From: Scenedesmus sp. PABB004
Taxonomy: Eukaryota
Direction of reading: 5' to 3'
Length of the DNA stretch: 64,000 nt
Assembly: GCA_014905635.1 (NCBI GenBank)
Contig: JABVCE010000021.1
Location: 124,001-188,000 of the forward strand
In this document: positions 1-64,000 of the stretch, one piece after another
Numbering within the stretch: the stretch's first letter is position 1
How the letters are laid out: each line of letters begins with the position of its first letter
Notes under the pieces: model-generated
What the model saw: only the letters and a program-made list of their open reading frames with translations
Told to the model about the DNA's origin: nothing
Database searches by the model: none
Translations under genes and position numbers: made by a program

Positions 1-2479
<2,479 letters not shown>

Positions 2480-2631
2480 GCCGCCGGGGCGCGCGGGCGG
2501 CGGCCGGCAGCGGGCGCGCATTCGGGGGAGCGCATTCGTGTGTGATCACCAGGTGGGGAGAGAGGGGGCCTGTGTGTCTTGCGCGGGGGCTCGGGGGGTA
2601 GCGGCTGCAGCGGCAGGCAGAGAGTAAGGGC

Positions 2632-2636
2632 TTACA
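2632..2636 (-). promoter_or_regulatory. TGTAA chlorophyte polyadenylation signal
   Basis: TTACA on the + strand, about 20 nt downstream of the minus-strand stop at 2657. Confidence 0.55.
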
Positions 2637-2656
2637 CGCGGGCGCGCACGGCCAGC

Positions 2657-4574
2657 TCAGCTGCGCGCGCCGCGCTGCGAGCCGCCGCCGACGGTGCGCG
2701 GCAGGCCGCCGCGCGCGTCCCAGATGTCTTCCCCAAACGCGTCGTCGTCCGCGCCGGCGCCGTACGCCGCCGGCCCGGTCGCGCCGTCGTCGGCATCGGC
2801 GTCGGCGTCCCAGGGCAGCGGCGCCGCAGCTGCAGCTGCAGGCGCGCCGCCGCCGCCGGCGCCGCGCGCGGCCGGCGGCGCCCCCGGCGGCGCGGCGGCG
2901 GCGGCCGCTGCCTTTTTCCGCGCGCCGCCGGCCTTGCGCCGCGTGAGCGCGGGCGGCAGCTCGCCGCCGAGCAGCTTCTTGAGCCGCGCCTTGGCCTTGG
3001 CCGGCAGCGCGTAGCCGTACGTGGCCGCGAGCTCGGTCGCGAGCGCCGCGCCGGTGTCGGCGTCGACGGTGAACCCCCAGCCCCCGCCGCCGCGCCGCGC
3101 GCCGGGCGCCGCCGTGGCCGCGCCCGCGGCGGTGCTCAGCGCCTCGGCCGCGGCGTCGAGCAGCGCGCGCGGCGCGGCCGCCGCGAGCCCCGCGTCCGCC
3201 ACGATGCCCAGCAGCTCCAGCCAGTCGGCGGGGCCCCAGCCGTCGAGCAGGTTGCGCCCCGCCGGCGCGGAGGTGGGTAGAGCGTCGCTCGGCCCCGCCG
3301 CCGCCGCCGCGGCGGTGGCGGGCAGGTGGTACACCGACGCAGCGAGCAGCTCGCCCAGCAGCGCGGCGCGCGCGCCCGGCGCGTCGCCGAGGCCCAGCGC
3401 GGCGGCGTCGGCGGGGGGCATGTCGAGCACGCCGCCCAGCAGCACCAGCAGCGGGTCGGCCGGCATCGCGCGCCCCAGCCCGCACGCGGCGCGCCGCCAC
3501 AGCGCGCGCAGGCGCGGCGACAGCGCGCCCAGCGCGCCCGCCAGGCCGCCATCGCCGCCGGCGGGCGGGAGGCGCGCCTGCGCCGCGGCGAGCTGCTGCA
3601 GGCAGCCCATGACCGCCGCCGGCAGCTGCCACAGGCCGTCGGCGTCGGCGGCCGCGAGCAGCGCGGCGCGCTCCTTGGCCACGCGCTGCGCCGCCGCGCG
3701 CGCCGCGACGCCCACTGCAGGCGCGCCGCCGCCGCCGCCGCCGCTGGCGAGCGCGACGCGGCGCTCCACCTCGGCCTCCACCGCCGCGCCCAGGTCCGCC
3801 ACAAACGCGGCGGCCTCCCGCGGCGCGCCCGCGCCGGCGCCGCCGCCGCCGCCGCCAGCGGCGGCGCCGCTGGCGGCCAGGCCCAGGCCCGCGCCCAGCA
3901 GGCGCGGCAGGTCGGCGCTGCGCGCGCGCGCGACGGCCGCAAGCAGCGCGGCCTGCAGCTGGCGCGTGAAGATGGCGTCCGGCGTGGCGTGCCCCACTGC
4001 CACGAGCGCGGGCCACACGCCCGCGAGCTCGCCCGGCGCGAGCGCCGCGAGGCCGACGCCGAGGTTGCCGATTAGGCCCTCCACAAACTGCGGCGGGGCG
4101 CGGGCGCCCGGGCCGAGCGCCGCCAGCGCGAACAGCAGCGCCGCGAGGTCGGCGCCGAGCCGCGCCGCGCCCGTGGCGCCGGCGGCGTCGCCCCGCGCCG
4201 CGCCGGGCGCGGCCGCGGCCGAGGTGACGGCCGCCGCGGCGGCGCCGGCGTCGTCGATCCGGGCGTTGACCAGCGGCCACAGGCGCGCGAGCCAGGGCGG
4301 GCTCGCGGACACCTCAGGCGACAGCGCCGCGAGCGCCTGCAGCATCACCACCAGCTGCCCGAGCGGCAGGCCGCGCAGCGCACGGTTGGCGTGGCTCGCG
4401 AGCAGCAGCTCGTCCACGAGCGCCTGCGGCACGGCCGGCCCCGGGCCGCCGCGCGCGCCGCCGCCCTCGTCGTCGTTGCCGTCGCCGTCCCCGAGCGCCG
4501 CCGCCCCGTCGCCGCGCCAGACGCCGAGGCCGAGCGCGTCGCCGCCGTCGTCGCCGCCGTCGTCGGCAAAGCCC

Positions 4575-4629
<55 letters not shown>

Positions 4630-6152
4630 ACGCGGCGCGCGCGAGGCGCTGCTGGCGCCAGCGCGCGAGCGTGAACAGGGCCATAGGGAACTCCTCCCCG
4701 CTCAGCACGGCCGCGTGGGACGCCAGGCCGGACAGGTAGGCCTTCTGCCAGGTGTTGGACGGCGCGCCGCCGTGGCGCGCGAGCGCGTAGCCCACGTGCA
4801 CGAGCGCCGCGGGCGCGAGGGCCGGCAGGTGCGGCTTGGTCGCCTGGCGGCGGCGCGGCAGCGCGGCGCGCATGGGGCCCGCGGCGGCGGCCGGCCGGCG
4901 CTGCGGCGCTGCGGCGCGGGCGCGCTCGCTCGCGGTGCGCGCGCGCTCGCTCACCGCCGCATAGTCTGCGAGCCAGTCGGCGCTGAGGTCGCCCGGCGCC
5001 ACGAGGCGGGAGGCCACAAAGCCCGCGTCCGCGAGGGACTTCGGCTCCAGGTATCGCAGCACCTTGGCGCTGCGCCGCTGCAGCAGGCCGCCAAAGCTCG
5101 TGCGCTGCGGCGGCGCCGCCGGCGCGCCCGCGGCCGGCGGCGGCGGCTCGCGCTCGAGGCTCGCCGGCGGGCGGAAGCCCAGCAGCGCCAGCCCCGCGGC
5201 GCCATGGAAGAGCGCCTCCGCGTCGAGCCGCGGGCTTCGCGTGATCAGCGTCGCGCCGAGCGCGGCGACCGCGCGCCGCCGCGCCGCGGCGGCGGCGGGC
5301 GTGCCGAGCGCGCGCGCGGGGTCGGGCAGGCCCGCGAGTGCCCACACGGCGCCGACGAGCGCGCGGTTGTTCACGCTGCGCGCGCGGGGGCGGGGCGGGG
5401 GGGGGGGGGGGAGGGCGCGGGTACGGAGGGTGCGTGGGAGGCCGGCGCCGGGGCGCCAGCAGGGGCGGCCGCCGCACGGCCGCGCACGGCGGCCGCCGCA
5501 CGGCCGCGCGCGGCGGCGGCCGACGCGGCGCGGCCTCACCGCCCGATGTTTGCCAGCAGCACCTCGGTCATGGCCGCCGCGCCGCCGGCCACCGCCGCGG
5601 CGTCGGGCGGCGCCAGCCGCGCCGCGCCGCCCGGCGGCAGCCGGTTGTGCAGCGCGACGAGCATGTCGCACACGAGCCCCACGTTCCTGCGCCGAGCGGG
5701 CGCGCGCGCGGGGGTCGGCCGGCGCGGCCGCCGACGCCGAGGTGTGCCGCAGCCGCCGCCGCTGCGCTGTGCGCACCGCTCGGCGCCGTCGTCCCCGAGC
5801 TCGCGGAAGAGCGCCAGCACGGTCTGCCAGTCCGGCGCGCCCGCGAGGTGGCCCGCCTTGTCGTCCATGCGGTCCGCAAACTCGCCGGGCTTGAGCTTGG
5901 TCTGGATGTCCTGCTGGTACTGCGAGGGCGCGCCCGGGCGGCGCGGGTGATGCCGCCGCCGCCGCCGCCGTCGCTGCTGCGCGGGCCGCCGCCGCCGCCG
6001 CCGCCGGCGCCGCGCACCGCAAAGTTGACGTCACGCGTGGCTTCCGCAATGTGGCGCGGCCGGGGGCGCACCGGCCGGGCCGCGGGCACGCGCGGGGCGG
6101 CGTGGGCGGGCCTCGCCGCCTGGCATTGCTGCTGCCGCCCGCGCAGCGCCAT
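2657..6152 (-). CDS. Organelle-targeted helical-repeat (OPR/TBC2-like) protein, multi-exon
   Basis: ATG at 6152 opens an Arg/Ala-rich transit-like leader (MALRGRQQQCQAARPAHAAPRV). Degenerate helical repeats: LAPAALVHVGYALARHGGAPSNTWQKAYL, LPLGQLVVMLQALAALSPEVSASPPWLARL, LAPGELAGVWPALVAVGHATPDAIFTRQL. Exon limits only partly resolved. Confidence 0.6.
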
Positions 6153-6629
6153 GGCGGGGCCCGCGCGGCGCCAGCTGCCGCGGGGAGCCTCGCGCTGGGC
6201 GGGGCTCGGTGCGAGACGGGCCGCCGCGGCGCCTGGGGCAGCGCTGAGCTCGCGCAGGCCGCTGAGAGCTCCCGCCAGTGCTGGCTGGCTGCGCGGCTGC
6301 ACGGGCGGCAGCGCCCGGCGTGTGGGCGCAGCTGCTGCTCTGCCCGGGCTGCGGGCGGGCGGGGCGTGCCGGCTGCGCTGCGCTGCGCTGCGGTTCCGCC
6401 GCCAGGCCGCCAGGCCGCTGCCGCCGCGTCTCCAGGCCGGGGGCGTCGCGCGGCCCAGTGTCCCAGTTGCCGCGCCTGTCGGGTGGGCGCCTCCAGCAAG
6501 CCTATCACACACATCAGCAACACACAGAGCCCTCGCTCGCCGGCTGCGGCGGCAGGTCAAGCGCGCGCGACACGCGCATCGCGATGCGCGCGCGCCGCAG
6601 CGCCGCGAGGGCGCGCAAGACGGGCCGCA
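6006..6629 (-). repeat. Segment A: inverted near-identical copy of 12792-13412 (upstream region plus first ~48 codons)
   Basis: Reverse complement matches almost base for base, e.g. ctatcacacacatcagcaacacacagagc versus gctctgtgtgttgctgatgtgtgtgatag. Confidence 0.95.
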
Positions 6630-6814
6630 AGCGAGAAGCAATGGAAATAGTGGCAGCTCATACCGTTGGTTCCGTGCTCTAGTGCGCCGCCAGGAAAAGC
6701 GCGGCATGCAGGACGAATGCTCTCCCCCTCGCGTCGCTCCCGCGGCCCGCCCGCGCGCCGCATATGCCGTGACGCGCGGCAGCCGCGGGCCTCACAGCAA
6801 GCGAGCAGCGCTCC

Positions 6815-6862
6815 GCTGATCCATACGCCCGCATCCCGGCTGATCCATACGCCCGCATCCCG
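6815..6862. repeat. 24-bp tandem duplication
   Basis: gctgatccatacgcccgcatcccg occurs twice in tandem. Confidence 0.9.
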
Positions 6863-7855
6863 GCGCCCTGAAGTGCGTTTATCCGCGGCCGGGGGGGCGC
6901 GCGCGCCATGGGAGCGGCGCGCGCCGCCCGGCCTCGTCCCCAAACGCTGGCCGCCGCGAGCGGCAGGCAGGCAGCCGCGCGCGGCGCTTTTGTGGCATGT
7001 GGCATAGTAGGAGGAGGGTAGCAGAGGGATGACCAAGCGCCAACTTATTCGGCGCGGCTGGCTCGCCGGCGCGGCGCCGGCGCCGGTGGCGGCCGCCGGC
7101 GGCGCCAGCGAATGCGAGCCCGGCCAGCCAGCCAGCGACAAGCCCGCCGCCCGCAGCAGAGCCTCCCGACTCTCTCGTCGCCGCCGCCGTGGCCGGCAGC
7201 GCGCCCGGCCCCGGCCCTGGCCCCGCGGCTGCCGGCGGAGCGACGCCGGGCAGCGGCGGCGCCCAGGCGCCCCAGCCCAGCTCGCCAGAGCCGACCCACC
7301 TCGCCCCACGCCAGGCAGCAGAGACCCCTGGCCGCCCGTCGTCGACGCGCACAAGACATGTCGGGCGACCACCACGCCCACAACTCGCTCGCAGTCCCAG
7401 GCAGCAGAGAGCAGAAAGCCCTGCCAAAAAGATGTGCTGGCCGGCGCGCGCGCCCGCGTCCTGCGGGGCCGGCCGGGCCGGCAGCAGCACCGCGCGCGCC
7501 CCTCCCCACAACCCGAACCGCTTGACCGCCCTCCTCCCCTCCCTGCCGGCGCCGCCCGGGTGGCTATGCCCCCGCCGGCGCCGCAGCACAGCACCCCCCT
7601 TGTGCCGCGCCCACCGCGCGCAGGCGCGCAAAAACGTGGCGCGTCTTCGTGAGTTGAGATGATGATGGCGACGCCGCGAGGCAAGTGCACACACGCACAC
7701 GCACACACAGTCGCAAGAGATCGCGCCGCCGGCGCCGCGCACGTGGGCGCGGCGCCGCGCGGCCTGGCCACGCATGGGTGCGCGCCGGGCGCGCCGCCGC
7801 GGCGGCCTGGCACGAAAAAAGCACCCGACGGTCCGTCGTCGTCACTGGCCACTGC

Positions 7856-9659
7856 TCACAGCTGCAGCATCTGCAGCAGCTCCAGCTGCTGCTGGAGCAG
7901 CCCGGCGCTCACGCCGCCGTCCAGGCCCTGCTCGGCCTGCCCCGCGCCCGCGCCGTGCTCGCCGCCGGCCTCCAGCAGCGCCTGCCACGCCGACAGTGCC
8001 GCGAGCTGCTGCTGCTGCTGGCCCTGGTGGGCGCCGCCCATGCCGGCCGCCGCGGCCGCGGCGGCGGTCGCCGCCGCCGCGTTGGCCTGCGCCAGGGAGG
8101 CCAGCTGCGCCTGAATCAGCCCAAACGCGTGCTCGCCGCCCCCGCCGGGCGGGGTGCTGTGGCGGCGCCCCCGCCCCGCCGGCGGCAGCTGCGCGGACAT
8201 GGGCGGCGCGCCGTGGCCGCCCAGGGCGCCGCACGACTGGCCGAACAGCAGCCCCGCCTGCGCCTGCGCCTGCGCCACCGCGGCGGCCATGGGGTCGACC
8301 AGCAGCCCCGCCGCGCCCTGCAGCCCCGCGGCCTCCAGCAGCAGCGCCTGCTGCAGCGTCAGCAGGCTGCCCTGCCCCGCCGCGTCCCACGCGCCAGCCG
8401 GCGGCGCCGCCGCGGGGCTGGGCAGGCGCTGCCCCGCCTCGAGGCTGCTCCGCGTCGAGAAGCTGCTCGCCGTGCTGACGGTCGCGTAGTCGCGCGCGCC
8501 GCCGCGCGCCGCCGCCTCGGCGGCCGCCGCGGCCTGCCACGCCCACGCGTCGCTGCAGTCGCTGTTGTCCAGGCTCGCGCGCAGCGCGGCCGCGCCGGCC
8601 GCCTCCATGCTCAGCCGCGCGCCGCCGCTGGCGAGCTCTAGGCTCGCCGCGCGCGCGCCCGCGCCGCCCGCGAGCGGCCGCACGCCGAGGTCGAGCGCGG
8701 CGCGGCCGCCGGCCGGCCAGCCCGCCGCGCGCGCCGACGCAAGCGCCGTGCGCGCGTCGAGCGAGCCGCGCTGCGACGACGCGGCGCCGGCGCCGGCGTA
8801 GCACGAGAAGGTGCTCTCCACCGACGCGCGGCTGCTGTAGAGCCCGGCCGCGTCGGCCGACGAGAGGCAGCTCGCGTCGGTCGAGGGCCGCGCCGAGCTC
8901 GCGTCGCACGAGGGCCGCGCGTAGCAGCTGCTGCTGTCGATGCTGCTGCGCGACGCGGAGCGCGCGAGCTCCAGCTCTAGCGACGCGGCGCGCGAGCCCG
9001 CCGCGGCGGCCGCCGCCGCGCACAGGTCGAGCGACGCGCGGCTGCTGCAGGGCGCCAGCCCCGCGGGCGCCGGCGCGGGGCCGGGGGCCTCCGAGAAGCA
9101 GTCGGCGGCGGCGACGAGGTTGCACAGCAGCTGCTGCTGGCGCACGGTCTTGGGCGTGGCGGCAAACGGGTTCTTGCCGCCCCCCGCGCAGCTGCTGCCG
9201 GCGGCGGCGGCGGCGGCGGCGGCGCAGCCGGCGGCCGCGCCGCCGGCGGCGCCCTTGCCGCCCTTGGCGCCGCCGCCGTGCTTGGCGTCCGACTGGCGGT
9301 CGCTGCCGCGGCGCTTGCGGTGCGGCTTGCCCCAGATTGCGGGGTTGTTCTGCGCGCTGCCGTCGAGGATGCAGGCGGGGATGAACACGCCTGCGCGCGG
9401 GAGGGGCCGCCGGCGGAGGCGGCGGGCGGAGGCGGCGGGCGTCGGCGCGCCGCGCCGCGCCGCGCCGCGCCGGCCGCCGTCCTGCAGGCCACACCCCCCG
9501 CCGGCCGCCGTGCCGCGTGCGCGCGCGCTAGCGCGCCGGCGCGCGCGCCGCACCCGTCCCGCCGCCGAGGCCGGGCGCGGCCGCGGCCGCGGCCTCGCCA
9601 GAGTTGGAGCCGGGCGCCGGCGGCGGCTCGGCCGGCTGCGCGCTGGCTGGCATGGTCAT
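7856..9659 (-). CDS. Disordered protein with a GTGVFIP motif and repeated R-x-S-[LIVM]-[DE] motifs
   Basis: Exon 9659-9554 (MTMPASAQPAEPP...GLGGGT) splices GTGCG...GCAG to exon 9391-7856 (GVFIPACILDG...LLQMLQL*), rebuilding GTGVFIP across the junction. Confidence 0.7.
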
Positions 9660-10232
9660 GAACGCCGGGGGCTCAGGGGCCCGCTCCCGGGCGCGTGCGG
9701 TGCCCGCGCCGGCGGCGCGGCGCGCCTCGCGGGACTGCAGGCAACTGCTCGCAGCGGGGGCGCCCTGCTGCCCGGGCGCGCGTGGGTCAGCTCCGGTGGG
9801 TCGCCACGGAGATGGAGGGCGCGCGCATTGACGTGCCGCGCAGGCGCCTGAAAACGAAAGATGGGGCGCGGTCGCGCCGCGCGGCGGGGGGGCGCGCAGC
9901 AAGGTCGGGCGGCGACGGCGGGGCGGGCGGGCGGCGGGGAGTGAGTCCAGGGCGGCGCCGGGGCGCAGCGAGCGCGCCGCCGAGCGGGCGCCTGTCCGCA
10001 GCGCCAGCGCCCCACGCAGGCGTCCCCCGCGCCCGCGCGCCCCGAGGATGCCCGCGCTGGCCCCTCGGCGCCTCAGGGCGCGGGCTGGCGGCTGCTGCTG
10101 CGCGGCGCCGCGCCCGTAAGGCCGGCCCGCCCGCCCGCAGCGCGCCCCGCGCGCGCCGCCGGGGCTCACAATTAGCGCGTTGCGGCCGACATCGCAGCGC
10201 CGACGCCGCTCAGGGGCTGGCCCGCGCGAGTC

Positions 10233-10543
10233 GGGAGCGGGTCGCGGCCTGCAGGGCGCGCCGCGCGCGGCTCCTGGGGCGTGGGTGGTGGTGCGGCGGG
10301 GTGCCCGGCGCGGGGGTGTGGCGAGCGGCGGCGCGGCGCGCGCCCTGCGCGCGCGATACGCGGCCGGGCGCTGTCATAACACCTGTATCAGGCGAAGCAC
10401 GCCCAAGCTGGCGCGTCCTGGAGCTGCGCCTGCGCGTGCCGCACCGCCAGCGCGCTCGGGCCCGGTCGCGCCGAGGCGCCGCGCCGCGGGCGTGCAGGCC
10501 GGGCGGGCCGAGCTCGCTGCGGCGGCCCCGCCAAGGGTGCGGC
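10233..10543 (+). repeat. Segment B copy 1: ~305-bp direct repeat of 12489-12797
   Basis: Near-identical, including ctgtcataacacctgtatcaggcgaagcacgcccaag. Confidence 0.95.
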
Positions 10544-10848
10544 GGCGTGCTGCAGGCCGCGGTCCGGGCTGCCGCCATGGCGCAGCCAGGCGACGGCGGA
10601 CGCGTGGCGCCGCCGGCGGCGGCGAGGCACGGCAGCGCCGCCGCGCACGCCGTGCGCGGTGCCCGGGAGCGCGGCGCGGAGATGCGGGCGGCGCGCGCGG
10701 CTGCCCGCTGCCCCGCGCTCCAACTATGCTGCGCTGGCGCGACGCGGCGCGCGCACGCGCCGCGACGGCGCCCGCCGCCGCTGCTGCTGCGCGGCGGCGC
10801 GCGGCCGCGCCGCCGCCCGCAGCTCGCGCACGCCGCGCCAGGGAGCCA

Positions 10849-12470
10849 CATCGGCGCAAGCTCGCACAGCGCCTCGCCCAGGCGGAACGCGAGAAATGCG
10901 CACCTCGCGCACCGCCTGGGCGAGGCGCTGTGCGGCGGCTGGCCCGATGCGGCAGGTGCGGCCCCGCCTTGCCCGGTGTGTGCAGCGGCAGGTGCGGGGG
11001 CGAGGGCCCGGCGCCGCCGCGCCCGCCCGGTGCGGCGCGCCCGCCCCGGCGCGCGCGCGCCGTGCGCGCGGGGCCGCCGCAGCGCGGGGGTCGCTCAGCA
11101 GCCAACCCTGGTCCCTCGCTGCTGCCGCCTCTCTCCCTCCTCCTCCTCCACCAGGTGCAGCGGGTGGCCCGCAACCGGCCGCCCACTTCAGGCGGCTGCG
11201 TCCCAAGGCTTCTTGTGGAGAAGCCGTAGGACGCCAGCCGCCTGAAGTGGGCGCCCGCGGACGCCCTGCGCAACTCCGGCGCCCTGCCCTGCACGCGGAC
11301 GGTACCACCTGCCTGCCGCGCCAGTTGCACGTGCACCTGTGTGCACGCAGACGGTACCGTCTGCATGGCAGGGCAAGGCGCCGCTGGCGCTCCGTGCGCA
11401 GGGCGTCCTCGCGCGCCCCGTCACGTGATGGGCAGCAGCTTCTCGGTGAGAGCTCACCGACAAGCTCGGCGAGACGCTGCCCAGCGCCACCTGCGTGCGG
11501 CGCTTGTGGTGCGTGCCTGCCCACGCATCATGCGCGCCGACGCGCCCGCGCCTGCGCCGCCGACCTCGCGCCCGCGCGCGCGCGCGCGCGCCGCCCGCCC
11601 GCCAGCGCCGTGGCGCCGCCGGGGCTGCCGCCCCAGGCGCACCGCTCCAGCGCGTTAGTCCCCCGGGCTGAAGACGGCAGTCAGCCCGGGCGAGTACACG
11701 CGCTGGGGCGGCGCGCCTGGGGGGGGGGGGGGGGCTGCCGCAGCGCGCCGGACCGCCTGGCCCGCTGCCGCCGCCGCCGCCGCGGCCGGGCGGTGCGCGC
11801 GTGCTCTGCCCCGCCCGCCCTCCCCCGACCCTCGGCACAGGCTGTGGTAGAGGCGTCGTTCGCCACCGCAGCGGCAAACGGCCGCACCGCAGCCCCGGCG
11901 AGTGGCGGGGGCGCCGCCGCGGCCGCGTGATCGCGCGCGCATGTGTGCTGCGAGCGCGGAGCGGCCCCCGGGCGCTGGCGGCCGCGGCGCTCAAGGCTGG
12001 CGGGGGGCGCTGAGCGCGGCGTACCTGGTGAAGGACGCGAAGGCGAGTTCACGCTGAGCTACGCCGCGCTCAGCGCCCCCCCCCCCCCCCCCCGCGCCGG
12101 CGGCGCCACGCGCTGCCGCTGCTGCCGGGCTGCCGCCGCGCGGGCTGCGGGCGCTGCCGACCTCGAGTCTCACCCCCCGCATCGCCGCGCGGAATACGAG
12201 AAGGGCAAGCTGCACTCGCGTCGCTTGGCGATGTACTCGAGCTGCAGCTGCAGGCGCCGCTCAAACCCTCCGACTGCGCAACACACGCGGCCGCGCTTGC
12301 TGCAGCGCAGGTGTGTGACACCTGTGTGACACCTGCCCTGCATCACGCGCGGCCGCGAGTGCACCGTCGCCGCCTGCGGCAGGCACGCGCGCGCGCACAT
12401 TGCTGCGTGCTGCGGCTGCTGCCACTGCATCATCATCGCCGTCCTTGACGGCATGGCAGCAGCCGCAGCA
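10849..12470. ncRNA. Putative structured non-coding RNA or pre-miRNA-like hairpin cluster
   Basis: At least 8 sequence-unrelated stem-loops, including perfect stems of 23 bp (10863-10885/10912-10934), 22 bp (12002-12023/12060-12081) and 17 bp (12408-12424/12454-12470). No credible protein. Transcription cannot be shown from sequence. Confidence 0.45.
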
Positions 12471-12488
12471 GCAGGCGGTGTCGGCTTT

Positions 12489-13412
12489 GGGAGGGTCGCG
12501 GCCTGCGGGGCGCGCCGCGCGCGGCTCCTGGGGCGTGGGTGGTGGTGCGGCGGGGTGCCCGGCGCGGGGGTGTGGCGAGCGGCGGCGCGGCGCGCGCCCT
12601 GCGCGCGCGATACGCGGCCGGGCGCTGTCATAACACCTGTATCAGGCGAAGCACGCCCAAGCTGGCGCGTCCTGGAGCTGCGCCTGAGCGTGCCGCACCG
12701 CCAGCGCGCTCGGGCCCGGTCGCGCCGAGGCGCCGCGCCGCGGGCGTGCAGGCCGGGCGGGCCGAGCTCGCTGCGGCGGCCCCGCCAAGAGTGCGGCCCG
12801 TCTCGCGCGCGCCCTCGCGGCGCTGCGGCGCGCGCGCATCGCGATGCGCGTGTCGCGCGCGCTTGACCTGCCGCCGCAGCCGGCGAGCGAGGGCTCTGTG
12901 TGTTGCTGATGTGTGTGATAGGCTTGCTGGAGGCGCCCACCCGACAGGCGCGGCAACTGGGACACTGGGCCGCGCGACGCCCCCGGCCTGGAGACGCGGC
13001 GGCAGCGGCCTGGCGGCCTGGCGGCGGAACCGCAGCGCAGCGCAGCCGGCACGCCCCGCCCGCCCGCAGCCCGGGCAGAGCAGCAGCTGCGCCCACACGC
13101 CGGGCGCTGCCGCCCGTGCAGCCGCGCAGCCAGCCAGCACTGGCGGGAGCTCTCAGCGGCCTGCGCGAGCTCAGCGCTGCCCCAGGCGCCGCGGCGGCCC
13201 GTCTCGCACCGAGCCCCGCCCAGCGCGAGGCTCCCCGCGGCAGCTGGCGCCGCGCGGGCCCCGCCATGGCGCTGCGCGGGCGGCAGCAGCAATGCCAGGC
13301 GGCGAGGCCCGCCCACGCCGCGCCGCGCGTGCCCGTGGCCCGGCCGGTGCGCCCCCGGCCGCGCTACATTGCGGGCGCCACGCGCGACGTCAACTTTGCG
13401 GTGCGCGGCGCC
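12489..13412 (+). repeat. Composite B + inverted A block upstream of and overlapping the mTERF-like start
   Basis: 12489-12797 matches 10233-10543 directly; 12792-13412 matches the reverse complement of 6006-6629; the two overlap at tgcggc. Confidence 0.93.
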
Positions 13413-15403
13413 GCCGGCGACGGCGGCGCGCGCGGCGACAGCGGCGCGCGCGGCGACAGCGGCGGCGGCGGCGCCGCCGGCGGCTCTGGCTCCGCCACGG
13501 GCTCAGAGCAGTCGCCCTGGAGACCGGAGCAGCATGCCAAGCTGATGGCGGACCAGCTGGGTCCCGCGTCGGCGCTCCTGGCCGCGCAGGCCCCCGGCGC
13601 GCCGCGGCAGCAGCGGCGCCCCTCGCCGCCAGGCCGGGGCGGGCCCGCGGTCGCCGCGGCCCGGGCGGGGGCGTCCGGGGAGGGCAGCGCGGCTGCCGAG
13701 GTCGGCGCAGGCGGCGTGCGGTCGCAGGGCGATGGCGCCGGCGGTGCCGCCGGCGCGAGCAGCATCAGCAACCTGCGCGAGCGCATGCGGCAGCGCGTCG
13801 CGTCGCGCGCCACGCACTCGGCGGCGCCGTCGCGCGGCAGCACGCGCGCGCCCAGCCCCGCGGCGCCGAGCGGCGGCGGCGGCGGCGGGCCCAAGCTGCC
13901 GCCGCTGCTGCCGTCCACGTCGAACGAGAGCGGCATCTTGGGCGTGCTGCAGCAGCTGCAGCTCAAGATGGGCGGCACGTTCAGCAAGCCCGGCGGCGCC
14001 GGCGGCGGCAGCAGCGCGCCGCCGGCCGCCAAGGCGCCTGCGGCGGGCGGCGCCAAGGCGCGCGGCGCGGCGGACCCGGCCGTGGCCGCGCTCGCGGCGC
14101 GCCAGGCGCGGCAGCGGGCGCTGATGATGCAGAAGGCGGCGCTGCGGGAGCAGCGGCAGGCAGCGTTCAAGCAGCTGCAGGCGGCGGCGGACGCGGGGCG
14201 CGCGCCGCCGCGTGTGGGCGCGGCCGCGGCGCCGGCCAAGCCCGCGCGCGGCCGGCGTCCCGCGAGCGATGCGCCGCCGCTGCCGGGGCTGGCGGACGTC
14301 GTGGCGCGCGCGGGCGCGCCCGAGGCGGTGCGCCGCCGGCTGCTGGCCGACTGCGCGGCGGGGCGGGCGCTGCCGCGGGACCCCGCGGAGCTGCAGCGCC
14401 GCCTGCTGCACTTCAGCACCGTCTCGCCGCTGCTGGGCGGCCCCGAGGCCGCCGCGGCCATCCTGGCGCGCGACGCCGGGGCGATGCTCATGTGCCCGGA
14501 GGCGCTGCGGGGCAAGCTCGACGGCCTGCAGCGCCTGCTGCAGCGGCGCGGCAGCGACGGCGACGGCGGCCGCGGCGGCCCGGGCGAGCCGGGCGGCGAG
14601 CCGGGCGGGCCGGGCGGCGGCGGCGGCCCCAGCGCAGAGGTGCTGGCGCTCGTGCGCTCGCACCCGGGCGTGCTGCGGCTCAGCGCGGACGCGCTGGAGG
14701 CACGGCTGGAGGCGCTGCAGGCGGCGCTGGGGCTGGCCAGCGCGGAGGAGGTGCTGCAGGTCGTGCGCTGGCAGCCGCGCGTGCTGTCCATGAACGCGTC
14801 GGCGCTGCAGCGCAAGGCCGAGTGCCTCGCGGCGGCGCTGCGCGTGCCGCCGGGCGCGGTGCAGGCGCTGCTGGCCAAGCAGCCGCTGCTGCTCAACCTC
14901 TCGGCCGACACGCTCGGCAGCAAGGCCGCGGCGCTGCAGGGCGTGCTGGGGCTGAGCGCGCTGGCGCTGTGGGAGATGGTGTCCTGCAAGCCGGGCGTGC
15001 TGCTGTTCAGCGCCGACAAGCTCGCCGACAAGTGGCGCGACCTGCAGCAGCTCGCGGGTGCGGGGCTGCGCGCGCGCGCGGCGGGGCGCGGCGCGGCGCA
15101 GCCGCCGGCGGGGGCCTGCGCGCCGCCGCCCTCACCTGCGCCGCGCTCACGGCCCGCGCCCGCGCCGCGCGCGCAGCCTCGCACCCGCGCTGGCGGGGCG
15201 AGCTCGCGGAGCTCAGCCCCGCGTCGCTCGTGCAGCTCCTCACGGCGAGCGAGCCGCGGCTGGCGCGGCTGCGCCACGTCGCCGAGGTGGGCGGGCAGGA
15301 GGGCGCGAGCCTCTACTACACCGTGGCGGGGCAGAGCGAGGCGGCGTTCCGGGCGCGGCACCCCGGCTTTGCGGCGGCGCGCGCGCGCCGGGCTGGCGGC
15401 TGA
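13266..15403 (+). CDS. mTERF-family organellar protein (2 exons: 13266-15057, 15177-15403)
   Basis: mTERF-type repeats LVRSHPGVLRLSADALEARLEAL, VVRWQPRVLSMNASALQRKAECL, LLAKQPLLLNLSADTLGSKAAAL, MVSCKPGVLLFSADKL; C-terminus SEAAFRARHPGF; transit-like N-terminus. Confidence 0.8.
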
Positions 15404-15644
15404 GCCGCCGCCATCTGAACCGCGCATGCGGCACGCGCCGGTTGCGATGCTCCAGCGCCGCGCTAGCCCGCAGAGGCCGCGGATGCCGGCCCCTATAGCG
15501 TAGGAGCGCGCCCCGTTTCGCGAGCAGCCGCCGGTCAAACGGGCCCGCAGCCCACAGACGGCCGCACCGACCACGCGCGGGCATCATCGAGCCATCTCTC
15601 GGCGTCCTGGACGCGCGACGGGAGCAGCACCCGCTTTCGGCGCG

Positions 15645-18600
15645 ATGCGGAGCCCAGACCGCTCCGGCGCAGCGGGCAGCGGCGAGCTCATGCGAAAGAT
15701 CATGCACGCCACGCCGGTGACGCCACAACCTCCTCGGCGCGACCCAGACCGCAACCCGGTGGCGCACCCGAGCGACGCGGGGCAGCAGCAGCGCGCGGCG
15801 GCGCTGGCGGCGCGCGGCGGCTCGCCGCAGCCCGGCCAGCTGCAGCTGCCGCCGGCGCGCCAGGCGTGGGGCACGCTGCAGCTGGGAGCTGGCAGCCCCG
15901 CCAGCGGTGCCGGCAGCCCCGGCGGCAAGCTCCCGCCGCTGGCCGACGCCTGGCCCGGCGACGCGGGCACGCCACGCGCGAGCGGCGGCGGCGGCGGCTG
16001 GGTCAGCCCGTCGGCGTCGCCGGCCGGGCGCGCCGCGTCGGCGGGCGGCGTGTTCCCGCAGTCGCCGACGGTGCCGGCGGGGCCGCCGCTGCGCAACAGC
16101 ATCAGCGCCGTGGCCGCCTCGCCCTCGTCGGGCGCGTGGGGCCTGGAGGAGCGCGTCGCGCACGCGGAGGGGCGCGCGCTGGCGGCAGAGCGCGCGGCGC
16201 TCGAGGCGGCGCGCGCGGCGGAGCTGGCCGGCCGGCGCGCGGGCGAGGTGGCGGCGGCGCTCGCGCGCGCGGGCGCCGACATCGGCGACGTGCGCGGCCG
16301 GCACGACGCGGCGGCCGCGGCAGCGGAGCAGCTGCAGTCGCTCGTGGCGCAGCAGGCGCACCAGCTGGCGGCACTGCAGGCGCAGCAGGCGGCGGCGCTG
16401 GGCGCGGTGCAGCAGCGCGCGGCGGCCGCGGCGGCGGCGGGCGCCGCCGAGTCGGCGGCCGTGCGCCAGGGCGCCGCAGGGCTGGCCAGCGAGCTGAGCG
16501 CGCGGCAGGCGGCGCTGCTCGCTGACATGGCCGCGCTCGCGGTGGAGGTGGAGGGCTACCGGTGCGCGCTGGGCACGCGGGGGGCGCAGCACGGGCTCGC
16601 ACACGGCGGCCCAGGCGGCGCGGTCATGGCGGCGTGGCGCCACACTGCGCCCGCCGCGCCCGCCGTGCCCGCGCGCAGGCAGGAGGCGCAGTCCGCCGCC
16701 GGCGCGCTGCGAGGCCACGTGGGGCGCCTCAACATGCGCCTCGCCGCAGAGGCGGAGGGCATCGAGGGCCTGCGCCGTGGCGCCGCGGCGGCGGCGGCGG
16801 CCGAGGCGGCCGCGCTGGCGGGGCTGCAAGAGCAGGTGCGCGAGCTGGCCAGCTCGCTGGCCTCGTCGCAGCAGCAGCTGGCGGCCGCGGAGGCAGCTCG
16901 CCGCGCCGACGCGGCTGCGGCAGAGTCGCGGCTCGCGGCGGTGCAGCGCAACATGGCGGATGGCGAGGCGGGACTGCTGCGGCGGCTCACGGGTGCGGGC
17001 GCGCGGCGCGGCGCTGCCTGAGCGGCGGCAGGGGTCCGGACCGGGACGGGGTCCCGTCCCGGTCGCGCGGGCCGATGCGGCGCCGCCCGCCCCGGCCGCC
17101 AGACCTGCTGGACGCGCGCGCGCGCGAGGTGGCCGCGGCGCTCACCGGGGCGGAGCAGCGCGCGGCCGACCGGGACGAGGCAGCGCGGCGCGCCGTGGAG
17201 TCGTCGCTGAGCGCGCTCGTGTCGAGCTCGCTCGCGTCCGAGGCGCACAACCTGGAACGCCTCGCGGCGCTCGAGGGCGGCCTCGCGGGCGTCGCGGCCG
17301 CGGCGTCGGCAGCGCAGGCGGCGCTCGCCGACGCCACGGCGGCGGGCCTGGCCCAGGTCGCCGCCGCGGCGGCTGGCGGGCGCGGCGCGGTGGAGGGGCG
17401 CGAGGCCGAGCTGCGGGGCGAGATCAACGACGCGCTGCGCAAGATGCGGGCCTTCGCGCGCGACATGGAGGTGACCGCCCGGCGGCGGCGGGGCGCCTGG
17501 CGGAGGCGGGGCCGCACCGCGTGGCGGCCTGCAGCGGCCGCGGCGGCGGCGACGGCTGCGCGCGCGGCCTGCCGCCCCTGCTCAGCCCCGCCGCCGCGGC
17601 CGCGCTGGCAGGAGTCGCTGGACCGCGAGCGCGTGGCGCTGGAGGGCGTGGTCAAGGCGGAGATACGGGCGCGCCGCCACGCGGACAAGGGCCTCGGCGC
17701 GGGCGTGGCGGAGGCCGCGGCGGGCGTGGCGCGGCTGCGGGGGGACGTCGCCGCGCTGGGCGAGAGCCACGACGCGGCGGCCGCGGCGCTCGCCGCCCAC
17801 GCGGCGTCCACGCGCGCCGCGGTGGCCCAGCTGCGGCAGTGGTTTGACGCCAACCAGGTCGACGCGGTGCTGGCGGGCGAGGTGCTGCGCCAGGAGGCGG
17901 CCGAGGCGGCGGCGGCGGCCGAGACGGCCACGCGCGGCGCGCTGCTGGGGCTGGAGGGCCGCCTCGAGGCGCACCACGGGGAGCTGCTGGAGGCGCGCGC
18001 GGCGGCGCACGCGCAGGCGACCGCGCTGCAGGCGCGGGCGGAGGCGGCCGCGGCCGCGGCGGGCGGGCAGCTGGCGGCGCTGCGCGAGGACGTCGCGCGT
18101 GCCGCGGCGGCGGCGGCGGGCGCTGCCGAGGAGGCGGCCGTGGGCGGCCGGCTCGCCGCCGCCGCTGCGGCGGCGGGCGAGGCGCTGCACGGCCGGCTCA
18201 CCGCGCACGCCGGGGAGCTCGCGGCGGCGCGCGACGGCCTGGCGCACTCGCTGCTGGACGCGCGGGCCGCGGCCGAGACGCGGCTGGGCAGGCTCGACAC
18301 GGGGCTGGCCGAGCTCCGCGCGGGCGCCGCCGAGACCGGCGCCGAGCTGCGCGCCGCGCTCGCGGCGACGGAGGAGGGCCTGCGCGCGCGGCACAGCGCG
18401 GCGGTGGCGCAGATGCAGCAGGCGCTCGAGCGCGCGCGCGCGGCGGGCGCGGGCGAGCTGCGCGACGCGCTCGCGGCGGTCGACCGCCGCGCGGCCGAGG
18501 CGGAGGCGGCCTCGGCGGGCGGCGTGGCGGGCCTGCGCGAGCAGGTCGTGCATGGGCTGGCCGCCACGGACGCGCGCCTGGGCGGCCTCGAGGCCGCCGC

Positions 18601-20915
18601 GGGCGCCGCCGCGGCGGCGCTGGACCAGCACGCCGCCGCGCTGGAGCAGCACGGCGCGGCGCTGGGGCAGCTCGCGGCGGCGGCGGCCGGCGCGGACGAG
18701 GCGCTGGCACAGCTGGTGGCGCGGTCAGCCGCGCTGGAGGCGTCGGCGACGGGCGCGGCTGAGTCGGGCGAGGCGCTGGCGGCGCAGGCGGCCGCGCTCG
18801 AGGCAGGCGTGGCGGAGGGTGTGGCCGTCGCGGCGCAGCACGCCGAGCGCATCGCGGCGCTGGAGGCGTCGGCGCTGGACGCGTCGGACGCCCTGCAGGC
18901 GCACGACGCGCGCTTGGGCAACGCGGCCGCGCTCGCGACCAATCAGGGCCGCACACTGCAGCTGCTCGGCGCGAAACTGGACGCCGCGTCGGACGCCGCG
19001 GCGCAGCAGCTCGCGGCCGCGGCGGCGGCGCTGCGCGCAGACGCGGCCGACGCGGCTGCCGCAAGGGCGGCTGCCGCCGACGGCGTGCTGCAGCTGGTGT
19101 CGCGGCACACCGACGAGCTGGCGTCGCTTGGCGAGGCGCTCGCGCAGGCCCAGACGGAGGCCGCGGAGGGGCTGGCAGACCTGGGCGCGCGCCTGGAGGA
19201 GCGCCTCGACACGGCGCTGTGCGACGCGGAGGCGGCGCTGGCCGCGACGGAGGCGCAGCTGCGCGGCGAGGCGGCCGAGTCGGCGGCCGAGTCGGCCGCC
19301 GCGACAGCCGCGCTGGAGCGGCGCGTGGGCGCCCTGGCGGCGGAGGTGGCGGCCACGGGCGACGCGCTGGTCGAGCAGCTCGCGTCGGGTCTGGGCGAGG
19401 CAGCCGAGGCAGCGGCCGCCGGCCGCGCCGAGCTGCTGGGCCTGCTGGAGGAGGGCTTTGCCGCCGCCGAGCACGCGAGCGCGACGACCGCGGCGGGCGC
19501 CGCCGAGCGGGCAGACGCGGCTGCGACGCTGACGGCAAGGCTGGGCGAGCTCGGCGCGGCGCTGCAGGCGGAGCAGGCAGAGCGCCGCGAGGCGCTCGAC
19601 GGCGTCTGGCAGCAGCTGAGGGACAGCTCCGAAGCGCTGCAGCAGCTGCGCATCAAGGCGGCCGACCACGAGGCGCAGGCAGAAGCGTGCCAGGCGACGC
19701 TGGCTGCGCAGCGCGCTGAGCTGGCGCGTGGCACCGAGCAGCTTGCTGCGCACGAGGCAGGGCTTGAGGCCCTCACTGCGCGGCTGGAGGCGCAGGCCCT
19801 GGCCGCCGACGAGGCGGCGGCGGCCGCGGAGGGCCTGGGCGCGCGGCTGGCCGACGCCGAGCAGCAGTGCAGCGCAGCGCAGGGCGCTGCGGCGGCCGGC
19901 GCGGAGGCGACGCTGCGGGCGGCGCTGTCCCAGCTGCAGGAGCAGCTTGATGGCAGCGGCGAGGAGCTACGGGCGGGCCTGGCCCGCCTCGACGAGCAGC
20001 TGCAGCAGCAGCAGCAGGAACAGCAGGCGGCGCTGGCGCAGGCACAGGCGGCGTCGGCTGCCGCGCTCGCGGAGCAGGCGGCCGCGGCGGAGCGGCTCGA
20101 GCGGGCGCAGCGCGAGCTCCAGGCCGGGCTGGAGGGCCTGCGCACCTCCGCGCACGCGGGGGCGGAGTGGCAGGAGCAGCTGGCGCTCACGCGGCAGCTG
20201 CTGGAGCAGCAGCACGCCGCCACGGCCGACGCGCTGGCCGCGCAGCTGCAGGACCAGGCCGCCGCCGCCGCAGCGGGCGCGCAGCAGGCGTCGGGCGAGC
20301 TGGTGCAGCTGCGGCAGGCGGTCGCGGCGGGCGCGGCAGAGACGGCAGCGCGGCAGGAGGCGCTGGCGGGCGCGGACGAGCAGCTGCAGCGGCAGCTCGA
20401 GCAGGACCGCGACGCCTGGACGCGGGCGCTGGCCGCCGCGGAGGAGCAGCTCGCCCGCGCGGGCGGCGCGGGGGAGGTGCAGGCGGACGCGCTGCGAGCA
20501 GAGCTGGCGTCCAAGGTTTGCGCGGCGGCGCGCGCGCGCGCGGGCCCGGCCCGCGGCGCACCTCCCGAGCCGCGCGCGCCGCTCACCGCCGGCAGCGCTG
20601 CCCGCGCCCGCCGCGCAGGTCGAGGGCGCCTGTGCGGCGCTGGTGGCGCAGCTGCAGGCGCTGGAGGCGCGGCAGGAGGGGGCGCTGTCGGGGGCGCAGC
20701 TCGCGGCCGAGCGGGACGTGCTGCGCTCAGAGGTGGCGGCTGGCCTGGAGCGAAAGATGCACGCCGCACTCGACGCCGCGCTCCTGACGCTCAAGGCCGA
20801 GGCCGCTGCCTCGGGGGGCGCGGCGCCCGAGGACGCCGCGCTGCGCCGCGAGTTCGACGAGATGCGCGCCGCCATCCGCCGCAACGCGCAGTGGCTGCTC
20901 CAGTCGCCGGCGTGA
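15645..20915 (+). CDS. Very long Ala/Glu/Leu/Gln-rich coiled-coil protein, multi-exon
   Basis: Continuous heptad-like sequence (EINDALRKMRAFARDME|ESLDRERVALEGVVKAEIRARR). Introns near 16562-16678, 16993-17102, 17471-17611 and 20516-20618; TGA ends at 20915. Confidence 0.7.
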
Positions 20916-21233
20916 GTGAGAGCGGCGGCGGGGCGCCGGCGGCGGTTGCGCTGCGCGGCGGCGCGCTCCAGCGGAACCGCGGCGGTTGTCGAGACGCGAC
21001 GTGAGCGCAGGCAGCCGTGAACGCCCGCCCTCACGCGACACGCTGCCCCGCAAGCGCAGCTCCAGCACACACCTCTCGTCGATCAGCTGCTCGGAGGTCC
21101 CCCGCCGCGCAGCCCGGCCTCGCAGACCGCAAGCACCGCCTGCTGCGTCAACAGCGCCGCGGTTCCTTCCACCCCAGCCCGCGCGGGCGATCGGGGCGCG
21201 CGCCGCGCGACCGGGGGCGAGGCGGGGCGCAAA

Positions 21234-22883
21234 ATGTCGCGCGGCGGCTCCGGCTACGACCGGCACATCACCATCTTCAGCCCGGAGGGCCGGCTCTTCC
21301 AAGTCGGTGAGCCGGGGGCGCGGCGGGGCGCCGGGCGCGCCGGCACGGCGCAGCGCGGCGCGCAGCAGCGGCGGCGGTCGCGCGGGCGCCGCCGCGGCCG
21401 CGCCGCCGCGCCGGCGCGCCTGATCCGGCTCCGGTCCGCTCGGGGCGGCCGCCAGCCGCGGACATGGGCGGCGCCGGGGGCGGCGGTGGCGGCGGCGCCG
21501 CGCGGCAGCGGGGGCAACCGCCCTCACCTCATGCGCGCGCGTGCAGAGTATGCCTTCAAGGCGGTGCGCCAGTCGGGCGTGACGTCCATCGGCGTGCGCG
21601 GCAACGACTGCGTGGTGTTCGTGACGCAGAAGAAGGCGCGCGCGAGAGAGAGAGCAGCGGCGGCGCCGGCGGTTGGCGCGGCGCGCTGCCGCCGCGCTGC
21701 CCCTGCGCTGCGGCGGCCCACGCGCCGTGCGGCCCCCCTGGCCGCGCCGCGTGGGGGCGCAGGTGCAGGACAAGCTGATCGACCCCACCAGCGTCAGCCG
21801 CTGCTACCGCGTCACCAAGCACATCGGCATGCTCTGCACCGGCCTGCCGGGTGCGGCGCGGCGCGGCAGCCGCGGCGCAGGGCCCCGGCGCGCCCCGCCT
21901 GGCCGCCGCCTGGCCTGACGGCCGCCGCCTGGCCTGACGACCGCCGCCTGGCCGCCCGCCGCAGCCGACGCGCGCAGCATCGTGCAGCAGGCGCGGCACC
22001 AGGCGGCGGAGTTTCGGTTCACCTACGGCTACGAGGTCCCCGTGGACTACCTGGCAAAGGTGCTCGCCGACAAGGCACAGGTCTACACGCAGGTGTGCGC
22101 GCGCGTGCGCCCCGCGCGGATGGGTTGGAGCCGGGCGGGGCGCCGCGGGCGGGCAGGGCGCGCGCCACGCGGGGGCCGTCGCCCACGCGCCGACGCGCCG
22201 CCGCCGCCGCTGCCGCCGCCCTGCTCGCCTGCGCGGCGGCGCGCGCAGCACGCGTACATGCGGCCGCTGGGCGTGATCTCGATGCTCATCAGTGTCGACG
22301 ACGAGCGCGGGCCCTGCCTCTTCAAGGCGCGGCGCTGCGCTGAGCCACCGGGGCGCGCCGCGCCGGGGGCACGCGCCGCACCCGCCCGCGCGGTCGCCCC
22401 GCGCCGCCCGCGCCTCCGCCTGCGCCCACGCCGCGCCACGCCGCGCTGCCCGCACGCTGTGTGGCGCAGGTTGACCCGGCTGGGTACTACGTGGGGTACA
22501 AGGCCACCGCGGTGGGGGCCAAGGAGACTGAGGCGGTCAACTTCCTGGAGAAGCGCGTCAAGGCGGCGCCGGGGGGCTTCTCGTACAGCGAGGCCGCGTG
22601 CACCGCGATCACCGCGCTGCAGGCACGTCGGGGGCGTGTGGCGCGGGGCTGGGACAGCGGCGCGCGGGGGTGCGGGGTGGGTGGGTGGTGGTGCGCGGCG
22701 GGGCCCCAGGCCGCCGCTGACGCGACGCGCGCGCCGCCGCGCGGCGCTGCGCAGAACGTGCTGAGCGAGGAGTTCAAGGCGTCCGAGATGGAGGTCGGCG
22801 TGGTCACGGCGGACGGTGGCTTCCGCGTGCTGCCGGTGGAGGAGGTGGACGCCTTCCTCACCACCATCAGCGAGCGCGACTGA
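21234..22883 (+). CDS. PSMA6: 20S proteasome subunit alpha type-6 (alpha1), 7 exons
   Basis: GYDRHITIFSPEGRLFQV|EYAFKAV, AAEFRFTYGYEVPVDYLAKVLADKAQVYTQ|HAYMRPLG, DPAGYYVGYKATAVGAKETEAVNFLEK, C-terminus ISERD*. Confidence 0.97.
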
Positions 22884-22954
22884 CGGCGGCGACGACGAGA
22901 CGCGCGGCGCACCGGCCGGCGCGCGGCACGCGCGGCGGCGCGCTGCGCGGTCGC

Positions 22955-22959
22955 TGTAA
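22955..22959 (+). promoter_or_regulatory. TGTAA polyadenylation signal
   Basis: About 70 nt after the PSMA6 stop. Confidence 0.6.
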
Positions 22960-23224
22960 TTGTACGCCCCCGCCGGGCGCACACGGCGGGCGCCGCAGCC
23001 CGGCGCGCGGCCGGCCGGGGCTTTGGCGGCCGCGCGCAACCCCGCAGGGCGCAGCGGCGGCGGCGCACGCGCTGCCTGCAGGGTCGCACGCCGCTGCTCC
23101 GCCCGCTCAGCCGCGTGCTGCCGGCCACCCGCTCTTCTCCGTCAGCCCGGCGCCCCTGCACGCACTGCCCGCCGGCAGCAGCAGCAGCAAGCGGGCAAGA
23201 GCGAGCAGCGGCGGGCGCACGGCC

Positions 23225-24395
23225 ATGGCGGCGCCCTTCGCAACGCTGGGGCTGGACCCCACGGCCACCAAGGAGCAGGCGCGCGCTGCGGGCACCATGG
23301 CGCGCGGCACGCGGCGCCGCCGCTGCCGCCGTCGACCGCTCGTAATCGGGCTGCGCCGTCGCCGACCGCCAGCGGCCGGCGGGGCACGCGCCCCGGCCAG
23401 CGCTGCATGAGCCCCGGCCAGCGCAGCCGCCTGCGGCCGGCGCGATCGCGCCGCCGCTGCCGCCGCCGCTCGGCTGCGCCGGCGGCCCCGCGGGCGCTCA
23501 CCAGCCAGCGGCCGGGCGGACGCGCGCGCAGGTGAAGGAGGCGTTCCGGCGGCTGGTCTGGCAGCACCACCCCGACAAGGCGGCGCCAGAGGCGCGCGCG
23601 GCGGCCGAGGCCAAGTTCAAAGAGGCGCGGCGCCGGCGCGGCGCGGCGCGCGGCGGCTGCACGGCGGCTGCTGCGCCCGGCGCGGCGCCGCGCTGCCGCG
23701 CCCCCCTGGCTGACGCTCGCGCGCCCCTCCCTCGCGCGTGGCCCTCGCGCCGCGGCACGCCGCAGGTGAAGCTGGCGTACGAGGCGATCCTGGAGCGCGA
23801 GGCGGGGTACCGCCCGCCGCCGCCCGGCGCGCCGCCGAGCGCGGCGCACGCCGAGGCGTACTGGCACGCGCACTCGGCCGACGGCCGCGTGCCGTGGGGC
23901 CAGTTTGCGGGCTACGAGAGCGAGTGGGGCTTCTACAGGGCCATGATGCGCGGCGGGCGCAACAACATGGCCCTGCTCACCGTGCTCGGCCTCTGCGCCA
24001 TCCCCGCGGTCGCGGCGGGCGCGGCGATTGTGCAGAGGCGCGCCGCCGCTGCCGCGCGCCGCCGCCGCGCCCGCCACGCCGCGCCCGCCAGGTGCCACAC
24101 GTGCCCGCCCGCTCACCGCGCGCCCGCGTGGTGCCGCGCGCGCGCGCCGCGCAGCATGATGATGGAGAGCCGCGCGGCGGGCGAGGAGCTCGACACGGGC
24201 GGCCTCGACCCGCTGCGCCCCGACAGCTACGTCATCAACGGCCAGGTCACCGCGGCAAACCCCTGGGCCGCAAACGTGGTCAACAAGAGCCAGACCTGGC
24301 GCGAGGCGCAGGCGCGGCGGCGAGCCGCGCGCCACGCGGCCGAGGGCGGCGGCGGCGACGGCGGGGGCGGGGGCGCGAGCGGGAGCGCGAGCTAG
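23225..24395 (+). CDS. DnaJ-domain protein with one predicted TM helix, 4 exons
   Basis: PFATLGLDPTATKEQ|VKEAFRRLVWQHHPDK...EAKFKE|VKLAYEAI contains the HPD motif; hydrophobic ALLTVLGLCAIPAVAAGAAIV. Confidence 0.9.
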
Positions 24396-25048
24396 GCAGC
24401 AGCAGGCAGCCCGGGGGGCGCGACGTGCAACGGTCGGCGGCACGTCGTTGAACCGCGGGCCTGAGCTGCCGCAAGCGCGGCAGAGCGCAGCCCGGCAGAC
24501 CGCAGCCGCTTCAGCCGCCAAACAGCGCCGCCGTCGACCGCGCGCGCCACCGGCGCCGCCGCTGAGCAGTGCGAGAGCAGCGGCGACCGACGCCGCCAAG
24601 CGCCAGGCAGCCGAGGGATCCCGCTCGTGCGCTCGGCACACGCGACGGCGCCAGCCGCTCGGATCTGCGGCACCAACAGCGCGGGCACTGCGAACGACGG
24701 GCGGCGGCGGGGCGAGCAGCGAAGCGCCGGCCGCTGCAGCCGGCAGGGCGCTCGGATCACCAGGCCTCCGCGGCGGTGAGCTCAGCATCCAAACGGCACC
24801 AGGGCGGCGCGCCTGGTCGCCCAGCGCGCCCTGCCGGCGCGGCGGTTGCGCCGCCGCTGATGTCCCTCGCGCCGCGGCCGCCGCGCAGCCGCTCAACCGC
24901 CCCCCTGCGCCCGCTGCTGCGCAGCCCTCCAGCCGCTGAGGTGACGGCGGCGGCGGCGGCGCGCATGGCGGCAGGGCGCCGCGCGCGGCGCGGGCAGCAG
25001 CAGGCGTGGCAGCGCTGCGGGCGCTGAGCGCTGCGAGCCGCCGGCATC

Positions 25049-25796
25049 ATGAGCGGCGGCGGGCAGCCGCCGCCGCACGGCGCGCCGCCGAGGTTCTCGC
25101 TGGCGGACGAGCTGGTGAGCGCCGGCGCTTGCTCGCAGCAGGCGCCTCCGCCGTTGGTTCCCGCGCCGCGGCGCTCACCAGCTCGCTCGCCCGCGCCGCT
25201 GCCGCCCCCTGCCGGCGCTCGCAGGACCTCCTTGACTTCAGCAGCAGCAGCAGCCCCACGCCATTTGCGGGGGGTGCACCCGTCGCAGCAGCGGCGCCGG
25301 CGGCGGCAGGCGGGCCCAGCCGGAGCCCCGTGCCAGCGCAGCACCCGCTGCAGCAGCAGCCGCACGCCCAGGCCGGCGTGGGCGACCTGCTGGGCCTGTC
25401 CTCCGGCCTGGGCGGCAGCGGCTCGTTCGGCGCGTTCGCAGCCGCGGCGGCCCCGCCGGGCGGCGGCGGCGGCGGTCCAGCGGCGGCGCCGCAGGACGCC
25501 GCGCAGGTGCTATCGCTGCGAGGCGGCACGCACTCGGCGTCGGGGCCGCCCTTCCGCGCGGGTGTGTGCGCACGCGCCGGCGGCGGGGCGGTGGCGCGCC
25601 CGCTGCGGCCGCCGCTGCCAGGGCGTTGCGGCGAGCGCGCGCGTCTGCCGCCGCCGCCGTCGCGCAGGCTCGCTCGCATACAGTGACCTGCTGGGCCTGG
25701 ACGACGGCGACGGCGACCACCCCCTGGACGCGCCGGCGGGCGCCGATGCCACGCTCATCCTCGCGGGCGAGGCGCCGCCGCCGCTCGGCGCGTCGT

Positions 25797-25828
<32 letters not shown>

Positions 25829-28800
25829 CGCCCCGGCCGCGGTGCGCGGCGCGGCCGCCGCGGGCGGCAGGAGGTCGTGGGCGTGCACGGCGGCGACGCG
25901 CACGTCCCGAGGACGAGCAGACGCGCACGGTGCAGGTGCGGCGCTGCGGCGGCGCTGCGCGGCGCGGCGGCTGCCGCCGCGCCTGCCCGACCGGGCGCCC
26001 GCGGCGCCGGTGCGCCGCAGATCCAGACGCTGAGCGGCGAGGGCGTGCTCACGCGCTGGGGCCGGTTCCTCAAGGCCGCGGGCGTGCGGCGGTGCGAGAC
26101 GCGCGCGCGCGGCCCGCCCGGCCCCCGCCCCCCGCCGCGCGCGCCGCCGAGGCTGCGCGCCGCGCGCGCTCCCGCGCGCCACGCGCGCAGGCGCCGCCCG
26201 CGCGGCGCGTTTGTGAGCAACGAGCTCGTCACGAATCGCTACAACCTGCTCAGCTTCCTGCCGGTCAACCTGTACCACCAGTTCAAGCGCGTCGCAAACC
26301 TCTACTTTGCCGCCCTCGTCTGCCTGCAGGCGCGGCGCTTGCGCGGCGGCCCCCGGCGGCGCGCAGAGACCCCGCGCCGCTGGACCAGCGCCGGCGCGGC
26401 GTGCGCGCCGAGCTGCCGCGCCGCGCCGCGCGCGCAGGCCATCCCCGGGCTGAGCCCCGTGCCGTGGTGGGGCACGCTCTTCCCGCTCGCGGTCGTGCTG
26501 CTGGTTAACGGCGTGAAGGAGGCGTTTGACGACTACTGGCGCCACAAGAGCGACGAGCAGGCGCGCACGCGCGCACGCGGGCACGCCGGCACGCGGGCAC
26601 GGGCGCTGCGGCGCCGCGGCGCGGCGCTGGCGCTCGGCCCGACCGCCGCGGCGCTGGCGCTCGGCCCGACCGCCGCGGCGCGGGCGCAGGTGAACCACCG
26701 CTGGGTGACGTCGCTGAAGGAGGACGGCGACCAGCGCATCTACTGGAAGGCGCTGCAGGCGCGGCGGCGACGGCGCGCGGCGCGGCGCGGCGTGCGGCGC
26801 ACAGCACCGCGCTCGCTCGCCCACGCGCGTGCGCGCCCCGCGCCCGCCGCCGCCGCCGCCGCCGCCACACCGCGCACGCGACTGCGCGCAGGTGGGCGAC
26901 CTCGTGCGCCTGTCCAACAACGAGGACATCCCGGCCGACTGCGTGCTGCTCGCGAGCAGCGACCCCGAGGGCCTCTGCTACGTCGAGACGGCAAACCTGG
27001 ACGGCGAGACAAACCTCAAGGTCAAGTTCTGCAACGCGCCGACGGCAGCGTATGACTGCGCGGGTGCGACGCCGCTCACGCCGCGCCGCGCGCGCGACGC
27101 CTGCTGCCGCGCCGCGTGCGCTCACGCCGCGCCGCGCTGCGTATTCGCGCGCTGTGCCTGTAGAGGCGTTCAGCCGCGCCGGGTACTTCACGCTGGAGTG
27201 CGAGGCGCCCAACCCCCGGCTCTACACCTTTGACGGCGCCGTGTGCTGCTGGGACTGCCCGCCCACGTTTGGCGGCCGCGGCGGCGGCCTCGGCGGAGGC
27301 CTCGGCGGCGCCGCCGCCGCGGCGCGCGGCGCGGCGGGGGCGGCGGCGGAGGTGGAGATGCACGCCGCCGGCGGTGGCGGCGGGTCGGGGTGGTACGCCG
27401 GCGCCGGCCGCGAGCAGGGCCCCGCCGGCGCCGGCGCGGCGGGCGGCGCGGCGCCGCGGCAGGGCGGCAGCCCCGGCGGCCGCGCGCGCGGCGGCAGCCC
27501 GGGGCGGCGGCGCCGCCCGCCCGGCGCCGGCGCCGGCGCCGGCGGCGTCGACGGCGACGGCCTGACCGCGGCGCTGGGTGAGTATGGGCAGCAGGTGGGG
27601 CTGGTCTACCGCGAGCCGCTCTCTGCGAGCAACCTGCTGCTGCGCGGCTGCACGCTGCGCAAGACGGAGTGGGTCATCGCGGCCGTGGTCTTCACGGGTG
27701 CGCCCGCGGCGCGCGCGCCCCGCCCCCCGCGGCGCCCGCCCGCGCGCCGCCCCACGCCCATGCCCGCGCCCACGCCTGCGCCCACGCCCACGCCCGCGCG
27801 CTCGCCCACGCGCCCGCCCGCGCGCCGCCGCCGCCGCCAGGCCCCGACACCAAGGTCGTGCGCAACATGCTCCCCGCGCCGCGCAAGGTCTCGCGGCTCG
27901 AGGCGGCCATGAACCGCGTCGTCGTCGGCGTGCTGGCCGTGCTGGGCAGCGCCGCGGTGCTGCTCGCGAGCGCCAACATGGCCTGGGAGGTGCGGCACCG
28001 CCCCGCGCGCGATTGGTACCTGGGCGAGCAGGTGCGGCGGCGACGGCGGCGGCGCGCGGCACGCGGGGCCGCGCCCGGGGCCGCGCGCGCGCCGCAGCCG
28101 CTCCCCTGCCGCCCATGCCGCCGCCGCCGCGCGACGCAGAGCGGCTGGCCCGAGCTCGCGCCGGGCGTGGCGAGCTGGCTCGTGCAGGTGCGCGCCGCGC
28201 CGCGCCCCGGCGCCGCCCGCCCTCTCTCGCCCCCGCTCTCCGCCGCCCGCGCCCGCCCCCACCTAAACCCTGACCCGCCTCACGCCCCCTAAACCCCAGG
28301 TGGTGCGCTTCATCATCCTCCTCGCCCAGGCGGTGCCGATCAGCCTCTACGTCTCGCTCGAGACGGTCAAGGTCGCGCAGTGCAAGGTGCCGCCGCCGCC
28401 GCCGCGGCGCTGTGCGCGCCGCGCGCCGCGCCCGCCCGTCTGCGCACTGCCACGCCCCACGCACTGCCCGCGTCCACCCGCCCGCGTCCCCGCAAATGCC
28501 CGCCGCGCCCGCAGCTGCTGATCGACCGCGACCGCGGCATGTACTACGCGCCGGAGGACGTCCCCTGCACCAGCCGCACCACGACGCTCAACGAGGAGCT
28601 CGGCCAGGCGCGCGCATGTGGGGGGTGTGGGGGCGTGCGTGGCACGGAGCGCGGCTGGCCGCCGCCCTGCTGCGCTCGGCGCCGCGATGCGCGCCAAACC
28701 ACCGCGCCGCCGCCGTCCCCGGCCCTGCCGCCGCCGCCGTCCGCAGGTTCAGTACGTGCTGAGCGACAAGACCGGCACGCTCACGCAGAACGTGATGGGC

Positions 28801-31800
28801 TTTGTCTGGGCCAGCGTGGCCGGCCGCCTCTACGGCCAGGCACAGCACGCGCAGCAGGCCGCCGCCGCGGCGGCGGGCAAGCTCGCGGCCGGCGCCGGCG
28901 CCGGCGTCGGCAAGCCCACCAGCGCCGGCGGGACGGTCGTGGGCGCCGCGGGGTCGCCGCCGCCGCCCAACACGCCGCACACCATCGCGCTCGACGCCGA
29001 CATGCGCGCCGCCGCGGCAGAGGCGGCGGCCGCGCACGGCGGCGGCGGCGGCGGCGGGGGCGCGGCGGCCGCGGTGGGCGACTTTCTGCTCGCGCTGGCG
29101 CTCTGCAACACCGTGGTGCCGACCGCGACGGAGGAGGGCCAGCTGCTGTACCAGGCGCGCGACTGCCGCAGCGGGCAGGGGCGGGGCAAGGGGGAGCCTC
29201 GGGCGCGCGCAGCGCGGCGCGGCGCAGCGTGCTTTTGTTCGACTTGGGCCGCGCGCCCGCCGCGGCGCCGCCCCGCCCGCGCAGGCGGCGTCGCCGGACG
29301 AGGAGGCGCTCGTGGCGGGCGCGGCGTACCTGGGGACCAAGCTCGTCGCGCGGTGCGTGCGGGGCCAGCACGCACGCGGGACTGACAGGGCGCGGCGCTC
29401 CCCAGGGCGGCGGCGCCCCGCCGCCGCCGTGCCCCGCCGTGCCCCTCCCTCGCCGCCCGCCCACGCTGCCGCGCTCGCCCGCCTGTCGCCGCCCCCGCCC
29501 CTGCCCGTCAACCCCCCAGGTCTGGCGCGGGCGTGGAGGTGGAGGTCGGCGGGCGGCTGGAGCGGCACGCGCTGCTGGCGGTCCTCGAGTTTTCGAGCGA
29601 GCGCAAGCGCATGAGCGTCGTCACGCGCTGCCCCGCGGGGCGCCTCGCCCTCACCACCAAGGGCGCCGACAATGTGGTGCTCGCGCGCCTCGCGGGTGGG
29701 TTTCAAGGGGCCGGCGGCGGCGGTTTAGGGGCTCAGGTGTTTGGTGGCTCGGGGCGAGGGCGGCTGCCGGGCGGCGCGAGCGGGGGTTGGGAGCCGCGCC
29801 CGAGCGCGCGCTGCCCCGCCCGCGTGCGCGCCGCGCAGGCGCCGGCGCGCCGCCCGCGGAGCTCGCGGCGGCGCAGCCGCTGCTCGCGGCGACGTCGGCC
29901 CACCTCGCCGACATGTCTGGCGCTGGGTACCGCACGCTGCTGCTCGCGCGCCGGGAGCTGGCGGAGGCTGAGTTTGACGACTGGGCGGAGCGCTACAGGC
30001 GCGCGGCGGCGCCAGCGCCGTGTGACGGGTCAACCGGCTGCAGCGCGGCTGCGAGCGCCCCGCTCACCCCGCCCCACCCTGCGCCACCCAACCCCACCCC
30101 GCCCGCCGCCCCCGCCTGCCGGCCGCCAGGGCGGCGTGCGCGAGCCTGGAGGACCGCGCGGGCGCGGTGGAGGCGCTGTGCGACGAGCTGGAGCGCGGGC
30201 TCAGCCTGCTCGGCGCGACGGCGGTGGAGGACAAGCTGCAGGTGGGCCCGGCACGCGCGCGCCGCCGCCCGGCGCCTGCTCCTGCTCCCTGCGCACGCCC
30301 ACGCCCGCGCCCGCGCCCTTGCCTTGGCCGCCCCTCCCCCGCCGCCGGCGGCGGCAGGACGGCGTGCCTGAGTCGATCGCCGCGCTGCGGGCGGCGGGCA
30401 TCCGGGTGTGGGTGCTCACCGGGGACAAGGTGGAGACGGCCATCAGCATCGGGCACACCGCGCGGTGCGGCGGCGCGCGCGCGCGCGCTGCGCCCGCTGT
30501 GCTGCCACAGGGGGCAGTGCGTGCCCGGGCGCGCACCGGCGTCGGCGCCCACGCGCTGCGGGCTGCGCGCCGCAGGCTGCTGAGCGCGGGCATGGGCACA
30601 TTGAAGGTCACTGAGGCCGACCTGCGCGGCGGGCCGGACGCGCCGCCCGGCCCGCCGCCGCCGCCGCCGGGCGCGGAGCAGCAGGGCCCGGCCACCGCCG
30701 CCGACGGCCCTGTCGCGGCGGCGCTGCGCCGCCTGCGCGCGCGCGCGGCCGCGCTGCGCGCGGGCGAGCCGGGCGGCGGCGCCGGCGGTCCCGGGGCGCC
30801 GCGCGCCGGTGGCGGCGGCGGGCCGCGCCAAGTGGGTCTGGTCATCGACGGCACCGCGCTCGCGGCCGCGCTGGCCCCGCGCACGAGGACGCCTTGCTGG
30901 CGCTGTGCGCCGAGTGCTCCGCGGTCGTGTGCTGCCGCGTGTCACCGATGCAGAAGGCACAGGTGGGCGGACGCGGGGGGAGGCGGGAGGCGGCGGCGCG
31001 GCACGGCGCGGGGGGAGGCGAGGGCGCTGCGCGGCCCCGCGCCGCAGCCGCCCGCGGCCGCGCGCCCCGCGCGCCGGCGCGCGTCCCACGCGCCGCGCTG
31101 CCGCGCGCTGCCGCAGGTCGCGCACCTGCTGCGGCGCAAGGCGGGCGCGGTGACGCTCGCGATCGGGGACGGCGCCAACGACGTGTCCATGATCCAGGCC
31201 GCACACATCGGCGTCGGCATCAGCGGCCGCGAGGGCCGCGCCGCGGTGCAGGTGCGCGCGGCGTGCCGCCGCGCCCCGCCCCACGCCTGCGCGCCCCGCG
31301 GCCCACGCCCGACGCGCCTCTGCCGCTGCCGCCGCCGCTGCCGCCGGCGCCGGCGCCCAGGCGAGCGACTTTGCAATCGGGCAGTTTCGCTTCCTCGTGC
31401 GCCTGCTGCTGCTGCACGGGCGCAGCAGCTATCTGCGGTGCCGCGAGGTCGTGCTGTACGCCTTCTACAAGAACGTGGCCTACGTCAGCTGCTACGTCTG
31501 CTTCGCCGCATACTCGGGTGCGGGCGGCGGCGGGCACACCACCGCGCCGCCGCGCCGCCTCGCCGCCGCTGCGTCTGCGGTCTGCGAGCTGCGCCCCTCC
31601 CGCACGCCCTTCCCCCGACCCCTGCCTGCCCCCTCTGCGCCCTCTGCGCCCTCCGCTGCCCCCTTTGCGCCCTCTGCCCCCCTAAACCCTGCCCCCCCCC
31701 CCCAGGGTTTAGCGCGCAGACCATCTTCTACCCGCTGTTCATCGCGACCTTCAACTCCCTCTGGGCCGCCTTCCCCAGCCTCGGCTTCGGCCTCTTGGAG

Positions 31801-33653
31801 CAGGACGTCCCGCCCCGGCTCGCGCTGGCGCACCCGGAGCTCTACGCCGAGAGCGCCGCGCAGACCGACAGGCGAGACGCGAAGCTCGTCGCGCGCCGCG
31901 CGGCGCGCGCGCGGCACCGCGCGCGGCACGCCCCGACGCCGCCGCGGCCGCCGGGCGCGCCGCCGCGCGCAGGGACTTTTACGTCGCGTGGGTGGGCTGG
32001 GTGGTGCTGGGGCTGTGGCACGGCGGCTGCTGCTTCTTCGTGCCGCTCGCCGCGCTCGCGAGCGGCGCCGCGGTCGGCCCGGGCGGGCAGCACGCGAGCG
32101 TTGCGGGGCTCGGCACGGCGGTGATGACGGCCATCGTCATCACGGTCACGCTGAGGGTGGGCGAGCGGCACACGCGCGCCGCGCGCAGCGCCGGCCCGCG
32201 CCGCCGCCCGCCTCGAAAGGCGGGCAAGGGTCGGGCGGCACCCCGGCGCCGCACCGCGCCGCCGCGCCCCACGCGCGCCGCGCTGCGCGGCCGCGCTGTC
32301 GCGCCAGGTGGCCATCCGCACGAGCCACTGGACGGCGGTGAACCACGGCCTCATCTGGGGCACGCTCGGCGCGTGGCTGCCCTTCCTGGCCCTGCTCGGC
32401 GGCCTCTGCGGCGCGGCGCCCGGCCTCGCGCCGCTGTGCGGGCTCGGCCCCAGCCTGCTCGGCACCGCGCCGTTCTGGCTCGGCGCCGTGCTCGGCGCGC
32501 CCGCGGCGGCGCTGCTGATGGACTACACATACATGGCCTTCCAGCGCCACCTCGCGCCGCGCGCCAGCCAGCTCCTGCAGGCGCGGCCGCGCGGCCGCAG
32601 GCCGGCTGCGCGGCGCGGCGCGGCGGGGCGTGGCCGCTCACGCGCGCCGCGCGCCGGGCCGCCCGCAGGAGCAGGAGCAGCTGCGCCGGCGCGCGGCGGC
32701 CAAGCTCGCGCAGGGCGGCGCGGCGGCGGCCGCGGCGGGGGGCGCGCTGCAGCGGCCGTCCGCGGTGCAGCTGCCGGCGCACGCGCCCGACGTCGAGGCG
32801 CCGCTCCGGCGGCAGCAGCAGCTGCAGGCCGCCGCGGCGCCCGCCGCGGGCGCCGCCGCGCGCGCGGGCGAGCCGCCGGCGCCGCCCCGGCCGGCCCGCC
32901 CCGGCGGCGGCGTCGTTGCGCTGGCGCACGTGCCGGCGACCGAGCCCGACGCTGCCGGCGTCAGCGCGAGCGGCGGCAGCAACGCCAGCCTGCTGGGCGG
33001 CGGCGCCGGCCTCGGGGAGACCTACGGCCTCTGGGGTGCGCGCCCTGCCCCAAGCCGCCGCGCCCTGCCGCGCGCCGCCCCGCCGCACGCCGCGCCGCCG
33101 CGCGGCGCTGACCGCCGCCGCGCGCGCCGGCTCGCTGCGTTGCGTCGCCGCGCCCGCGCCGCGCGCAGGCGGCCGCGGTGCCGCTGGGTTTGAGGTCGGG
33201 TCGGACTACAACCTGGGCGGCCCGCACACGCTCGGCGACATGGCGGCAGTCGAGTGGGCGCCCAACACCATCCTCGCCAGCCCCGCCACGCTCGCGGCGA
33301 GCCACACCAAGCGCCAGCTGCGGGCGCCGCTGGCCCGCCTGCGCGGCGGCGGCTTCGGGCGGCCGCTCGGCGCCGGCGCCGCGCCGGGCGCCGGCGCCGC
33401 GCCGGGCGCGACCGCTGGCCTCGGCAGGGAGGCGAGCACCGACAGCGACGGCTTCGGCCCGGCCGTGGCAGCGGCGCTGGGCCGCGGCCGTGGCGGCGGC
33501 GGCGGCGGCGGCGGCGCGACGCAGGCGCTGCCGCAGCTGCCCACCAGCACCAGCCCCCAGCCGCCCGGGGGGCGCTCGCGGCTGGGCCAGCCGCCGCGCC
33601 AGGCGCCGCCCGCGGCGCCGCAGTTCACCCTCGGCGGCGACGACACGCTGTAG
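25049..33653 (+). CDS. P4-type ATPase (phospholipid flippase, ALA/DRS2 family), about 20 exons, one apparent frameshift near 30876
   Basis: [134 protein letters not shown]. Start codon is inferred. Confidence 0.95.
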
Positions 33654-34635
33654 GCGTGGGGGATGCTGCTGGCGGCGAGCGCAGCGCGGACCCGCGCGCT
33701 GGCTTGCCGCGCGTGTAGCACGTGCCGCAGCGCACACAGCGCGCGGCGCGTCGGCGGGGCCGGGAGGGGGGGGCCCTGTGCTGGCGGCGCTTTGTGATCA
33801 AGCGGCCCCGGGGGCGCGTGTGACAGCGACCTGTGGCGCGCGCCGTCGCTGCACGGCCCCGCCGCGCCAGCGCCGGCGCGGCCAGCTGGCGGCGCGCGGA
33901 GTCGGGTGCGGTCAGCGAGCGAGCGGGGCGGCAGATGCGCGCGTGACCTCCCCGACCGTATGTGTGCTACGAATAGGGGGCATCGGGCTGGCGGGGGCGC
34001 GGTGCGGAGGCCAGGACTCGCCGCCGCCGGCCAGGAGATGCCTGCGCCGCCACCGCAGGCAAGTCGCCCCAAGACTCAACCTGCCGCTCCGGCGTGCCGG
34101 CCCACGCACGCGGCGCTGCACGTCGTCGTCGACGCGTCGCTGGCGGGAGCCTGACGAGGCCGGATCTTGCTGCGGCGCTTCGCTGACCTCAGCAACAACG
34201 CGGCCTGCCGCCCCGTATGCCGCCTCAACTCGCCCGCCCCTCGCTCCCGCACGCCAATACTGCTATACCTGATCACATCAAAGCTCTCCCGACTATCTCA
34301 AGCCCCCGATCGACACGCACACGAGACGCACCCGAGCGCGCAGGCCAAGCCCCGCGACAACTAGGTACGTTCGCGGTGCCGAAGGCTACCCATCAGCTCA
34401 CTTGCGATGCCTGAGCGTGTCGCGCGCGGCGTCGCCGGCTCCCGCGACGGGTCCACCGCAGGCCATCGCGGTGACCCAGCCCCCCGGCGCGCTGGGGCCG
34501 CCTTCAGCGCCCGCACTCACCGCCGTCGCTCTGCCGCACCGCGTCCTTGCCACCTGATCGCAGACGCGAGCTGCACGCCCACAGACAGCGAGCCCGCTAC
34601 CAAGCCACTCCGCACGAGTGGCTGCCGTCACGCCC

Positions 34636-37600
34636 ATGAGGCGCCTGCTGGCCGCCCTGCTGATGGTGGTGGCGTTTGCTGCGCTCGTCGCAGCAGGTGG
34701 GCGAGCCGGGGGCGAGCCGCCGCCGCGCCACGCGTGCTCGGCGTGACGCGCCTCCGTGCACCGGCCCGCAACCGCAGACGAGGATGAGCTGAGGAAGGTC
34801 CTGGCCGAGCACGAGCACGGCCTGGTGGGCGAGAACCCGGGCGTGGGCACCGCCCACGTCCGCAAGCTGCTCGGTGAGCGCCGTGAGCGCGTGACGCCCG
34901 CCGAAGCCCGCTGCGCGCGCGCCTGGCTGTGTTGCTGACGCTGCCTCGCCCGCTGTGTGGCCTCCTGACAGGTGGCGGCGCGCCCGACAACTGGCAGAAC
35001 TGGGGCGGCCCTGTCGACAAGAAGGTCTGGCAGTGGCAGCAGCCCGCCATCCCCCGCCCCGAGCGCCGCGAGAGCGACACCCGCCGCCTGCTGAGTGAGT
35101 GCCGCTGGCTGCGGGCACAGTGCTGGCGGCTGCCTGAGCGCGCACGAGGCGCGCGGTCTGACGCGCCCGCTGCCGCCGCCGTGCTGCCGCCTCCACGCTT
35201 GCAGGCGCCGATGCAAGCGGACCCGCGTCGCACCAGTTTTCCACCGCCGTGCCTGCTGAGGTGGGCATGAAGCCACGTGAGCCGCACCTGGACGACATGG
35301 AGCGCCTGTTTGCCGAGCACTTTGCGCCGGCTGAGGTGGCCGAGGACAAGCCGCGCGGTCGCAACCTGCTGGGTGAGTGGCCGGCTTGACTGCACTGCTA
35401 CCGTGGCTGCGGGCTGCCCAGGTGCGCGCGCGCCTGGCTGCGTATCTGACGCCGCCTCGCCCGCTGCGTGGCCACCTGACAGGCGGCGGCGCGCCGGACA
35501 ACTGGCAGAACTGGGGCGGCCCTGTTGACAAGAAGGTCTGGCAGTGGCAGCAGCCCGCCATCCCCCGCCCCGAGCGCCGCGAGAGCGACACCCGCCGCCT
35601 GCTGAGTGAGTGCCGCTGGCCGCTGGCACAGTGCTGGCGGCTGCCTGGGTGCGCGCGCGAGGCACGCGGTCTGACGCGCCCGCTGCCGCCGCCGTGCTGC
35701 CGCCTCCACGCTTGCAGGCGCCGATGCAAGCGGCCCCGCGTCGCACCAGTTTTCCACCGCCGTGCCTGCTGAGGTGGGCATGAAGCCGCGTGAGCCGCAC
35801 CTGGACGACATGGAGCGCCTGTTTGCCGAGCACTTTGCGCCGGCTGAGGTGGCCGAGGACATGCCGCGCGGCCGCAACCTGCTTGGCTCCGGTGGCGGCC
35901 ACGGCGGCGGCGGTGCCTCTGGCGGCAACGGCGGCAACGGTGGCCGGACCGGCCCTGCGTGGGTGCGGAGGCTGCTTGGTGCGTGCCGCTGGCTGCGCCC
36001 GCCGCCCGCCGAAGCCCGCTGCGCGCGCGCCTGGCTGTGTTGCTGACGCTGCCTCGCCCGCTGCGTGGCCACCTGACAGGTGGCGGCGCGCCCGACAACT
36101 GGCAGAACTGGGGCGGCCCTGTCGACAAGAAGGTCTGGCAGTGGCAGCAGCCCGCCATCCCCCGCCCCGAGCGCCGCGAGAGCGACACCCGCCGCCTGCT
36201 GAGTGAGTGCCGCTGGCCGCTGGCACAGTGCTGGCGGCTGCCTGGGTGCGCGCGCGAGGCACGCGGTCTGACGCGCCCGCTGCCGCCGCCGTGCTGCCGC
36301 CTCCACGCTTGCAGGCGCCGATGCAAGCGGCCCCGCGTCGCACCAGTTTTCCACCGCCGTGCCTGCTGAGGTGGGCATGAAGCCGCGTGAGCCGCACCTG
36401 GACGACATGGAGCGCCTGTTTGCCGAGCACTTTGCGCCGGCTGAGGTGGCCGAGGACAAGCCGCGCGGTCGCAACCTGCTGGGTGAGTGGCCGGCTTGAC
36501 TGCACTGCTACCGTGGCTGCGGGCTGCCCAGGTGCGCGCGCGCCTGGCTGCGTATCTGACGCCGCCTCGCCCGCTGCGTGGCCACCTGACAGGCGGCGGC
36601 GCGCCGGACAACTGGCAGAACTGGGGCGGCCCTGTTGACAAGAAGGTCTGGCAGTGGCAGCAGCCCGCCATCCCCCGCCCCGAGCGCCGCGAGAGCGACA
36701 CCCGCCGCCTGCTGAGTGAGTGCCGCTGGCCGCTGGCACAGTGCTGGCGGCTGCCTGGGTGCGCGCGCGAGGCACGCGGTCTGACGCGCTCGCTGCCGCC
36801 GCCGTGCTGCCGCCTCCACGCTTGCAGGCGCCGATGCAAGCGGCCCCGCGTCGCACCAGTTTTCCACCGCCGTGCCTGCTGAGGTGGGCATGAAGCCGCG
36901 TGAGCCGCACCTGGACGACATGGAGCGCCTGTTTGCCGAGCACTTTGCGCCGGCTGAGGTGGCCGAGGACATGCCGCGCGGCCGCAACCTGCTTGGCTCC
37001 GGTGGCGGCCACGGCGGCGGCGGTGCCTCTGGCGGCAACGGCGGCAACGGTGGCCGGACCGGCCCTGCGTGGGTGCGGAGGCTGCTTGGTGCGTGCCGCT
37101 GGCTGCGCCCGCCGCCCGCCGAAGCCCGCTGCGCGCGCGCCTGGCTGTGTTGCTGACGCTGCCTCGCCCGCTGTGTGGCCTCCTGACAGGTGGCGGCGCG
37201 CCCGACAACTGGCAGAACTGGGGCGGCCCTGTTGACAAGAAGGTCTGGCAGTGGCAGCAGCCCGCCATCCCCCGCCCCGAGCGCCGCGAGAGCGACACCC
37301 GCCGCCTGCTGAGTGAGTGCCGCTGGCCGCTGGCACAGTGCTGGCGGCTGCCTGGGTGCGCGCGCGAGGCACGCGGTCTGACGCGCTCGCCGCCGTGCTG
37401 CCGCCTCCACGCTTGCAGGCGCCGATGCAAGCGGCCCCGCGTCGCACCAGTTTTCCACCGCCGTGCCTGCTGAGGTGGGCATGAAGCCGCGTGAGCCGCA
37501 CCTGGACGACATGGAGCGCCTGTTTGCCGAGCACTTTGCGCCGGCTGAGGTGGCCGAGGACAAGCCGCGCGGTCGCAACCTGCTGGGTGAGTGGCCGGCT

Positions 37601-39844
37601 TGACTGCACTGCTACCGTGGCTGCGGGCTGCCCAGGTGCGCGCGCGCCTGGCTGCGTATCTGACGCCGCCTCGCCCGCTGCGTGGCCACCTGACAGGCGG
37701 CGGCGCGCCGGACAACTGGCAGAATTGGGGCGGCCCTGTTGACAAGAAGGTCTGGCAGTGGCAGCAGCCCGCCATCCCTCGCCCCGAGCGCCGCGAGAGC
37801 GACACCCGCCGCCTGCTGAGTGAGTGCCGCTGGCTGCGGGCACAGTGCTGGCGGCTGCCTGGGTGCGCGCGCGAGGCACGCGGTCTGACGCGCCCGCTGC
37901 CGCCGCCGTGCTGCCGCCTCCACGCTTGCAGGCGCCGATGCAAGCGGCCCCGCGTCGCACCAGTTTTCCACCGCCGTGCCTGCTGAGGTGGGCATGAAGC
38001 CGCGTGAGCCGCACCTGGACGACATGGAGCGCCTGTTTGCCGAGCACTTTGCGCCGGCTGAGGTGGCCGAGGACATGCCGCGCGGCCGCAACCTGCTTGG
38101 CTCCGGTGGCGGCCACGGCGGCGGCGGTGCCTCTGGCGGCAACGGCGGCAACGGTGGCCGGACCGGCCCTGCGTGGGTGCGGAGGCTGCTTGGTGCGTGC
38201 CGCTGGCTGCGCCCGCCGCCCGCCGAAGCCCGCTGCGCGCGCGCCTGGCTGTGTTGCTGACGCTGCCTCGCCCGCTGTGTGGCCTCCTGACAGGTGGCGG
38301 CGCGCCCGACAACTGGCAGAACTGGGGCGGCCCTGTTGACAAGAAGGTCTGGCAGTGGCAGCAGCCCGCCATCCCCCGCCCCGAGCGCCGCGAGAGCGAC
38401 ACCCGCCGCCTGCTGAGTGAGTGCCGCTGGCCGCTGGCACAGTGCTGGCGGCTGCCTGGGTGCGCGCGCGAGGCACGCGGTCTGACGCGCTCGCCGCCGT
38501 GCTGCCGCCTCCACGCTTGCAGGCGCCGATGCAAGCGGCCCCGCGTCGCACCAGTTTTCCACCGCCGTGCCTGCTGAGGTGGGCATGAAGCCGCGTGAGC
38601 CGCACCTGGACGACATGGAGCGCCTGTTTGCCGAGCACTTTGCGCCGGCTGAGGTGGCCGAGGACAAGCCGCGCGGTCGCAACCTGCTGGGTGAGTGGCC
38701 GGCTTGACTGCACTGCTACCGTGGCTGCGGGCTGCCCAGGTGCGCGCGCGCCTGGCTGCGTATCTGACGCCGCCTCGCCCGCTGCGTGGCCACCTGACAG
38801 GCGGCGGCGCGCCGGACAACTGGCAGAATTGGGGCGGCCCTGTTGACAAGAAGGTCTGGCAGTGGCAGCAGCCCGCCATCCCTCGCCCCGAGCGCCGCGA
38901 GAGCGACACCCGCCGCCTGCTGAGTGAGTGCCGCTGGCTGCGGGCACAGTGCTGGCGGCTGCCTGGGTGCGCGCGCGAGGCACGCGGTCTGACGCGCCCG
39001 CTGCCGCCGCCGTGCTGCCGCCTCCACGCTTGCAGGCGCCGATGCAAGCGGCCCCGCGTCGCACCAGTTTTCCACCGCCGTGCCTGCTGAGGTGGGCATG
39101 AAGCCGCGTGAGCCGCACCTGGACGACATGGAGCGCCTGTTTGCCGAGCACTTTGCGCCGGCTGAGGTGGCCGAGGACATGCCGCGCGGCCGCAACCTGC
39201 TTGGCTCCGGTGGCGGCCACGGCGGCGGCGGTGCCTCTGGCGGCAACGGCGGCAACGGTGGCCGGACCGGCCCTGCGTGGGTGCGGAGGCTGCTTGGTGC
39301 GTGCCGCTGGCTGCGCCCGCCGCCCGCCCAGCCCGGTGCGCGCGCGCCTGGCTGTGTTGCTGACGCTGCCTCGCCCGCTGCGTGGCCACCTGACAGGTGG
39401 CGGCGCGCCCGACAACTGGCAGAACTGGGGCGGCCCTGTCGACAAGAAGGTCTGGCAGTGGCAGCAGCCCGCCATCCCCCGCCCCGAGCGCCGCGAGAGC
39501 GACACCCGCCGCCTGCTGAGTGAGTGACCCGACCGACCCTAGGTGCGGTTGTCCGGCGCTGCGGCCTGCCGCGCAAAAAGCAGGCCGCAGCGTCGGCCGA
39601 GGCACCGCGCGCGCGCCCGCCGACGCCGGCCCCGCGCCCGCCCGGCCGCCTGGCCACAGGCACGGACGACAGCCGCCACGGCCCTGCCAGCTGGGGCTAC
39701 CGCATGCATGGCCAGGACAAAATCTATGAGCTTCTCAAGCAGCGCCCCAAGGGCGAGGCGCCCGTGGTGCCCGATGACGAGCGGTTCAACCGCCCGCCGC
39801 TGGAATACGTCGCCGGCGCCGGCGCCGAGCCGAGCGGGGAGTGA
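34636..39844 (+). CDS. Secreted repetitive prepro-polypeptide (~1050 aa, 20 exons) with R-x-L-L-delimited modules
   Basis: Exon 34636-34696 encodes signal peptide MRRLLAALLMVVAFAALVAA; exon 34778-34873; nine 123-nt exons starting 34972, 35483, 36080, 36593, 37190, 37697, 38294, 38801, 39397, alternating with 168-nt or 261-nt exons; last exon 39660-39844. All introns are GT-AG and phase 1, and the spliced frame has no stop. Confidence 0.85.
34905..39525. repeat. Higher-order tandem array (~510 + ~597 bp subunits, period ~1.1 kb, about 4 dimers plus one partial unit)
   Basis: Near-identical units recurring at 1104-1110 bp spacing, introns included. Confidence 0.97.
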
Positions 39845-40485
39845 CGCGGGGGAGTGGCGGCGCGCCCCGCCCGCGGCGGCCTCGCCGCGCGGCGGGCCCC
39901 GCCGGCGAGCACTTGACGCCCGCCCGTGGCGTTCTGGCGCGGGCGCGGCTGTAGCATTGACGGCGCGTCGCTGGCCAGCCGCATCGCCGACCGGCCCGCC
40001 GCCACGCGCACGTCGCGCGTGCTGCGTGTGCCGGGCTCCCTGGGCTGATGATGCGCACTGCCTGGCCAGCGGCTGCACAAGCCGCGCCGATTGACCGAGT
40101 GGGCCTCTGCCCCCGCGCCCCCTCCCCAAACCCGCGCCACGCATGTCCACGCGTCCCTGCCGGTGTCGTTGTTTGGTTTGGTTGATGCAGCGCATTGAAC
40201 GGCCATGGCAGCGTGCACATTTCATTCTGCAGCCCCGCCTGCTGCGACGCAGGCCCTCACGCCCCTCGCTCATGCCACGCGGTGCCTGCGCCGCAGCTCC
40301 GTTCCATCAGTTGTCTTGTACAGTAAAGCGCGCGCGCGCGGTGGCGCGGCCGCCGCCCGGCGCCGCCGGAGCGGCGGATTTTGACCGCCTCCCTCGTGGT
40401 CTGCATTAGATTTTGTTTCCCCGCGAGCGGCCCGGCTTGAAACAGTAAGCCCGCTGCACCGCCATGCCCGCGCCCGCGCGCGCGC

Positions 40486-40735
40486 TCACACGCCCTGGCG
40501 CAGCACCGCGCCCAGCGCCGCGGCCCTGCCGCCGCCGCCGCCGCCGCCGCCAGAGCCAGCGCCGGCCAGCTGCTGTTCGCCGCCCGCGGCCCCCCGTGCC
40601 GCCAGGAACGCAGCCACGTGCAGCGCGTCGCTGCGCGCCAGGATTGCATTGAAAGCGTACAGCTCGATGCGGCGCCGCTCGCGGTGAGCCGCGGCCGCCG
40701 GGTGCAGCGGCGCGCGGGGGCTGCCGCAGCCGCCC

Positions 40736-40766
<31 letters not shown>

Positions 40767-41166
40767 GCGGCGACGCCGCGCCGCAGGCCGGCGCCGGCGG
40801 CCAGGCCGGCCGCGGGCTCGGCAGCGCGCCGGCACGGCGCGGGCTGCGGCCGCCCCCGGCCGGCTGCTGCGGCGCGGTGGCCATGGGGCTGGCAGCCGCC
40901 GTGGCGGTGGGGCTGCCGGGGACGCGGCTCAGCGCGAGCCCCGCCCCAACCGCGCCAGCAGCGCCGGGGCTGGCCGCGCCGCCGGCTGCCGTCACGGGTG
41001 CGGCGGGGATGCGTGAAAGGGACCGCGTGGGGCCTTGGCGCACGCCTGGGCGTGCTGCCGTGGCGCAGCCGGCCGGCGGGGGCTGAGTCTTCGGCAGCGC
41101 CGCGCCGCTGTCGCCCGCCGGCGCCGCCTGCAGCGCCAGCCGGCCGCCTGCTCGAGTCGTGCGCAT
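40486..41166 (-). CDS. Hypothetical protein, low-complexity with one ordered-looking helix
   Basis: ATG at 41166; segment RERRRIELYAFNAILARSDALHVAAFLAAR; stop at 40486. Family not recognised. Confidence 0.4.
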
Positions 41167-41464
41167 GGCACGTCGCGTGAGCGGTCCTGGCCACCCGGGG
41201 ACGCTTGCTGACTGGGCTGCTCGGGCAGGGAACGCGGCGGCGCTGCGGCGGCGCCTGCCCTCGCTGCGCGGGCGCTCGGGCGGCAGCGCGGGCACGGGCT
41301 GCCGCATAGGCGTTGTCTGGTGTGGATACACGACGCGCCACGCCTGGCCGCACGCTGCGCGCGCCGAACCGCCGCCGTCCGCTGCCGCGCCGCTCTCACA
41401 CTCGCGGCGAACCACCTCTCCGCTCCATGTTGTTGAGTTTGCACCGGCCGAGACCGCCGATGGG

Positions 41465-42337
41465 TCAGTAACAGCACACCAGCGAGACCCACCACGCGTC
41501 GGCGACCCAGGCCTGGCCGTTCCAGCAGTTGGCGGTCGCGCCGCCGGTCATGTAGCTGCTCCCCGACCCGAACGTCCTGAAGCCCAGCAGCTTGCAGGCA
41601 GCTGACGTGTGGCGGCGGCGAGCGGCGCGGGCGCTCGTCGGTGAGCGCGCAGTGCAGCGTGCAGTCGACGGCGCACGCCGTCAACGCACCGTCGGCGGAA
41701 AGGTTGTACTCCTCCATGGAGCTGGGTCTCAGCAGCACCTTCTGCCTCTCCACCTGCGCGGCGAGCGCGGCGGCACCGGCGGCGTGGCGTGAGGACGACA
41801 GCCACGACCACCACCGGCGCACACGCCAGCAAGAGCACCGCCCAACCTTGGTGCAGTCCGGGCGAAATTCGTTGCAGATTACAGTTGTCACGTCGCGCTC
41901 CACCTGTTGCGTCGTGCACAGCCGGCCAGGGCGCATGGCGCTGTCGGCGAGGCGCCCGCACTGCTGCTGGCCGGGCGGCGGCGCAAACTGTGCCAGGCGT
42001 CGCCTGCGCGAGTGCAGAGGGTGCAGAGCAGCGAACGGCGGCGGCGAGTGAGTGCACAACGGCGGTGAGTGAGTGAGTGCGCTAAGGGCTGCGGGCCCGC
42101 CGCCGCCCTGCGTGAGTGAACGGCTGCGCTGGCGAGCTGGGCCTGCCCGCCATGCGACTGCTGCCTGCCCCGCGCGCGCGAGCGCCCCGAGCTGGGCGCG
42201 AGCCCGCCGTTCAGCTGGAAAAACGTCAAAGAGCTTTTGAAAGCAGCTCGTTGAGCAGCCACGCACGTGGTGCCGCTGGCCTCGACGCGGGATGCCGCGA
42301 GCGCAAAGCAGAGCACGAGCGGGATCGCGATCCTCAT
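41465..42337 (-). CDS. Small secreted Cys-rich protein, 142 aa, 4 exons
   Basis: Exons 42337-42267, 42003-41847, 41753-41690 and 41601-41465 join in frame over GT-AG introns: MRIAIPLVLCFALAASRVEASGTTRRLAQFAPPPGQQQCGRL...ACKLLGFRTFGSGSSYMTGGATANCWNGQAWVADAWWVSLVCCY*. Confidence 0.75.
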
Positions 42338-42540
42338 GGCGAGGTGCTGATAGAGGTGAATGGATCTGTTTTAATGGGCTCGGTCTGCGCGCGCGCGGTG
42401 GGTGTGCGGCGGCGACGGCGGCCAAGCGAAGGCAACGGCGCTGCTAACAGCATCGCGCAGCTCCACGCGACGCCGGCGGCGGCGGAGCGCGTTGGATCTG
42501 CCTCCACGTTGCCTCACGGCGGCGCCGCCGTCGGCTGCGC

Positions 42541-45500
42541 TCACGCCCCGCTCCCACGCGCGCCGCCGCCCGCGCCTCCGCCGTCGCCGCCCGCGCCGTC
42601 GCCGTGCGCGGCCGCCGCGAGCGCGAGCGAGATGAGCGCCGCGCTGGGCGCCCAGCCCAGGCCACGGTAGGCTGCGCCGAGCTGGCGGTGCAGCGAGGCG
42701 CTGAAGCCCGCGCCCTGCGCCGCCACCTCGCACGCCGCGGTGTGCGCCGCCATGAACGTTGGCCCGGGCCGGCACCCCAGGCCCGCCAGGCCGAGCACCA
42801 GCTGCACCAGGTCCAGCGGCCGCAGCGCGCCCAGGTGCGCGGCGACGCGCGTCGCCGCAACCGCGACGCCGGGGCGCAACGCGCCGCGCAGCTCCTCCGC
42901 CGCGCCGCCCGGCAGGCGCGACAGCGCCCACAGGTACAGGCACAGCAGGCGCGCCGCCCGCGCAGCGCCCGGGCCCGGCGGCCCCGCGCGGCTGGCGGGC
43001 CGCTGCGCCGCCGCCCGCCACGCCTGCTGGCGGCGGCGCTGCTCGTCCACGCCGGCGGCGGCCGGCGCCGCGGCGCCGCGCTCCTCCGTGCGTTTGCAGC
43101 CGCCGCCCGCCTCCTGCGCGCCGTCGGCAGTCAGCGCGAGCACGTGCTGCGCCAGCGCCAGCACGAGCGCCGCCGGCGGGCGCGCGCGCAGGCGGTGCAC
43201 GGCGAGCAGCAGGACGACGCACTGCTGCAGCCCGAAGCGCGGCAGCGCCGCGCCCGCCGCCGCCAGCATGGCGGCCAGCCAGCGCGCCGGCGGGGTGAGG
43301 CTCATGCTGTGCGCCGCGGTGAGCAGGCTGGTGATGTCGGCGGGGCTCAGCGGCGCCGGCGGCGGCCCCGCGGCGGCAGCCACGCCGGCGCCGGCCGTCG
43401 CGGCGGCGGCGGCGGCGGTGGCTTGCAGGAAGGCCTGCTCCCAGCCCAGGGGTGGGCGGTACCCGGCGCGGCCAAACGCGACCGCCAGCAGCGCGAGGTC
43501 GGCCGGCGGGAGGGCGGGCAGCAGGCCCTGCGTGAAGCCGCACACGCCGCGCAGCGCGGCGCCCTTGGGCGTGAGCGCCAGCTCCGACAGCGCATACAGC
43601 AGCAGCGCGAGCTGCCCCGCGGTCGCGCAGCGCTCCGAGAGCTGCGCGGCGCGCAGCGCCTGCTCGGCCGCGCTCGGGCCGGCGCAGGTGCCGGGCAGGC
43701 GCAGCGCCGCCTCCTGCGCACGCAGCGCTGCGCGTGCCGCCTGCTGCTGCCGCCGCTCCAGCGCCAGCTGCTGCAGCACCACCTGGCACACGCGGGCGCA
43801 GGTGCCACGCCCCAGCTGCGTGTGCGCCGGCAGCTGCAGCCGCGCCAGGCCCAGCAGCAGCGACGCGTGCGCGCGCAGCGGCAGCGCCGGCTGCTCGCCG
43901 CCCGCCTGCTGGCCGTCGGGCGCCTCGGGCGCCTGCTGCAGCTGCTGCTGCAGCTGCTGCTGCGCCGCGGCCAGGTGTGCCTCGAATCGCGCCGCCACGG
44001 CGTCGCGCATCGGGTCCCTCAGGGCCGGCCGCGTCACGCGCAGGCGCACGAGTGCCCACACCACCGCCAGGCACTCCTGCGGGCGCGCGGCGGGGCGGCG
44101 TGGGTGAGGCCGCTGCGACCGGCGCCCCGCGGCAGCGAACGCGGCGGCGGCGCAGCGGCGGCGGCGGCGGCGGCGGCGCGGCACGCGTCTCCCGTCCCTG
44201 CGCCGCCGCTCACCCAGGGGCCCAGCCGCTCCTGCCAGCCCCAGAGCAGGCCCAGCAGCTGCTGCATCAGGCGCAGCGCCTCGCCCCTGCCGGCGTCGGG
44301 CGCGATGGCGCCGCTGCGGTACAGGCGCTGCAACGCCGTCAGCGCGCCGCACGCGAGGGCGGGGTCCATGCAGCCCTCGCACACCGCCACCGCCTGCGCC
44401 ACGTCCTGACAGCACGCCGCGTCGCGACTGAGGTGCGCCAGCACGAGCCGGCGCAGCTGCAGCGACAGCCCCGCCGCCGCGTCCTCGCCCGCCCGGCGCG
44501 CCGCCTCCTGCTCCTGCCCCGCGCCGCCGCCGGCCGCGACGCGGGCGCGCAGGCGGCGCACCTCGCCCGCCAGCCACTGCGCGCGCTGCAGGCGCGGCGC
44601 GGCGCCAGCGCCGGCGGCGGGCAGGTAGCCCCAGCCCGGCCCGCAGCCGGCGCCGGCCGGCGCCCCGCCCGAGGCCCGCGCCGGCGCCTCCTCCTCCACC
44701 TTGACCAGCGCCAGCAGCTCCTGGACGCGCAGGTCCGCGAGCAGGCCGGCGCCCGCGCCCGCGCGGGCCGGGCGCTGCGGCGCCACGGCCGGCTCGCCGG
44801 CGCCGGCCTCGCCGGCCTCACCGCCGCCAGGCGCCTCGCCGGCGCCGGGCGCGTCGCGCTGCTCGGCGCCGCGCGGGAGCGGGCTGGCGGCGTCCAGGAA
44901 GGGGAGGGGTGCCGCGCGCAGCGCGTCCAGCGCGGCGCCGCCCGCCGCCCGCCGCGCCGCAGCGCGCGGGCCCGCGGGCTGCTGCCCGGCCGCAGCCACG
45001 GCCGACAGCACGCCAGCGACAAACTCGTCGTCCCAGGCGCCGCCCGCTGCGGGCGGCGCGGCGGCCGCCGCGCCGCCCGCTGCGCTGCCGGCGGCCTGCG
45101 CCACCAGCGAGCTGACGCCCCAGTCGGCGCCGGCGCCGGCGCCGGCGCCGCCGCGGCCGCCTGCCGCCCCGTTGCCGAGCCCCAAGCTCCAGGGCCGCGG
45201 GGGGATGCTGGCAGGGTCGACGTACGTCTGCCCCGACACCGGGTCGACGGCGGGCGGCCGCCGCGGCGCCTGCTGCTGTGCCTGCTGCTGCGCCTGCTGC
45301 TGTGCCTGCTGCTGCTCCGGGGCTGCGATGGCGGCGCTGGCGGCGCCGGCCGCAGCACGCGCCGAGCTGGCCGGGGCCCCGCCCGCCGCCGGCCGCCGGC
45401 GGCGCCGCTGCTGCGGCGGCGCGCCCTTGCCGTCGCTGCTCGAGCCGCCGGCGCTGGTGCTGATGATCTGGGACGCGATCCAGCCCTCCAGGCCCTGCGC

Positions 45501-45992
45501 CGGCGCCCCAGGCTGCTGCGCCGCGGGCGGCGGCGACGCCACCGGGGCGGCGGTCGCGGCCGCCGCCGCCGTGCACGCGCGCCGCACGCGGCCGCGCTGC
45601 TGCAGCTGCTGCGGCTGTAGCTGCGCAGGCCACTTGGTGCTGGCCGGCGGCGCGCACGCGGCGGCGCAGCGGCAGCGCGCGTGGGCGCCGCCGCTCCGCT
45701 GCTGCTGCGGCGCGGCGCCGCGCGGCGGCGGTGGGCCGGCGGCCCAATCCTGGCCCCCCATGGGCGCGGGCCGGTGGAGGGCCCGAAGCGCGCCCAATGG
45801 GCGTCGCCGGGTCGCTAGCCTGCGGCGCGGGCGGGCGGCAGGCTCAGCGCCACGGGCGTGCCGCCCTGCTCGCCGCGCGTCGCCGCGTGGCCCGACCGCG
45901 TGCCAGTGGTCCAGGCGCTGGGACAGCGCCGGGGCCCTGCCAACGGCGCCAGTGCGCGCGGCAGCAGCAGGCGCGCCCGCCGCACCTCGCAT
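42541..45992 (-). CDS. OPR/TBC2-like helical-repeat organellar RNA-binding protein
   Basis: Repeats LPPADLALLAVAFGRAGYRPPLGWEQAFL, LSPADITSLLTAAHSMSLTPPARWLAAML, LRPLDLVQLVLGLAGLGCRPGPTFMAAH; intron near 44078-44214; start codon uncertain. Confidence 0.7.
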
Positions 45993-46260
45993 GGCCCGCG
46001 GCGAGCGCGGCGGACGGCGCGGCTGAACGAACATGCGGCGATAGACACAGAAGCTTCGCCCTGGCCTGCTGGCCAGCCGCGGCGGCAAGCGGCGGCGAGC
46101 GGCGGCGAGCGGCGCTGCCGGCGGCTGGCGGCGTCTCTGCCTCAAGCGGGAAGGGCGCGCGCAGCCGCAGAGGCGCAGCACGAGTCACAGGCAAACCGGG
46201 AGCGATGATCGCCCGGCGCGGCGGCGGCGCCGGCCCGGCCGAGCCCTGTGCCCTGCACGC

Positions 46261-48049
46261 TCACTCGCCCCGGTCGCCGCCGCCTTTGCTGCCGCCTTTT
46301 CTGCCGCCTTTGCTGCCGCCGCCGCCGCCGGCGCCGTCGGGGCGCGCGAGCGCGATGTTGAGCAGCAGGTTGGCGCACTCCACGCCGACGAGCGCGTTGG
46401 GGTGGATGAGGTCGACCAGGTGGCTCTGGGCCTCCGCAAACGGCGCCGCAAGCGCGGCGTAGTCCACGAGCGCCAGGCCCAGCCGCCGCGCCGCGGTCGC
46501 GGCGGCGGCGTTGAGCTGCGCCACGTGGTAGCGCCGCCCGAGGTAGGGCTTGGTCATCACCCCGCTGCCGGGCTCGTGGTGCGGCGGCATCGTCGTGTGC
46601 GTCGCCCACAGCCGCGTCTGGCGGCGCGCGCGTGCGCGCGGGCGTGGGCGCGGGCGTGGGCGGGGCGCGGGCGCGGCGTGGGCGCGGCGCGGCCCAGCGC
46701 GGCGGCGCGGCGCGCGGCTCCCCGCGCGCGACCACCTGCGGGAACGCGGCGCGCGCGTACGCGACGACGTCCGTAAAGTTGGCCAGCCAGCCGTCGAGCA
46801 CGGCGCGCGGGAGCTCGGGGCCGTCGAGCGCGCGCGGCTCGTGCATGTGCAGCCGCGCGACGTCCCAGAGCAGCGCCGACACGGACACGAGCGCCGGCGC
46901 CGCGCCGGCGCCGGCGTAATCGGCCCACATGCCCCGCGCCGCGTCGATGCGCTGCCTGTAGTTTTGCGCGCTGAAGCGGTGGAACGGCCCCACCGGGTGC
47001 ACGCCGGGGAAGTAGCTGCTCGCCAGCCGCAGCGGCGACGCGCTCTCGCACGTGTGGAAGGCGTACGCCGTGCGGTTCAGCGCGCTCGGGCCGCCGCCGC
47101 CGGTCGCGCCGTCGGCCGGGCTGCCCGCGAGCGGGCTGCCCGCGGCCGCGGCGGCGGCGGCGGCCGCCGCCACCTCGGCCGCCTCCGCGTCGGGCGTGGA
47201 CGGCATGCTCTGCGTGTGCTTGGTGCCGCCGATGTGGTCGCACACGTGCTGCACAATGAAGCGGTCCACCGAGTCGGACAGCAGCAGGATGCCCACCGGC
47301 GGCGGCGGCGACGACGGCGGCTGCTGCGGCGACTGCGCTGCGCCTGCGTCGCTGCCCCCCGCTGCCTCCTCCGCGGGGCTGCTGCCGCCGCCGCCGCTGC
47401 TGCCGCCGCCGCTGCCGGCGCGCCCGGCCGCGGCGTAGGCTGCGAGCCAGTTGGTGAGCTGGCAGTCGGGGTCGAGCACCTGCCACCGCGCGCCGGGCGG
47501 CGCCGAGGCCACCCACGTGCCCGGCAGCGAGCCGTAGGGGCAGCGGCCGGCGGCGCCGCCGCCGGGCTCGTCACCGTCGCCGCTGCTGCCCTCTATGCCG
47601 TCGCCGCCGCCGTCGTAGGGCGGGGCGTCGTCATATGACGCGTTGACGTCGGCCGCCCAGCTGCCGGCGCCGCGCAGCCGCACCGGCGCGTCGCCGCCGC
47701 CCGCGGCCGCGGCGCCCGCGCCCGCGCCGCCCGCGTCGCGCCCGCCCCTGCCGCTCGCGAGGTGGACCACGAGGCCCAGCACCAGCACGGCGTAGAGCAG
47801 CGCGATGGTGGCGCGCGAGCCGTTGAGCCAGCCGCAGAGCGGCTGCCGCTCCTCCAGGCACTTCAGCTGCTGCGACAGCTGCGCAAACGGCGACAGCGGC
47901 CACGCCGCCCCGCCGCCGGCCTGCAGGTGCGGCGCCGGCAGCAGGCGCTGCTGCTCCAGCGCCAGCTGCGCGTGCTGCTGCTGCACCGCCGCCGCTGGCG
48001 GCGCCGCACCGCCGCCGAGGCTGGCGGCGCTGCCGCCCGCGCTGCGCAT
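46261..48049 (-). CDS. Membrane-anchored SGNH/PC-esterase-like protein
   Basis: TM segment ATIALLYAVLVLGLVVHLA; C-x-x-G-x-x-PGTW...C segment; GDS-like LLSDSVDRF; C-terminal DxxH (DLIHP); one intron near 46619-46735. Confidence 0.65.
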
Positions 48050-48549
48050 GCGCTGCGCCGCTCGCTGCTGGCTGGCGATCTCGCGGCACTGGTCCTGCTG
48101 GTGAGGCCGCTGCTGGCGGCGCGGCGCATGCCGCAGCGCGCGCCGGGCTGGCGGCGCCCCCGGCCAGCCGCTGCCGCCGGGCCGCTGGCGCCGCTGGGGC
48201 GCCGCGGCCGCGGCGGCGCGCCTGTCAGCGGCGAGGGCGGTGGCCGAGCGTTCGGGCCGCGCGTAGTGCGCCCGGGATGGCGCGGGTGTGGGGCCTGCTG
48301 CTCGGCGAGCTGCTGCCCCGACTCCCGAAGCGGGCACGGCGGCAGCGAGGCGATGATCGGTGTTGTGACGGCCGTGTGGCTGTCCCGGGCAGCGCGGCGG
48401 CGGGATTGGTCAAGCGCCTGGGCAGAGCGGCGGAGCAGCGGCGGCGCAGCCAACCGCCGCGGTGCAGGGGCTCAGCGTTTTGCTCCAGGTCTTCGCCCCA
48501 CAGGCGCCGCCCGGCGCAGTGCACGTTCGACGCACGCGCAGAGCGCGTG

Positions 48550-49965
48550 ATGCGCGCCGCCGCCGCTGCCGCGTCGTCCGCGTTTGCCGCCGCCCGCCCG
48601 CCGCCGCCGCCGCCATCGCGCCTGCTGCTGCTCCTCCTCCTGCTCCTGCCCGCCCTGGCTCTGCTGGCCCACCGCCGGGCGACGGCGCCAGCAGCAGCAG
48701 CCCCCGCGCGCGGCCGAGCAGCGCCCGCGCCCGGCTGCGCCGCGCGCTGCTCCGCGCTCGGCCTGCCCATGGCGAACGACCAGCCGCCCTGCCTCGTGCG
48801 CCCGGTGGCGCTGCTCTTCGGGGACAGCCTCACCGAGCGCAGTCTCGACCCGGACGGCGGCTGGGGCGCGGCGCTGGCGCACAGGTACGCCCGCAAGCTC
48901 GACGTCGTCAACCGGGGCTTTGGCGGCTACAACAGCCGCTGGGGCCTCCACCTGCTGCGCGAGGTGCTCGACCAGGCAGCGGCGGGCGGGCAGCGCGTGG
49001 CGCTGATGACGATCTGGTGCGCGCCGGGGCGGCAGCGCCGCCCGGCCGCGGCCCACCGGCGTCCGCCCGCGCCGAGGCGCCGACCGCGGCGGCCGCGTCG
49101 CCCGCCGCCGCCGCCGCCCGCAGGTTTGGCGCCAACGACGCCGCGCTGCCGGGGCGCTCAGCGTGAGGCGCCGCGCACCCGCCTGCCGCCCCGCGCCGCG
49201 GCGCGCGCCGCGGGCTGACCCGCCGCCGCGCGCACCGCCGCGCTGCCTGCCGCAGCGAGCGCCAGCACGTGCCGGCCGACGAGTACGCCGCCAACCTGGC
49301 GGCCATGGTCGCCATGGCACGGCGCGCGGGCGTGCAGAGGATCCTGGTCATCACGCCGCCGCCGGTGGACGACGAGGCGCGCGTGCGCCACCAGCAACAG
49401 GCGCGGCGCCGCCGCGGCGCCACCGGCCGGCCGCCGCGCAACGCGCCCGCGGCTCGCCGACCGCCCGCCCGCCCGCGCCGCGCGCCCCGTGCTCCCTCCC
49501 CTTCCGCCGCCCGCGCAGCGCATGGGCATCACCACGCCCGTGCCGCCCGACCGCACGCTGGAGGCCAGCCGCGTGTACGCCGACGCCGCCGTGTCGGCGC
49601 TGTCGGCCGGCGCCGACGCGGTGCCCGTGCTCGACCTGCACACGGCGCTGCAGGTCGTGCCGGACTGGCGGGCCACGCTGCTCGACGACGGGCTGCACTT
49701 CACGCCCGCCGGCAGCCGCGCGGTGTGGGCGGCGCTGGCCGGCACGCTCGAGGCGCGCTGGCCGGAGCTGTCGCTGCCGCGCGTGCCCAACCACATGCCC
49801 TGGTGGGACGCGTGGGACACGGCCGCGCCCGACGCGTTCTGGGCGGCCACGCTGCCGGCGCTGCGCACCGCGGGCGCGGGCGCGCTGGTGGACTCCGGCG
49901 GCGGCGCGGCGGCGGGCGGGCAGGCGGGCGGGCAGGCGGGCGGGAAGGCGGGCGCGAGCGGGTGA
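48550..49965 (+). CDS. GDSL/SGNH esterase, IAH1-like
   Basis: LFGDSLTE, VVNRGFGGYNSRW, IW|FGANDA, QHVPADEYAANL, ITPPPVD, DDGLHFTPAG. Confidence 0.92.
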
Positions 49966-50024
49966 CCGGCGGCCGCGACTGCAACAGCCGTTCCCCAGGG
50001 CCGGCCCTGCCTCGACCGCCCGCC

Positions 50025-51718
50025 TCACGCCGCCGGCGCGTCCGCGTCCGCCGCCGCGGCCGCCAGCGCTTGCACGAGGTGCTCCACCACGGCGGCGCCG
50101 GCAAAGTTGACGGGACCGTTGAACTGAATGTTGCAGTGGCTCGAGCCGAGGCAGAGGCGCGGCCAGACGACGTGGAAGTGGCGCCAGCGGCCCACGCCCG
50201 CGAGCGCGGCGAGGCGGCGCCCGACCGCGCCACAGGCGCCGCGCTGCGGCAGGGCCTGCTCCTGCTGCTCCTCCAGCTGCTGCAGCCCCGCCGCCTGGTG
50301 CTGACGCTCGGCCTGCGCGGCGGGGGACGCCGGCGCCGCCGGGGCCGCTGCAGCCGCACCAGGCAGCGGCGCCTCCACAATTTCCGGTCGCTACGCCCAC
50401 AGCGGCGCCGGCGGGAGCCCCGGCTGCCCCGGCTGGCCGGGGAGCTGGTCCGGCGGCAACAGACTGCTGGAGGGCCACGGGATCAGGTGGTCTCCCCCTG
50501 GCCCACGAGCGCGCGGCGGCGCGGGCGCGGGCGGCGGGCGGTGAGCGCCGGCAGGCGCGGCGGCGGCATCCAGCCGCCGTGGGAAAGGGCCGTCACCTGC
50601 CGACGAGTACGTCGCGCGGTAGTGGCAGAGGCGCAGCGCTGACAGGAAGGGGCAGCTCCGCGTGGCGCCGCAGCGCCCGCAGGCCAGCTGCACGTCCGCC
50701 GCGAGGTGGTCCAGCAGCGGCGCCACGACGGCGCGCGCGCTGCCGCCGCGCTCGTCAATGTCGCGCGCGGGCCAGGTGACGACGACGCCGCCGGCCGCCC
50801 CGCCGCCGCCGGCCGCCGGGCCGCCGCCGGCCGCGCCGCAGCTGCACCAGCCGCGCGCGTGCGCCGGCTGCGCGCTGTCGCCGCTCGGTGGCGCCGCGGG
50901 GCCAGCCCACGCGTCGCACGCGAGCAGCTGCAGCACCGACCTGCACGGCGTCCACGGCCACACCCTGGCCGCCGCAGCCGTTGGGGGCGCGCCGCCCGCG
51001 GCGGCCGCGTGCCGCGGCTGTGCGCCGCCGCCGAGGTGGCCCGCGCGTGCCGCGCCCGCCAGCCAGCGCATCCAGGGCCGCACGTGGTGCTCCAGCTGCG
51101 TGGCGGCGGCGGCGGCGGCGGCGGCGGGAAGCGCTCGGCGCTGCCCCCGCGGGCCGGCCGCCCCACGCGCGGCGCGGCGCGCGCCCGCCGCCGTGCGCCG
51201 CGCCTCGTCTGCGTCCGCCGCGTCGCCGCTGCCGGCGACGCCCAGGTGGGGCGCCGCGACGGTGATGAAAGCCACGGGGCGCAGGCCCGCGACCGTGCCG
51301 GCGCCGCCCGGGTCGGCCAGCAGACCCAGCGCGCAGCGCGCGGCCACGCGCCCATGCTGTGCCCCACGAACGAGACCGTCGCGAGCCCCGGCCTGCTTGC
51401 GACCACGGCGGCCACCTCGGACGCGAGCCGCGCGCCGCAGGCGTCGACGCCGTCGCGCGAGCGCGGCCCCGCGTTGGCGCTCGAGACGTGCACGAGGAGC
51501 CGCGCCCCGTGGTGCGCGCGCAGCCGCGCCGCCGCGCGGGCCCAGTCGGACGGCCAGCCCCACAGGCCGTGCACCAGCACCACCAGGTGAGCCGGGGCGG
51601 CCGCCGCTGCTGGCACGGCCGCCGGTGGAGCGGCCGGCGCAGCGGCGGCGGCCGGTGCAGCGGCGACCGGCGCGGCGGCGGCAGCGTCCGGAGCGGCGGC
51701 GGCGGCCGGTGCGGCCAT
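50025..51718 (-). pseudogene. DUF676 (ROG1-like) serine hydrolase with a frameshift and an in-frame stop
   Basis: HLVVLVHGLWG, DGVDACGARLA, SFVGHSMG, then a frame change near 51349 to GVAARCAL...FITVAAPHLG; DHLIPWPSS; TAG at 50393-50391, then same-frame SHCNIQ...GAAVVEHLVQAL. Confidence 0.7.
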
Positions 51719-51894
51719 CGCGGCTGCGGCGATCGCGGCTGCGGCTGTGGGAGCGGCCGGGGGAGCGGCAGACGGGCGTTGTGCAGGCGGGAGGCGGTCG
51801 CGGCACAGCGCTGACGACGCGTCAAACCGAGCTGACAGTGCCGGAGCGACGTGCTGTGACCTCAGCGACGTGCTTCGAGCCATCCAGTGCCGCG

Positions 51895-53772
51895 ATGAGC
51901 AGCAGCAGCACGGAGCCAGCCGCCGCCGCCGGCGCCGGCGCCGGCTCCGCTGCTGCCGGCGCGCGGCCGTTCAGAGTGCGCACCATTACAGCTTTTCTGG
52001 AGCTTCCCGCCGACGAACAGCGTTGGGGGGCGGAGTTGGCCGACGCCGGCGCCTTCCTGGCGCACGCGGCGGCCGCGCTCGCGGCCGAAGGTGCGGCGCT
52101 GGCGGCTGGCTGCCAGCCGGCGCGCGCTGCTGCCGACCAGGCTGGCCGCCAGGCACTCGCCAGCAGCGCGCGCTCGCCCGGTCGCCGCCGCGGCCGGCCG
52201 CAGGCTACGAGGTGCAGACCACGCGCATCGCGACGCAGCCCTTCCCGGACTTCCTCGCCGCGCCGGGCGCGCCGCCGGAGTGCCTCGTCGCCGCGGCGGC
52301 GCGCCTCGAGGCCGCGTGCCGAGCGCACGGCGTGGACCTGGTGTCGATCGGGCCGACCGACCGCCCGGAGCACCTCGAGGCGGCTGCCCTGCCGGCGCTG
52401 CTCGCGGCGACGCGCGGCGTGAGCGCGACCTTTGCGCTGCCGGCGCAGCCCGACCTGGCGCTCTGCGGCCGCGTCGCGGGCGCGGTCATGCAGCTGGCGC
52501 GCCTCACGGGTGCGCGCCGCGGCGCGGGGGGCTGGCGCCGCCGCGGGGCTCACGGCCGCGCGCCGCCGCGCGTGCCGCCGTGCGAGGCGCCGCCTCCACC
52601 TGCCCGCCCGCCCGCCCATCACCTGCGCAGGCGGAATGGGCAACTTTCGCTTCGCCGCCGCGTCGGCCATGCCGCCGGGCGTTCCGTTCTTCCCCGTGGC
52701 GCACGCGGGGCCGGGCCTGCACCGCGCCTTTGCGCTCGGCACCGAGTGCGACGCGCTGCTGCACCGCGCGTGCGCCGCGGCGACGGTGGCGGCCGGCGGC
52801 GGCGGGCCGGCGCCCAACGCGCTGCGCGCGGTGGAGCACGAGCTCGCGGCCGTGCTGACGGCGGCGCTGCAGCCGCTGGAGGCCGCGGCGCGGCGGATCG
52901 AGGCGGGCGCGGCGGGGGGCTTCCGCTACGCCGGCATCGATACCAGCGTCGCACCGGGGCTCGACACGCCGGCGCTGACCGACGCGTTTGCGCTGCTCCT
53001 CGGCCCGGGGCGGCACTTCGGCGGGCCCGGCAGCCTCGCGGTGGGGAAGCGCGCTCGCGCGCCGCGCGCGAGCCGCCGACGGCGCGCGAGCCGCCGACGG
53101 CGCGCGAGCCGCCGGCGGCGCGCGAGCCGCCCGCGGCACACGCCCCGCTGCGCGCCGCCGCGCAGGCGAGCGCTGCAGTCACGCGCGTGCTCAAGGCGCT
53201 GCCGCTGGCGATGACCGGCTACTGCGGCCTGATGCTGGCTGTCTGCGAGGACGCGGTGCGCGGGGCTTGGGGACCGCCGGTTGAGCCCGGCCAGCCGCGT
53301 CAACCGTGCGGCGGCAAGACCGCCCCGCGCGCCCGCGCCCGCGCCGGCGCGCCGCGCCGCGCCGCAGGGCCTCGCCGCGGCCGCGGCGGCCGGGCAGGTG
53401 ACGGTGAGCCAGCTGCTGCAGTACTCGGCCGTGTGCGGCTGCGGGCTCGACACCGTCCCGGTGCCCGGCCCCGCGCTCGGCGGCGGCGGCGCGGCGGCCG
53501 AGGCGGACGCGGCGACCACGGCGGCGATCGCGGGCGTCGTGTGCGACGTCAACGCGCTCGCGCACAGGCGCGTCGCGCGCGCGTCGCGGCGCGGGCGCGC
53601 CGCCGCGCACGCCGCGCACGCCGCCGCCGACTGCAGGCGCCGTGCACGCCGCAGGCTGGGCAAGCCACTCGCGTGCCGCTTGCTGCCGCTGCCGGGGAAG
53701 GCGCCGGGCGACCCCACCGGCTTCGACCACCCCTACATGGTCAACAGCGCCGTGATGGACCTCCAGAGATGA
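51895..53772 (+). CDS. DUF711 / UPF0210-like protein
   Basis: RVRTITAF, YEVQTTRIATQPF, NFRFAA...PFFPVA, GIDTSVAPG, GYCGLMLAVCED, YSAVCGCGLDTVPVPG, KPLACRLLPLPG. Confidence 0.85.
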
Positions 53773-53886
53773 GGCAACGCCGGCGCGGCGGCCGCGCTGC
53801 ACCGCCGCCGCTTGTGCCCCGCCGCGGCCCTCCGCCTGCCCGCGCCGTGATGCGCGACGCGGCGAGCTCGCCCTGTGTGTCACTGA

Positions 53887-56884
<2,998 letters not shown>

Positions 56885-57144
56885 GGCAGACAAGTACATC
56901 ACGTGAGGCCGGCGGCGGCGAGGCGCCACGCATGGGCGGGCTGCTCGCACGCGCGGCGCGAGCGCGGGGCTGCGCCGGGGTCGGCGGGCGCGCTGCTCGC
57001 ACGCGGGCACGGCGCACGGCGCTGGTGCGAGGCGCGCGCGCGGCGGCAGCTGCGGGGCCGCGCAAGCTGCGGGCCAGGGTGCGCACTGCGCGGTGTGCGC
57101 GGCGGGGGGCGGGGGGGGGGGGTAACAGGGCGCGGTGCGACCCT

Positions 57145-58109
57145 CTACACCGCGTCGTCGTCCCCCCCGGCGCCGGCGCTCGCGCGCTGCGCCGCTGCGG
57201 GCTGCGCCGCCAGCTCCTGCAGCAGGCGTTCGTGGCTGACCCAGTTCGGCAGGCAGTCCTGATATTTCCAGGCCGCCTGCCACCTCAGCGGCAACACAAA
57301 GCAGTGCAGGCTGCGGGACGGCGGGCGCGGGCGTGAGGGCCGGGGTCTGGGCCGCGCGCAGACGCGCGCGGCGGCACGTCGGCACGTCGGCGGCGCAGGC
57401 TCACTGCAGGTGGTCCACGCTGCGGAATGGCGGGCGGTGGAACCCAAACTTCAGGCGCGGCCGCCGCTGCTGCTGCTGCTGCTCCTCCTGCGGCGGCGGC
57501 GGCGCCTGCTGCGCCCCGCCGGCCGGCGGGCCCGGCAGCAGCGGCTCCTGCGCGCCGGCCGCGCCGCGCTGCCGCTGCGCCGGCTGCGCCGCCGGCCGCG
57601 GCGCCCCGCCCGCGCGCTCCCGCAGCGCCAGCTGCTCCAGCAGCGCGGCCTCGCCCACGGCGCGCATGTGGCGCAGCAGCGGCGCGTGGGACGCGGCGAG
57701 GGCGTCAACGTTGGCCACGTGCGCGCGCGGGAGCACGAGCAGGTGCAGCGCTGCCGCGGGCCGGATGTCCGGCAGCACCACCACGCGCTCGTCCTGCAAC
57801 CACACACGCGGCGGCGGCGGCGACGTCGAGCTGCGGGCCCCAGGCGCTGGCTGGGGGTCGCGGCGGCGGCGCGCCGCCACCGACCTGGAAGACGACGCGC
57901 GAGGCGGGGCCGCCCGCGCCGCGCGCGATGGCGCAGAAGATGCAGCCCGCCTCTTCATGCCCTGGGGCGACGGGAGCGGCGGCAGGCACCCCCGCGGGTC
58001 GACGCACGGCCGCGCGCGCCAGCGTTTGCGCTGCTGCTGCGCGTGGCGTGCGCGCACCGCGGCCGCCGCCGCCCAAACAGCAGCAGCACCCCCTCCGGCT
58101 TGCTGGCAT
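57145..58109 (-). CDS. HIT-family nucleotide hydrolase (HINT3/HINT4/aprataxin-like)
   Basis: CIFCAIA, DIRPAAALHLLVLPRAH, GFHRPPFRSVDHLH|LHC (triad spliced across the intron near 57309-57404). First exon MPASRRGCCCCL is inferred. Confidence 0.88.
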
Positions 58110-58460
58110 CACAGCACGGGCTGTCGGCCGCGGGTGGGGCAGCTGCGGCGGCGCTCGTGGGGGCGGGCGGAGCATCGGCCGCGCCACGGCGCTGCTGCTG
58201 TCGCGGCGGGTCGTCTGCAGCCGCTGGCCGGGGCCGCAGGCGCTGCTGCTGGGCGAGCAGGAGCTGCCGTCGCTGCAGTGACGGCGGCTGGAGAGCGCTT
58301 TGGCCTACGTCAGCGACGCCCCGTCGCGACCGCGCGGCGGCAGCGCGCGCGCTGCGGGTCATTCCACTGGACCAGCTGGTCAGTCCAGAGCGCCGTTCAG
58401 CGTGCCCCCAGCCACTGCCTGGCACTGTACTGCACCCCTGCGCCTGCGCAGCACGGCGGC

Positions 58461-59925
58461 ATGCCGCCGCCGACCGCGCAGCTGCGAGCTCGGCGGAGGA
58501 GCGCGCTGCAGGTGCTGCTGCTCGCCTCCTCGCTGGCGGTCGCTCGCGGCGACGGCCTGTGCGCGCGCTTCGGGCCGTTCATCGAAGGCGCGGCAGTCGG
58601 CCCGGGCGGCGGCGTGTTCGCCGTCAACGCCGACTTTCAGCGGAATGCCATCGGCCGGCTGGTGGCGGACGGATGCCCAGTCAAGGCGACAGGTGCTGCC
58701 GCAGCTGCCGCCGCCGGTGCCTGCCGCCGCTGCCGCTGCCGGTGCCGCCGCTGCCGCCGCCGGTGCCGCTGGTGCCGCTGCCGCTGCCGGTGCCGCCGCT
58801 GCCGCCGCTGCCGCCGCCGGTGCCGCCGCTGCTGCCGCGCCGGTGCCGCCACCCACCTGCCGGCGGCGCCGCAGTGACCGACCGCCCCGACACGGAGCTC
58901 AACGGCCTGCGCGTGCTGCCGGACGGCCGCATCCTGGCCGCGGACCAGCGCAACTCGCGGCTGGTGCTGGTGGCGGCGGACGGCCGCGGCGCGTCAACAT
59001 ATTGTGAGGGCGGAGGGCTCATCGCGGCGAACGACTTGGCACTCACCAGCCAGGGCCTCGCGTACGTCAGCGGGCAGCGCTGGACGGACACGACGGTCAT
59101 CGGCGACGGCGGCGTCTGGCTGTGCCGGTGCGCGCGCGCGCTGCGCCCGCGCGGCGGCGCCGCGCGCACGGGCCCGGGCCGGCGGCCGGCGCGCCGGCGC
59201 GCCGACGCGCCCCTGCACCGCGGCCAAGCGCCGCAGGGGCCCGGGGCAGCCGGCGCAGCAGCTCGCGGCGCTCGGCCGCACGAACGGCATCGAGGTCAGC
59301 CCCGACGACAAGTGCGCCGCCGCGGCGGCTGAGCGGCGGCGGGAGTCGCGCGCCGCGCAGCGCGCCGCCGCGCCGCCCAGCCGCCCAGCCGCCGCCCAGC
59401 CGCCTCCCGCTTCCCGCGCCGCGCCGCGCCAGGTGGCTGTACGTGTCGGAGGCGTTCAACCGCGGCGGCGCGCCCGTGAGCAACGTCATCTGGCGCTACG
59501 CGCTCGCGCCCGGCGGCGGCCTCGGGCCCCGCAGCCTGCACTTCAACTTCACCGCCGAGGGCAGCGGCGCGGTCGACGTGGACGGCATGCGCGCCGACCG
59601 CTCCGGCGCGCTCTACGTAACGCGCCACCGCGGCGTGCCCGGCGCGCCCGGCGGCGGCGCGGTCGTGGTGCTCTCGCCGGGCGGCGCCGTGGTTGCGCGG
59701 CTGGCGCTGCCCTTTTCGGCGCCGACCAACCTCGAGCTCGGCGGGCCGCGGGGCACGACGCTGTTTGTCGTCGGGCGCTGCGGCGTGGACACGCCCTGGG
59801 GGACCGGCAGCGGCTGCGTCGTGACGTTTGAGCGCGCCACGCCCGGGCGCGCGTGGACGATGCTGCAGGCGGGGCAGCCAAAGCTCCCGGCGCCGGCGCC
59901 GGCGCGCGCGGCGGCGGGGCGGTAG
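58461..59925 (+). CDS. Secreted SMP-30/gluconolactonase-like beta-propeller
   Basis: Signal-like LQVLLLASSLAVARG; FIEGAAV, LNGLRVL, ANDLAL, TNGIEVSPDDK|WLYVSE, VDGMRADRSGALYV, PTNLELGG. Confidence 0.85.
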
Positions 59926-60104
59926 GCGCGCGGCGGCGCCGTGCGGCAGCTGGCGCGGCGGCCCAAACGAACGAGACTGGTGTGACTGTCGGCCCTCTGT
60001 TGCTCACCGCGCTCCGCTGGCAGCACGCGCGCCGGCCGCCCGCCGTCACGCGGCGGCTCGCCGCAGAGCGGCCGCGCGCAGGCAATGATGATCCTGAGGT
60101 CGGG

Positions 60105-63100
60105 TCAGATGACGACCTCGCGGTGCGCTGGCGCGCGAATGTGCCGCATCGTCGCGCCCGGCGGCGTCGGCTTGAACGGCGGCGCGGCGCCAAAGGGCCG
60201 CGGGATGCCCAGGTCGTCCGGGATGTAGGCGTTGGGCCGCGGCGCCGCGGCGCTCGGCGGCCCGCAGGCCTTGGCGTCCAGGATCGCAGCGACCTGCGGC
60301 GGGCGGGCGGCGCGCGGGGCGTCAGGGGAGGGCGCGGCCGGGGCGCGCGCGGCGGGGCCGGCGGCCGCGGCGGCGTGCCGCGCTGCGCTGAGCCGCGCGC
60401 CCACCTGCTCGCGCTGGCGGGCCAGGCCGGCCAGCGTCTCCTCTCGCCGGCAGAGGCTGGCCCACTCCGCCTCCGCCTCGGCCGTGGGCGGCTGCCCCGC
60501 CTCCAGCCGCGCGCGCGCCGCGCCCAGCAGCTCCTCCAGCTGCGCCTTGCTCGCCGCCAGCTTCAGCGCGGTCGCCTGGCGCGCGGCGCGCCCGCGGCCG
60601 CGGCGGCGCCAGGCTCGCGCGGGCCGCCGGGCTGGCAGCGGGCCAGGCCGGCGCGCTGCGCCCTGCACCCTCAACACCCAACCTCGCCCACCTGGAAAAG
60701 GGAGAGCTCGCTGATCGTCGCCATCATGCGCCGCGTCACGCCCCGCAGCCGCGACGCGTAGCCGTTGGCCGCCGCAGCGAGCGCCGAGCCCGCGGCGCGC
60801 CCCGCCGCCGCGCCGCCGCGCAGGCGCTCCGCGAGGCCCGAGACCTCGTCCAGCACCGCGCCGCGCGCCGCGAGCGCGTCGTCCTGCGCGCCCAGGCGCT
60901 CCTCGAGGCTCTGCGGGCGCGCACGCGGGCGGGCGGGCGGGCGCGGCGCGCGCGTCGGGCGCGCCGGCGGAGGCCCGGGGCGCAGCCGCCGGCCGTCGCT
61001 CGGCGCGCGGCGCTCGACGCCCCGCACGCACCTGCAGCTTGGCCCCCAGCTCGTCCTTGCCCGGCACCTTGCCGCCCAGCAGCTTGACGCGCCCCGCGTG
61101 CGCGGGATGGCCGGGCTCCTCCAGCGCGGCGCCCATCGCCGCGGCCGCGGCGCGTGCCTGCGGGACGGCGCGCGGCGGGCGGGCCGGGCCACTCGGCCGC
61201 GCTGTGCGCACGTGCGCGCCCCGGCGTCCGAGGGGCGGCCCGGCGCCCCCAGCGCTGCGCGGCCGCCGCGGCTGCGCCGCTCTGCGCGCACGCGCGCACC
61301 TGCAGCAGCTCCGCCTTGAGCTGCGCGACCTCCACGTCGATGCTGGCGACGTCGGGCATTGCGGTGCGCGCCGTGTGGATGGAGCGCTCCAGCTCCGCCG
61401 CCTGCAGCTGCAGCGCGCGCACCTGCGCGCGGTGTCGCCGCGCGGGCGGATAGGCGCCGGCCGCCGCCGCACCGCGCGCCCGCCCGGGCCCGGGCGGCCC
61501 CCGGTGCCGCCGCCGCCGCCGCCGCGGCCCCCGCCGCGCGTGACGTGGCAGGTGCTCGCCTCGTCGTCGCGCAGGTGCAGCTCCAGCTGCCCCGCCGCGA
61601 GCGCCGCGGCCTGCAGGTGCGCCTTTTCGTGCAGCGCGGCGAGCTCGTCGCTGCGGTCGATCAGCATCACGCCTGGGGGGGGGGGGGGCACACCAGGGCA
61701 GCGGGCGCGCGGGGGCAGCATGGGCGCGCAGGGGCCGCGGGCGAGGGGTGAGGGGCGAGGCGGGTGTGGGCGGCGTGCGGGCGGCCGGCTGCTGGGCTGC
61801 GCCGCGCGCCGCGCCGCGCACCCGTGCTGTTGCGCGCGTGCACAGCCGCCTCGTAGCCGCGCCGGCCCGAGGCCATCGCGCCCTGCGCCGCGCTGACCAG
61901 CCCGCCCAGCACGGCGATCGCCTCCATCTGCCGAGGGCCGGGGGAGCGCGGGCGGGCGGGCCGTGGGCGCGCGCTAGCCGCCGCCTCCGCCACCACCCGC
62001 GTGCCTCCGACCCGGGACGCCCCCTTTCCCCGGCCGCGCCGCGCCTGCTCCTGCAGCGTGTCGTGCCGCGCCTGGAACGTGGCGGCGAGGCCGTGCAGCT
62101 CCCCGTGCAGCGCGTCGCGCTCCTTGACCGCAGCGACGCGCGCGGCGCGCGCCTTGGCCACCAGCTGCGCCTTGTCCGCCGCGCTCGCGCCCAGCACGCC
62201 CTGCTCCGCCGCGAGCAGGCGCAGCCGGTCGCCCATCTCGCGCGCCGCCTGCCCCGCCGTGGCAATTAGCGACACAAACTTGTTGCGCTGGTTGCGCACC
62301 TGCGCCGCGCCGCGCGGCGGCGCACGCGCGCGGCGCCGCGTCGGCGGCAGCCCCCGCGCGCGTGGGAGGGGCGGCCTCGCCGCCGCGCGGCCGCGCCGCC
62401 CGGGCGAGCGCGGGGGCGGGGCAGACGCTGGCCGGGCCGGGCCGGGCCTGCCGCTGCCCCGCGGCCGCACCAGGTCATACAGGTCGCCAAAGTCCCTCGC
62501 CCGCCGCGCGCCCGCCGCCAGCGCGAGCCCCAGGTCCGCCTCCTGCCGCACGCGCAGCTTGGCCGCCGACGCGGCGTGCGCGACGCGGCCGCGCGCCGCC
62601 GCCGCCTGGCGCGCGGCGCGGTCGCGCTGCGCCGCCATGTCGGCCACGAACCGGCTGCGCTGCCGGCCTCGTCCTTGGCGCACGCGAGCTCGCCCTCCAG
62701 CAGCGCAACCTGGTGGTGGGCGCGTCGACGCGGGGCGCGGGCACGCGAGGCGCCGGCGGCCTCTGCGCGGCGGCTCCCAGCCGCCGCCGCTCCCTCAGCC
62801 CCGCGCGGAGGGGCCGCCGCCGCACCTCCTGGCGCATGACGCTGAACAGCTCCGCCTTGTCCTTCCCCAGGCCCTGCTCCCGCACCACCGCCGCGAGCGC
62901 CGCGGCGACGTCGCGGCGCAGGCCCTCGACCTCGCCCGCGAAGCCCGCGCGCGCCGCCTCGGCCACCGCCATGTCCTTGGCGCTCAGCTCCCTGCGCAGA
63001 GGGAGGGCAGAGGGAGGGCAGGGAGGCACGCGCGGGCGCGGCGCGTGAGAGCGGCGGCGGCGGCAGGTCGAGCCGGGGCGCACGTCGGCCCGCGCCCGCC

Positions 63101-64000
63101 CGCGCCGCCCGAGCCGCGGCGCGGCGGCGCACCTCGCAATGCGCAGCGGCGGCAGCTCCTCCCGCGCCGCGGCCAGCGCGTCCTCGGCCGCCTTGAGGCC
63201 CCGCAGCGCAACGAGCTTCTCCTGCCGCGCGCGCGCCAGCGCCTCGCGCAAACCGCGCAGCTCCGAGGCCAGCGCCTGCGGCGGCGGCGGCGGCGGCGGC
63301 GCGGGCCTCGGTGCGCGGGCGCCGGTGGCCGCGCGTCGCTGCGGCTGCAGCTGCGCAACCAGCCGCCCCCCCCCCCCGCCCACGCCCGTCCCGTCCCGCG
63401 CGCACGCGCCTGGGCCCGCATGTCCAGGTCGACATGGTCGGCCAAAATCTTCTCCCGCTCCACGCCCGCCAGCTCGATGTCGCGCGCCACGTCGCCCGCG
63501 TGGCGGTCCTTGGTCTCGGCCATGATGCGGCAGCGCTCCAGCGCCGTGCGCGCCGCGGCGTACTCCATCTAGCGACGGCGCGGCGGTGCGGCGGCGGCGG
63601 CGGCGGCGGTCAGCGAGGAGCGCTGCGCGCGGCCGCGCCGGGCGCCATGCAGCGCCGCCGGGCACCTGGCGCTGCTGCTCGCTGTCGCGCGCGGCGCGCA
63701 GCCCCGCCTCCGCCTCCAGCAGCTTTGCGTCCGCTGCGGCCAGCAGCTGCTGCGCGCCCGCCACCTCCGCGACCGCCAGGTCGGCCTGCCGCCGCGCCCT
63801 GTCCGGCGCCGCCGCGACCGCGGTGAGCCGCCCCGCCTCGGCCTTGCGCTCCGCCTGCAGCGCCGCCAGCGCGGCCTCCGACTGCGGCGCGGCGCGGGCG
63901 CGGCGCGGGCCGGTCGGCGGCGCGCCCGGGGCCGCGCCGCCGCGGGGCGGGCGCGCCGCGCACCTCGGCGAGCCGCGCCGCGGCGCCGCCGAGCTCCTGC
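60105..64000 (-). CDS. CCDC146: CCDC146/MBO2-like flagellar coiled-coil protein, 5' end outside the window
   Basis: LYDL|VRNQRNKFVSLI, GVMLIDRSDELAALHEKA, RRMMATISELSLFQ, and C-terminal RPNAYIPDDLGIPRPFGAAPPFKPTPPGATMRHIR. Confidence 0.85.

Follow-up and report, generated by a model that had tools for sequence, protein, structure and literature searches.

A probable two-template patch places the 5' end of a helical-repeat-like gene on an mTERF gene in Scenedesmus sp. PABB004

The 5' end of an mTERF gene (gene B) of Scenedesmus sp. PABB004 appears to be a 920-bp patch copied from two templates nearby, an arrangement typical of template-switch repair, which we propose as its route with moderate confidence. 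The gene lies in the 64,000-nucleotide window that was analyzed (contig JABVCE010000021.1, 124,001 to 188,000), and all positions below are those of the window. The patch probably replaced the start and most of the leader of gene B, with a borrowed ATG and leader arriving in frame from an unrelated gene (gene A). Comparisons of sequence argue strongly for copying from A to B and, at moderate strength, for the loss of B's own leader. The two genes and the segment common to them were as follows:

2657-6152, minus: gene A, OPR/FAST/RESC6-like alpha-solenoid protein, 1047 aa, with an open spliced model and orthologue matches
6152-6018, 5919-5777, 5686-5540 and 5375-2657, minus: exons of the gene A spliced model
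5920-6017, minus: gene A intron 1, 98 nt, donor GCG-GTGCGC, placed by orthologue alignment
5952-6013, minus: imperfect triplet tract in the first part of intron 1 (tandem repeat scan), where the A/B homology ends
13266-15403, plus: gene B, mTERF, 672 aa, PF02536, exons 13266-15057 and 15177-15403, spliced model open
6006-6629, minus: segment A (template 1), which runs from 477 bp upstream of the ATG through the 45 codons of exon 1 into the first 12 nt of intron 1
12792-13412, plus: segment B, an inverted copy of segment A by pairwise alignment and the right part of the patch

Alignment of 6006-6629 (minus) with 12792-13412 (plus) gave 626 columns with 7 difference events, so that the inverted segment reported in a preliminary description of this DNA is real, as were its placements of the start codons of gene A at 6152 (minus) and gene B at 13266 (plus). 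The upstream DNA common to both genes, measured from the aligned ends, extends over 477 bp in gene A and 474 bp in gene B, close to the 475 bp first estimated. The leader that both genes encode is targeting-like and Arg/Ala/Pro-rich, with 9 basic residues and 1 acidic residue in 45, and 42 of the 45 are identical; the exceptions (A24V, H34Y and E37G) are the variants already described. Its length had been put at about 48 aa, which was too long, as the bases read as VRGA are the beginning of gene A intron 1, and the unspliced frame of A stops at 5568. The segment had at least 35 matches in its own genome, of which only the two local partners were long and near-identical; the remaining 32 besides the query were short GC-rich stretches of at most 88% identity (both counts being lower bounds).

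The gene A spliced model aligned with P0005 (46%, residues 31-647), P0006 and P0007. Two orthologues matched it across the junction of exons 1 and 2, and the exon-1 end (ATRDxxFA-YQxDIQTKLKPG) was kept in both orthologues that cover the site (2 of the 3 found). A 1-nt frameshift in place of intron 1 was ruled out, since the orthologues join FA directly to YQ. Gene A had one match in its own genome, i.e., it is single-copy, and its frame was unbroken. The initial 45-49 codons of gene B derive from gene A.

The preliminary description had called gene A OPR-like, and this is a resemblance only. The Atlas neighbours of gene A were helical-repeat proteins from chlorophytes, and a model of an A orthologue compared with FAST/RAP/RESC6 clusters gave a TM of about 0.5, but a Pfam search found no family for the large exon of A or for its three orthologues. 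OPR proteins have tandem degenerate helix-turn-helix repeats of 38-40 aa, some with a consensus different from PPPEW, according to the available text of PMC8635915. A loose OPR repeat pattern of our own making had 7 matches in A, including one adjacent pair (569 and 607) 38 residues apart, and one such neighbouring pair in each of P0005 and P0007. Gene A is like the OPR/FAST/RAP/RESC6 proteins in its chlorophyte helical-repeat neighbours and a few degenerate motifs 37-38 residues apart, and differs from OPR proteins in having no Pfam match, only degenerate forms of the PPPEW-like consensus (no exact PPPEW) among the pattern matches, and no continuous array shown.

The assignment of gene B to the mTERF family was upheld. 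PF02536 matched residues 455-590 at 33.8 bits (cut-off 23.1, E 2e-8), and the named orthologue P0003 scored 28.4 bits. Gene B passes the Pfam cut-off, as family members do, and differs from them in its long low-complexity N-terminal half and its borrowed leader. Its further matches in its own genome had at most 41% identity, so it is single-copy, and its frame was unbroken. The following features lie around its 5' end:

13518-13568, plus: native mTERF motif of residues 85-101, W-x-P-x-x-H ... QL-x-PA, retained by P0025 and P0164 and in part by P0028
13405-13484, plus: imperfect triplet tract (tandem repeat scan), a Gly-rich linker at the right junction
13401-13412, plus: copied 5' splice donor of A intron 1, now within the B reading frame, its context identical to the A donor
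12453-12494, plus: orphan ATG, lying 40 nt to the left of the patch, which opens a 137-codon upstream frame ending at 12866

Based on the native motif, B's own coding sequence has resumed at 13518-13568. The W of the motif is at residue 85 in B and at 79 and 108 in P0025 and P0164, the Met-started orthologue frames that reach upstream of it. These frames, which are gene calls on contigs with predicted starts, carry N-terminal leaders of 78 aa (P0025) and 107 aa (P0164) before the motif, both unrelated to the A/B leader; P0003 is without this region altogether. Comparing orthologue N-termini had been suggested as a means of finding the donor, and it pointed strongly to gene A, because the A orthologues keep the exon-1 end and the B orthologues have unrelated leaders. 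In addition, orthologue leaders of 78-107 aa stand before a motif that B has kept, and for this reason the earlier proposal of co-targeting as a new gain is probably overstated; the change looks like a swap of leaders.

There was no in-frame ATG of B's own before the W of the motif, the next being at 13545. The orphan ATG at 12453 is possibly, at a weak level, the former start of B; its codon score of -0.88 argues against this, and with 6 such ATGs over 3071 bp the chance expectation is about 11%. A tblastn search of 5900-13800 for a displaced copy of B's old leader gave, among the matches listed (rows for P0164 not included), the native motif as the best and noise as the others.

The left part of the patch came from a second template, and the two parts meet at a short microhomology:

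10239-10543, plus: segment C (template 2), non-coding intergenic DNA, 305 bp, 99% identical to 12493-12797
12493-12797, plus: segment D, a direct copy of C and the left part of the patch, 305 bp with 3 mismatches, adjoining the inverted piece
12792-12797, plus: 6-bp microhomology TGCGGC, found both where C ends and where inverted A starts

The patch strings together additional copies of nearby templates, one direct and one inverted. The earlier suggestion of a recent capture by inverted duplication was supported as to a local inverted copy and had missed the direct piece at 12493-12797, which makes the whole a two-template patch. A microhomology of 6 bp or more arose in 1.2% of 200,000 random joins; this was scored at the middle junction, as the two outer junctions need the pre-patch allele. 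Beyond 13412, the homology of B to the A intron was borderline, with 5% of 559 matched controls scoring as high. No coding signal was found in any frame over 9420-13260. Two candidates, a hidden gene at ATG 10578 and segment D as the old coding start of B, were rejected on coding scores (-0.58 and -0.56 for the pair). None of six raw ORFs was present by exact look-up in the collection searched. A scan for bacterial promoters, of no bearing on a eukaryote, found nothing. The GC content of the genome is 80%.

Between genes A and B lies the main exon of an unnamed protein, gene M:

7856-9391, minus: gene M main exon, from P0006 matches

Residues 13-38 and 137-165 of P0006 matched gene M (9391-9314 and 9175-9089) and residues 265-519 matched gene A. 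The M-to-A order is probably ancestral, as a relative's fused model has M directly upstream of A, an argument from the single gene model P0006. No Pfam family was found for gene M or the intergenic frames, and a scan of metagenomes with P0007 for a relative's locus gave 5 weak loci (27-41% identity), none orthologous.

Based on these observations, we propose that the DNA broke, or a fork stalled, within the 5' end of single-copy gene B, and that the repair first copied, in direct orientation, 305 bp of intergenic sequence lying 2 kb off, then switched at the 6-bp microhomology to 624 bp of A's 5' end, inverted and 6 kb off, and rejoined B within the triplet-rich tract. The 920-bp patch would have displaced B's start and most of its leader, and would have been retained because the ATG and Arg/Ala/Pro-rich leader of A, together with the proximal DNA upstream, arrived in frame, which would leave B able to be produced and taken up by an organelle. 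Plant mTERF members localise to mitochondria or chloroplasts (available text of PMC4005652). It is somewhat more likely than not that B is expressed and imported via the borrowed leader.

The differences between the A and B copies were uneven. There was no substitution over 12807-13321 (515 bp) and one 5-nt indel at 13031, with six substitutions packed into 13322-13385; this clustering in 64 bp at the 3' end had P=0.007. At one differing site B has Y and both A orthologues have H, and at sites of difference A uses two codons that are very rare (GAA, 45 vs 3098 for GAG; CGT, 82 vs 3243 for CGC), from which both copies seem to have changed since copying. The uneven divergence allows two events. 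The somewhat better explanation may be an older copy of which the upstream part was afterwards copied again or converted, and a single error-prone event has not quite an even chance; the gene conversion that had been suggested earlier is, from this clustering, a plausible contributor. A search for a third template was uninformative, as the second copies in the 864 kb measured just 12-20 nt. A more far-reaching version, that the borrowed 5' end is older still and is kept alike by repeated conversion between the inverted copies, as a promoter-leader module in concerted evolution, is doubtful. If it were true, two unrelated organellar nucleic-acid-binding genes would have one promoter-leader module, the 6.2 kb between the copies could flip, and the locus would be a visible product of frequent short-range copy-paste trading gene 5' ends.

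Local copying is common in this genome. In 864 kb sampled (46 rows) we found 7 further two-copy local pairs, each of 232-920 bp and within 15 kb, a rate of about one short-range copy-paste event per 110 kb. Only the A/B case lands in frame. Two other 5'-end copies are not joined in frame to another gene and seem to have led nowhere, a point that would fit the patch in gene B being real and harmful, with B a weak or dying allele and not a working chimera. Transcripts from B's old promoter would then be spoiled by the 137-codon upstream frame at 12453-12866, which is present, and the copied donor at 13401 could delete or shift part of B: spliced to the in-frame AG at 13556 or 13589 it would delete the conserved motif, and spliced to the AG at 13459, 13506 or 13710 it would shift the frame. 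The donor context is identical to that of the genuine donor in gene A, and the AG at 13589 is similar to real acceptors of this genome. However, B is open over 672 codons and is the sole close copy, and the stretch 13401-13589 has coding-like scores (0.28 and 0.18), although a very recent hit would show no decay yet. We consider such damage unlikely.

It is very unlikely that a chimeric read or mis-join duplicated both pieces into B's 5' end during assembly. Library preparation is known to yield inverted local chimeras with microhomology, and 515 bp of the A/B pair are without substitution, but the copies differ by 7 (A/B) and 3 (C/D) events, and the window has no N and lies inside a 734-kb contig. 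Four of the seven other local pairs keep differences through their middles, such that repeat centres are not generally collapsed, and an artefact would have had to remove the true start of B and put an in-frame one in its place. Readings in which B was the donor, or in which the segment represents a mobile element or an ancient domain common to both genes, are largely refuted: A intron 1 is slightly coding-like (0.11) with a borderline likeness to the B linker, but the exon-1 end is kept in A orthologues and absent from B orthologues, and each piece has two copies in the genome, all inside 7.5 kb (lower-bound counts), and not the dispersed multiple copies of a transposable element.

The gene B patch adds one more case to a known mode of gene shuffling and does not point to a new mechanism or protein family. 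As a rule, leader swaps by exon shuffling have to be deduced from ancient cases that have since diverged; at this locus the donor, the recipient, the second template and the junctions sit inside 8 kb at 96-99% identity, so that the mutational route is readable. The locus could also serve as a simple way of asking if unrelated organellar proteins can exchange their leaders and proximal promoters, and is a warning for annotation that a copied first exon brings a live splice donor along. Among the titles and abstract openings listed, from a library with few subscription papers, we found no green-alga case like it.

Leaders acquired by gene-leader duplication include those of rice rps11 from atp2, Arabidopsis sdh3 from hsp70, carrot rps10 from hsp22 and Populus rpl32 from Cu-Zn SOD, as cited in the available text of PMC2631504 and PMC7488351. 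As in the rps11-type cases outlined there, the leader-encoding 5' part of a nuclear gene was copied onto an unrelated coding region. The recipient in those cases is a leaderless gene newly moved from the organelle, whereas here it is a resident nuclear mTERF gene whose orthologues have leaders (78 and 107 residues before the motif in P0025 and P0164); in addition, the donor lies at a distance of 7 kb, the copy took 477 bp of upstream DNA and a splice donor with it, and the junctions can be read. Strings of locally copied templates made by template switching are likewise known (PMC7025897, PMC4352052). The gene B patch resembles FoSTeS/MMBIR, as the available portions of those papers present it, in its local templates strung together, direct and inverted, with junction microhomology and base changes near junctions. 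It differs in that those papers concern human tumours and genomic disorders at a far larger scale, whereas here the pieces are sub-kilobase, in an algal assembly, and yield an in-frame chimeric gene.

The 5' end of gene B was found to be a patch assembled from two local sources, one of them the 5' end of gene A, and we are highly confident that the segment shared by A and B is real and passed from A to B. The features concerned are as follows:

2657–6152, minus strand: gene A, OPR-like, ATG at 6152
6006–6629, minus strand: 5' end of A and DNA upstream of it, copied in inverted orientation
7856–9391, minus strand: main exon of the middle gene, M
10239–10543: segment copied in direct orientation
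12493–13412: the 920-bp patch (direct piece 12493–12797, inverted piece 12792–13412)
13266–15403, plus strand: gene B, mTERF, ATG at 13266

Alignment of 6006–6629 (minus) with 12792–13412 (plus) gave 626 columns with seven difference events and bore out the upstream length and three amino-acid differences of the preliminary description. The inverted pair which that description reported is present; however, it overlooked the direct copy of 10239–10543 as 12493–12797 (305 bp, 3 mismatches). The two pieces share a six-base overlap, TGCGGC, found at the end of one template and at the start of the other; joins of at least six bases by chance in the window occurred in 1.2% of 200,000 random draws. 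The right end of the patch lies within imperfect triplet tracts at both loci (5952–6013 and 13405–13484). A search of the alga's own genome with 12440–13460 returned at least 35 matches: the query itself, two long partners nearby, and 32 others that are short, GC-rich and ≤88% identical. Genes A and B are each present as a single close copy in that genome, and both frames are open. The G+C content of the window is ~80%, its contig (C15) is 734 kb within a 40-Mb assembly of 80 contigs, and its proteins have named relatives in Scenedesmus sp., Tetradesmus obliquus and Hariotina reticulata, which makes the source a green alga. Between M and the patch, ~3 kb (9420–12490) had no coding signal in any frame, although sequences resembling splice sites occur near 11155 and 11840; the stretch may represent long untranslated or non-coding transcripts.

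The unspliced leader frame of A reaches a stop at 5568, and removal of a 98-nt intron (6017–5920, GCG|GTGCGC) gives an open model of 1047 aa. In both A orthologues covering the splice site, ATRDxxFA is joined straight to YQxDIQTKLKPG. The common leader, previously put at ~48 aa, is indeed shared but is 45 residues long because the intron of A ends exon 1 there; the 12 additional shared bases are intron in A and coding frame in B. The borrowed leader is basic and acid-poor (9 basic and 1–2 acidic per 45 residues). The Pfam match of B to the mTERF family confirmed its earlier label. A Pfam search of A gave no match, so that "OPR-like" stands as a resemblance: the Atlas neighbours of A and its orthologue were chlorophyte FAST/RAP/RESC6-type helical repeats (A's own score being weak evidence by the tool's note), and a spacing of 38 residues was seen only between isolated pairs of motifs. 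Under the definition in PMC8635915, A may work like an OPR protein and is a candidate member.

Gene A is the donor, since the last part of exon 1 is retained in its orthologues and since P0006, a relative's fused gene model, has M then A in the same order as the window; the M–A adjacency, read from this one record, would be ancestral. Gene B is the recipient, since the leaders of two of its relatives do not resemble that of A. Among the relatives compared (the best 14 of 150 profile matches and four cluster members), two have a Met-started frame extending well upstream of the motif kept at B residues 85–101, and their 78 and 107 residues before it, from gene calls on contigs with predicted starts, are unlike the leader of A. 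This region is absent from the named orthologue P0003, and ahead of the motif B contains no native in-frame ATG. We regard ATG 12453, which lies 40 nt to the left of the patch, as a somewhat doubtful former start of B; such an ATG has a ~11% expectation by chance, and its codon score was unfavourable. A 5-nt indel at 13031 brings the upstream ATG 12909 into the frame of B, a possible extension of 119 codons with a non-coding score; its counterpart in A, ATG 6514, does not share the reading frame of exon 1. Several of the gene calls for mTERF orthologues stop at LQ|V or are interrupted near DK|V, suggesting introns at these points; B reads through both (14634–15057) and may have lost two introns.

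Whether the patch arose in one event was considered from its differences. Five of the seven events are concentrated in a 64-bp stretch at the 3' end (P=0.007 relative to a uniform distribution, or P=0.015 counting the entire 920 bp; both tests were picked after the pattern was seen and are indicative only), and 12807–13321 has no substitutions. Error-prone synthesis near the junction in a single event could give this clustering. However, changes seem to have occurred in both copies: B has Y at a position where the two A orthologues have H, and two of the codons in A are very rare in its own genome. This tips the balance slightly towards an older copy, the upstream part of which was re-copied or converted later.

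Self-alignment of 864 kb (a non-random sample of 464 kb from this contig plus 200 kb from each of two further contigs) gave 46 rows, from which 37 were dropped: 22 belonged to a single tandem array, 2 to other tandem or intragenic repeats, 12 to families that are multi-copy or distant, and 1 linked different contigs. The nine left comprised two for the present patch and seven other two-copy pairs of 232–920 bp within 15 kb. Differences through the middles of four of these seven pairs argue against the assembler having generally collapsed the centres of repeats. Two of the seven, by reading of the sequence, appear to carry the first intron of a gene together with its ATG and upstream region, and no in-frame join to another coding region was seen in either. 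Local copying is thus an ordinary occurrence in this genome, and it is the in-frame result that is rarer.

One is a 744-bp, 99.5% direct copy (C15 201154–201896 and 205965–206707) running from the upstream region through the ATG and first intron into exon 2 of a gene which, by motif, we take to be flavin amine-oxidase-like; the copy sits upstream of a gene presumably encoding an SBP-like domain by its motif, and no in-frame join was seen. The other (C15 397415–398055 and 402852–403495; 646 bp, 96%, direct) copies the 5' end of a gene that we assume from its motif to be glucan-synthase-like, and the extra copy abuts the apparent 3' end of an opposite-strand gene. An inverted pair (C15 458822–459339 and 464056–464593; 543 bp, 91%) is situated upstream of two convergent coding regions that differ from each other, and starts with an apparent 3' half of a tRNA; ARAGORN found no tRNA in either locus checked for this pair (L060, L061). 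A tandem array at 34858–39526 (C15 158858–163526) has ~1.1-kb units, each of two related subunits (~510 and ~597 bp), 95–99% identical. Dispersed multi-kb repeats of 92–95% identity (C15 109209–114163 and 262044–266912; on another contig, C13, 1806422–1809479, 1823247–1825389 and 1863732–1866766) are probably mobile elements or gene-family copies.

The most likely route from A to B is template switching. A lesion in the 5' end of B would have been repaired from two local templates, and the patch may have been retained since the copy gave B upstream DNA, an ATG and an in-frame leader. Replication-based copy-and-paste repair, as described in PMC7025897 and PMC4352052, uses local templates in series, direct and inverted, with microhomology at the switch, and the patch of B resembles it in having two local templates, one direct and one inverted, joined at microhomology. 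No similar case in a green alga was found among the titles and abstract openings of the literature searched; given the limited coverage, this counts as weak evidence. Exon shuffling has been cited as one origin of transit peptides (PMC7456531), and copying of an existing gene's leader onto another is established for organelle-transferred genes (PMC2631504, PMC7488351). In contrast to those genes, the recipient B is a resident gene, and leaders are already present in its relatives; the case is a clean and recent instance of a process already known.

What the first reader, a model, noticed from the sequence alone, without database searches (positions are those of the whole stretch)
10666..12470. 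Dense cluster of unrelated long hairpins in a non-coding interval
Seen: stem-loops at about 10666-10721, 10849-10949, 11249-11419, 11430-11482, 11631-11722, 11840-11894, 12002-12081, 12208-12249, 12286-12357 and 12408-12470, sharing no obvious primary sequence. At 80% GC the per-base chance of complementarity is about 0.34, so one 22-bp perfect stem has probability about 5e-11 per position pair under an independent-base model, and three stems of 17-23 bp occur here. Known: Chlamydomonas and Volvox make miRNAs from hairpins in long Pol II transcripts. Inference: a polycistronic pri-miRNA/small-RNA locus or a large structured ncRNA.
Basis: partly seen in the sequence, partly recalled or inferred. 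Interest (0 to 1): 0.78.

Follow-up and report, generated by a model that had tools for sequence, protein, structure and literature searches.

The report
Candidate algal multi-microRNA hairpin cluster
A 1.8 kb non-coding stretch of a very GC-rich alga packs seven strong and a few weaker, unrelated RNA-style hairpins, most likely one spliced transcript that is cut into several different microRNAs; that would be an unusually large cluster for the green lineage, but no small-RNA data were available to prove it.

Summary
The cluster is real. They are mutually unrelated, single-copy and non-coding. Six pass a stringent hairpin score in 1.6 kb, against 7 in 770 kb of the same genome; those 7 all sit in predicted introns of protein genes, as Chlamydomonas intronic miRNAs do. 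The genome has three Argonautes and a Dicer-like gene. Spacers in the left two-thirds look like plus-strand introns, so the best model is a spliced non-coding Pol II precursor diced into several small RNAs (about 0.6). Against it: the wobble-pair bias that marks the transcribed strand in the intronic hairpins (32:12) is absent here (20:19), and 8 of 11 hairpins fold better on the minus strand. No RNA run, homologous locus or target was found. The cluster lies between two 99%-identical 305-nt copies of a probable divergent promoter, so both strands may be transcribed. snoRNA, telomerase RNA, ribozyme, MITE and LTR readings failed their tests. Precise miRNA processing is untested.

The parts
10239..10543 (.). 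305-nt repeat, left copy; inferred divergent promoter region. Holds the predicted first 5'-UTR intron of the minus-strand neighbour gene (10343-10249) and a plus-strand splice donor at 10537
   Evidence: 99% identical to 12493-12797, 3 substitutions; only these two full copies in the genome; splice sites from self-trained model; promoter role is inference from position
10537..10822 (+). predicted intron 1 of the hairpin transcript (alternative donor 10691); contains weak hairpin H0
   Evidence: donor 52nd and acceptor 79th percentile of 1092 predicted introns; 10691-10822 scores 12.4
10666..10721 (.). H0, weak hairpin, possibly chance
   Evidence: z -2.3, 3 of 150 shuffles as good
10845..10953 (+). 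H1, strong hairpin, 23-bp perfect stem; fills predicted exon 10823-10955; a 21-nt duplex with 5' U on both strands can be drawn
   Evidence: z -10.5; scan score 42.3; single copy; duplex listing (post hoc)
10956..11154 (+). predicted intron 2 (GT..AG, 199 nt; alternative donor 10992)
   Evidence: donor 88th percentile; intron-content LLR +19.4 bits for plus over minus; intron score 18.1, training median 14.0
11176..11257 (+).
   Evidence: z -10.7; score 47.3; single copy; duplex listing
11249..11419 (+). H3, longest hairpin (about 170 nt, 66 Watson-Crick pairs); its base overlaps the end of H2
   Evidence: z -8.5; score 40.7 for the core; single copy
11430..11482 (+). H4, moderate short hairpin, too short for a 21-nt duplex by my criterion
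   Evidence: z -4.1; 0 duplexes
11509..11636 (+). predicted intron 3; may instead run to 11840 and hold H5 as an intronic hairpin
   Evidence: score 17.7; spacer LLR +9.3 bits; the 11637 acceptor lies 6 nt inside the base of H5
11631..11722 (+). H5, strong hairpin
   Evidence: z -9.3; score 46.1; single copy
11723..11840 (+). spacer ending in a plus-strand acceptor at 11840/11841; donor uncertain (11793, 11690 or 11509)
   Evidence: acceptor 46th percentile, LLR +9.4 bits
11840..11894 (.). H6, weak hairpin
   Evidence: z -3.0 plus, -3.9 minus
12002..12081 (+). H7, strong hairpin, 22-bp perfect stem
   Evidence: z -7.6; score 32.0; single copy
12208..12249 (.). H8, weak hairpin
   Evidence: z -2.8, 3 of 150 shuffles as good
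12282..12361 (+). H9, strong hairpin; 11-bp lower stem followed by a U-started imperfect duplex
   Evidence: z -6.5; score 32.8; single copy
12397..12481 (+). H10, strong hairpin, 17-bp perfect stem; ends 12 nt before the rearrangement junction
   Evidence: z -5.5; score 24.8; single copy
12493..12797 (.). 305-nt repeat, right copy; its minus-strand exon/intron (intron 12597-12503) points into the cluster; joined to the next duplicate through a 6-nt microhomology (12792-12797)
12792..13473 (+). inverted duplicate of 6629-5954 (upstream region and first exon of a minus-strand gene), now heading an mTERF gene
   Evidence: 95.8% identity; alignment; mTERF PF02536 E 2e-8
7856..9659 (-). neighbour gene A, low-complexity protein of no known family, sharing the left promoter region
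   Evidence: gene model; no Pfam family for its large exon; no Atlas hit for residues 1-200 of that exon
13266..15403 (+). neighbour gene C, mTERF-family protein

Best explanation
A polycistronic pri-miRNA-type locus. A divergent Pol II promoter in 10239-10543 drives gene A leftwards and a spliced non-coding RNA rightwards through 10545-12490. The RNA folds into seven or eight independent stems of 30-70 bp. A PAZ-less Dicer-like enzyme (as Chlamydomonas DCL3 with its RNA-binding partner) crops each stem and releases a roughly 21-nt duplex; one strand loads into an Argonaute and represses mRNAs by seed or partial pairing. Shown here: hairpins, their excess over background, single copy, lack of coding signal, presence of Dicer-like and Argonaute genes. 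Predicted: splice structure and strand. Inferred only: transcription, promoter, dicing, loading, targets. A recent local rearrangement put a second copy of the promoter region at the far end.
For: Hairpin strength and density. MFEI -0.96 to -1.16 for the seven strong hairpins and lengths of 80-170 nt. Hairpin bases are less GC-rich than spacers, 0.73 against 0.83. Independent folding in context (z -10.9 and -5.7). The genome makes this class of element: 7 of 7 equally strong background hairpins lie in predicted introns (5 introns; introns are 58% of non-coding bases), 2 of 2 tested are single-copy, and they show G.U over A.C 32:12 on the host strand (p 0.004). In Chlamydomonas most high-confidence miRNAs come from introns or UTRs and the rest from non-coding RNAs (PMC4817775). 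Three Piwi loci, two with recognisable catalytic motifs; a helicase + Dicer_dimer + 2x RNase III gene with no PAZ hit on C7 and a second likely Dicer-like gene on C24. Plus-strand introns: top-3 score sum 48.6, against a sense median of 48.8 and an antisense 95th percentile of 38.5 in 143 control windows. Only generic miRNA-hairpin Rfam hits below gathering.
Against: No wobble bias in the cluster: G.U 20 to A.C 19 on plus, against 32:12 in the intronic controls (Fisher p 0.07). The minus strand folds to lower energy in 8 of 11 hairpins, whereas the host strand does in 6 of 7 intronic controls. The right third (H7-H10) has no good plus-strand intron, and the minus-strand top-3 sum (37.9 with the repeat, 33.0 without) is near the lower edge of sense windows (5th percentile 35). 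U-started duplexes can be drawn on both strands, so they are not evidence. No UGUAA poly(A) signal on plus in 9500-13400 (the motif was barely enriched in my 3' set, so this is weak). No site within 3 mismatches for the one candidate guide tested (1 of 7 strong hairpins). The splice model is self-trained and unchecked against RNA.
Confidence: 0.6

Rival explanations
1. A hairpin-RNA/endo-siRNA locus or Dicer cleavage platform: the transcript is diced, but imprecisely or from both strands (two convergent copies of one promoter), giving heterogeneous siRNAs, or the stems serve only to destabilise a long RNA such as an extended 5' leader of gene A or of the mTERF gene.
For: Copies of the same promoter region face the cluster from both sides. 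No strand bias in wobble pairs, and both strands fold about equally. In Chlamydomonas dcl3 mutants 64 non-coding RNAs with siRNA precursors changed against 5 with miRNA precursors, and DCL3 cleaves UTR hairpins directly (PMC4817775).
Against: The stems are short, discrete and bulged rather than one long inverted repeat. The repeat copies are 99% identical and so younger than stems carrying about 20% non-Watson-Crick positions. Plus-strand introns are well formed.
Confidence: 0.2
2. DNA-level fold-back scars: repeated template switching at a rearrangement hotspot made short inverted repeats with no RNA function.
For: Two recent duplications meet 12 nt from the last hairpin through a 6-nt microhomology. 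G.T and A.C oppositions are equal, as expected without selection on one RNA strand.
Against: Seven long stems within 1.6 kb, each of different sequence, less GC-rich than their spacers and lying between splice sites. Comparable hairpins elsewhere in this genome carry an RNA signature.
Confidence: 0.08
3. Precursors of Dicer-independent small RNAs such as the Chlamydomonas AGO1-bound >26-nt class, or another undescribed structured non-coding RNA.
For: That class comes from 60-80 nt hairpins that form superclusters, five in one 3 kb intron (PMC10226591).
Against: Those clusters are amplified homologous copies with poorly paired stems; these hairpins are unrelated and have 17-23 bp perfect stems. 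No Rfam family.
Confidence: 0.07
4. A non-autonomous mobile element (TRIM/retrozyme with 305-nt LTRs) or a nest of MITEs.
For: Direct repeats of about 300 nt flank a non-coding, structured interior.
Against: No other copy of the repeat or of any hairpin in the genome (seed-based search, so lower bounds). No TG...CA ends and no target-site duplication. No hammerhead: one CUGANGA without a downstream GAAA, no Rfam ribozyme hit. The repeat holds a neighbour gene's predicted 5' intron.
Confidence: 0.02
5. A polycistronic snoRNA cluster or the telomerase RNA.
For: Intronic snoRNA genes are reported in Chlamydomonas (PMC8226300 passage); a 7-nt telomere-like word lies at 12263.
Against: One box C (minus strand) with the nearest box D 363 nt away; no ACA or H box at hairpin ends; no Rfam snoRNA at gathering. 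The telomere unit is TTTAGGG and the best match is a single unit, too short for a template.
Confidence: 0.02

Closest known systems
Chlamydomonas reinhardtii DCL3/DUS16/AGO3 miRNAs (PMC4817775, abstract, part 2 of 3 of Results, Discussion; PMC12026948 passages)
   Same: Long imperfect single-copy hairpins in Pol II transcripts, intronic or in non-coding RNAs; PAZ-less Dicer-like enzyme; no sequence conservation between species (PMC5511227 passages), which fits the lack of homologues here.
   Different: No cluster or polycistron is mentioned in the main text of PMC4817775 (0 occurrences; Table 1 and supplements not seen). Here 7-8 unrelated stems lie in 1.6 kb. Processing not shown here.
Land-plant non-homologous polycistronic MIRNA precursors (PMC2812943 passages; PMC4860694 abstract)
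   Same: Unrelated hairpins, one per stem, 81-670 bp apart, mostly intergenic and non-conserved; hairpin spacing here is 0-220 nt.
   Different: Those clusters hold two miRNAs, with one three-member exception; the 8-member rice cluster is homologous. This locus has at least 7 non-homologous strong stems and predicted introns between them.
Animal polycistronic clusters such as miR-17~92 (name recalled; cluster sizes from PMC2812943)
   Same: Several different hairpins in about 1-2 kb of one non-coding transcript.
   Different: Different kingdom; heterogeneous stem lengths (80-170 nt) rather than uniform pre-miRNAs; no Drosha/Pasha pair tested for.
Chlamydomonas AGO1-bound >26-nt sRNA superclusters (PMC10226591 passages)
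   Same: Several hairpin precursors clustered in a few kb of a green-algal genome.
   Different: Those are repeated homologous units, weakly paired and Dicer-independent; these are unique with long perfect stems.

Membership tests
miRNA (polycistronic pri-miRNA) | Single-stranded precursor folds into an unbranched stem able to hold a ~21-nt duplex with few mismatches | tested here: met
   7 strong hairpins hold 21-47 possible 21-nt duplexes each; H4 and H8 hold none; H0 and H6 not tested; z-scores
miRNA (polycistronic pri-miRNA) | Locus is transcribed from one strand | tested here: inconclusive
   Splice signals favour plus; wobble bias absent and folding energy leans minus; no RNA holder listed
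miRNA (polycistronic pri-miRNA) | Precise excision of a guide/star duplex with 2-nt 3' overhangs, dominant reads | not testable with these tools
   No small-RNA data available
miRNA (polycistronic pri-miRNA) | Dicer-like dependence and Argonaute loading | not testable with these tools
   Only the presence of the genes was shown
miRNA (polycistronic pri-miRNA) | Several hairpins on one transcript | tested here: inconclusive
   Density and shared splice chain suggest it; no cDNA
miRNA (polycistronic pri-miRNA) | Not a transposon or repeat fragment | tested here: met
   Single copy (H0 and H6 only)
Known Rfam miRNA family | Score at or above the family's gathering threshold | tested here: not met
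   0 hits at gathering; best 31.2 bits against 86
Box C/D or H/ACA snoRNA cluster | C and D boxes at termini, or H and ACA boxes after paired hairpins | tested here: not met
Telomerase RNA | Template longer than one telomere repeat | tested here: not met
   7-nt match only
TRIM/retrozyme LTR element | TG...CA LTRs, target-site duplication, multiple copies, hammerhead ribozyme | tested here: not met
MITE | Multiple genomic copies with shared terminal inverted repeats and TSDs | tested here: not met
AGO1-bound >26-nt sRNA cluster | Repeated homologous, weakly paired 60-80 nt hairpins | tested here: not met
   Unrelated stems with 17-23 bp perfect pairing against the description in PMC10226591

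The most novel reading that the evidence does not exclude
A single-celled alga carries an animal-style polycistron of seven to eleven unrelated miRNAs, far larger than the two- or three-member non-homologous clusters of land plants, and a recent duplication has set a second copy of its divergent promoter at the far end, so that both strands are transcribed and every stem, which folds equally well either way, yields two different small-RNA sets, or the locus has been switched into a double-stranded siRNA source.
Probability: 0.15. Interest if true: 0.8.

Novelty: new variant of a known kind. Interest (0 to 1): 0.55.

Why it matters
Green-algal miRNAs have been studied in few species and their roles are unclear; in the papers I saw they are described as scattered, young and unconserved. 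A locus that concentrates seven or more different precursors under one promoter would imply co-regulated output and selection on the set, and one deletion would test function for all of them at once. It would also be a ready scaffold for multiplex artificial miRNAs in algae. The by-product, about 9 strong intronic hairpins per Mb (7 in 770 kb; roughly 360 if extrapolated to 40 Mb), points to a sizeable undescribed small-RNA repertoire in this alga.

Tried and rejected
RNA evidence: no RNA holder listed for 10545-12490; no evidence either way, and no reads were laid. Homologues: one metagenome pattern scan with the H2 arms gave 1 hit, an unrelated 47%-GC contig ending in a palindrome, with no alignment to the window at E<0.7; no covariation test was possible; the genome has no relatives in the held collection. 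Targets: 1 candidate guide tested, only its own locus within 3 mismatches; arm-length searches found only self matches. Viral collections were not scanned. 5'-U duplex signature: present on both strands, not discriminating. Poly(A) signal: uninformative. Protein-coding reading: long GC-driven ORFs exist but score 16 bits or less. tRNA/tmRNA: none. Bacterial terminators or promoters: none. snoRNA, telomerase RNA, hammerhead, LTR and MITE readings rejected. Gene A function: nothing from Pfam or the Atlas. Earlier findings were not open. Literature: nine searches listed no paper describing a polycistronic miRNA cluster in a green alga; the library lacks most subscription papers, including early Chlamydomonas and Volvox miRNA papers that I did not see, so this is not proof that none is in print.

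Full report
Setting. The window is part of contig C15 of a 40 Mb, 80-contig eukaryotic assembly, about 80% GC, with TTTAGGG-type telomere repeats at the start of 4 of 9 contigs examined, one of the four degenerate. I treat it as a green alga by inference from composition, telomere unit, intron style and the mTERF gene; no taxonomic search was run.

Observation. Seven are strong (H1, H2, H3, H5, H7, H9, H10; plus-strand z -5.5 to -10.7, 0 of 150 shuffles as good; MFEI -0.96 to -1.16), H4 is moderate (z -4.1), and H0, H6 and H8 are weak. Four of the five perfect stems of 17 bp or more in the window lie here. A scan that scores pairs against a fifth-order background model found 6 hairpins at score 30 or more in the cluster and none elsewhere in the window, against 7 in 770 kb from 77 other loci (7 of these loci were chosen for Argonaute or RNase III genes, 4 flank the window, and two pairs overlap by 1 kb). 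The Poisson probability is about 1.5e-14. The hairpins share only 10-11 nt words, are single-copy by seed-based search, are less GC-rich than their spacers (0.73 against 0.83) and fold independently in context. Rfam gives nothing at gathering score and only weak generic miRNA-hairpin matches.

Architecture. I trained a simple gene finder on 69 ten-kb loci; it converged on 1092 introns, median 122 nt, 241 with GC donors. It is unchecked against RNA. It finds no credible coding exon in 10545-12492. On the plus strand the spacers after H1, H4 and H5 have intron-like composition (+19.4, +9.3 and +9.4 bits plus over minus; training median +5.3) with canonical sites. The best three plus-strand introns sum to 48.6, equal to the median of sense windows (48.8) and above the 95th percentile of antisense windows (38.5; 143 windows); the minus strand sums to 37.9, or 33.0 without the intron inside the repeat. 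The likely transcript has a first exon ending at 10536, H1 in exon 10823-10955, H2-H4 in exon 11155-11508, H5 exonic or intronic, and H6-H10 in a last exon from 11841. The right third has no good plus-strand intron, so its strand rests on continuity only.

Flanks. A 305-nt direct repeat bounds the cluster (10239-10543 and 12493-12797, 3 substitutions), and the right copy runs through a 6-nt microhomology into an inverted duplicate of 6629-5954 that supplies the upstream region and first coding segment of an mTERF gene. The repeat has no other full copy, no LTR ends and no target-site duplication. It holds the predicted first intron of minus-strand gene A and the plus-strand donor at 10537, so I read it as a divergent promoter region. 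Which copy is the original is not settled, though the coincidence of the two duplicate boundaries is simplest if the right copy is derived. Either way, promoter copies now face the cluster from both sides, and H10 ends 12 nt before the junction, so the cluster may have been truncated.

Genomic context for the class. All 7 strong background hairpins lie in predicted introns of protein genes: two pairs and three singles in 5 introns. The hosts look like pyruvate kinase, a DEAD-box helicase, a proteasome alpha subunit, a peptide/nitrate transporter and a glutathione-transferase-like protein; these names are recalled from the translations, not from a database call. Introns are 58% of non-coding bases, so 5 of 5 independent cases is suggestive (about 0.07 by chance), not decisive. 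Two of the seven were tested and are single-copy. On the host strand they have 32 G.U against 12 A.C oppositions (p 0.004; 24:7 in the first five, 8:5 in the two found later), the mark of selection on RNA folding. The genome has three Piwi-domain loci, two with recognisable catalytic motifs, a gene with helicase, Dicer-dimer and two RNase III domains and no PAZ hit, and a second likely Dicer-like gene. This matches the Chlamydomonas system, where PAZ-less DCL3 cuts hairpins in introns, UTRs and non-coding RNAs (PMC4817775).

Evidence against. The cluster shows no wobble bias (20 G.U, 19 A.C on plus; Fisher p 0.07 against the controls), and the minus strand folds to lower energy in 8 of 11 hairpins, whereas the host strand wins in 6 of 7 controls. 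This conflicts with the splice evidence and is unexplained; it would fit younger stems, use of both strands, or a DNA-level origin. U-started 21-nt duplexes can be drawn for H1, H2 and H9 but also on the opposite strand, so I give them no weight. No RNA run was listed, the one metagenome scan returned an unrelated contig, and the one guide tested has no near-perfect site elsewhere, which is expected if seed pairing suffices, as stated for Chlamydomonas.

Mechanism. Most likely (0.6) a polycistronic pri-miRNA: Pol II transcription from the left promoter, splicing, cropping of each stem by a Dicer-like complex, loading into Argonaute, repression by partial pairing. Rivals: imprecise or two-strand dicing, or a cleavage platform (0.2); DNA fold-back scars (0.08); Dicer-independent or other structured RNA (0.07); mobile element (0.02); snoRNA or telomerase RNA (0.02). 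It works like a miRNA cluster on structure and context; membership is unproven because the defining features, precise duplex excision and Dicer dependence, could not be tested.

Comparison and novelty. Land-plant non-homologous clusters hold two miRNAs, with one three-member exception; animal clusters usually hold two or three, some up to eight or more (PMC2812943 passages; PMC4860694 abstract). The main texts of the Chlamydomonas DCL3 paper, the Volvox paper and the Coccomyxa paper contain no occurrence of 'cluster' (for the last two I saw passages only, and no tables or supplements, which could list adjacent miRNA loci). Clustered hairpin precursors are known in Chlamydomonas for the AGO1-bound long sRNAs, but as homologous repeats (PMC10226591 passages). 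Chlamydomonas miRNAs are not conserved even in Volvox (PMC5511227 passages). Passages only were also seen for PMC12026948, PMC8226300 and PMC7676726. Nine searches listed no report of a green-algal polycistronic miRNA cluster, within a library that lacks most subscription papers. If confirmed, this is a known kind of locus in an unusual form and lineage.

Verdict. Real feature; probable large non-homologous small-RNA precursor cluster; new variant of a known kind; interest 0.55.

Noticed in passing
L105 3916-4227; L106 7467-7818; L082 7927-8013; L131 2698-2844; L136 5887-5975: Seven strong hairpins (z -7.5 to -13.1) in predicted introns of housekeeping genes, twice as pairs in one long intron, with G.U bias on the host strand: candidate intronic miRNAs, about 9 per Mb sampled.
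   Followed up: partly
69 sampled loci of G000: 241 of 1092 predicted introns (22%) have GC donors, a very high share; self-trained model, unchecked against RNA.
   Followed up: no
window 5954-6629 (-) and 12792-13473 (+): Inverted duplication gives the mTERF gene the upstream region and transit-peptide-like first exon of a neighbouring gene; in the copy the model reads through the splice donor as coding.
   Followed up: partly
window 34663-39844 (+): Predicted gene built of tandemly duplicated exon pairs (9 and 8 copies, units 92-99% identical in DNA including introns); each exon product ends in an RRLL or RNLL motif, which recalls propeptide cleavage sites of secreted algal proteins (recalled).
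   Followed up: no
window 25098-25195, 39542-39606, 15053-15189: Weaker hairpins (scan score 22-27, z about -5 to -6.5) mostly within predicted introns; the last pairs the two ends of the mTERF intron.
   Followed up: no
window 9659-7856 (-): Gene A encodes a low-complexity protein with a GTGVFIP motif resembling a plant GTGVFLP motif (recalled); no Pfam or Atlas hit.
   Followed up: partly
L045-L047, L049, L051: Two Argonaute genes lie in tandem on C16 and one on C1; two probable Dicer-like genes on C7 and C24.
   Followed up: partly
L125 3989-4091: Unrelated 47%-GC metagenome contig ends in a palindrome with 36-bp perfect arms; hairpin end or assembly fold-back.
   Followed up: no
window 1900-2053: Perfect (AC)77 microsatellite inside a predicted intron.
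   Followed up: no

Follow-up and report, generated by a model that had tools for sequence, protein, structure and literature searches.

The green alga Scenedesmus sp. PABB004 has a real, spliced gene for a protein in which R-x-L-L stands at the ends of modules beyond chance expectation. The gene occupies positions 34636-39844 (+ strand) of the window, the 64,000-nucleotide stretch of DNA analysed here. Because 21 modules of the protein end in the residues that S1P cuts best, it may be a multi-peptide precursor. We regard processing at these sites, as a secretory polyprotein, as a serious possibility, at somewhat less than an even chance. More tentative is the narrower proposal that this would be the first multi-copy peptide precursor of an S1P-type (non-basic, R-x-L-L) convertase, a green-algal parallel to fungal KEPs and diatom silaffin precursors.

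Gene model and protein layout

A scripted donor and acceptor search joined 20 exons (Table 1) into a 1054-aa translation that agrees in every letter with the NCBI entry 'hypothetical protein HT031_005292 [Scenedesmus sp. PABB004]'. The gene is thus already in the public annotation, without a name. The original prediction had called it hidden; NCBI lists exactly the proposed 20-exon model, as a hypothetical protein. That model is borne out both by this identity and by the introns, all 19 of which are GT...CAG, phase 1 and 81-140 nt long. CTGAC lies 33-43 nt upstream of the acceptor in 17 of them, and 18 have lengths that are not multiples of 3; every internal exon length is divisible by 3. Exons come in classes of 61 and 96 nt, then 123 (nine), 168 (four) and 261 nt (four). 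For the last exon, the acceptor cacag/GC was picked out of four frame-compatible AGs because it alone gives the 1054-aa database protein.

RNA support consists of two short contigs from one environmental metatranscriptome study, which leave the signal-peptide exon and the tail uncovered. The contig from run X1 (261 letters) matches 35231-35370, continues with 94 letters without a match and ends with 34971-34997. This is exactly the layout predicted if splicing joins B' and C (93 nt) to an A exon. Given that such a layout is impossible for collinear genomic DNA, we interpret the contig as spliced RNA.

The protein begins with MRR, a hydrophobic 17-residue core (mean Kyte-Doolittle 2.88) and VAA/DEDE. 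This N-terminus looks like the signal peptide that had been claimed, and entry into the secretory pathway, as for S1P substrates, is predicted; no hydrophobic stretch follows (maximum Kyte-Doolittle 0.22). Beyond it come two short unique pieces, the modules A (41 aa, nine copies), B (56 aa, eight copies) and C (31 aa, four copies), and a 61-aa tail, in the order u-u-ABABC-ABABC-ABABC-ABABC-A-u, with u for unique. Our recount returned the module architecture and 9:8:4 ratio first described. B modules are divided between four of a K form and four of an M form, and four of the eight are extended by C: each B'+C exon encodes a B with M, an internal RNLL and then the 31-aa Gly-rich C with its RRLL end. 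The A modules are basic and Trp-rich (net +2), the B modules acidic (net -4 or -5) and the C modules basic and Gly-rich (net +3). All nine A modules contain W-x-x-W, which we take to fit the C-mannosylation consensus, a lead only. The protein has no Cys, and disorder-promoting residues make up 62-74% of the modules. AF2 in single-sequence mode placed a helix at residues 2-19 and gave pLDDT <50 and no secondary structure over residues 33-1054, so that the chain beyond the signal peptide is predicted to be unstructured.

Table 1. Exons of the gene, with positions in the window and the evidence for each.
Feature	Position	Strand	Evidence
Exon 1, start codon and signal-peptide-like MRRLLAALLMVVAFAALVAA	34636..34696	+	donor CAG/gtgggc, phase 1; AF2 helix 2-19
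Exon 2, unique acidic piece DEDELRKVL + AEHEHGLVGENPGVGTAHVRKLL	34778..34873	+	spliced translation
A exon copy 1, 41 aa, RRLL end	34972..35094	+	exon start matched by X1 RNA contig
B exon copy 1, 56 aa, K form, RNLL end	35205..35372	+	X1 and X2 RNA contigs
A exon copy 2	35483..35605	+	copy alignment
B'+C exon copy 1	35718..35978	+	donor gtgcgt
A exon copy 3	36080..36202	+	copy alignment
B exon copy 2, K form	36315..36482	+	copy alignment
A exon copy 4	36593..36715	+	copy alignment
B'+C exon copy 2	36828..37088	+	copy alignment
A exon copy 5	37190..37312	+	copy alignment
B exon copy 3, K form	37419..37586	+	copy alignment
A exon copy 6	37697..37819	+	copy alignment
B'+C exon copy 3	37932..38192	+	copy alignment
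A exon copy 7	38294..38416	+	copy alignment
B exon copy 4, K form	38523..38690	+	copy alignment
A exon copy 8	38801..38923	+	copy alignment
B'+C exon copy 4	39036..39296	+	copy alignment
A exon copy 9	39397..39519	+	copy alignment
Last exon, unique acidic 61-aa tail (STDDSRHG...AEPSGE)	39660..39844	+	stop codon 39842-39844

No ortholog, paralog or other relative was found among 1.84 billion representatives or in a 5.8-billion-sequence index, no Pfam family matched the 1054-aa protein at E<=0.1, and no fold was recognised for it. On these grounds the protein is an orphan, and the initial failure to recognise a family was fair.

The R-x-L-L sites and how they might be read

R.LL occurs 23 times, at 22 module ends and once in the MRRLL that opens the signal peptide; RKVL occurs once. 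The original count of 22 therefore stands for the module ends but missed the signal-peptide copy. Thirteen of the module ends are RRLL, eight RNLL and one RKLL; the next residue is always G or S, and every end matches the S1P cleavage motif R-x-(hydrophobic)-(L or similar). No module has a second, internal R.LL, and in A and C the leucines of the motif are the only two. When the residues of each of the four module types were permuted, an R.LL end arose with p 1.3e-3, 1.6e-4, 2.9e-4 and 2.2e-4.

The assignment of R-x-L-L to S1P agrees with published motifs (PMC8310232, PMC13082318). In the accounts cited, RRLL is the 'optimal' S1P site, cut (↓) in LASV RRLL↓GT and CCHFV RRLL↓SE (PMC8310232); plant SBT6.1 (S1P) and SBT3.5 cleave RxxL/RxLx, as in RALF23 RRIL↓A and PROSCOOP12 RRLM↓GSG (PMC13082318); and pro-PME processing motifs include RKLL and RRLL (bioRxiv 2022.07.28.501549). 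A SKI-1-like subtilase group is reported across Archaeplastida (PMC6713707), with Chlamydomonas Cre14.g628800 described as closest to human SKI-1/S1P (PMC6313938).

Alternatively, the protein may not be cleaved at all but be an intrinsically disordered repeat protein, secreted or part of the cell wall, in which R-x-L-L recurs through duplicated exon ends or as a short binding or assembly motif. We consider this possible but doubtful. Exon ends carry 18 of the 22 sites, with the remaining four internal, at B'-to-C joins; together with introns all in phase 1, this placement is the signature of exon duplication. A and C also have the first ~19 nt of the downstream intron in common, and part of the motif's recurrence may thus stem from duplication of an exon-end cassette. 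Copies that are 96-100% identical show the array to be young, and its chain is predicted to be unstructured, as in many matrix proteins. Counter to this, four module types that BLASTP could neither align nor find similar to one another share an R.LL end with a small residue after it, and the codons vary while the residues do not. RRLL is written CGC CGC CTG CTG in A and CGG AGG CTG CTT in C, and the final codon is CTG or CTT in RNLL and CTC in RKLL. Constant residues with differing codons, in unrelated modules, are evidence that selection acts on the amino acids of the motif. The marks of green-algal hydroxyproline-rich wall glycoproteins and pherophorins are also absent: SP, [ST]P, PPP and Cys all number 0, and no pherophorin or other Pfam family was matched. 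Finally, the motif is identical to the optimal S1P site given in the literature cited (PMC8310232).

The protein might instead be a precursor cut by another enzyme or at another bond, which we think unlikely. Candidates are a kexin-like convertase acting after RR, an aspartic protease acting at R-x-L↓, as at the PEXEL/TEXEL sites of apicomplexans, and a diatom-type RXL endopeptidase. RR is frequent, with 23 occurrences (13 in module-end RRLL, nine in ERRE within A and one in the signal-peptide MRRLL). Chlamydomonas has several subtilisin-like convertases (PMC6313938), and the diatom RXL endopeptidase still lacks an assigned enzyme in the accounts cited (PMC4557024, PMC5647440). Arguing against such enzymes, KR and R.[KR]R number 0, and the dibasic pair is missing at nine of the 22 junctions (eight RNLL, one RKLL). 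An enzyme specific for dibasic pairs would thus fail to separate B from A or from C, and would cleave within A. R-x-L-L is the sole feature common to all 22 junctions.

Equally improbable, in our judgement, is that a recent repeat amplification, transcribed and spliced by chance, has given a young, lineage-restricted gene that does little or nothing. Orphan status in both large searches, the near identity of the copies and a GC3 of 0.86, below the 0.96 of a conserved exon in the housekeeping neighbour, are what such a gene might show. However, of the ten exon columns that vary between copies, nine are synonymous (binomial p 1.8e-5, given a synonymous-site fraction of 0.236), and indels among copies are confined to introns (6, 2 and 1 nt). 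The 9:1 synonymous excess and the exons free of indels argue for purifying selection on the peptides. The intact 20-exon frame with its canonical predicted signal peptide, and spliced RNA in an environmental metatranscriptome, also speak against a gene of little function.

We dismiss as highly improbable that the minus strand is coding. Its ORFs without stops (1778 and 1636 aa) span the whole array and draw Pfam names, including MvaT_DBD (E 7.5e-16), but these matches are partial (~15-50 residues), mostly to bacterial or unrelated domains and summed over repeat copies. The Arg/Ala/Gly/Pro runs are what non-coding frames typically give in DNA of 75-80% GC, the units are spaced at 511 and 596 nt, which throws the frame off relative to the repeat, variable sites agree with the spliced + strand frame, and the NCBI protein lies on the + strand.

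Known precursors compared

Units R1-R7 of diatom Sil1p are described as ending in RRIL/RRNL and as being freed by an endopeptidase, with these ends missing from the mature peptides (PMC4557024, PMC5647440). The algal protein resembles Sil1p, as described there, in its signal peptide, acidic N-terminal part and tandem units ending R-R/x-(I/N/L)-L. A signal peptide with repeat units ending in RXL is the pattern by which diatom RXL proteins are recognised in these accounts, and the motif also occurs in silacidins, cingulins and frustulins. Setting the algal protein apart from silaffins are its green-algal host, the lack of sequence similarity and its three alternating module types. Nor does it have the Lys/Ser richness that provides polyamine and phosphate targets in silaffins (K 3.3%, S 5.0%, K..K 0). 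The wall of Pediastrum, a member of the Sphaeropleales, is described as silica-reinforced (PMC10598416), a lead only.

With S1P/SKI-1 (plant SBT6.1) substrates the protein shares the tetrapeptide (RRLL, RKLL), a small P1' (G/S) and a predicted secretory route. The substrates compared, as described in the cited literature, were RALF23, CLEL6/GLV1, pro-PMEs, bZIP17/28 and the arenavirus and nairovirus glycoproteins. S1P substrates in that literature have one or two sites and a single activating cut, whereas the algal protein has 22 sites; none of those described there is a 22-site multi-copy precursor.

Like fungal KEPs and the alpha-factor precursor, the protein is secreted (here a prediction), has no recognised domain and contains at least three tandem cores split by a protease site. 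KEPs are defined in the source cited by at least three repeated motifs over at least 15% of a secreted protein (PMC6339444); here 21 modules occupy 941 of 1054 residues. In the same source, few of the 1193 KEPs combine two motif types (77) or three (2), and the separator is dibasic, KR, RR or KK (PMC6339444), in contrast to the KR-free algal protein and its nine junctions without dibasic pairs. It also comes from another kingdom and has no homology to KEPs. The RiPP comparison made at the outset is without support, since neither a modifying enzyme nor a protease was seen among the neighbouring genes.

Closer to home, Chlamydomonas is reported to secrete bioactive peptides made from signal-peptide precursors by subtilisin-like enzymes (PMC6313938, PMC6919629, PMC9351486). 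Its amidated ciliary peptide precursors, as described, combine basic-residue sites with Gly-directed amidation; the algal protein has no G[KR][KR], and its repeat architecture differs from that of the Chlamydomonas peptidergic precursors.

A possible maturation route and its meaning

If the protein is processed at R-x-L-L, its predicted signal peptide would direct it into the ER as an apparently unfolded chain of three sequence-unrelated module types, each with R-x-L-L and then Gly/Ser. A Golgi subtilase of the S1P/SKI-1 type, perhaps the chlorophyte counterpart of Cre14.g628800, would cleave after each R-x-L-L. This would release about nine A, eight B and four C peptides, two small N-terminal pieces and the 61-aa tail, and C-terminal trimming may come next, in the fashion of diatom silaffins. 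One transcript would thus yield stoichiometric sets of Trp-rich basic, acidic and Gly-rich basic peptides. All internal exons are phase 1-1, so skipping could tune peptide dose with the frame kept. The released peptides might function outside the cell, which is a guess. Precursors with acidic spacers beside cationic peptides are known, and basic modules alternate with acidic ones here in a similar way. As a further guess, this alternation makes defence or cell-surface assembly somewhat likelier than a pheromone role.

Should the protein stay uncleaved, it would be an ordinary lineage-specific repeat protein. If it is cleaved as proposed, the implications would be broader. In the literature cited, S1P-type proteases are single-cut regulators, acting on SREBP, ATF6/bZIP28, RALF and viral glycoproteins. 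Cleavage at 22 optimal sites in one natural substrate would show this class to be a prohormone-type convertase as well, for the mass production of peptides. Diatom RXL processing would gain a candidate enzyme class, and multi-peptide expression in algal biotechnology strains could use a self-cleaving polyprotein design. The very short list of secreted peptides known from green algae would grow by three. A signal peptide followed by repeats ending in R-x-L-L, then G or S, would serve as a search rule. R-x-L-L might then mark a general, unexplored route of peptide maturation in the secretory pathways of chlorophytes.

Architecture of the gene and its surroundings

The splice model of the original prediction, which saw a secreted precursor of several peptides, coincides with the public NCBI model, and its spliced translation of 1054 aa is identical to the public protein letter for letter. 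The sole database match to this translation is 'hypothetical protein HT031_005292 [Scenedesmus sp. PABB004]', so the organism is a chlorophycean green alga and the repeat gene is already annotated publicly, though uncharacterised. Our model was read on the plus strand with donors and acceptors gathered by script (Table). All 19 introns have the form GT...CAG and lie in phase 1, 17 of them carry CTGAC 33-43 nt 5' of the acceptor, and 18 have lengths not divisible by three; internal exon lengths are all divisible by three. Every internal exon between 34972 and 39519 is in phase 1-1 with a length divisible by 3, so the loss of any one of them, or of several in a row, from the transcript would preserve the frame, and the number of modules could be adjusted by splicing.

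Features of the window: repeat-gene exons, antisense ORFs and neighbouring genes
Feature	Position (nt)	Strand	Remarks
mTERF	~14600-15000	+	Pfam match
Proteasome alpha subunit	~21200-22100	+	Pfam match
P4-type phospholipid flippase	~26200-32600	+	directly upstream of repeat gene; exons with PhoLip_ATPase_N, Cation_ATPase, Hydrolase, PhoLip_ATPase_C
Stop-free ORF, 1778 aa	34398-39734	-	antisense through array
Stop-free ORF, 1636 aa	34628-39538	-	antisense through array
Exon 1	34636-34696	+	61 nt
Exon 2	34778-34873	+	96 nt
A exons		+	nine, 123 nt each
B exons		+	four, 168 nt each
B'+C exons		+	four, 261 nt each; B' read through into C
Last exon	39660-39844	+	
DUF711	~52200-53000	+	Pfam match
RuvBL/TIP49	~54300-56800	+	Pfam match
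DcpS_C/HIT	~57600-57800	-	Pfam match
SMP-30/gluconolactonase	~59500-59800	+	Pfam match

The exons lie in a tandem array (~34.9-39.6 kb) with a 271-nt family in 9 copies, spaced alternately by ~510 and ~597 nt, and several 300-nt families in 8 copies. TRF missed the array because its period of ~1.1 kb exceeds the program's limit of 500 nt. The DNA is nuclear and comes from a very GC-rich eukaryote. GC content, taken per 2 kb, falls from 0.77-0.83 elsewhere in the window to 0.73-0.75 between 34 and 42 kb; this dip, at 34000-42000, comprises the repeat gene and ~2 kb downstream. The GC3 of the gene is 0.86, against 0.96 in a TIP49 exon.

Half of the B exons, the B' copies, continue for 93 nt (module C) up to a gtgcgt donor. 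In all four of them the usual donor CTGCTGG/gtgagt reads CTGCTTGGCTCC, the C parts lying at 35886-35978 and three other places. The intron after module C opens as the A-to-B intron does; this and the read-through suggest that the module arose recently, by extension of an exon or by recombination, and with an RRLL end once more.

The neighbours of the repeat gene, identified by Pfam matches on stop-to-stop ORFs, are housekeeping genes, and these matches include no gene for a protease or for peptide modification near it. Near 49.5 kb there is a weak match to a GDSL lipase, under the Pfam cut-off, and at ~1900-2160 a long (TG/CA)n dinucleotide microsatellite, in which an ORF reads CVCVCV. No TGTAA poly(A) signal occurs within 1.6 kb downstream of the gene, and neither Rfam nor a tRNA scan produced a match in the window. 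A scan of the upstream region for promoters and terminators also gave 0 matches, its bacterial models not being meaningful for a eukaryote.

A modular protein without detected relatives

The N-terminus, MRRLLAALLMVVAFAALVAA, is built like a signal peptide (n-h-c), with a mean Kyte-Doolittle value of 2.88, a measure that never exceeds 0.22 in later stretches of the protein. It is followed by DEDELRKVL and a 23-aa piece with an RKLL end, then by the modules in the order ABABC four times and A once, and finally by a 61-aa acidic tail; the repeats account for 941 of the 1054 residues. The net charge is +2 in the basic module A (41 aa; pI ~10, four Trp), -4 or -5 in the acidic module B (56 aa) and +3 in module C (31 aa), which is basic and rich in Gly. 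Each A module contains W-Q-N-W (nine W..W in the protein; for example in window 34972-35094), with a second W-Q-W close by, and this fits the C-mannosylation consensus, W-x-x-W. Cys, N-x-S/T, SP, PPP and KR are absent from the whole protein. Disorder-promoting residues make up 62-74% of the modules. AF2 run without an alignment, taken here solely as 'no fold detected', gave N-terminal helices only, with a mean pLDDT of 33.6, and residues 33-1054 were below 50 with no secondary structure.

The protein had no relative in any search made. Pfam returned 0 families for five of five module translations (E<=1) and for the whole protein (E<=0.1). Homologous-protein runs, each scoring the 8000 candidates with most words in common, found only HT031_005292 itself among sequences of longer or near length and nothing among shorter ones. 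A phmmer search of 1.84 billion representatives with the B'C exon as query returned the protein itself and one unrelated repeat protein (E 9.7e-4). ESM Atlas gave no usable match to the whole protein or the tail. The 13 matches of a PDB sequence search (E 0.0044-0.95), many of them to antibody scFv or engineered fusions over short aligned stretches, are taken as low-complexity, Gly-rich matches. Of the pattern matches from two metagenome-contig scans (1 and 598), tblastn confirmed 0 as relatives, and tblastn of the protein against the remaining window reached a best E of 0.36. We found no paper mentioning the protein: among the matches listed for 'HT031' none appears to concern this gene, a 13-residue stretch of module A retrieved none, and no title or abstract opening on site-1 protease in green algae described such a precursor.

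Selection and expression

When the nine A and eight B exon copies are compared, 10 columns vary, 9 of them synonymously and one with a K-to-M replacement. With 0.236 as the fraction of synonymous sites, this excess has p = 1.8e-5. No difference separates the four C parts. Indels (of 6, 2 and 1 nt) are confined to the introns. A young gene with little function is opposed by this 9:1 synonymous excess, and we consider that explanation improbable.

In two metatranscriptome runs of one study, the shares of sampled words found were 0.09 and 0.06. RNA contigs were compared with the stretch 34400-35482. One contig (261 letters) consists of 35231-35370, within a B exon, then 94 unmatched letters, then 34971-34997, the start of an A exon. 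Exactly this layout is predicted for a B' exon, its final two bases included, that continues through the 93 nt of C and is then spliced to an A exon, the middle part being assigned by length and not by its letters; collinear genomic DNA predicts an intron of 101 or 110 nt, unlike the contig. The last base of C is a G, the same as that of the acceptor. A contig from the other run (159 letters) spans 35222-35373 and departs from the genome at the predicted donor. RNA did not cover exons 1-2, introns 1-3 or most of the first A exon within the compared stretch, which is uninformative either way. The repeat gene is real, selected and expressed, and the demonstration covers its architecture, its selection and part of its splicing only.

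That the minus strand is the coding one is scarcely conceivable. Its two long stop-free ORFs look non-coding and were rejected, the Pfam names attached to them being short partial matches added up over the repeats. They illustrate how GC-rich repeats whose units measure a multiple of three nucleotides yield very long spurious ORFs.

The module-end motif and its possible processing

Of 23 R.LL tetrapeptides in the protein, one lies in the signal peptide and 22 at module ends (13 RRLL, 8 RNLL, 1 RKLL), where the next residue is always G or S. Eighteen coincide with exon ends; the four between B' and C are internal to exons. With the composition of the individual module taken into account, such an end has a probability of 1.3e-3 to 1.6e-4 per module. 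BLASTP found no mutual alignment among exon 2, A, B and C, for which reason a by-eye guess of homology between exon 2 and the C-terminal half of B was dropped. The pattern of RxLL plus donor occurs nowhere in the window outside the gene. The codons differ (CGC CGC CTG CTG in A, CGC AAC CTG CTG/CTT in B, CGG AGG CTG CTT in C, CGC AAG CTG CTC in exon 2) while the motif residues are kept, so the constraint acts on the peptide and not on the splice site.

We tentatively favour a secretory polyprotein that a Golgi subtilase of S1P type is predicted to cleave behind every R-x-L-L, because the published S1P motif, chlorophyte subtilases and a diatom precedent all point that way. In the passages cited, RRLL is called the optimal S1P/SKI-1 site, as in LASV (RRLL/GT) and CCHFV (RRLL/SE) (PMC8310232); plant S1P/SBT6.1 and SBT3.5 cut RxxL/RxLx, with RALF23 (RRIL/A) and PROSCOOP12 (RRLM/GSG) as examples (PMC13082318); and RKLL and RRLL serve as processing motifs in pro-PME (bioRxiv 2022.07.28.501549). 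A SKI-1-like subtilase group is described throughout Archaeplastida (PMC6713707), and a type I membrane subtilase of Chlamydomonas most closely resembles human SKI-1/S1P (PMC6313938). Judged by its sequence, the repeat protein qualifies as a putative S1P substrate. Its signal peptide would lead it into the secretory route, the subtilase would cleave it there, and the released peptides may act outside the cell.

Alternatively, the product could stay uncleaved, as a disordered protein that is secreted or built into the wall, its motif having multiplied when exon ends were duplicated. The introns downstream of A and C begin with ~19 nt in common, so that the A and C ends may have one origin rather than two, maintained under selection. 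We regard this alternative as rather unlikely, though the most serious of the rivals. That a different enzyme processes the protein, or that a different bond is cut, is doubtful; dibasic cutting in particular is disfavoured because nine junctions lack a dibasic pair.

The repeat protein would belong to a known kind, that of precursors whose repeats are separated by protease sites. Its nearest architectural precedent in the sources cited is diatom Sil1p: behind a signal peptide and an acidic N-terminal part come units R1-R7, which end in RRIL/RRNL and are freed by an RXL endopeptidase yet to be identified. In silacidins, cingulins and frustulins, too, the repeats end with this motif (PMC4557024; PMC5647440). 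Fungal KEPs are the dibasic-site analogue (PMC6339444). The protein itself was rejected as a silaffin for want of a Lys/Ser-rich make-up, as a KEP for want of dibasic separators, and as an HRGP or pherophorin for want of Ser-Pro rods and of such a domain. What is new is the occurrence in a green alga, the three alternating module types and the 22 sites of S1P-optimal type. With its functional reading put forward as a hypothesis, this is a real gene that deserves a bench test.
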